From: Fidelibacterota bacterium
GTDB lineage: Bacteria > Fidelibacterota > Marinisomatia > Marinisomatales > UBA2128
Assembly: GCA_046861645.1 (NCBI GenBank)
Contig: JBHHUM010000030.1
Coordinates: 1 to 25,358, forward strand
DNA: 25,358 nucleotides
Direction: 5' to 3'
A program made the position numbers and the translations under genes. Position 1 is the stretch's first letter. Every line of letters starts with the position of its first letter. A model generated the notes under the pieces. It was not told where the DNA came from, did no database searches, and saw nothing but the letters and a program-made list of their open reading frames with translations. Shown here piece after piece: positions 1 to 25,358 of the stretch.

Positions 1-541
<541 letters not shown>

Positions 542-604
542 AGGTGTTTGTTATCTTTTATGTGTCGATGTTCTTTCCTGTCGACACTGGCCCGCGCATA
601 CCAA

Positions 605-659
605 TTTTCAAAAAACTTTTCGAGTAGGATCTGAATATGAAAAAATTATCCGCACTCGA
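605..659 (-). promoter_or_regulatory. rrn leader antitermination region: boxB-like hairpin followed by boxA-like element
   Basis: Stem TCGAGT 620-625 / ACTCGA 654-659, with inner GGAT/ATCC pairing. It is followed on the minus strand by AGTTTTTTGAAAA (605-617), resembling the AGTTCTTTGAAAA-type boxA. Confidence 0.6.
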
Positions 660-666
660 GCTTTGT

Positions 667-712
667 AACTTAACTTAGTAAAGAACAATACCACAAACGT
701 TTTTTCTAATAT
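667..712 (-). promoter_or_regulatory. Putative rrn sigma70 promoter
   Basis: Minus strand TTGTGG (691-696), 18-nt spacer, TAAGTT (667-672), with an A/T-rich UP-like tract upstream. It lies just before the leader hairpin. Confidence 0.5.
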
Positions 713-737
713 TTCTAGATTTTAATTACCCTGTATT

Positions 738-1661
738 CTAATGAAAACTTAAAATCTCTGGCTCGGGAAAATCAATGAAATTTCCAGGACCAAATCTTCT
801 ATCTACCCACTTGGCATACTTCTTTATCGTCTGTTGATTGGCATAATCAACATCTTTTATAGATCCCCAGATACTACCACTATAAATTGCAACATAAGTT
901 GCTAAGGTAATATACCGCCAATTCTTGTCAATTAATCTCAATCCCAAACCAACTGAGGATATAAAAGTACCTGCTGCTGGACTCCAATCTCTTAAATACG
1001 CCCTACCCCCACCGGGAAATATGCTTATTAACCCAGCCAATTTACGGTTTTTCACAGGTAAGCTTGAAACTTCTTCACAGGCTCTGATGAGGCGTCTTAA
1101 CAATCGATCGTGTTCCCTGGTATCAAACAATTTCCGGCAAAGCTGGAAATTCGCTTTGGCCTGTTCCCATTGTAGCTCCATAAAAAGAGCATAACCATCA
1201 AATACGACTAAATAGGGATCTAAACTATCCCCTAACTGAGCCCTATGAACACTTTCGTAATCACCTTGTTGTAAACTCAAATAAGTCAATCTATAATGGG
1301 CTGCTCGATACTCTGAGGAATTAGGTAGCACATTGGATAATACCTGTTGATAGTATTCCTCGGCTAAGGCTAGATTGCCCATCTCTTCATAGCTGCGTGC
1401 TATTTTATAATATACCAAGGGTATGATTTCATCTTCTGGATATAGAAAAGTATAACGGAAGCAAGCTAATACCGTTCGTTCGTAATATCCTTCCTGAAAG
1501 AGAAAATCACAGAAGCTTAATAGTTCCTCACGTTGAAATGAAGTGTATTCCTTCCACTCTCGCTCTATTTCATCTACTGAATGATATTCTTTCTGTCCCA
1601 GTACTAACTGTAAAGGACTGATAAGAAACAAACACAATGAGACTATAAGAAGTCGGTGCAT
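738..1661 (-). CDS. Exported tetratricopeptide-repeat protein with C-terminal TM2-like hydrophobic segment
   Basis: ATG at 1661 gives a signal-like N-terminus (MHRLLIVSLCLFLISPLQLVLG). The ORF-track TTG at 1688 lies in a terminator loop. TPR-like helices (VYYKIARSYEEMGNLALAEEYYQQVL) and a C-terminal LAGLISIFPGGGRAY motif of TM2-like type. Confidence 0.75.
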   Translation of the reverse strand: MHRLLIVSLCLFLISPLQLVLGQKEYHSVDEIEREWKEYTSFQREELLSFCDFLFQEGYYERTVLACFRYTFLYPEDEIIPLVYYKIARSYEEMGNLALAEEYYQQVLSNVLPNSSEYRAAHYRLTYLSLQQGDYESVHRAQLGDSLDPYLVVFDGYALFMELQWEQAKANFQLCRKLFDTREHDRLLRRLIRACEEVSSLPVKNRKLAGLISIFPGGGRAYLRDWSPAAGTFISSVGLGLRLIDKNWRYITLATYVAIYSGSIWGSIKDVDYANQQTIKKYAKWVDRRFGPGNFIDFPEPEILSFH

Positions 1662-1672
1662 GGGACAAATAT

Positions 1673-1697
1673 AAAAACGGCACGCCAAGCGTGCCGT
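1673..1697 (-). terminator. Rho-independent terminator ending the exported-protein cluster
   Basis: Perfect 9-bp GC-rich inverted repeat ACGGCACGC-CAA-GCGTGCCGT (1677-1697) running into TTTTT on the minus strand, 27 nt after the stop at 1725. Confidence 0.85.
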
Positions 1698-1724
1698 AAA
1701 AAACTTCGATGATAATAGTAAAAC

Positions 1725-2603
1725 TTACTGCAAGAGAAGCATCTTTTTCTGATCAAAAAATCCCTCTGTCTTCAGAGAGTAGAAATAGATCCCTGAAGCC
1801 ATTGCTCTGCCAAACTCATCTCTACCATCCCATTGGATATGATGATAACCAGCGGTCATATCTCTATTCACCAAGGTAACTACCTTCTGCCCTAAGACAT
1901 TATAAACCACTAGCTCAACTGGAGTGGATTCTATCAATTGAAAATCGATAGTAGTCACTGGATTAAAAGGGTTGGGATAATTTTGCCGCAATGCTATTTC
2001 GGTGGGTAGTGCTTCATCAGAGTTACGATCTATACCCAGCATATTAAACGTAACTGGATTATTAACACCCGGATAAGAACAGGTTACGTTTTGAGCCTCT
2101 GCATCAGAGAGACGAACCCCACCTTCACCACCTAACCAAAAGTTAATCTGGCTGCCCACATTACCCACGACATCAAAAGTGATGCTTACTAAAACTCCTT
2201 CACCTACTTCAGTCTCTGCACCCGAAAAACTGAAACCAAAGACAAGAACATCACCATTAGCTGTTTCAGTACCCGGTACCGACCATCCTTCTATCTTATT
2301 ACCTGCTACGGCCGAGTTGAATACCAGAGCATCGTCGGTATCATCAATAACCTCGAACTGAAATGCCCGTAAAGGCTCATTATTGTTAACAAGGATAGTT
2401 AAGGTAATCGCGTCACTGGTACCAGTTAATTCAGGTTCAAAACCCAAACAGGCACATAGTCCAGTGGGAATTTCTTCGCCATAGGTTTCGCTCGTAGTAT
2501 CCATGTCTATATGATAAGCAGTATCTGCTGGACAGTCAACAGGAAAAGCGGGACTGAATAACATTAAAATCGCACCCACCAGTATCCATAAAAATCTTCT
2601 CAT
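1725..2603 (-). CDS. T9SS type-A CTD protein with cohesin-like beta-sandwich domain
   Basis: Signal peptide and SD GAGGAG. Cohesin-like segment (LTILVNNNEPLRAFQFEV...GEGVLVSITFDV...LSDAEAQ). CTD LRQNYPNPFNP...WDGRDEFGRAMASGIYFYSL...KKMLLLQ (FlgD-Ig-like). Confidence 0.85.
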   Translation of the reverse strand: MRRFLWILVGAILMLFSPAFPVDCPADTAYHIDMDTTSETYGEEIPTGLCACLGFEPELTGTSDAITLTILVNNNEPLRAFQFEVIDDTDDALVFNSAVAGNKIEGWSVPGTETANGDVLVFGFSFSGAETEVGEGVLVSITFDVVGNVGSQINFWLGGEGGVRLSDAEAQNVTCSYPGVNNPVTFNMLGIDRNSDEALPTEIALRQNYPNPFNPVTTIDFQLIESTPVELVVYNVLGQKVVTLVNRDMTAGYHHIQWDGRDEFGRAMASGIYFYSLKTEGFFDQKKMLLLQ

Positions 2604-2689
2604 TCTATTACCTTCTCCTCTTACTGTGATAATAAATCTACGATTTCTTTACTAGTACCAAAACCCTTTTTTAATCTGATTGACCCTGA

Positions 2690-5600
2690 TCACTTCAGAT
2701 ACATCATTTTCTTTATTACCTGTTTTTGACCTGCTTTCACACGCAACAGGTATATCCCTGAGGACACTACTTGGCCTTTATTATCCAAACCATCCCAGAC
2801 AACTGCTCTATACCCTGCAACTTGAGTTTCCTTCGTGAGAGTGCGAATGCTTCGACCTAATAGATCATGTATGGTAATGGTAACAAAAGTTTGTTCTGGC
2901 AGTTCATAACGTATGGTAGTAGATGGATTAAAAGGGTTAGGGTAGTTAGCATAAACTACGAATTTTTCTGGAACGAGGGGTCGATCAACAGCAACAGTCA
3001 TTTCAAAATCAGATCGGTTCCCACTTCTTGTAGAGTTAAGTCTGAACATACTCCAGTACTCCCCACTGCCGGCCGAAGTTTTGATGTCAATAACAGACAA
3101 AGTCGACGAAGCTCCCACTGCAATTTCCAGGTCCCCGTCAGCATCAATATCTGCTATGGAAAATGATCCCTCCACGGTACCGGATAAGGAAATGGGAAAG
3201 TTATCCAGTAAAGTACCCTCAGTATCCCAGGCATAAAGAGCACCATTTGAATTGGCGGCTACTATTGCGGGGAAACCTGACCCATTCAAATCACCAAAAA
3301 CAGGAGCACTCTTAAAGGCACTTGTACTCGCTTGTGGCCAACCGGGAAGGGAATTCCCATCATGATCTATTCCAAAAACCTTTTTGATATTACTACCAAA
3401 GAAAATTTCCCAATCGCCATCGTTATCGATATCTTCTATGGCAGGTGCACCCCGAACATCACCGCTGCCATTAACCGTGAAGCGCTGACTACCATCAGAA
3501 TTTATGACATGCAGATAATTATCATCAGACCCCACAATAATTTCCAGAGTGCCATCTCCATTTAGATCCACCAAGGCAGGATCACCATTTATCCTGTTCC
3601 CGGCTGCATAAGGAAAGCCACTCATTACGGACCCATCTGATTCGAACCCCCATACATGATTCGACCAGGTTCCGACTACAATCTCATCGCTGCCATCATC
3701 ATCTATATCACCCACAGCAGGTGCTACCATAATTGACTCATCTACTAAAATCGGGAAAGAATCAAAATCAGATCCATCGTGGTGTATTACATAAAGATAC
3801 TTTCCAAAGCCCCCAAAGATGATTTCCAGGTCGTTATCGCCATCTAAATCCCTGAGCACTGGAGTAGTCATGAGAAATCCATTGGCTGTGTATTCAGCCT
3901 GCAGGGAACCATCTCCATTCAGGATATAACACTTTTGATCTTTAGAACATATAATGATTTCAAGATCACCATCTCCTTCGAGATCAGCTACTGCAGCGGA
4001 TCCTCTAACTTGATTCCCGGTAGTAAAGCTCCATTTCTCACTTCCATCTGAACCAAGAGCATAAATAGTATAATCATCAGTACCGAAAACAATCTCATCA
4101 GAGCCATCGAGGTCAATATCATATATCAAAGGAGAACTATAAATACTTCCTCCCGCCGTGAAAGGAAAGCCCAACTGGTTAAGTGTCAGTTCAAGATCAA
4201 ATACTTCGACTTCTTCATAATCTGCTGGCGGATCACCTGCGGTAATTGTAAGTGTTAAAGGGAGGGACGAAGGAGGAGCATCCGCGGTAATGGAGAATTC
4301 AAAGCGGTCTACGATGTTTACTCCTGTTCCACCACCGATAATATCTGGAAACGTCCCAGTATCGTCTATGATATTAATATACATAGATGTTGAAGAGAGA
4401 GTGGCGGAGACATTGGTAGCTGTCGCCCAACCTTCTGCATTAGCTAAAACTATCCGCATCTTGGCACTTTCTCCGGGATTCAAAACTCCATCGCCATCAT
4501 CTTCGGTAAGTTGTAATGTATATGATTGGACGGACAGATTTGGAAAAACTCCACTGGCAATGGCTGCAAAGACATCAGGACGCCCTACCCCCAGTCGTCC
4601 TTGCAGATAATCTTCAGTATTAACATCATAGATTATTGAATCAGCAGTTTCGAGAAGGCGTTGTTCTATCCAATCACGATCGGCTTCAGGAAAATAGGAC
4701 CAGAGAAGGGCGTAACAGCCAGACACTACAGGTGAAGACATGGAGGTTCCATCCCATGACTGATACCCACCAGAAACAGTCGCATAAACGGTACTTAGTA
4801 TGTTTTCGCCAGGAGCAGCAAAGTCTACCGATTCATGGTATGTAGCCCAGTGATGCCAGACATCATTTTGCCCAAGGGCAGTTACCGAAATAACGTTATC
4901 ATAACTGGAGGGATAATGAGCCGCATATTCCTCATTTCCAAAATCATCACCGTTACCCGCCGAAGCGATAATAATAGTTCCATAATTATTGTAAACATTG
5001 TTGATTACGGCCTGCTCACCACCACTGGGACCACCCCCACCCCAACTACAGTTGATGATATTTGCCCCTGCTTTAGCGGCAAACAGGATACCATTATATC
5101 CGCCTACGATAGCGGTGCCATCATCATAAGCGCATTTTACCGGCATGTGCTTGATTGACCAACCTTCACTGGCCATCCCAAGACTATTGTTGGTGGCAGC
5201 ACCTGGAACTCCTGCAACGTGAGTCCCATGCATGTTACCTCCATAAGTACCCTGTCCAGGAGGACCCACTGGATCATTATCGTCCTCACCTATGTCCCAG
5301 CCAATAAGATTATCCACGTAACCATCACCATCATCATCCACTCCATTTAAATCGCCAGAATCGAGTTGCCACACTCCACTTACATATTCTACAGTAACAC
5401 CATCACCGTCGTAATCTTCATCTAAATTTTGCCATAGATTTCCAATAAGATCAGGATGATCCCAATCGCAACCAGTATCCACTATCCCCACTACGATACT
5501 CTCGTCACCGGGATTATCCCCACTGGCAATATCCCACATGTCCCAAGCTTGCTCAATTGTTACCTGAGGAATGTACCATTGCTGACTGTATTTGGGATCA

Positions 5601-5998
5601 TTAGGCTCATAAAACAAACGATGGATAGGAATACGTTCGGCAAAGAGGATATGCTCATCAGAAGAAAATGCAGCGATGACTTCCTGAATGTCACTCCTAA
5701 ACTCTGGTAGGGTAATCTCATAAAACCTGTTGAGGAAAATATCCCCATCTTTATCGAAATCTGTCGCAGTTGGTAACCAGGGTTGAATAGCTACTGCCTC
5801 CATTTCCTGCAACAATTGGTCAAAGGAATCAAAACCAGTAATAGTACCAGCCTTGGCCTCTTTTAATTCAATTCTACCAAGTTCATTTTTGAAATAAACA
5901 CGAAACCTATCAGTATGAAAAGCACCATTCGGATTGGCAGTAAAAGCAAAGCTTAACAACATAAAATTAAGGGTGCCTATTGAAAAAAAGTTATTCAT
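2690..5998 (-). CDS. Secreted S8 (subtilisin-like) serine peptidase with FG-GAP-like propeller and T9SS type-A CTD
   Basis: Catalytic motifs VGIVDTG (Asp), HGTHVAG (His), ASAGN (oxyanion Asn) and GTSMSSP (Ser). N-terminal propeptide, eight DxDxDGxxEI-type repeats, CTD NYPNPFNP...KKMMYLK. ATG 5998 is preferred over GTG 6007 because AGGTGA lies 5 nt upstream. Confidence 0.93.
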   Translation of the reverse strand: MNNFFSIGTLNFMLLSFAFTANPNGAFHTDRFRVYFKNELGRIELKEAKAGTITGFDSFDQLLQEMEAVAIQPWLPTATDFDKDGDIFLNRFYEITLPEFRSDIQEVIAAFSSDEHILFAERIPIHRLFYEPNDPKYSQQWYIPQVTIEQAWDMWDIASGDNPGDESIVVGIVDTGCDWDHPDLIGNLWQNLDEDYDGDGVTVEYVSGVWQLDSGDLNGVDDDGDGYVDNLIGWDIGEDDNDPVGPPGQGTYGGNMHGTHVAGVPGAATNNSLGMASEGWSIKHMPVKCAYDDGTAIVGGYNGILFAAKAGANIINCSWGGGGPSGGEQAVINNVYNNYGTIIIASAGNGDDFGNEEYAAHYPSSYDNVISVTALGQNDVWHHWATYHESVDFAAPGENILSTVYATVSGGYQSWDGTSMSSPVVSGCYALLWSYFPEADRDWIEQRLLETADSIIYDVNTEDYLQGRLGVGRPDVFAAIASGVFPNLSVQSYTLQLTEDDGDGVLNPGESAKMRIVLANAEGWATATNVSATLSSTSMYINIIDDTGTFPDIIGGGTGVNIVDRFEFSITADAPPSSLPLTLTITAGDPPADYEEVEVFDLELTLNQLGFPFTAGGSIYSSPLIYDIDLDGSDEIVFGTDDYTIYALGSDGSEKWSFTTGNQVRGSAAVADLEGDGDLEIIICSKDQKCYILNGDGSLQAEYTANGFLMTTPVLRDLDGDNDLEIIFGGFGKYLYVIHHDGSDFDSFPILVDESIMVAPAVGDIDDDGSDEIVVGTWSNHVWGFESDGSVMSGFPYAAGNRINGDPALVDLNGDGTLEIIVGSDDNYLHVINSDGSQRFTVNGSGDVRGAPAIEDIDNDGDWEIFFGSNIKKVFGIDHDGNSLPGWPQASTSAFKSAPVFGDLNGSGFPAIVAANSNGALYAWDTEGTLLDNFPISLSGTVEGSFSIADIDADGDLEIAVGASSTLSVIDIKTSAGSGEYWSMFRLNSTRSGNRSDFEMTVAVDRPLVPEKFVVYANYPNPFNPSTTIRYELPEQTFVTITIHDLLGRSIRTLTKETQVAGYRAVVWDGLDNKGQVVSSGIYLLRVKAGQKQVIKKMMYLK
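3119..4120 (-). repeat. Eight FG-GAP/VCBS-like protein repeats (probable beta-propeller)
   Basis: DIDLDGSDEIV, DLEGDGDLEII, DLDGDNDLEII, DIDDDGSDEIV, DLNGDGTLEII, DIDNDGDWEIF, DLNGSGFPAIV and DIDADGDLEIA at roughly 44-47 aa spacing. Confidence 0.85.
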
Positions 5999-6051
5999 CC
6001 AACTCACCTTTCTATTTGTGTAATTTCCCCTGAACAGAGGCGACCCAGCAA

Positions 6052-6093
6052 CAGAAGCTGCCTGTAGATATCAGTCTTCTCAGGCAACTTCTG
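6052..6093 (-). other. Intergenic RNA stem-loop (13 bp), stabiliser, processing site or weak terminator
   Basis: CAGAAGCTGCCTG (6052-6064) / CAGGCAACTTCTG (6081-6093). The single mismatch is a G-U pair on the minus-strand transcript. No good U-tract follows. Confidence 0.65.
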
Positions 6094-6118
6094 ATAACAG
6101 ACTCTCGTCTATAAATCG

Positions 6119-8965
6119 TTATTTGACAAGAATCAGCTTCTTTGCTGAAGAATGTTTTTCTGTCTCAATCCGATAAATATAGACTCCTGTAGCTAGATCA
6201 CTGGCATCCAGATGATAACTATACCGACCGGCAGGAAGATTCTCATTTACTAAGATATGAACCAATCGTCCAGTGACATCGTACAATTCTAATTTGACGT
6301 GTTGCCTGGTCGGCAGATCGAAAGGAATGAAGGTTACGGGATTGAACGGATTGGGATAGTTTTGCCTAAGAGCAAACTCTTTTGGAAGCCCATTATCTTG
6401 CTGATTGATGGTTACTGCTGCATCCACTTTTGCCCGAATCATAAGGTCACCGCTGTATCCCAGATCAGCAATTGAGCCCCAATCATCACCGGGAATCTGG
6501 TAGTAACTGACATCATCCGGACTGTCGGTATCCAGACCGAGCTGTGGCGACAGAGAAGTCTCACCCCAACCAACGTAAAATCCTCCATCGGAGATCACAA
6601 TATCTGCCGTGGAAACATCTTTTTCGTTCCAACCTTCAATAACGCTGGAGAAAAGCAGGGTAGTGCCAATCTGACTACCGGGCATACCCCCTTCACCATC
6701 ATCGGCCCATAAGTAAATCCACGACAAACCACCATCCCCGGTGGCATAGTATTTCAATGAGACGAGGGTTACGGGTTCTTCAGGAACGAAATGTACCGCA
6801 TAGAAACCACCATCTCCAAGAGAGGTGACACTGCTTTCTGCGGTTCCATCATCATAGGACATCTCATAGATAGTTGCCGCTTCTGGTGTGGCTGTTACTT
6901 CATTGGAGAAGTCACTTTCCACCTCATCGGGTGTCCCGTAGTTATATACAGCCGTTACTACATAATAATAGGTTGTACCATTCGTAACAAAAGGATCTTC
7001 AAAGAGTACATCCGGCCATAATTCGCCATACCAGAGAGGATCAGTATAGTCTCCTCCCTCGGTATGTCTATAGATATTGTAAGCTATATTTACTTCACCA
7101 CCAGCTCCTATCACAGCCCGAATTCCCCATTCTCCATCCGGCAGACTATTCGCTTCAGCAACGGATTGCCAAGTCGACCAACTATCAAAATTGACATAAC
7201 TGTGTCCAGAGGGTACGGCTGATTCATCCAAGGGTGCATACATGATGGAGGCATCCTCGAAAGTGCCAGCATCAAAAGCAATAACAAAATCACCTTCAAA
7301 TACCCAACCATCAGCACTAAGGTCAATATCATTCCAGGATCCAACTGTAAGAGAGATATCTTTTGAATAAAGAGAGACATCTTCTATTAGACCCCCGAAG
7401 GCATCAAAACCATAGATTGTGGTAGTAGTACCAGTATTACTATCATAACCATAAATGCGAGCCGTCTCAACTGTAGCACCGAAGGGAGCATTGAAATATT
7501 CACCTGCCATGAATAGTCCATCTGTAGAGTAAATTCCATTTGTGAAAAAGCTGCCACTTCCATCATCATTATCGTAACCAATTTCGCCACCAGCACCTAC
7601 ACCCACTGGATCCCAATTCAGCGTCACTAAAGCATCTCCAGCCACTGCGATCAAATTTTCCGGCACTGGCAACTCTGTGGTCAGACTCTTTTTCCAGATA
7701 TGGACATCATCAATGAAGAAGCCTTCACCGTTTCCACCATCATCATTATCATCAATGATTGCTACCCAACGAAGCCGGATATCCAGCCCGGCAAAATCGG
7801 AAAGATCTAACATAACATTTCCATTAAATGGTTCACCAGGATCGTAGGTATCCCATCCGGAACCTCCGGGACGAGTTATATCGCCGTAGTCGTAGAAAAC
7901 ATCTGTCCAGGCTAATCCTGAGGCCGACATTACAATCTGATCGTCAGCGTTATCATAAAGCAGGTTTCCTTGATCACTATTGTCCACCGATAAATTATCT
8001 ATAAAGAATCCGATCAGTCCAGGTTCATCGGATGTTGACCATGCAGGATCTGAACCAAAAGCAAACCTGAGGATAACGGTTTCTCCAGCATAACTGTCCA
8101 GATTAAAACTGGCATCCTCCCAGCCGCTACCATATCCTCCCCAACCGGGAGAAGAGCAAGATTCTCCGTTATAAAACCAACCATAACAGCTTGTGCTGGT
8201 ATAAGATGGAGAACCCTCAAGGATTTCCCAGGTAGTTCCTCCGTCAGTTGAGATTCTGACGTTGGCTGCGTCCCATCCATCTATCAGACACCCCTGGATA
8301 TCCTGTGGTGCACCTGTGTACTCTTCAATAGCATATTGCAACTTGAAAGATAGACTGGTGTTTCCCGATGAAGGGATAGTAATCTCGGGAGAATCGAGAA
8401 ATTGTAACCACCCGTTAGTATAACCATTCAAGGTTTCATCACCGCACCACCAGGAGTTACCTTCAAAGGCATTAAAGGAAGATGTATGCCAGGGAGAACT
8501 GCTTAAATCCGCAACATCCACACTATAGTAGTCTTCCAAGAAATTGTCACCGTCACCATCAAAATCCACAAAATCGCACCATAAGTCGAAATTAAAATGA
8601 ATGCTCTCATTCTCTTCCAGACTTGGCAGCGTAACAACGGGAGTAATGAGCGATGAAATCGTGCTGTAATTATCATCATCAATCCAGGCACTATGTGTAG
8701 GACTACTGGAACTCTGCTCTGTTAATTCCCACCCTGATTCAAAAGTCCAACCGGCTGTTCCAGATTCTAAATCATCGAAAAAGATTGTCGTAGTATCTCT
8801 GTTGGATATTCGAGAGGAATTCAATATTCCCTGCCAATTTGAATCACGGTCAGCTTCGACTGTTGGTCTGGCCTGCTCATGAACCTGAAGATCTTTGGCA
8901 TTCAGGGAAGCAAATTTCAACAGGAAAATGGAAAGTAAAACTAATCCCGGTATTATTCTTTTCAT
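6119..8965 (-). CDS. T9SS type-A CTD multidomain adhesin-like protein (MAM/immune-inhibitor-A-like jelly rolls, FN3, two YDDG-type beta-sandwiches)
   Basis: SD GAGGTG and signal peptide. Jelly-roll motifs (FFDDLESG, LDSYAGETVILRF, GFFIDD), FN3 motifs (PENLIAVAGDALVTLNWD; VTNGTTYYYVVTAVY) and CTD LRQNYPNPFNP...KKLILVK. No catalytic motif seen. Confidence 0.82.
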   Translation of the reverse strand: MKRIIPGLVLLSIFLLKFASLNAKDLQVHEQARPTVEADRDSNWQGILNSSRISNRDTTTIFFDDLESGTAGWTFESGWELTEQSSSSPTHSAWIDDDNYSTISSLITPVVTLPSLEENESIHFNFDLWCDFVDFDGDGDNFLEDYYSVDVADLSSSPWHTSSFNAFEGNSWWCGDETLNGYTNGWLQFLDSPEITIPSSGNTSLSFKLQYAIEEYTGAPQDIQGCLIDGWDAANVRISTDGGTTWEILEGSPSYTSTSCYGWFYNGESCSSPGWGGYGSGWEDASFNLDSYAGETVILRFAFGSDPAWSTSDEPGLIGFFIDNLSVDNSDQGNLLYDNADDQIVMSASGLAWTDVFYDYGDITRPGGSGWDTYDPGEPFNGNVMLDLSDFAGLDIRLRWVAIIDDNDDGGNGEGFFIDDVHIWKKSLTTELPVPENLIAVAGDALVTLNWDPVGVGAGGEIGYDNDDGSGSFFTNGIYSTDGLFMAGEYFNAPFGATVETARIYGYDSNTGTTTTIYGFDAFGGLIEDVSLYSKDISLTVGSWNDIDLSADGWVFEGDFVIAFDAGTFEDASIMYAPLDESAVPSGHSYVNFDSWSTWQSVAEANSLPDGEWGIRAVIGAGGEVNIAYNIYRHTEGGDYTDPLWYGELWPDVLFEDPFVTNGTTYYYVVTAVYNYGTPDEVESDFSNEVTATPEAATIYEMSYDDGTAESSVTSLGDGGFYAVHFVPEEPVTLVSLKYYATGDGGLSWIYLWADDGEGGMPGSQIGTTLLFSSVIEGWNEKDVSTADIVISDGGFYVGWGETSLSPQLGLDTDSPDDVSYYQIPGDDWGSIADLGYSGDLMIRAKVDAAVTINQQDNGLPKEFALRQNYPNPFNPVTFIPFDLPTRQHVKLELYDVTGRLVHILVNENLPAGRYSYHLDASDLATGVYIYRIETEKHSSAKKLILVK

Positions 8966-9087
8966 GTTAACACCTCTAAGTTGGGTTTATCGTTGTATTT
9001 ATTAAAAAATCTTAGTTGCATTCATATTATCCATAAGTACAACTTACTCCTGCATAAGGACATGATGCCATGATTTTTATCACATTC

Positions 9088-11268
9088 TCAGCGGACGATG
9101 GCAAATTTCCCTACGCGCTGCTTCCCCCCTGTTTCAACGATATAAATGTAGAGCCCGGGAGCCACCTCAGGTCCATCTTGATCAAGACCAGTACGTAGAT
9201 TCCACCATAGATTTCCTTCGTAGGGATCACTGTGCTTCAGGCTGGTGACCAATTCACCAGAAATGGTGTAGATAAGTATTCGACACTCGTTTGGCAGTCG
9301 GGTAAAACGAAGTAGTCGACTATCTGCTGTTTCGTTGAAGGCTGAATGTACAATATAAGGATTTGGTACCACACGAATTAGATCCAGATCATTTTCAGTA
9401 ACTTGGTGGGATTTACCAAACTCTCCCATATCCACAATCCAGGCATCTCCATCGGTAAAAAACTTCTCCATCTTAACAATAACATATTCCCCCTCCGACC
9501 AGGGATAATAAGGTATCCAAGGACTATCGTTCACACCATCACCATTATCATCGATAAAGCTGTAGGGTTCTACTCCAGAATTAACAGCTACCGCTTTCCA
9601 GGCCATGGCTCGCTGCCTGACGATAGCTCCTTCTACATAGCTGACTGAAGAGGACCAATCAGGCAATCCTGGAATTAAATCTTCTATATTGAAATCAAGA
9701 GAGAGTGAGAAAGAAGATACCGCAGTTAAAACACTATCAATTTCCAGTGTATCACCTTGAAATACCAGGGGCTCATTCCGTGTCCACTCACAATCTCCAA
9801 ATCCTTCAGAAGTCAATGGAGGTGGAAAGGAATATCCCTGGTCTTGATGTGTCAATCCTACCTTACGTCCAGTAGTCAGATTTGTAACTCTGATGGGTAC
9901 TTTAGTGAAGAAAGAACTACAGTAGAAAGCTTTTACTGAATCAGTAGGTGAGGAAAGCAGTTCAATTTTATAATCAAAATTCAACCGACGAGCAAACGCT
10001 GCTGAATTAAAGTAAATCAGTGTCCCAACTAAGGCATCAATGGTAGTACTGTCAGCATTCCAGATAAGAGTATCTATTAAAGCCCCCTGGTCTTCAGGAA
10101 CAAAGTCTTGAATATTCTGGAATCGAAAACGAATACCATCCAGTAATTTACTATCGCGATTTACCTCAGTAATTGATCGATAAAGGGGAGTTAAAATCTC
10201 AAACTCATTTTCAATAACACCGGGAAGATCTAAAAGAGAATCTATCTGGGACTCCGAAAGAGTATCGATACTATATGTATGCTCGTATTCAACTGGTTCC
10301 TGGCTGACGCTGTCGGTAATCTCATACACATAAACTACTGGATTCTCACAGGCCATTCCTTCGCCCGCTGTACTCCCTAAATCAGCCTGTATCTCAAATC
10401 GTAAGATGGCATCAGAAAGGCTATCACGATCGACAATGATATAGGAAATATTGCCTGTGCCAATTGTCCCTTCCTGTCGGATGAAAAAGGATTCAATATC
10501 CTCTTCGGATGGAAAGGAAACGTTACTGGCGTAGTACCCAGGAATTACCGTCATAAAATTTAAGTCGTTCTGGTTTGTCCCTTTAGGGCATTCCAGGCTG
10601 GGGTAACCTTGAGTAGGATTAGGTTTGCCATTCAACGAATCTGGTCCACTGTAATGGCCTGGGTTAGAGGGTGACCAAGTAGTATCGGCATACCATGTAG
10701 AATCTTCTTCATTCCAGAGATACTCCACCGTAAACGTCCTTAAACCCATATCATAAGCTACTACTGAATACGTGTATTCCACTCCATCTGTTACATTAGA
10801 ATCCACAAAGGTGTGTTGCAAGCCTGTATTACTACCCAGGTCAAATCGTGGATTAAGTGGATCAGGACCTGAAATCTCAATTTCCCGGTGGGGATCATTA
10901 GCAGCACAATCAGGATAATAAAGACAAAACTCCCTATCTTCCTCTGCGGTAAGATCAAACTGAGCGTAAGGTTTCCAACCAATGAATTTACCTTCATAAT
11001 CAAAAAGCATCTGATCGGGACCCCCCCAGGTGTTTCCACCATCAGTACTCTTGTAAATTCTGTAGCCCTCGAAATCAGCATAACTGGTCAGTGAATCTAT
11101 TGATGCCTCGGCATTACTATCCCATGCCAGGAAGACCCTATTATGACGAGTTGTAGCAAAGAGTCGTGGCGTATTCGGAGCTGAAAATCCGTTCTCTGCA
11201 TCCAAATTAGTTATTATCCCTGTCAAACAGTACAATAAGGCAATGATACTATGGGAACACATTTTCAT
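9088..11268 (-). CDS. Exported protein B with FN3-like domain, CBM5/12-like module and variant T9SS-like CTD
   Basis: Signal-like N-terminus ending LDA. FN3-like region VFLAWD...DFEGYRIYKSTDGGNTW...VTDGVEYTYSVVAYD. C-terminus IRVVPNPY...FTRLP...APGLYIY...GKFAIVR. Paralogous to 12321-15512. The start could be 11262. Confidence 0.8.
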   Translation of the reverse strand: MKMCSHSIIALLYCLTGIITNLDAENGFSAPNTPRLFATTRHNRVFLAWDSNAEASIDSLTSYADFEGYRIYKSTDGGNTWGGPDQMLFDYEGKFIGWKPYAQFDLTAEEDREFCLYYPDCAANDPHREIEISGPDPLNPRFDLGSNTGLQHTFVDSNVTDGVEYTYSVVAYDMGLRTFTVEYLWNEEDSTWYADTTWSPSNPGHYSGPDSLNGKPNPTQGYPSLECPKGTNQNDLNFMTVIPGYYASNVSFPSEEDIESFFIRQEGTIGTGNISYIIVDRDSLSDAILRFEIQADLGSTAGEGMACENPVVYVYEITDSVSQEPVEYEHTYSIDTLSESQIDSLLDLPGVIENEFEILTPLYRSITEVNRDSKLLDGIRFRFQNIQDFVPEDQGALIDTLIWNADSTTIDALVGTLIYFNSAAFARRLNFDYKIELLSSPTDSVKAFYCSSFFTKVPIRVTNLTTGRKVGLTHQDQGYSFPPPLTSEGFGDCEWTRNEPLVFQGDTLEIDSVLTAVSSFSLSLDFNIEDLIPGLPDWSSSVSYVEGAIVRQRAMAWKAVAVNSGVEPYSFIDDNGDGVNDSPWIPYYPWSEGEYVIVKMEKFFTDGDAWIVDMGEFGKSHQVTENDLDLIRVVPNPYIVHSAFNETADSRLLRFTRLPNECRILIYTISGELVTSLKHSDPYEGNLWWNLRTGLDQDGPEVAPGLYIYIVETGGKQRVGKFAIVR

Positions 11269-11292
11269 CGTGGCAACACTCAGTTAATCCGA

Positions 11293-12324
11293 TTAGAATT
11301 CCAGACCAATACTGACCTGATGCATTAATTTTAATATATTGTAATCGACTAAAGCATAGTCCACTCTAGCTGATAGGCGACCTAATTTGATTAGGAGACC
11401 ACCACCAGCAGCAAATCCAGCTGTGTCGTGTCCAATGTTAGCTCCCGCTCGGATAAAAGCCATTTCTTTGAAAGAATATTCGATACCGGCATTGCCGTGG
11501 ATGGTATAATCAGTAGGATTCGTGCCATCCAGTGCGATTGTCAAACGGTGCGTGGAATTTTTGATAGTAGCTTCAGGTGAGGGACCCATGATATCTTTCT
11601 GCAAGCCTAAGCGAAACATCAAAGGTAGGGGAAAACTTTCCGTCACTTTACTGAGACGTCCTTCCACATCCAGACTGTCTGCCACGGGAATCTGTAAACC
11701 TTTCCCACTGTACTGAACTTCAGGACCAAAATTAGAAACACTCATACCCAACACAATGCCAAACACACCCGTATTAAAATTTGACCCAACATCAAAAGCA
11801 ACAGATTGCATGTTAGTGGTATAAATTTCATCACGAATATAATTGAGGGTAATCCCAACCTTCAACCGGTCCGTCATTCTGCGGGCATAAGCCAGACGAA
11901 AAGACATTGAGATGACATGATAATCCTCTCCCGTTCCGTTTGAAAAATCCTCGGTAGTTACTCCAATGGGACCGGAGTCGAGATAAAAGAGGTTGATGCC
12001 AAAGTAGTCGTTAGCCGACAGACGCTTTCCATAGGACAATACATTATAAGTAATATCGGCAATATAGTTTGTTTGGGACAAGTAAACCTCCGACCCTTGG
12101 AGATAAGCTACAGCAGCGGGATTGTAAGGTATGGCACTGACACCTTGCCCTACCGCTACGAAGGTGCCTCCCATTCCCGCAGCCCGGGTACTCGTACCTA
12201 ATTTTAACCAATTGCCCGCTGTAGTCGCCACTTTGGTTACGACTTCGGGTATATCTCTATATTGAGCTGGTAATAAACTCAACAGGACTAGACTTAGAAC
12301 TATTGTTCGATACAGTTTTCTCAT
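11293..12324 (-). CDS. PorV/PorQ-family (FadL-like) outer-membrane beta-barrel
   Basis: Likely start is ATG 12324, overlapping the upstream TGA (ATGA), which gives a signal peptide. Family motifs WLKLGTSTRAAGMG and IPYNPAAVA, alternating beta-strands, C-terminal VSIGLEF (terminal Phe). 343 aa. Confidence 0.88.
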   Translation of the reverse strand: MRKLYRTIVLSLVLLSLLPAQYRDIPEVVTKVATTAGNWLKLGTSTRAAGMGGTFVAVGQGVSAIPYNPAAVAYLQGSEVYLSQTNYIADITYNVLSYGKRLSANDYFGINLFYLDSGPIGVTTEDFSNGTGEDYHVISMSFRLAYARRMTDRLKVGITLNYIRDEIYTTNMQSVAFDVGSNFNTGVFGIVLGMSVSNFGPEVQYSGKGLQIPVADSLDVEGRLSKVTESFPLPLMFRLGLQKDIMGPSPEATIKNSTHRLTIALDGTNPTDYTIHGNAGIEYSFKEMAFIRAGANIGHDTAGFAAGGGLLIKLGRLSARVDYALVDYNILKLMHQVSIGLEF

Positions 12325-15300
12325 CTTACCACCGCAAATTTCCCTATCTGTTTTTGACTCCCGGACTCCACTACATAGATATAGAGTCCCGGGCTGATTT
12401 CCTGATTGTTTACAGTACGCATATCCCAAAAATAATTGCCATTATCTGGATCAGAATGCTTCAGGGTAGTCACTTTCTCTCCCGTTACCGTAAAAACTGT
12501 AATTTTGCACTCCTCCGGGAGGTTGGTAAATCGAATTTGTCGCAAGTACTCTGTCTCAGAAAAACCTGAACGCTGCATGTAGGGATTGGGGACCACTTTA
12601 ATTTTACTTAAGTCACTCTGTGGAGGTGATCCAGGACGGACCACTACAAAATTTGCATCTAAAACAGTTGTCCCCCTGGAATTTTCTATGGAAGCATATC
12701 CAGCAGGTGCTGACCAGTCATCTGGATTGGCAAAGCCAGGAATAGTATCCGGAATAAATCCCCCACTGCCATCAGGATACCATTCCACCACAAACGGAGC
12801 TTCCACGCCCATATCGTAGGCAGTAACCGAGTAAGTGTATTCCATTCCATCGACAACATTGGAGTCAATGAATACATAATTGTATTCTTTACCATCAATG
12901 ATCACAGGTTGAGGTAAACGAATATTATCAAAACCAGTATCTCTACCTAGACTGAACCAGGGTGCTTGTGGATCAGGCCCACTGATGCTTCGATTCCGAT
13001 TTTCCCCGACGGAGCAGGTATCATTTTCGTATACACAATGTACGGAATCTTCATAGGCACTTAAATCAAATTGAGCATAAGGCTGCCAACCAACAAGAAC
13101 ATCACTAATATCATATATCCGTTTTTCATTAGAGCCCCAGGTAATGCCTCCATCTCGACTGCGATAGATCTTATAACCCTCAAAATCAGCATAACTCGTT
13201 ACCACATCCTTTGAACTTTCAGCAGTATCGTCCCAATACAGGATCACCTGACTGTGATCCACCTCAGCATGGACATTTGGCCTGGTAGGGGGAGTGTAAC
13301 CCTGGTAATGGGAATTATACATAATCTGGGCAAAAGTAGCATTCTTAATCAGATCTTCGTGATCTTCACCAAAAATAATAGAGAAAGAAAAGGGTACTTC
13401 TTCACCAACAGCAAGATCAAACGGGCCACAGCTCATAATTAAAACACAATCCAATCCTTCTTCACCGCTCAGGAAGGCATCTTCCCTCTCCAATCCTTCT
13501 AAGGAGTCGAAGTGAGGATTTAATTCAGAACCAAGATCGGTATCAGGGTTTTTGGTATGGAAGAACCAGGCGTGTTCATTCTCACTTAGGTTTACTGTAT
13601 CACCCTGAATGACCTTTAATAAGATTTCTTCCTTGTTCCTGGCTTGAGGCCTACCCTGATCACCTGCACAACAGTTATTGTTACTCTCTCTACTTACTAC
13701 ACCCGGTCGATTATACCAATCAAACCAGTGCCAATCGGTCATTTTCAGCGGTTCACCAGGAAAAATATCTGGAAAACCATCCAAGTCTAAATCCACCTCA
13801 TCCGTAGCCAGTGGAGAATCAAGAAGTTGTGTGGCAACAATACCTAGATTTGTAGCAGGTCCACTAATTCCATCATAATCATAGATAAGAGCCATACTGA
13901 TACGGAGTTCCTCACCACCAACCTCAGGACATCCATTTGGAAAAAATTCTGAGGATTCCTCACTTAAACAGTCGATATACTCCATGAAATCATCGGCATT
14001 AGTATGGATGGCACTACTAAAACCATTAATATCACCCATAGCAGCGTCAGCATCCATATAGAAACCCAGGGATATATCCTTGTAATCAAATCCTCGTCCA
14101 CGGTTGAGCTTAGTACCATCGGGCATAATCATTCCTTCTCCACTGAGCTGCACCCCGTTTTCATCGAGAATGGGAATCCGATTGCCACTATTGTCCCTTT
14201 CAAAAGCAGACCAATCACCACTTTCGTTTCTGACTCGTACAGTCACAAACATGATATCCTCTGCGTAAGAAACACCATAGGAATGGGCTTCGGCCATTAC
14301 CCGCAGTCCTAGTGGGTAACCGGTCTGTTCATATTCATTATTGGTATTAACCATATTGGCACGGTGTGCCCATCGATCGTCAAATTCCATATAGACATCG
14401 GTATCGGATATGAACCTTCCCGGTACCACCTTCCAACAATCTGGGTCCTTCCTCGACCCGCTACAATTGGTGATGTCCTCCTCATCCCATAATTCAGGCT
14501 TATCCCCAAAATAATCTTCTGCCCACCACCCTGGCCAGAAAGATTCAAAATTACCCGTTTCATCACTATAAGCCGTCGGCCAGGTCTGAGAATAATTACT
14601 GTGTGCCAGAAGCGGATAGGTATCCCCAGCATCAGTGAAGGGAGTATCGCTGAAGATATCTCCAGCTGTTATATCAGTATTATGAGTGTTAATTCGGGCA
14701 TTGGTTGAAGCATGCCAATCAGTATTTTTAGAGGGACTCCAGCGGGTAAACCACGATTCGGATACAGTTGCACCATAATAAAAATATTCATCATCCGTTG
14801 TCCATTCTTCCTTATCAGACCCGTATTCATATACATCAAAATCATCCGTTCTTTCCTTAAGCTTGGGGCGTAAAGCCCAGGGACGGATTAAGCCAATTTT
14901 ACTCACCGATCTATTAGGATCAGTTTCACCTGCTACACTGATAAATATTTTCCCTTGCTCATCATCAATTCCCCACTGAAAGGAATCCGTGATATCGTCC
15001 AAAGATGATTTTTTGGCAAGACTATCAGGATACCAGGTACCTCCATCATTCTCAGCATCGAAAACGATACCGACGAAGTTAGTATCTCCATCTTCAAACC
15101 AGGCTTGAAATGCATCCTCAGACTCCCATGTCTGACGGATAACAACACCTCCACTCTCAATCGTTTCGTATATCAACCAGGTAAAACGAGATGAGTAGGC
15201 TTGTCCGGGTACACCTGCCAGGAAGCTTACTGCCGGCAAGTAGGAATAATCACCCCACAAGCCAGCAGGATGTTCATCCCAGTTAATGAAATTTCCATAG

Positions 15301-15512
15301 TTGGATACTGCATTTTTTACCTTCCCCTGCAAAAGAAATCCCTTTGCCCTATCGTTCATAGGATTGGTAGGAAAAGGATAATCTCCTATTTTCAATACTG
15401 GTCTGGGACTATAACTACCCAGGGGTTCACCTGATTTTCCAGGTCCCTGTCGTTCCGCAGCAGAAAGCAGAATAGTAGCCATGAATAATATCCCTGTAGT
15501 TTTAATCTTCAT
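12321..15512 (-). CDS. Exported protein A: large acidic N-terminal domain, FN3-like domain and variant T9SS-like CTD
   Basis: ATG 15512, 4 nt after the TBDR stop, gives a signal peptide (MKIKTTGILFMATILLSA). FN3-like region VILYWD...DFEGYKIYRSRDGGITW...YTYSVTAYD. C-terminus IKVVPNPY...FTNLP...SPGLYIY...GKFAVVR. Confidence 0.82.
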   Translation of the reverse strand: MKIKTTGILFMATILLSAAERQGPGKSGEPLGSYSPRPVLKIGDYPFPTNPMNDRAKGFLLQGKVKNAVSNYGNFINWDEHPAGLWGDYSYLPAVSFLAGVPGQAYSSRFTWLIYETIESGGVVIRQTWESEDAFQAWFEDGDTNFVGIVFDAENDGGTWYPDSLAKKSSLDDITDSFQWGIDDEQGKIFISVAGETDPNRSVSKIGLIRPWALRPKLKERTDDFDVYEYGSDKEEWTTDDEYFYYGATVSESWFTRWSPSKNTDWHASTNARINTHNTDITAGDIFSDTPFTDAGDTYPLLAHSNYSQTWPTAYSDETGNFESFWPGWWAEDYFGDKPELWDEEDITNCSGSRKDPDCWKVVPGRFISDTDVYMEFDDRWAHRANMVNTNNEYEQTGYPLGLRVMAEAHSYGVSYAEDIMFVTVRVRNESGDWSAFERDNSGNRIPILDENGVQLSGEGMIMPDGTKLNRGRGFDYKDISLGFYMDADAAMGDINGFSSAIHTNADDFMEYIDCLSEESSEFFPNGCPEVGGEELRISMALIYDYDGISGPATNLGIVATQLLDSPLATDEVDLDLDGFPDIFPGEPLKMTDWHWFDWYNRPGVVSRESNNNCCAGDQGRPQARNKEEILLKVIQGDTVNLSENEHAWFFHTKNPDTDLGSELNPHFDSLEGLEREDAFLSGEEGLDCVLIMSCGPFDLAVGEEVPFSFSIIFGEDHEDLIKNATFAQIMYNSHYQGYTPPTRPNVHAEVDHSQVILYWDDTAESSKDVVTSYADFEGYKIYRSRDGGITWGSNEKRIYDISDVLVGWQPYAQFDLSAYEDSVHCVYENDTCSVGENRNRSISGPDPQAPWFSLGRDTGFDNIRLPQPVIIDGKEYNYVFIDSNVVDGMEYTYSVTAYDMGVEAPFVVEWYPDGSGGFIPDTIPGFANPDDWSAPAGYASIENSRGTTVLDANFVVVRPGSPPQSDLSKIKVVPNPYMQRSGFSETEYLRQIRFTNLPEECKITVFTVTGEKVTTLKHSDPDNGNYFWDMRTVNNQEISPGLYIYVVESGSQKQIGKFAVVR

Positions 15513-15516
15513 CAGT

Positions 15517-18500
15517 TTAATCAAACTCAATTTTCACAAAAAAATTAATCTCCCGAGGAGTGGAAAAATACCAGGGTTGATCAAAGAATGAATTAGAGAG
15601 ATAAGCTCTTACACCAGCACCATTGGGATCAGATCCGGGTAGACCTACATAATTAGTATAAAAACTACCTGGATCATCTGGTTTTCCCGTGAGTGGCCAA
15701 ATATCTATCGCATTCCTGAGATCGAAAAGGTTGAATATATTCAATCCCAGTAAGATGCTCTGTTTCCCGTAACTGATCCCTTTGGAAAAAGAAAGATTAA
15801 AGTTTATGTAATCGGGTGATCGTTTTGAGTACTGATTTTTAATATCCAGAGTCGGTTCACGATCCCCCTTTTTATAGATGTAGGGCGTATAGGGGTATCC
15901 TGATTGAAAGAAGCCGGTAATACCGGAACGAATTCCGAAAGGTAAAAACGTGTACAGTGAAAGGGTTAGATCATGAGTACGGTCGTAAGGCATCAGGAAT
16001 TCCTGGGAGGGGGCATCAACAAAGACTGTTCCTTCGGCAGCCCAGTCGTGTGCTTTAATAGCTTTATCAACCGAAAAAGTGTATTGAAGCAAACCACTTA
16101 ATCCTCTACCTCGACGCTCTAATGTGAAATCTACTCCCTTAGCTCCCCCATAATCTCCGTTATCAAAAACCTGATATTCATAGACACCTGAGCGACTGTT
16201 TTTAAATGTCAACCATTGATCTATATCTTTTACCCAGGCAGCAATACTGTAGCTCCACTGTCTTCCGACTTGAACATTATAACCCAACGCATAAGATTGT
16301 GTCCGTTGAGCGCCCATGGTAGCATTGCCAAGTCTCCCTTCACTTTCCTGGAAAAGTTCCTCCGGATCCTCCAGACGATTCGTGTTCAAATAAACATTCA
16401 TATAAATTGGAGTCTGATAGTAAACCCCGTAATTAAAGGTAAAGGTCGATCGGTCAGTAATAATATGACTAATTCCTATCCGGGGACTAAATTTGTAGAA
16501 CCAGCGAGCATCGGTGAAAAGAACTTTTTGATGAGCCAATCCAGCTAATTCGCTTACTTCTTCTTCCTCATCCCAAACTCCGTTCTCATTTTCATCGGAA
16601 TAATACCACGGTTTACCCGGAGACATTTTTCCTTCTGGATCAGCCCAAATCTGGGTTCTATAGTTAACGCCATCAACTCGCACCCCGGCATTGATTACCA
16701 TCCATGGTACTTCAAAGGTACTCTGGATATAAGCTGAGAGCTCAACCGGCTCGCGATAGTCATCCCACTTACCATTCTTATTGGCATCGGTGAAGGCTTC
16801 TCCTTCATCCCAACGCCCGTTCCCTTCCCCGGGATCTGCCACTACATAATCCACGTCCGTTGGCATAAGCCCGTCCGGCCCAGTATCCTCCCAGAATTCT
16901 GCAAAAGTCTGGATGAATGCTCCCGTACCCAACCAGGGTTCCTTCACTTCATAAAAGTTAAGCCGATGTGATTTCAGATCAATACCGCTTCGCAGTTTAA
17001 ACTCATTCGTAACCTGTGTAGTAATATCAAACCGAAGCTCATTAGTAACCGCTTTAGAAGTTGAATAGAAACGGTCATGACCCCCGAAAACATGGCCCTC
17101 CAACCAACTCCAACCCCCCGCGGCTGAAGGTAAATAGTAGTTGTAGTCATCTGGCTCACCCCCATACAAGAGTACCTCTAAAAGAGAATCGGGATAATTT
17201 TCACCATAAGGATCCTGAGCATAATATTGCCAGATATGAAAAAAATCAAAAAAGTTCTGATAATTTTCATACATCTCTGGTGCTAACCAGTAAGAGCCGT
17301 CCCTTTTTTGCAATGCTTCCACCAATTCAGGACCATCCCAGGTACCATCTTCGTCCAGGTCTATCCAGGGTTCACCCTCTTCCCAGATACCATTCCCATT
17401 CATATCTGTAAATTCTTCAGCTACCTCCCAGTTATAAACCCCCGGTTTAGCTCCCAGGTACCAGCCACTCCGTTCATCTTTCATCGTATAGAAGAGGGTA
17501 TCACCATTCTCAGAGATGGAATAGGGTACTACATAGGGATCATAGGGATCTGACATGCCCCGGTCTGGCCCGGCAGAATGTCTCCACTCGTACCAGTCCG
17601 GATATCCATCATTATCACTGTCATACCAACGAACTCCCTGAAACTGATCCTGAACAAAGCGAGCAGCGCGGAGGGTGTAAAATGTTCGGCTGGAGAGGGA
17701 ATGGTTCAGTTCAATGGTAAATCGCTGTGTATCTCGGAATAATTCGTTCTGGCCTTGATCCCAGTAGAGATACCGAGGGTTGAAACCCTTACGGTGAGCC
17801 TTAAGGTTCCAGAAGGAAAAGTTGAACCGAAGTTTAGAAGAAAATATGTAAGTAAGTTTCCCAAAGATATCCTGTGTTTTATCACTACCAAATCCTCTAA
17901 AACCCGCTACTTGATCCCAAGGTTGTACCATATTATTACGGTTTTCGTTAAGAATCTTCTGATAATCCGGGTGATTGACATCTGGAGGATCCAGGTAATG
18001 TTCCTGCCCGGGTAACAGTTTGTAAATGATATTGTCAAATTCATAAACCCGGTAGGAGTCACTATTGGTAAACTGACCTGAGAACCAGTATTTTAGATTC
18101 CTGATACCAAGTAGGGTACCTCCAAAACCTATATTATAATCGTGGTAACCCCGCAAATCGTCGTATTTCGATCCTAGGAGCGCTCCCACTAAACTGGTTT
18201 CGTACTTGAATCGATACACAAAATCTTCTGTACCTGAGTTGGTATGCATATTGGATACAGCCGACATGGCATCACCATACTCAGCATTAAAACCGCCCGG
18301 TTGCCAATCAAATTCCTTCACTGCAAATAGATTTAAACGGGTTCCATTCCCGATACCACCATATATAGGATTGCGGATGTAAAGTCCATCGATCATATAG
18401 GCAATTTCACCAGAGCGACCTCCTCGTACGTGAATCTCTTCCAGGCCCCGCTCTTCATGATCTGGAATCCCTTCCCGGCGGCTCTCTACCTTGATAACTC

Positions 18501-18966
18501 CTGATTGCAGTGTATATAATTCATTCAGATCACGCATAGGCAAAGAAGCAATGGCTTCACTTTCTATCGTTACTTTTTTAGATGTGGAAGTTTTTTCCAC
18601 CATGGGTCTTTCGGCTATGACATTTACTTCCTCCCCAATTTGCAGCTCTATAGGCAGCTTAAAATTCAACCACACTGATTGATCCATCTTGACCACTACA
18701 TCCGACACCACCTGTCGTTGATATCCCATCATCATGACATTTACATCATAGGTACCAACCGGTACATTAAGAATGATATAGTCTCCGTTGACATCTGCTA
18801 CGGCACCCAACGAGAGATCCTGAATGAATACTTGAGCACCGGGTAAGGCAGTACCTTCCATATCCGTCACTCGACCACGAATGGTACCATCTGTTCCGGC
18901 TAATAGTAACGATCCAGAAAAAATAAGTACTCCTATCCTGGTAACTGTATTATTCAAGCTCTTCAT
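15517..18966 (-). CDS. TonB-dependent receptor with N-terminal carboxypeptidase-regulatory-like domain and acidic loop insertions
   Basis: N-terminal GTIRGRVTD...LPGAQV...GDYIILNVPVGTY, plug motifs HVRGGRSGEIAYMIDG and GGFNAEYG, barrel motifs INAGVRVD, FSPRIGIS and LGLNIFNLFD, end PREINFFVKIEFD. ATG 18966 has SD GGGTGA. Confidence 0.93.
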   Translation of the reverse strand: MKSLNNTVTRIGVLIFSGSLLLAGTDGTIRGRVTDMEGTALPGAQVFIQDLSLGAVADVNGDYIILNVPVGTYDVNVMMMGYQRQVVSDVVVKMDQSVWLNFKLPIELQIGEEVNVIAERPMVEKTSTSKKVTIESEAIASLPMRDLNELYTLQSGVIKVESRREGIPDHEERGLEEIHVRGGRSGEIAYMIDGLYIRNPIYGGIGNGTRLNLFAVKEFDWQPGGFNAEYGDAMSAVSNMHTNSGTEDFVYRFKYETSLVGALLGSKYDDLRGYHDYNIGFGGTLLGIRNLKYWFSGQFTNSDSYRVYEFDNIIYKLLPGQEHYLDPPDVNHPDYQKILNENRNNMVQPWDQVAGFRGFGSDKTQDIFGKLTYIFSSKLRFNFSFWNLKAHRKGFNPRYLYWDQGQNELFRDTQRFTIELNHSLSSRTFYTLRAARFVQDQFQGVRWYDSDNDGYPDWYEWRHSAGPDRGMSDPYDPYVVPYSISENGDTLFYTMKDERSGWYLGAKPGVYNWEVAEEFTDMNGNGIWEEGEPWIDLDEDGTWDGPELVEALQKRDGSYWLAPEMYENYQNFFDFFHIWQYYAQDPYGENYPDSLLEVLLYGGEPDDYNYYLPSAAGGWSWLEGHVFGGHDRFYSTSKAVTNELRFDITTQVTNEFKLRSGIDLKSHRLNFYEVKEPWLGTGAFIQTFAEFWEDTGPDGLMPTDVDYVVADPGEGNGRWDEGEAFTDANKNGKWDDYREPVELSAYIQSTFEVPWMVINAGVRVDGVNYRTQIWADPEGKMSPGKPWYYSDENENGVWDEEEEVSELAGLAHQKVLFTDARWFYKFSPRIGISHIITDRSTFTFNYGVYYQTPIYMNVYLNTNRLEDPEELFQESEGRLGNATMGAQRTQSYALGYNVQVGRQWSYSIAAWVKDIDQWLTFKNSRSGVYEYQVFDNGDYGGAKGVDFTLERRGRGLSGLLQYTFSVDKAIKAHDWAAEGTVFVDAPSQEFLMPYDRTHDLTLSLYTFLPFGIRSGITGFFQSGYPYTPYIYKKGDREPTLDIKNQYSKRSPDYINFNLSFSKGISYGKQSILLGLNIFNLFDLRNAIDIWPLTGKPDDPGSFYTNYVGLPGSDPNGAGVRAYLSNSFFDQPWYFSTPREINFFVKIEFD

Positions 18967-18998
18967 TCTGAAATTCACCCGGACAAAGATATTCACTA

Positions 18999-21074
18999 TC
19001 AGTCATGTAAATGTAATTCCACGCGTTGAAAGCCAGATGTTCGATGGAAGATGTAAGGATCATTTTCAAATACAGATTGGGCACCGAGATTTTTTAACTT
19101 TATCTTTTCTGGTTGACTTAATGCCCGAGAAGCATTTCCAATCCCCGAAGCCGTTGCCCTACCAAGCTCCCAACGAGATATCACTGTCCATTGCTCGGGA
19201 GATCCAGTCATTTCACTCCACCGTACAGACAAATCATCTCTGACGATACCTAATCCTCTGGCAAGCCAGGTCTCATTCCTTTCACCATATTCTACTCCAC
19301 TCCCGATAATGATCATGGTCAGGGTACGTGTAATTTTGAAACAGTGAGTTAAAGTAGTATCAGCGCCGGGACAATCATCTATGGATGCCGCCGGCCAGCC
19401 ATTATCCTGGTAACAAATCACCACACCATCTTCCTCGTAACCACGTACCTTTTTAGCGGGAACAATCAGGGTATCTGATTCAACTTCAAAACGTTTCTCT
19501 ATTTTATATATGGCAACTTCTGTGGTATCAAAATATTCTTCTTCAACTAGTTCACCATCGCGGAGTTGACCATTAGGAGTATAATACAGTATCTCTTCAT
19601 TAAACACATCCCGGTGCCAGAAACCACTTTCTAATTCTGAATCACTCCAATAATAACCATAAGGCTCAAAAAAACTGGGTTGGGTCACCTGATAGACATG
19701 ATCATCTATGCGGAACATATGATAGTCGTACTCTTTACCATCATCCCATTCTGACTTACTAATAAAATATTCTCCATCGGCGCTACCCTCCAGTAGATGA
19801 GCAATAATTTCGTTAGTGAAGAGGACTACCTGGGAATCGATATCAGCAACTTCTACAATTTTATCATCTACAAAAAAGACTTCCTTAATTAAATCGAAAT
19901 AGGTATCACCCCATCTGGTCACCAGGGAATCGCCAACTTCGATAGATTCCAAAATCAACGGATTTTCCACATCTGCCCAGGAAACAAGGAGAGTACTGGG
20001 GGAGTTATTCATAACAAATAATCCTTCTCCCTCATCCCACTCACCATTTCCATTTTGATCTCGATAGATTTCAGCTTCGTCCAACTGCCCGTTCCCAATA
20101 TCATTGAACGGTTCCCCTTCATCATACTTACCGTTATTGTTGGAATCAGTAAATTCTTCAGCATCATCCCATGAATCGTTACAATTACGATCTTGAAACG
20201 GTTCATTCAAATCGTACTCACCATTTTCATCCAAATCCAGGAATGCTTCCCTGGGATCCCAAATACCATTACCAAGATCTTCATTCACCTCAGCTGGGTC
20301 CCAGCTGCCATTGTCGTTACAATCGGTGTTAACACGAAACATGAGGGAATCATCACCTAATTGAGTTCTATTAAATGTAAACGTGTATGCAAAAGTCAGG
20401 GGGATGTCCGCCGAGTAATAATAGGTCGTATCTGTCCATTCCGCAGAGTCAACAAACATAACACCACTATTTATCAGGGGAGTATCTATGACTGCGGCGT
20501 AGGAGATTATATCTATGGTATCCTGGTATAAAACAGTCTGGGTTTCCTGAATCTCTTCAGAGTTTACCGGTCGGTACCTCTGCAAATCTACTTGTGGTTC
20601 GGTATCCCAATCCATCCGTTCCAGGTTACGGAATCTTTCCGAAAAGATAGTAACCGAATCTTCTAATACCTGTCCAAATATGGTTAGGGTATCAATGACT
20701 CTTCGTTGGGTTGCGGTGTAATCATTGGGCGTCACTTCCACAAGAAAATCCGGGAAAGTCTGTAGCGTAAGAAGAGGGGGAACTTCACCATAAAGAGAAA
20801 TATACTCCTGGTAAGAAAGATTTATACGATTATTGGAACGGGTGAATCTGTAGAACTCAGCCGACAGATCTTGCCCAAAATTATAAAAATATTCATCAAT
20901 ATCCCCGGTGAAACCATTACCCACCTGATCTTCACCTAACGTGTTTTGTGGTAAAATTTCTGGGGAAGATTTCTCGAATGATTCTTCACAGGCTGTGAAA
21001 ATGAGGAAGAAAAGAGTTAATTTCAGGATCAAAAAGAGTTCAAGCTTTTTGTTTAATACTCCTATTGTTGACAT
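18999..21074 (-). CDS. Acidic lipoprotein with Ca-binding-like tandem repeats and C-terminal DUF3108-like motif
   Basis: Hydrophobic stretch ending in lipobox IFTA-C. Seven 14-15 aa acidic repeats. C-terminal IVPA...CFKITRT...ETWLARGLGIVR. The start is ambiguous (ATG 21074 or 21110). The gene ends in in-frame TGA-TAG-TGA. Confidence 0.75.
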   Translation of the reverse strand: MSTIGVLNKKLELFLILKLTLFFLIFTACEESFEKSSPEILPQNTLGEDQVGNGFTGDIDEYFYNFGQDLSAEFYRFTRSNNRINLSYQEYISLYGEVPPLLTLQTFPDFLVEVTPNDYTATQRRVIDTLTIFGQVLEDSVTIFSERFRNLERMDWDTEPQVDLQRYRPVNSEEIQETQTVLYQDTIDIISYAAVIDTPLINSGVMFVDSAEWTDTTYYYSADIPLTFAYTFTFNRTQLGDDSLMFRVNTDCNDNGSWDPAEVNEDLGNGIWDPREAFLDLDENGEYDLNEPFQDRNCNDSWDDAEEFTDSNNNGKYDEGEPFNDIGNGQLDEAEIYRDQNGNGEWDEGEGLFVMNNSPSTLLVSWADVENPLILESIEVGDSLVTRWGDTYFDLIKEVFFVDDKIVEVADIDSQVVLFTNEIIAHLLEGSADGEYFISKSEWDDGKEYDYHMFRIDDHVYQVTQPSFFEPYGYYWSDSELESGFWHRDVFNEEILYYTPNGQLRDGELVEEEYFDTTEVAIYKIEKRFEVESDTLIVPAKKVRGYEEDGVVICYQDNGWPAASIDDCPGADTTLTHCFKITRTLTMIIIGSGVEYGERNETWLARGLGIVRDDLSVRWSEMTGSPEQWTVISRWELGRATASGIGNASRALSQPEKIKLKNLGAQSVFENDPYIFHRTSGFQRVELHLHD
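20025..20324 (-). repeat. Seven tandem 14-15 aa repeats D-x-(N/D)-x-N-G-x-(W/Y)-D-x-x-E-x-F
   Basis: DCNDNGSWDPAEVNE / DLGNGIWDPREAFL / DLDENGEYDLNEPFQ / DRNCNDSWDDAEEFT / DSNNNGKYDEGEPFN / DIGNGQLDEAEIYR / DQNGNGEWDEGE. Confidence 0.9.
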
Positions 21075-21127
21075 TATTTTCACGAGTCTGATCTGTGAAA
21101 GCCCATCCATTCCTATCTAATTTTTTT

Positions 21128-21162
21128 GAAAGCACAAAGTGGCGGACGCCTATCCGCCACTT
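21128..21162 (-). terminator. Probable intrinsic terminator after the Asp-box CTD gene
   Basis: 10-bp inverted repeat AAGTGGCGGA (21137-21146) / TCCGCCACTT (21153-21162) with a 6-nt loop and an interrupted U-tract (TTTGTGCTTT) on the minus strand. Confidence 0.7.
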
Positions 21163-21203
21163 CCCTCAAACATTCCATTCAGTTTTCTCTTGGCTATAGT
21201 TTA

Positions 21204-23201
21204 CTACTTCAGTAGTACCATCTTACGCGTCTCACTTCTACCATCAATTGACAATCGATAGAAATAGACGCCGGCACTCTGTTCAGCACCATTCCAGATA
21301 ACATCATATTTCCCGGCGTTCAACTCATCATTGATCAACGTCTGCACTTCCCGGCCAAGCAGGTCATAAACTATCAACCGTACTGGGGCTCTTCCCTCCA
21401 AGCTATAATTGATCACGGTTTGAGGATTGAACGGATTAGGGAAATTCTGGCTCAGATGAAACTGAACCGGAACCCCATTATCACCAGAAATGCTGGTCGT
21501 TCCCCAATTGACCTTAGCGAACCAGAGCCGCTGTTTGTAGTCTTCAGGACCTCCAGGGGGGGATACTGTCTCGGTTTCGTAATCGGGTGCCATGTAAACC
21601 ACATAACACTCTTCGTTAGTAGCCCGGGGTGAGAGATGGGGATGGATTTCATCGGCGTCCAGCGTCATGGTATTTGTGATGTTCATGGGATCAGACCATG
21701 TTACTCCACCATCTTCAGAACGCACTACATACACATCAAAATTCATACGCTGTGAAGAAGTATCAGAGTAAGCTTCCCAAGTACCGTAGATGATATTCTC
21801 ATCCTCGATACTGAATGCTGAAGAAGGAAAAATCCGCTGGTAATTGGGGGAATCGTACTCAAACAGATAGGTAAGATCCATGGATCCCATGAAACTGGCT
21901 TGCCATCCCATGGGATTACTCACCGGATCATCATTCCAAAGGTGATACATCCCACACCCCTCGATAAAGTAGATGAAACCTCCTCCCGAAGGGATCACCG
22001 GAGTGAAAATATGCAGTGTCCCCTCTGAATCAACCTTCAGGTCAAAGTCATAAGGAATATATGCTTCTGTAATTTCGGTGGAATCGGTATCAGAGGCGAC
22101 GTAGAATTCAGGAAAGAGATCATTGTCATCGAAATAGCTGCTCAGCCATTCAGAGGGAATGTAATAGAATGGGGTACCATTATGCCCGGTTTCGCTCCAG
22201 GTTAAACCGTTATCTTCGGTCTTGCGGAGCATGAACGTGTGTGCCGTATCAGCAGGAGAACCCCCTCCGGTGATAACTCCATCGAAATAACTGATCACAG
22301 CGGAATAGCCCACCCCACTCTCATTGATATCGATAATCGCCGAACTGGTATAAGTACCGCTGGCAGTCTCTTTTTCAAACTCTTCACCGGAATAGAGTTC
22401 CACAGCATCATCGAAGGCAAAGTACCCAGCCTGATGGAAATTAGAACGGTAGATATAGCGTACAGAGGCCAGTTCATTGGCCGCACTACCGCTCCAGCCA
22501 GAGTAAGTGACATTCAACACCGGTGTACCCGTCGCATCATGAGTTACCACTGGGCAACCTACCCAGTTGTCTTCCGGGTCACAGGGAGTTGGATTGCAAC
22601 CATTGTTAATATCCAGGGGAGGTGTAAAAAATGAACCTCCCCCGTAGAAAAATTGATCCCAGGTATAAAGGGGGCGACCCCCATACTGTCCTCCACCGGC
22701 TCCACTGGTATATTCATTCCATACCAGGTAGGGATAATCCGTCCCCCCCACTACACTGGGGTAACGAGCCATAGTCTCACCGGGACTGCTGAGGTTCAAG
22801 CCCGAATAGATATCATCCCACGACTCACCATTCGCAGAAAAAGCAGCACCCAATTGCCCTGATAAAGATTCATCGGCGATATACCACTGACGATAACACC
22901 AGGTAAATCCATAATCCGGCTCCCAATGGAGGGGGTTGGTGACTCCCAGCAGCATACCATATCCATTTCTGGAGGAATCCACCATGACTGACATAACATC
23001 CACATCCCGGGAACTGGGAGAGTGAATGATGGAGGGACGGGGTAGTTGATTGACACCATACTCAATGGCATCTCCTTCCCTAGGGAAAACGTAGTGGCTT
23101 CTCAGAACCTTGTGGCTTATTTTCGTAGCTGCAGGTGCATCAGCAAAAGTAATAGCAACCAAAAGGGTAAATGTCAATAATCCTATAACTTTCGTTTTCA
23201 T
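21204..23201 (-). CDS. T9SS type-A CTD protein with BNR/Asp-box repeats (probable beta-propeller)
   Basis: SD AAGGAG and signal peptide. Asp-box-like FSANGESW, KTEDNGLTW and RSEDGGVTW. CTD LSQNFPNPFNP...AGVYFYRL...RKMVLLK. Confidence 0.83.
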   Translation of the reverse strand: MKTKVIGLLTFTLLVAITFADAPAATKISHKVLRSHYVFPREGDAIEYGVNQLPRPSIIHSPSSRDVDVMSVMVDSSRNGYGMLLGVTNPLHWEPDYGFTWCYRQWYIADESLSGQLGAAFSANGESWDDIYSGLNLSSPGETMARYPSVVGGTDYPYLVWNEYTSGAGGGQYGGRPLYTWDQFFYGGGSFFTPPLDINNGCNPTPCDPEDNWVGCPVVTHDATGTPVLNVTYSGWSGSAANELASVRYIYRSNFHQAGYFAFDDAVELYSGEEFEKETASGTYTSSAIIDINESGVGYSAVISYFDGVITGGGSPADTAHTFMLRKTEDNGLTWSETGHNGTPFYYIPSEWLSSYFDDNDLFPEFYVASDTDSTEITEAYIPYDFDLKVDSEGTLHIFTPVIPSGGGFIYFIEGCGMYHLWNDDPVSNPMGWQASFMGSMDLTYLFEYDSPNYQRIFPSSAFSIEDENIIYGTWEAYSDTSSQRMNFDVYVVRSEDGGVTWSDPMNITNTMTLDADEIHPHLSPRATNEECYVVYMAPDYETETVSPPGGPEDYKQRLWFAKVNWGTTSISGDNGVPVQFHLSQNFPNPFNPQTVINYSLEGRAPVRLIVYDLLGREVQTLINDELNAGKYDVIWNGAEQSAGVYFYRLSIDGRSETRKMVLLK

Positions 23202-23264
23202 TTCCGAACTCCTTATGACTTTTTCAGGAAACCTCCAAATGAAGCAGTTAGTATCGTTTGATTC

Positions 23265-23293
23265 AGTATAGGTGATCTCATAACAATTAGCAA
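23265..23293 (-). promoter_or_regulatory. Sigma70-type promoter at the head of the exported-protein cluster
   Basis: Minus strand TTGCTA (23288-23293), 17-nt spacer, TATACT (23265-23270), 63 nt upstream of ATG 23201. Confidence 0.75.
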
Positions 23294-23336
23294 GGGCAGA
23301 TTTGCAGAAATAGGAAGTAATTTCATTTTGAATTCT

Positions 23337-23927
23337 TTATCGCTTCTCCAGGATATTGTCGATCAGACCATAAGTTTTCGCCTCCTGGACATTCATGTAG
23401 AAATCACGATCAGCATCTTTTTCAATTTTCTTGAGAGATTGTCCGGTCTGATCAGACATAATTTTGTTCAGTCGTTTCTTCAAAGCGACAATTTGCTCAG
23501 CCTGAATGGCAATATCACTGGCATCACCCTGAGTACCGCCCCAAGGTTGGTGAATCATCATGCGGGCATTGGGCAGAGCGCCGCGCTTTCCTTTGGTCCC
23601 GGCAGCTAATAGTACCGCAGCCATGCTGGCTGCCTGGCCCATGCAAATAGTCGATATATCTGGTTTGATATAATTCATAGTATCATAGATTCCCAACCCC
23701 GCCGTTACGGATCCACCGGGTGAATTGATATAAAGAGAAATATCCTTATCGGCACTCTCTGCTTCGAGGAATAGAAGTTGGGCAATCACCAGGCTGGCCA
23801 CCGTATCGTCAATGGGATTTCCCAGGAAAACAATCCTCTCCTTTAAAAGCCTGGAATAAATGTCATAAGCTCGCTCCATCCGACCTGACTGTTCTACCAC
23901 GATGGGGATAATTTGTGAATTCGTCAT
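23337..23927 (-). CDS. clpP: ATP-dependent Clp protease proteolytic subunit
   Basis: Motifs [36 protein letters not shown] (catalytic Ser), MIHQP (His) and DRD (Asp). Follows tig. Confidence 0.98.
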
Positions 23928-23955
23928 GATTTCAATTCCTCATTTATGCCGGTAT

Positions 23956-25227
23956 CTAACTGTCCTGACTGCGGAGTTCACTGGTTTTTATTTCTACGTC
24001 ATTAATCTTGGCAAAAGATTTAAGGTGTGCAAAGAGTTTTTTTTCCACCAATCTATTTCGAAGATTTTCACGATTACTCGGCTTTTTATAATAACGCTCT
24101 ACCTCTCTAGTCTGTCTACCCATGGAATGAATGATAGTGGTCACTTCACTTTGCAGCTCCTCGTCATTCACTGCTATGTGCTCTGCTTCGATGAGCGCCT
24201 TCTGGATTAAATACCATTTGATATTTCGTTCAGATGAAGATCTCATTTCGTTACGGAACTTTTCCTCATCCAGTGATTGACCATCCCGGCTCCTGATATT
24301 ATCGATCAAGTTATCAAGATAACTCTCAATCATGGAGGGGGGAACTTCCAACTTAGTCTGTTCCACAAACCAGGATATAATATTCTCTTTTAACTGCTCT
24401 TCAGAATCTCTCTCAAGCTTTTCCTTAATATTTTTTGCGATGTTAGTCCTCAGTACTTCCTCTGTTTCAGCTTCAGGATCTACACTTTTAATGAAATTTT
24501 CATCCACATCCGGGAGAATCTCTTCCTGTACATTTTTGATGGTAAGTTCATAAAGCGTTGGACCTCGATTGGTCGAAACAGTAATACGTACCGAATCATC
24601 AACTTTAAGTCCCAAAAGCCTGTCCAAATTGTCTCCACCAAAGACACCGTCGCCTATTTTAATATAGCGATCTTCCACTTTCTTGTTAATAATGGGATAG
24701 CCAGTTTCATCCAGCTCCTGCATATCCACCAGCAGGAGATGTCCCTCTTCTGAGCCGGATTCAACAGTTCTTAACTCCGCTTGATGCTGGCGTAGATCCT
24801 GTAAATACCTCTCCACATCTTCATCATCAGAGAGATATATATTCCGGTCAACTTTCAATTTCCTGGCATATTTAGGAAGAACGACTTCGGGTTCAACTTC
24901 GAAGGTGGCAGTAAAACTAAAATCACTTCCCTGGGCAAATTTTAAATCTTTCACTTCGGCCCGATTTACCGGGTGAAGATCCTGCTCGTCCAGAGCTAAA
25001 GTATATAATCTTTCTACAGATTCCTGAGCAAAATCAGCCTCTATTTCAGCACCGAATTGATTCATCACCTGGCTCCGGGGAACTTTCCCCTTACGGAAAC
25101 CCGGAAGCTTGACGTTCCTTCTATAGCGCGCTACTACCGCCTCGAAGTACTCTTCCACTTCAGACCACTGCACCGAGATAGATAGTTCCCGTGTATAGGT
25201 ATTTGTCTCTTTGCTTGTGACTTTCAT
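23956..25227 (-). CDS. tig: Trigger factor
   Basis: Ribosome-binding signature LPGFRKGKVP, FTATFEVEPEV, FKBP-like middle region and C-terminal EVPPSMIE. 423 aa, upstream of clpP. Confidence 0.96.
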   Translation of the reverse strand: MKVTSKETNTYTRELSISVQWSEVEEYFEAVVARYRRNVKLPGFRKGKVPRSQVMNQFGAEIEADFAQESVERLYTLALDEQDLHPVNRAEVKDLKFAQGSDFSFTATFEVEPEVVLPKYARKLKVDRNIYLSDDEDVERYLQDLRQHQAELRTVESGSEEGHLLLVDMQELDETGYPIINKKVEDRYIKIGDGVFGGDNLDRLLGLKVDDSVRITVSTNRGPTLYELTIKNVQEEILPDVDENFIKSVDPEAETEEVLRTNIAKNIKEKLERDSEEQLKENIISWFVEQTKLEVPPSMIESYLDNLIDNIRSRDGQSLDEEKFRNEMRSSSERNIKWYLIQKALIEAEHIAVNDEELQSEVTTIIHSMGRQTREVERYYKKPSNRENLRNRLVEKKLFAHLKSFAKINDVEIKTSELRSQDS

Positions 25228-25255
25228 CCAGTAAAAATGTTATTAAAATCCGAGA

Positions 25256-25284
25256 AATATACAGCTTCACCAGTTTGTCATCAA
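25256..25284 (-). promoter_or_regulatory. Sigma70-type promoter of tig-clpP
   Basis: Minus strand TTGATG (25279-25284), 17-nt spacer, TATATT (25256-25261), 28 nt upstream of the tig ATG. Confidence 0.6.
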
Positions 25285-25358
25285 TGACAATATCCTCTTT
25301 TGTAGCAGAAACATGGGTTGATTACACTTGGAAGCAGACATCCTGACCGCCGTGGCGG

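Follow-up and report, generated by a model that had tools for sequence, protein, structure and literature searches.

A receptor, partner and PorV/PorQ-family barrel unit in a Fidelibacterota genome: a candidate alternative to SusC/SusD

SusD is the substrate-capture lid known from Bacteroides. In Marinimicrobia and related lineages TonB receptors are annotated, mostly without SusD (PF07980 in 12/61 genomes of the phylum), and the question is what could capture polymers for such receptors. Here we present the analysis of a stretch of 25,358 nucleotides (the window) from contig JBHHUM010000030.1 of the marine Fidelibacterota bacterium assembly GCA_046861645.1, together with a survey of related loci. 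The initial annotation, covering positions 9088..21074, had read five genes as a receptor module without SusD and with its own PorV-like barrel.

Layout of the locus

The five tightly packed, co-oriented genes and the gaps claimed for them are borne out by the ORF coordinates and by direct reading of the junctions: lipoprotein, TonB-dependent receptor, partner A, barrel and partner B all lie on the minus strand, with junctions of 32 nt, 4 nt, an ATGA overlap and 24 nt. The conserved locus reaches past 9088..21074 and ends in an intact subtilase. In gene order the features are:

21204..23201, minus strand, 665-aa protein with type A T9SS tail (TIGR04183) and weak BNR repeats; upstream conserved member, outside the range first annotated
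18999..21074, minus strand, predicted lipoprotein of 691 aa (Cys29), modelled as an open beta-sheet of the LolA/YmcC/BDI_3050 type with insertions
15517..18966, minus strand, TonB-dependent receptor of 1149 aa with N-terminal extension (PF13620), plug (Plug) and barrel with acidic loop repeats
12321..15512, minus strand, partner A, 1063 aa, with predicted beta-supersandwich, Fn3-like region (Fn3 matches) and PorZ-type C-terminal domain
11293..12324, minus strand, FadL-type barrel of 343 aa, a locus-specific PorV/PorQ-family paralogue (NF033709)
9088..11268, minus strand, partner B, 726 aa, with Fn3-like domain, uncharacterised middle and tail of A's type, by comparison with A
6119..8965, minus strand, 948-aa protein with InhA-like MAM domain (PF20773) and type A tail (PF18962); downstream conserved member
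2690..6007, minus strand, 1105-aa subtilase (S8, PF00082) with FG-GAP propeller and type A tail; downstream conserved member

The conserved core consists of the receptor, partner A and the PorV/PorQ-family barrel; the lipoprotein, whose gene sits upstream of the receptor, and partner B are lineage-specific additions outside it. The proposed five-gene module therefore stands as regards its linkage, which is conserved across genomes and phyla, and is reduced as a unit to a three-gene core with optional genes.

Among the flanking genes, the 665-aa protein matches TIGR04183 with 38.5 bits (cut-off 23) and BNR with E 0.011, and its orthologue lies directly upstream of lipoprotein or receptor in most of the phylum-wide loci. 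In most loci the MAM protein (PF20773 E 3.3e-11, PF18962 E 4.6e-12) is preceded by the barrel or by B, and it is directly followed by the subtilase (PF00082 E 1e-41, catalytic motifs D177, H260 and S423 intact) in 22/23 loci with the next gene visible. Because of this co-conserved subtilase, and because the window holds no glycosidases, peptides or glycopeptides are tentatively named as the likeliest cargo of the window locus. Scans of the locus DNA for promoters (46 versus 42.2) and terminators (20 versus 15.1) stayed at chance level.

None of the 12 window proteins matches the Pfam SusD family, as the initial annotation had stated for the locus, and the one candidate that might still have been a SusD, the lipoprotein, was examined by modelling. 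Its Cys29 comes after FTA; the model (pLDDT 84.2) is nearly all strand, and its best fold match is the beta-sheet lipoprotein 4fvs (Z 10.4, rmsd 5.2, 174 aligned), so a SusD identity was rejected. Foldseek on the model gave nothing at E<=0.001. The lipoprotein carries four acidic DxNxNG repeats (D+E 19.2%) and is confined to this class among the loci fetched, while in loci from other classes the receptor comes after the upstream gene with no lipoprotein in between.

Receptor, partners and barrel

The receptor has a PF13620 (CarboxypepD_reg) match with E 2e-16 and a Plug match of 24.4 bits, just over the cut-off of 23.9. The protein itself has no PF00593 barrel match, and its C-terminal barrel is deduced from homology to paralogues (25-36% identical), several of which do match PF00593. 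Plug and homology-based barrel place it among the TonB-dependent receptors, and the genome has two TonB_C genes. Membership in the SusC/RagA subfamily was rejected in the TIGR04056/TIGR04057 test (TIGR04056 39.3 bits versus a cut-off of 368, no signature), in which the positive control from this genome reached 509.9 bits with the signature.

In its model (pLDDT 74.6, pTM 0.75) partner A consists of a beta-supersandwich at about residues 50-735 with large insertions, followed by the Fn3-like region and a PorZ-type C-terminal domain in the last 97 aa. In a fold search of the model the sandwich aligned with the N-domain of 1lf6 (Z 17.3, rmsd 2.8, 231 aligned) and the tail with PorZ (5m11 680-776; Z 12.0, rmsd 2.1, 87 aligned). 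Foldseek of the whole model gave generic Fn3/Ig matches only, an Atlas search gave unnamed clusters only for both A and the lipoprotein, and no SusD entry was listed among the fold-search matches of either model.

Aldose epimerases (Z about 11) are also among the fold matches of A, as are the N-domains of many glycoside hydrolases, and many polar residues are invariant in the family alignment. Both would suit an enzyme at the surface, a mutarotase-like or other catalyst of supersandwich fold, which treats the substrate before import and has the barrel as a mere anchor. This we consider improbable: the hydrolases are matched in their N-terminal sandwiches and not in their catalytic barrels, at 7-15% identity, the modelled A is without a catalytic barrel, A has no Pfam family and no Pfam or NCBIfam enzyme family, and the invariance tells little because the alignment is shallow (60-86% identity). 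The supersandwich fold, also found in YidC and mutarotases, is by itself no proof of function.

Partner B resembles A in the Fn3-like domain (42% identical) and in the tail (54% identical). The GKFAxVR-type ends ascribed to both partners were read directly as GKFAVVR in A and GKFAIVR in B. PKD repeats (2-9) occur on 7/14 B orthologues and a weak CBM5/12 match, below cut-off, on 4/14.

PorZ and PorU are described as keeping their tails uncleaved, with PorQ anchoring PorZ (PMC10947112, PMC11285876). A profile of 25 partner tails found PorZ as its best PDB match (E 1.3e-5), followed by PorU (E 0.015), and profile and fold alike assign the tails to the PorZ-type C-terminal domains. Judged from profile and model, the partner tail is PorZ-like, of the uncleaved type that PorQ anchors. 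CHU_C (type B tail) matched neither A nor B and came up below cut-off, with E 8e-4 to 0.2, on 6/14 B orthologues. The profile reaches 5,883 clusters of 50% identity at E<=1e-10, a count in which ordinary tails and repeats may be mixed. No concerted evolution was seen between the tail of A and that of B, the identity within genomes (54-57%) not exceeding that between genomes.

The barrel belongs to the PorV/PorQ family (NF033709, 169.4 bits, cut-off 90) and matches PorV 6h3i in the PDB with E 7e-7. It is neither PorV nor PorQ proper, scoring below the equivalogs NF033710 / NF033711 (PorV 68/250, PorQ 81.9/220), and the best PorV candidate of the genome lies elsewhere (196 bits), in keeping with a barrel dedicated to the locus. 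PF11751 (PorP/SprF) does not match the window barrel, and its sole match in the genome, elsewhere, is below cut-off. Two near-identical barrels are present in 8/10 matching genomes outside this genus, which itself has one; in the two-barrel loci fetched, one barrel stands behind A and one behind B, and in relatives B usually has its own copy. Within a genome the barrel copies reach 99-100% identity, against mostly 54-63% between genomes (the barrel tree is a quick version).

The comparison with PorV holds for family membership; the shuttling role of PorV fits less well than the permanent anchoring of PorQ-PorZ or PorP/SprF. A barrel acting as biogenesis factor for the receptor or A, be it a private shuttle from SprA or a BamG-like pedestal rather than a permanent anchor, is given low probability. 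It would agree with the shuttling of cargo by PorV, with the proposal that cognate barrels pick up cargo at the translocon (PMC9143113), with the docking of a surface lipoprotein by the FadL-family barrel BamG as described in PMC12611786, and with one receptor-barrel pair that has no partner. The likeness of the partner tail to the uncleaved PorZ class argues against it, and the near-identical second barrel behind B is easier to reconcile with a barrel for each partner than with a shuttle that acts catalytically.

Recurrence in the genome and across phyla

Six loci of this genome show the order receptor, partner, barrel intact, and further loci show variants of it. Variant-tail ORFs lie directly behind a receptor in 8/13 cases, compared with 0/90 for type A tail ORFs, 26/90 of which sit at a contig end; by this recurrence chance association is excluded. 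Each paralogous receptor comes with a separate, diverged partner, and the paralogous triads adjoin sugar-related genes, starch among them (alpha-amylase, CBM20).

The locus scan was seeded with the Fn3 motif because the tail alignment was too diverse, and the resulting 78 loci are biased to close relatives of A. By a strict rule, the triad was found in at least 34/54 evaluable related loci across several phyla, in records titled Marinimicrobia, KSB1, Ignavibacteria, Calditrichia, Eisenbacteria, WOR-3 and Bacteroidota. The neighbourhood survey thus recovers the linkage of receptor, partner and barrel on which the initial annotation depended, and the gene set is widespread. Distances of receptor, partner and barrel correlate with Spearman 0.72-0.88 (52 triads), as is expected from co-duplication alone. 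An apparent receptor-A fusion at locus L121 (2121-aa ORF) crosses a 100-N scaffold gap and was discarded as an artefact.

Several observations run against the main reading developed below. In 13/54 evaluable loci neither neighbour was found by the strict rule; one of them (L091) is a rule artefact, and the remainder, about a dozen relatives of A, belong mostly to a Marinimicrobia sister clade of A with unrelated genes around. Two exceptions occur in this genome, a receptor whose next gene is a barrel, the partner being absent (C168), and a partner without a barrel behind it (C111). This genus has two partners per single barrel, and the genome retains one true SusC/SusD pair, SusD-like_2 not being found in it.

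A and B could also be barrel-tethered adhesins, or particle-binding or scaffold proteins of the SusE/F or SprB/SprF kind, co-transcribed with the receptor and independent of it, the receptor working alone. The PKD arrays of the B orthologues, the clade of A relatives with neither receptor nor barrel, and the acidic, calcium-binding-type repeats present in lipoprotein and receptor would suit such proteins. We hold this to be unlikely, as A stands directly behind the receptor across phyla, a position never taken by ordinary secreted proteins in this genome, and the pairing of every receptor paralogue with a diverged partner of its own speaks against it as well.

Export, proposed role and known systems

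The genome encodes SprA (609.8 bits) and the PorU sortase (684.8 bits), and SprA is present in 61/61 genomes of the phylum. A PorZ-like gene (177 bits) lies elsewhere in the genome. GldL, GldM and GldN were unmatched in this 94% complete genome, and no control genome gave a match either, so that this result has no positive control.

Slam acts as export channel for TbpB, beside TbpA. A similar role for the barrel, exporting A and B without SprA, would be in line with how closely barrel and partner genes are paired and with the unmatched Gld motor genes, the latter read with the same reservation about the control. It is nevertheless very improbable, given the T9SS-type tail of the partners, the SprA found in every genome of the phylum, and a FadL-type barrel, the lumen of which is described as filled by an N-terminal tail (PMC12611786).

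On balance we favour the reading that barrel-anchored capture proteins serve the receptor, probably replacing SusD. A and B would very probably be exported via the SprA translocon and likely be kept uncleaved, held at the surface by the barrel, which would probably bind the tail as PorQ binds PorZ, by analogy. A is rather expected to work with the neighbouring receptor; that it touches or caps the receptor is doubtful. Both would probably be non-catalytic substrate-capture partners, A being the core partner. B would be a second, optional arm that often sits on a PKD stalk and, in this genus, would share A's barrel. A lid is the boldest among several readings of A. In its most far-reaching form, which we regard as unlikely, the unit would be a third way of building a substrate-capturing lid for a TonB receptor: a T9SS-exported protein of 1,000 residues, with a tail of a distinct PorZ-like class, would sit one-to-one on its own barrel and dock on the receptor, giving an importer of three parts. 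This importer, its lid exported by SprA without a Gld motor, would then be the principal uptake machinery in Marinimicrobia and in other FCB phyla outside the Bacteroidia.

With the SusC/SusD (RagA/RagB) utilisomes of Bacteroidota the unit shares a receptor with carboxypeptidase-like N-terminal extension, a large partner gene directly behind it, and many paralogous copies among degradation genes. It differs in a receptor outside the SusC subfamily, in the barrel as third gene, and in a partner of 700-1250 aa that is mainly beta and carries a secretion tail, whereas SusD is a helical lipoprotein. The PorQ-PorZ (and PorV-PorU) pairs of the Porphyromonas gingivalis attachment complex resemble it in combining a barrel of this family with a partner whose tail matches PorZ by profile and fold; unlike PorZ, A and B have no propellers and coexist with the separate PorZ-like gene, and the pairs here are multi-copy and receptor-linked.

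The SprB-SprF and PG1035-PorP systems (type B CTD) likewise have a barrel gene beside each cargo gene and many pairs per genome, and their cognate PorP/SprF barrels are described as anchoring their own cargo through an intact tail (PMC9143113), as is proposed by analogy for A and B. Barrel family (no PF11751 match) and tail class are different, and the account of these systems in PMC9143113, as far as consulted, mentions no tie to TonB receptors. For BamG-BamH of the Bacteroidota BAM, PMC12611786 reports that a FadL-family barrel next to a larger barrel serves an extracellular protein as pedestal, an arrangement resembling the one proposed here; there the large barrel is BamA and the extracellular BamH a lipoprotein, in contrast to an importer barrel and a T9SS-tailed partner. 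A description of the receptor, partner and barrel unit was not found by title or abstract opening in a literature search, the coverage of which excluded most subscription journals.

The triad offers a concrete candidate answer for polymer capture in lineages mostly without SusD, and a marker for utilisation loci missed by SusC/SusD-based tools. With it, the principle seen in PorQ-PorZ and PorP/SprF, by which each uncleaved cargo has its own anchoring barrel, would also cover a large tail class that has not been named. The locus also provides a natural experiment, with relatives that have one or two barrels, with or without B.

Composition of the gene set in the window

The lipoprotein, the TonB-dependent receptor, the large partner protein A, the PorV/PorQ-family barrel and the second partner B are encoded by five ORFs on the minus strand, and the shared strand and junctions of 32 nt, 4 nt, an ATGA overlap and 24 nt given in the initial annotation were reproduced. 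The Pfam search assigned no family to A or B; named homologues of A carry Marinimicrobia or Fidelibacterota labels. Signal peptides were assessed by eye only. A and B share an Fn3-like domain (42% identity) and a tail of 97-100 aa (54% identity) terminating in GKFA[VI]VR. The barrel scores above the cut-off of the PorV/PorQ family model and below those of both equivalogs. The receptor possesses an N-terminal extension and a plug, and reaches 39 of the 368 bits needed on the SusC model; for comparison, a genuine SusC/SusD pair at another place in the genome reaches 510 bits. Acidic DxNxNG repeats are common to the receptor (residues 449-791, five copies) and the lipoprotein (residues 251-350, four copies) and probably form loops that bind calcium; an unrelated gene on contig C58 has repeats of a similar kind.

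Among the loci fetched, the lipoprotein and B are confined to this class. The flanking genes, namely an upstream protein with an ordinary T9SS C-terminal (type A) tail, a downstream MAM-domain protein and a subtilase, are conserved as well as the receptor-A-barrel core. The subtilase has intact catalytic motifs, and it is the gene after the MAM protein in 22 of the 23 loci in which that position can be seen (one contig counted twice). Among the loci from other phyla (L081-L113), many likewise have a type A tail protein encoded immediately upstream of the receptor. Beyond the subtilase the window contains:

1725-2603, minus strand: type A tail protein, 292 aa, continuing the co-oriented gene run
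738-1688, minus strand: TPR protein, 316 aa, continuing the same run
1-541, minus strand: 16S rRNA gene, 5' part; the contig end cuts off the remainder (RF00177, 483.5 bits)

Conservation and copies of the receptor-partner-barrel unit

The unit is real, conserved and uncharacterised, and combines known parts in a new way; the literature search, covering titles and abstract openings, found no published description of the combination. Matches to A occur in 25 of 61 genomes of the phylum (E<=1e-30). The linkage across genomes anticipated by the initial annotation was recovered: 17 of the 20 loci retrieved for the top-scoring matches show receptor-A-barrel, one shows receptor-A before the contig end and two an orphan A. 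An Fn3-motif scan, from which the best 78 loci were taken (54 evaluable on both sides), gave a receptor upstream and a barrel downstream in 34/54, a receptor only in 5/54, a barrel only in 2/54 (partial or B matches) and neither in 13/54, in a sample of non-independent kin skewed to close relatives and under a strict neighbour rule that visibly missed L091 and L093. Record titles among these 78 include KSB1, Ignavibacteria, Calditrichia, Eisenbacteria, WOR-3 and Bacteroidota.

Full-length A proteins with intact tails but neither receptor nor barrel next to them form a sister clade (L048-L051, L053, L055, L057, with further members L059, L064, L065, L073, L004 and L005); in L049 the orphan lies behind a threonine dehydratase gene, and an orphan and a receptor-linked A occur together in five assemblies of the sample. 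This clade and a partnerless receptor-barrel pair show that the linkage is not absolute.

Within the source genome, intact units were found on contigs C120, C115 (two), C141, C145 and C165, and variants on C111, C168 and C170, including:

C168 692-4461: receptor followed directly by barrel, no partner
C111 7608-21225: two receptor-partner pairs, one barrel, small lipoproteins in between

Eight of the 13 variant-tail (PorZ-like) ORFs lie directly behind a receptor and eight have a barrel at most two genes away; the tail profile was trained on 12 of the 13, which makes the class partly circular but not the neighbour test. None of 90 type A tail ORFs lies directly behind a receptor (26 are at a contig end), and two precede a barrel-like gene. 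Ten PorV-family genes score above the cut-off, the top PorV candidate being on C113 (196 bits, module barrels 43-86). Small membrane-protein pairs adjoin modules in several families (upstream in L008-L014 and L019-L021; C115 7914-9047 in the source genome); the C115 pair matches Pfam Gate / nucleoside recognition and is SpmA/SpmB-like.

Across 52 triads, receptor, partner and barrel distances covary (Spearman 0.72-0.88), and the nearest neighbour by receptor ranks within the three nearest by partner in 44. This covariation shows inheritance as a unit and is not evidence of contact.

Barrel duplication

Barrel matches at E<=1e-70 occur in 14 of 26 related genomes, with one copy in all four of this genus and two in eight of the ten others. 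Two-barrel loci fetched have the order A-barrel-B-barrel (second barrel behind B in L003, L006, L035, L058, L062, L068, L077, L097, L120 and L121), which places B between direct repeats about 1.1 kb in length. Paired barrels share 99-100% protein identity within a genome, where assembly can homogenise repeats, and barrels from different genomes mostly 54-63%; a quick tree places the two barrels of a genome as sisters in 10/10 genomes. Since the L003 pair differs by 23 synonymous and five non-synonymous codons and the L056 pair (583-kb contig) is 94.9% identical over 1242 nt, some genomes at least carry a genuine duplication. The order A-barrel-B with no second barrel is shared with the window by three genus relatives and one further genome, and therefore the window is not misassembled. 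The pattern would fit one barrel for each partner, both tails being served by an identical barrel. L038 and L052 nest among the two-barrel loci with a single barrel and no B, which deletion between the repeats would fit.

Predicted folds, probable surface display and possible cargo

The model of A (pLDDT 74.6, pTM 0.75) comprises an N-terminal beta-supersandwich followed by the Fn3-like domain. For the sandwich, the closest counterparts are the sandwich domains at the N-termini of glucoamylase and of related hydrolases and phosphorylases (best Z 17.3, rmsd 2.8, 231 aligned); mutarotases and YidC match at Z about 11. The tail can be superposed on PorZ over 87 residues (Z 12.0, rmsd 2.1); independently, the tail profile ranked PorZ first and PorU second in the PDB. 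The lipoprotein is predicted to be almost entirely strand (pLDDT 84.2, pTM 0.61) with BDI_3050, a lipoprotein, as top match (Z 10.4) and LolA/LolB-like entries ranking lower; the modelled fold is not that of SusD. PKD arrays, which are typical of surface stalks, occur in seven of 14 B orthologues, and weak, below-cut-off CBM5/12 matches in four of 14.

SprA, PorU, a PorZ-like gene and TonB were all found in the genome, which holds about 90 type A tail proteins alongside these secretion genes and PorV-like genes; a search run without a positive control gave no match for GldL, GldM or GldN. SprA is present in 61/61 genomes of the phylum, being kept even in the 0.9-1.1 Mb genomes of the order without an A match, and SusD in 12/61 by PF07980, the single model used phylum-wide.

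According to published work, PorZ and PorU retain their tails and the PorQ barrel anchors PorZ independently of PorV (PMC10947112; PMC11285876), PorP/SprF barrels anchor the type B cargo with which they pair (PMC9143113), and BamG, of FadL type, supports an extracellular subunit as its pedestal (PMC12611786); passages of PMC12204202 contained nothing bearing on the unit. On this analogy, A and B probably leave the cell through SprA and are picked up and retained by the locus barrel, for display beside the receptor. Anchoring would resemble that of PorQ-PorZ, although the barrel is neither PorV nor PorQ proper, and that of PorP/SprF, to which the barrel does not belong; the layout resembles SusC/SusD, but the unit falls outside that family. 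That A forms a direct lid on the receptor is less likely than not.

The conserved protease at the locus, with no annotated glycosidase in the window, points to peptide or glycopeptide cargo, and the fold of A with the weak carbohydrate-module matches of B points to glycans, and a paralogous triad adjoins alpha-amylase and CBM20 genes. A peptide-type cargo is rated slightly below even odds.
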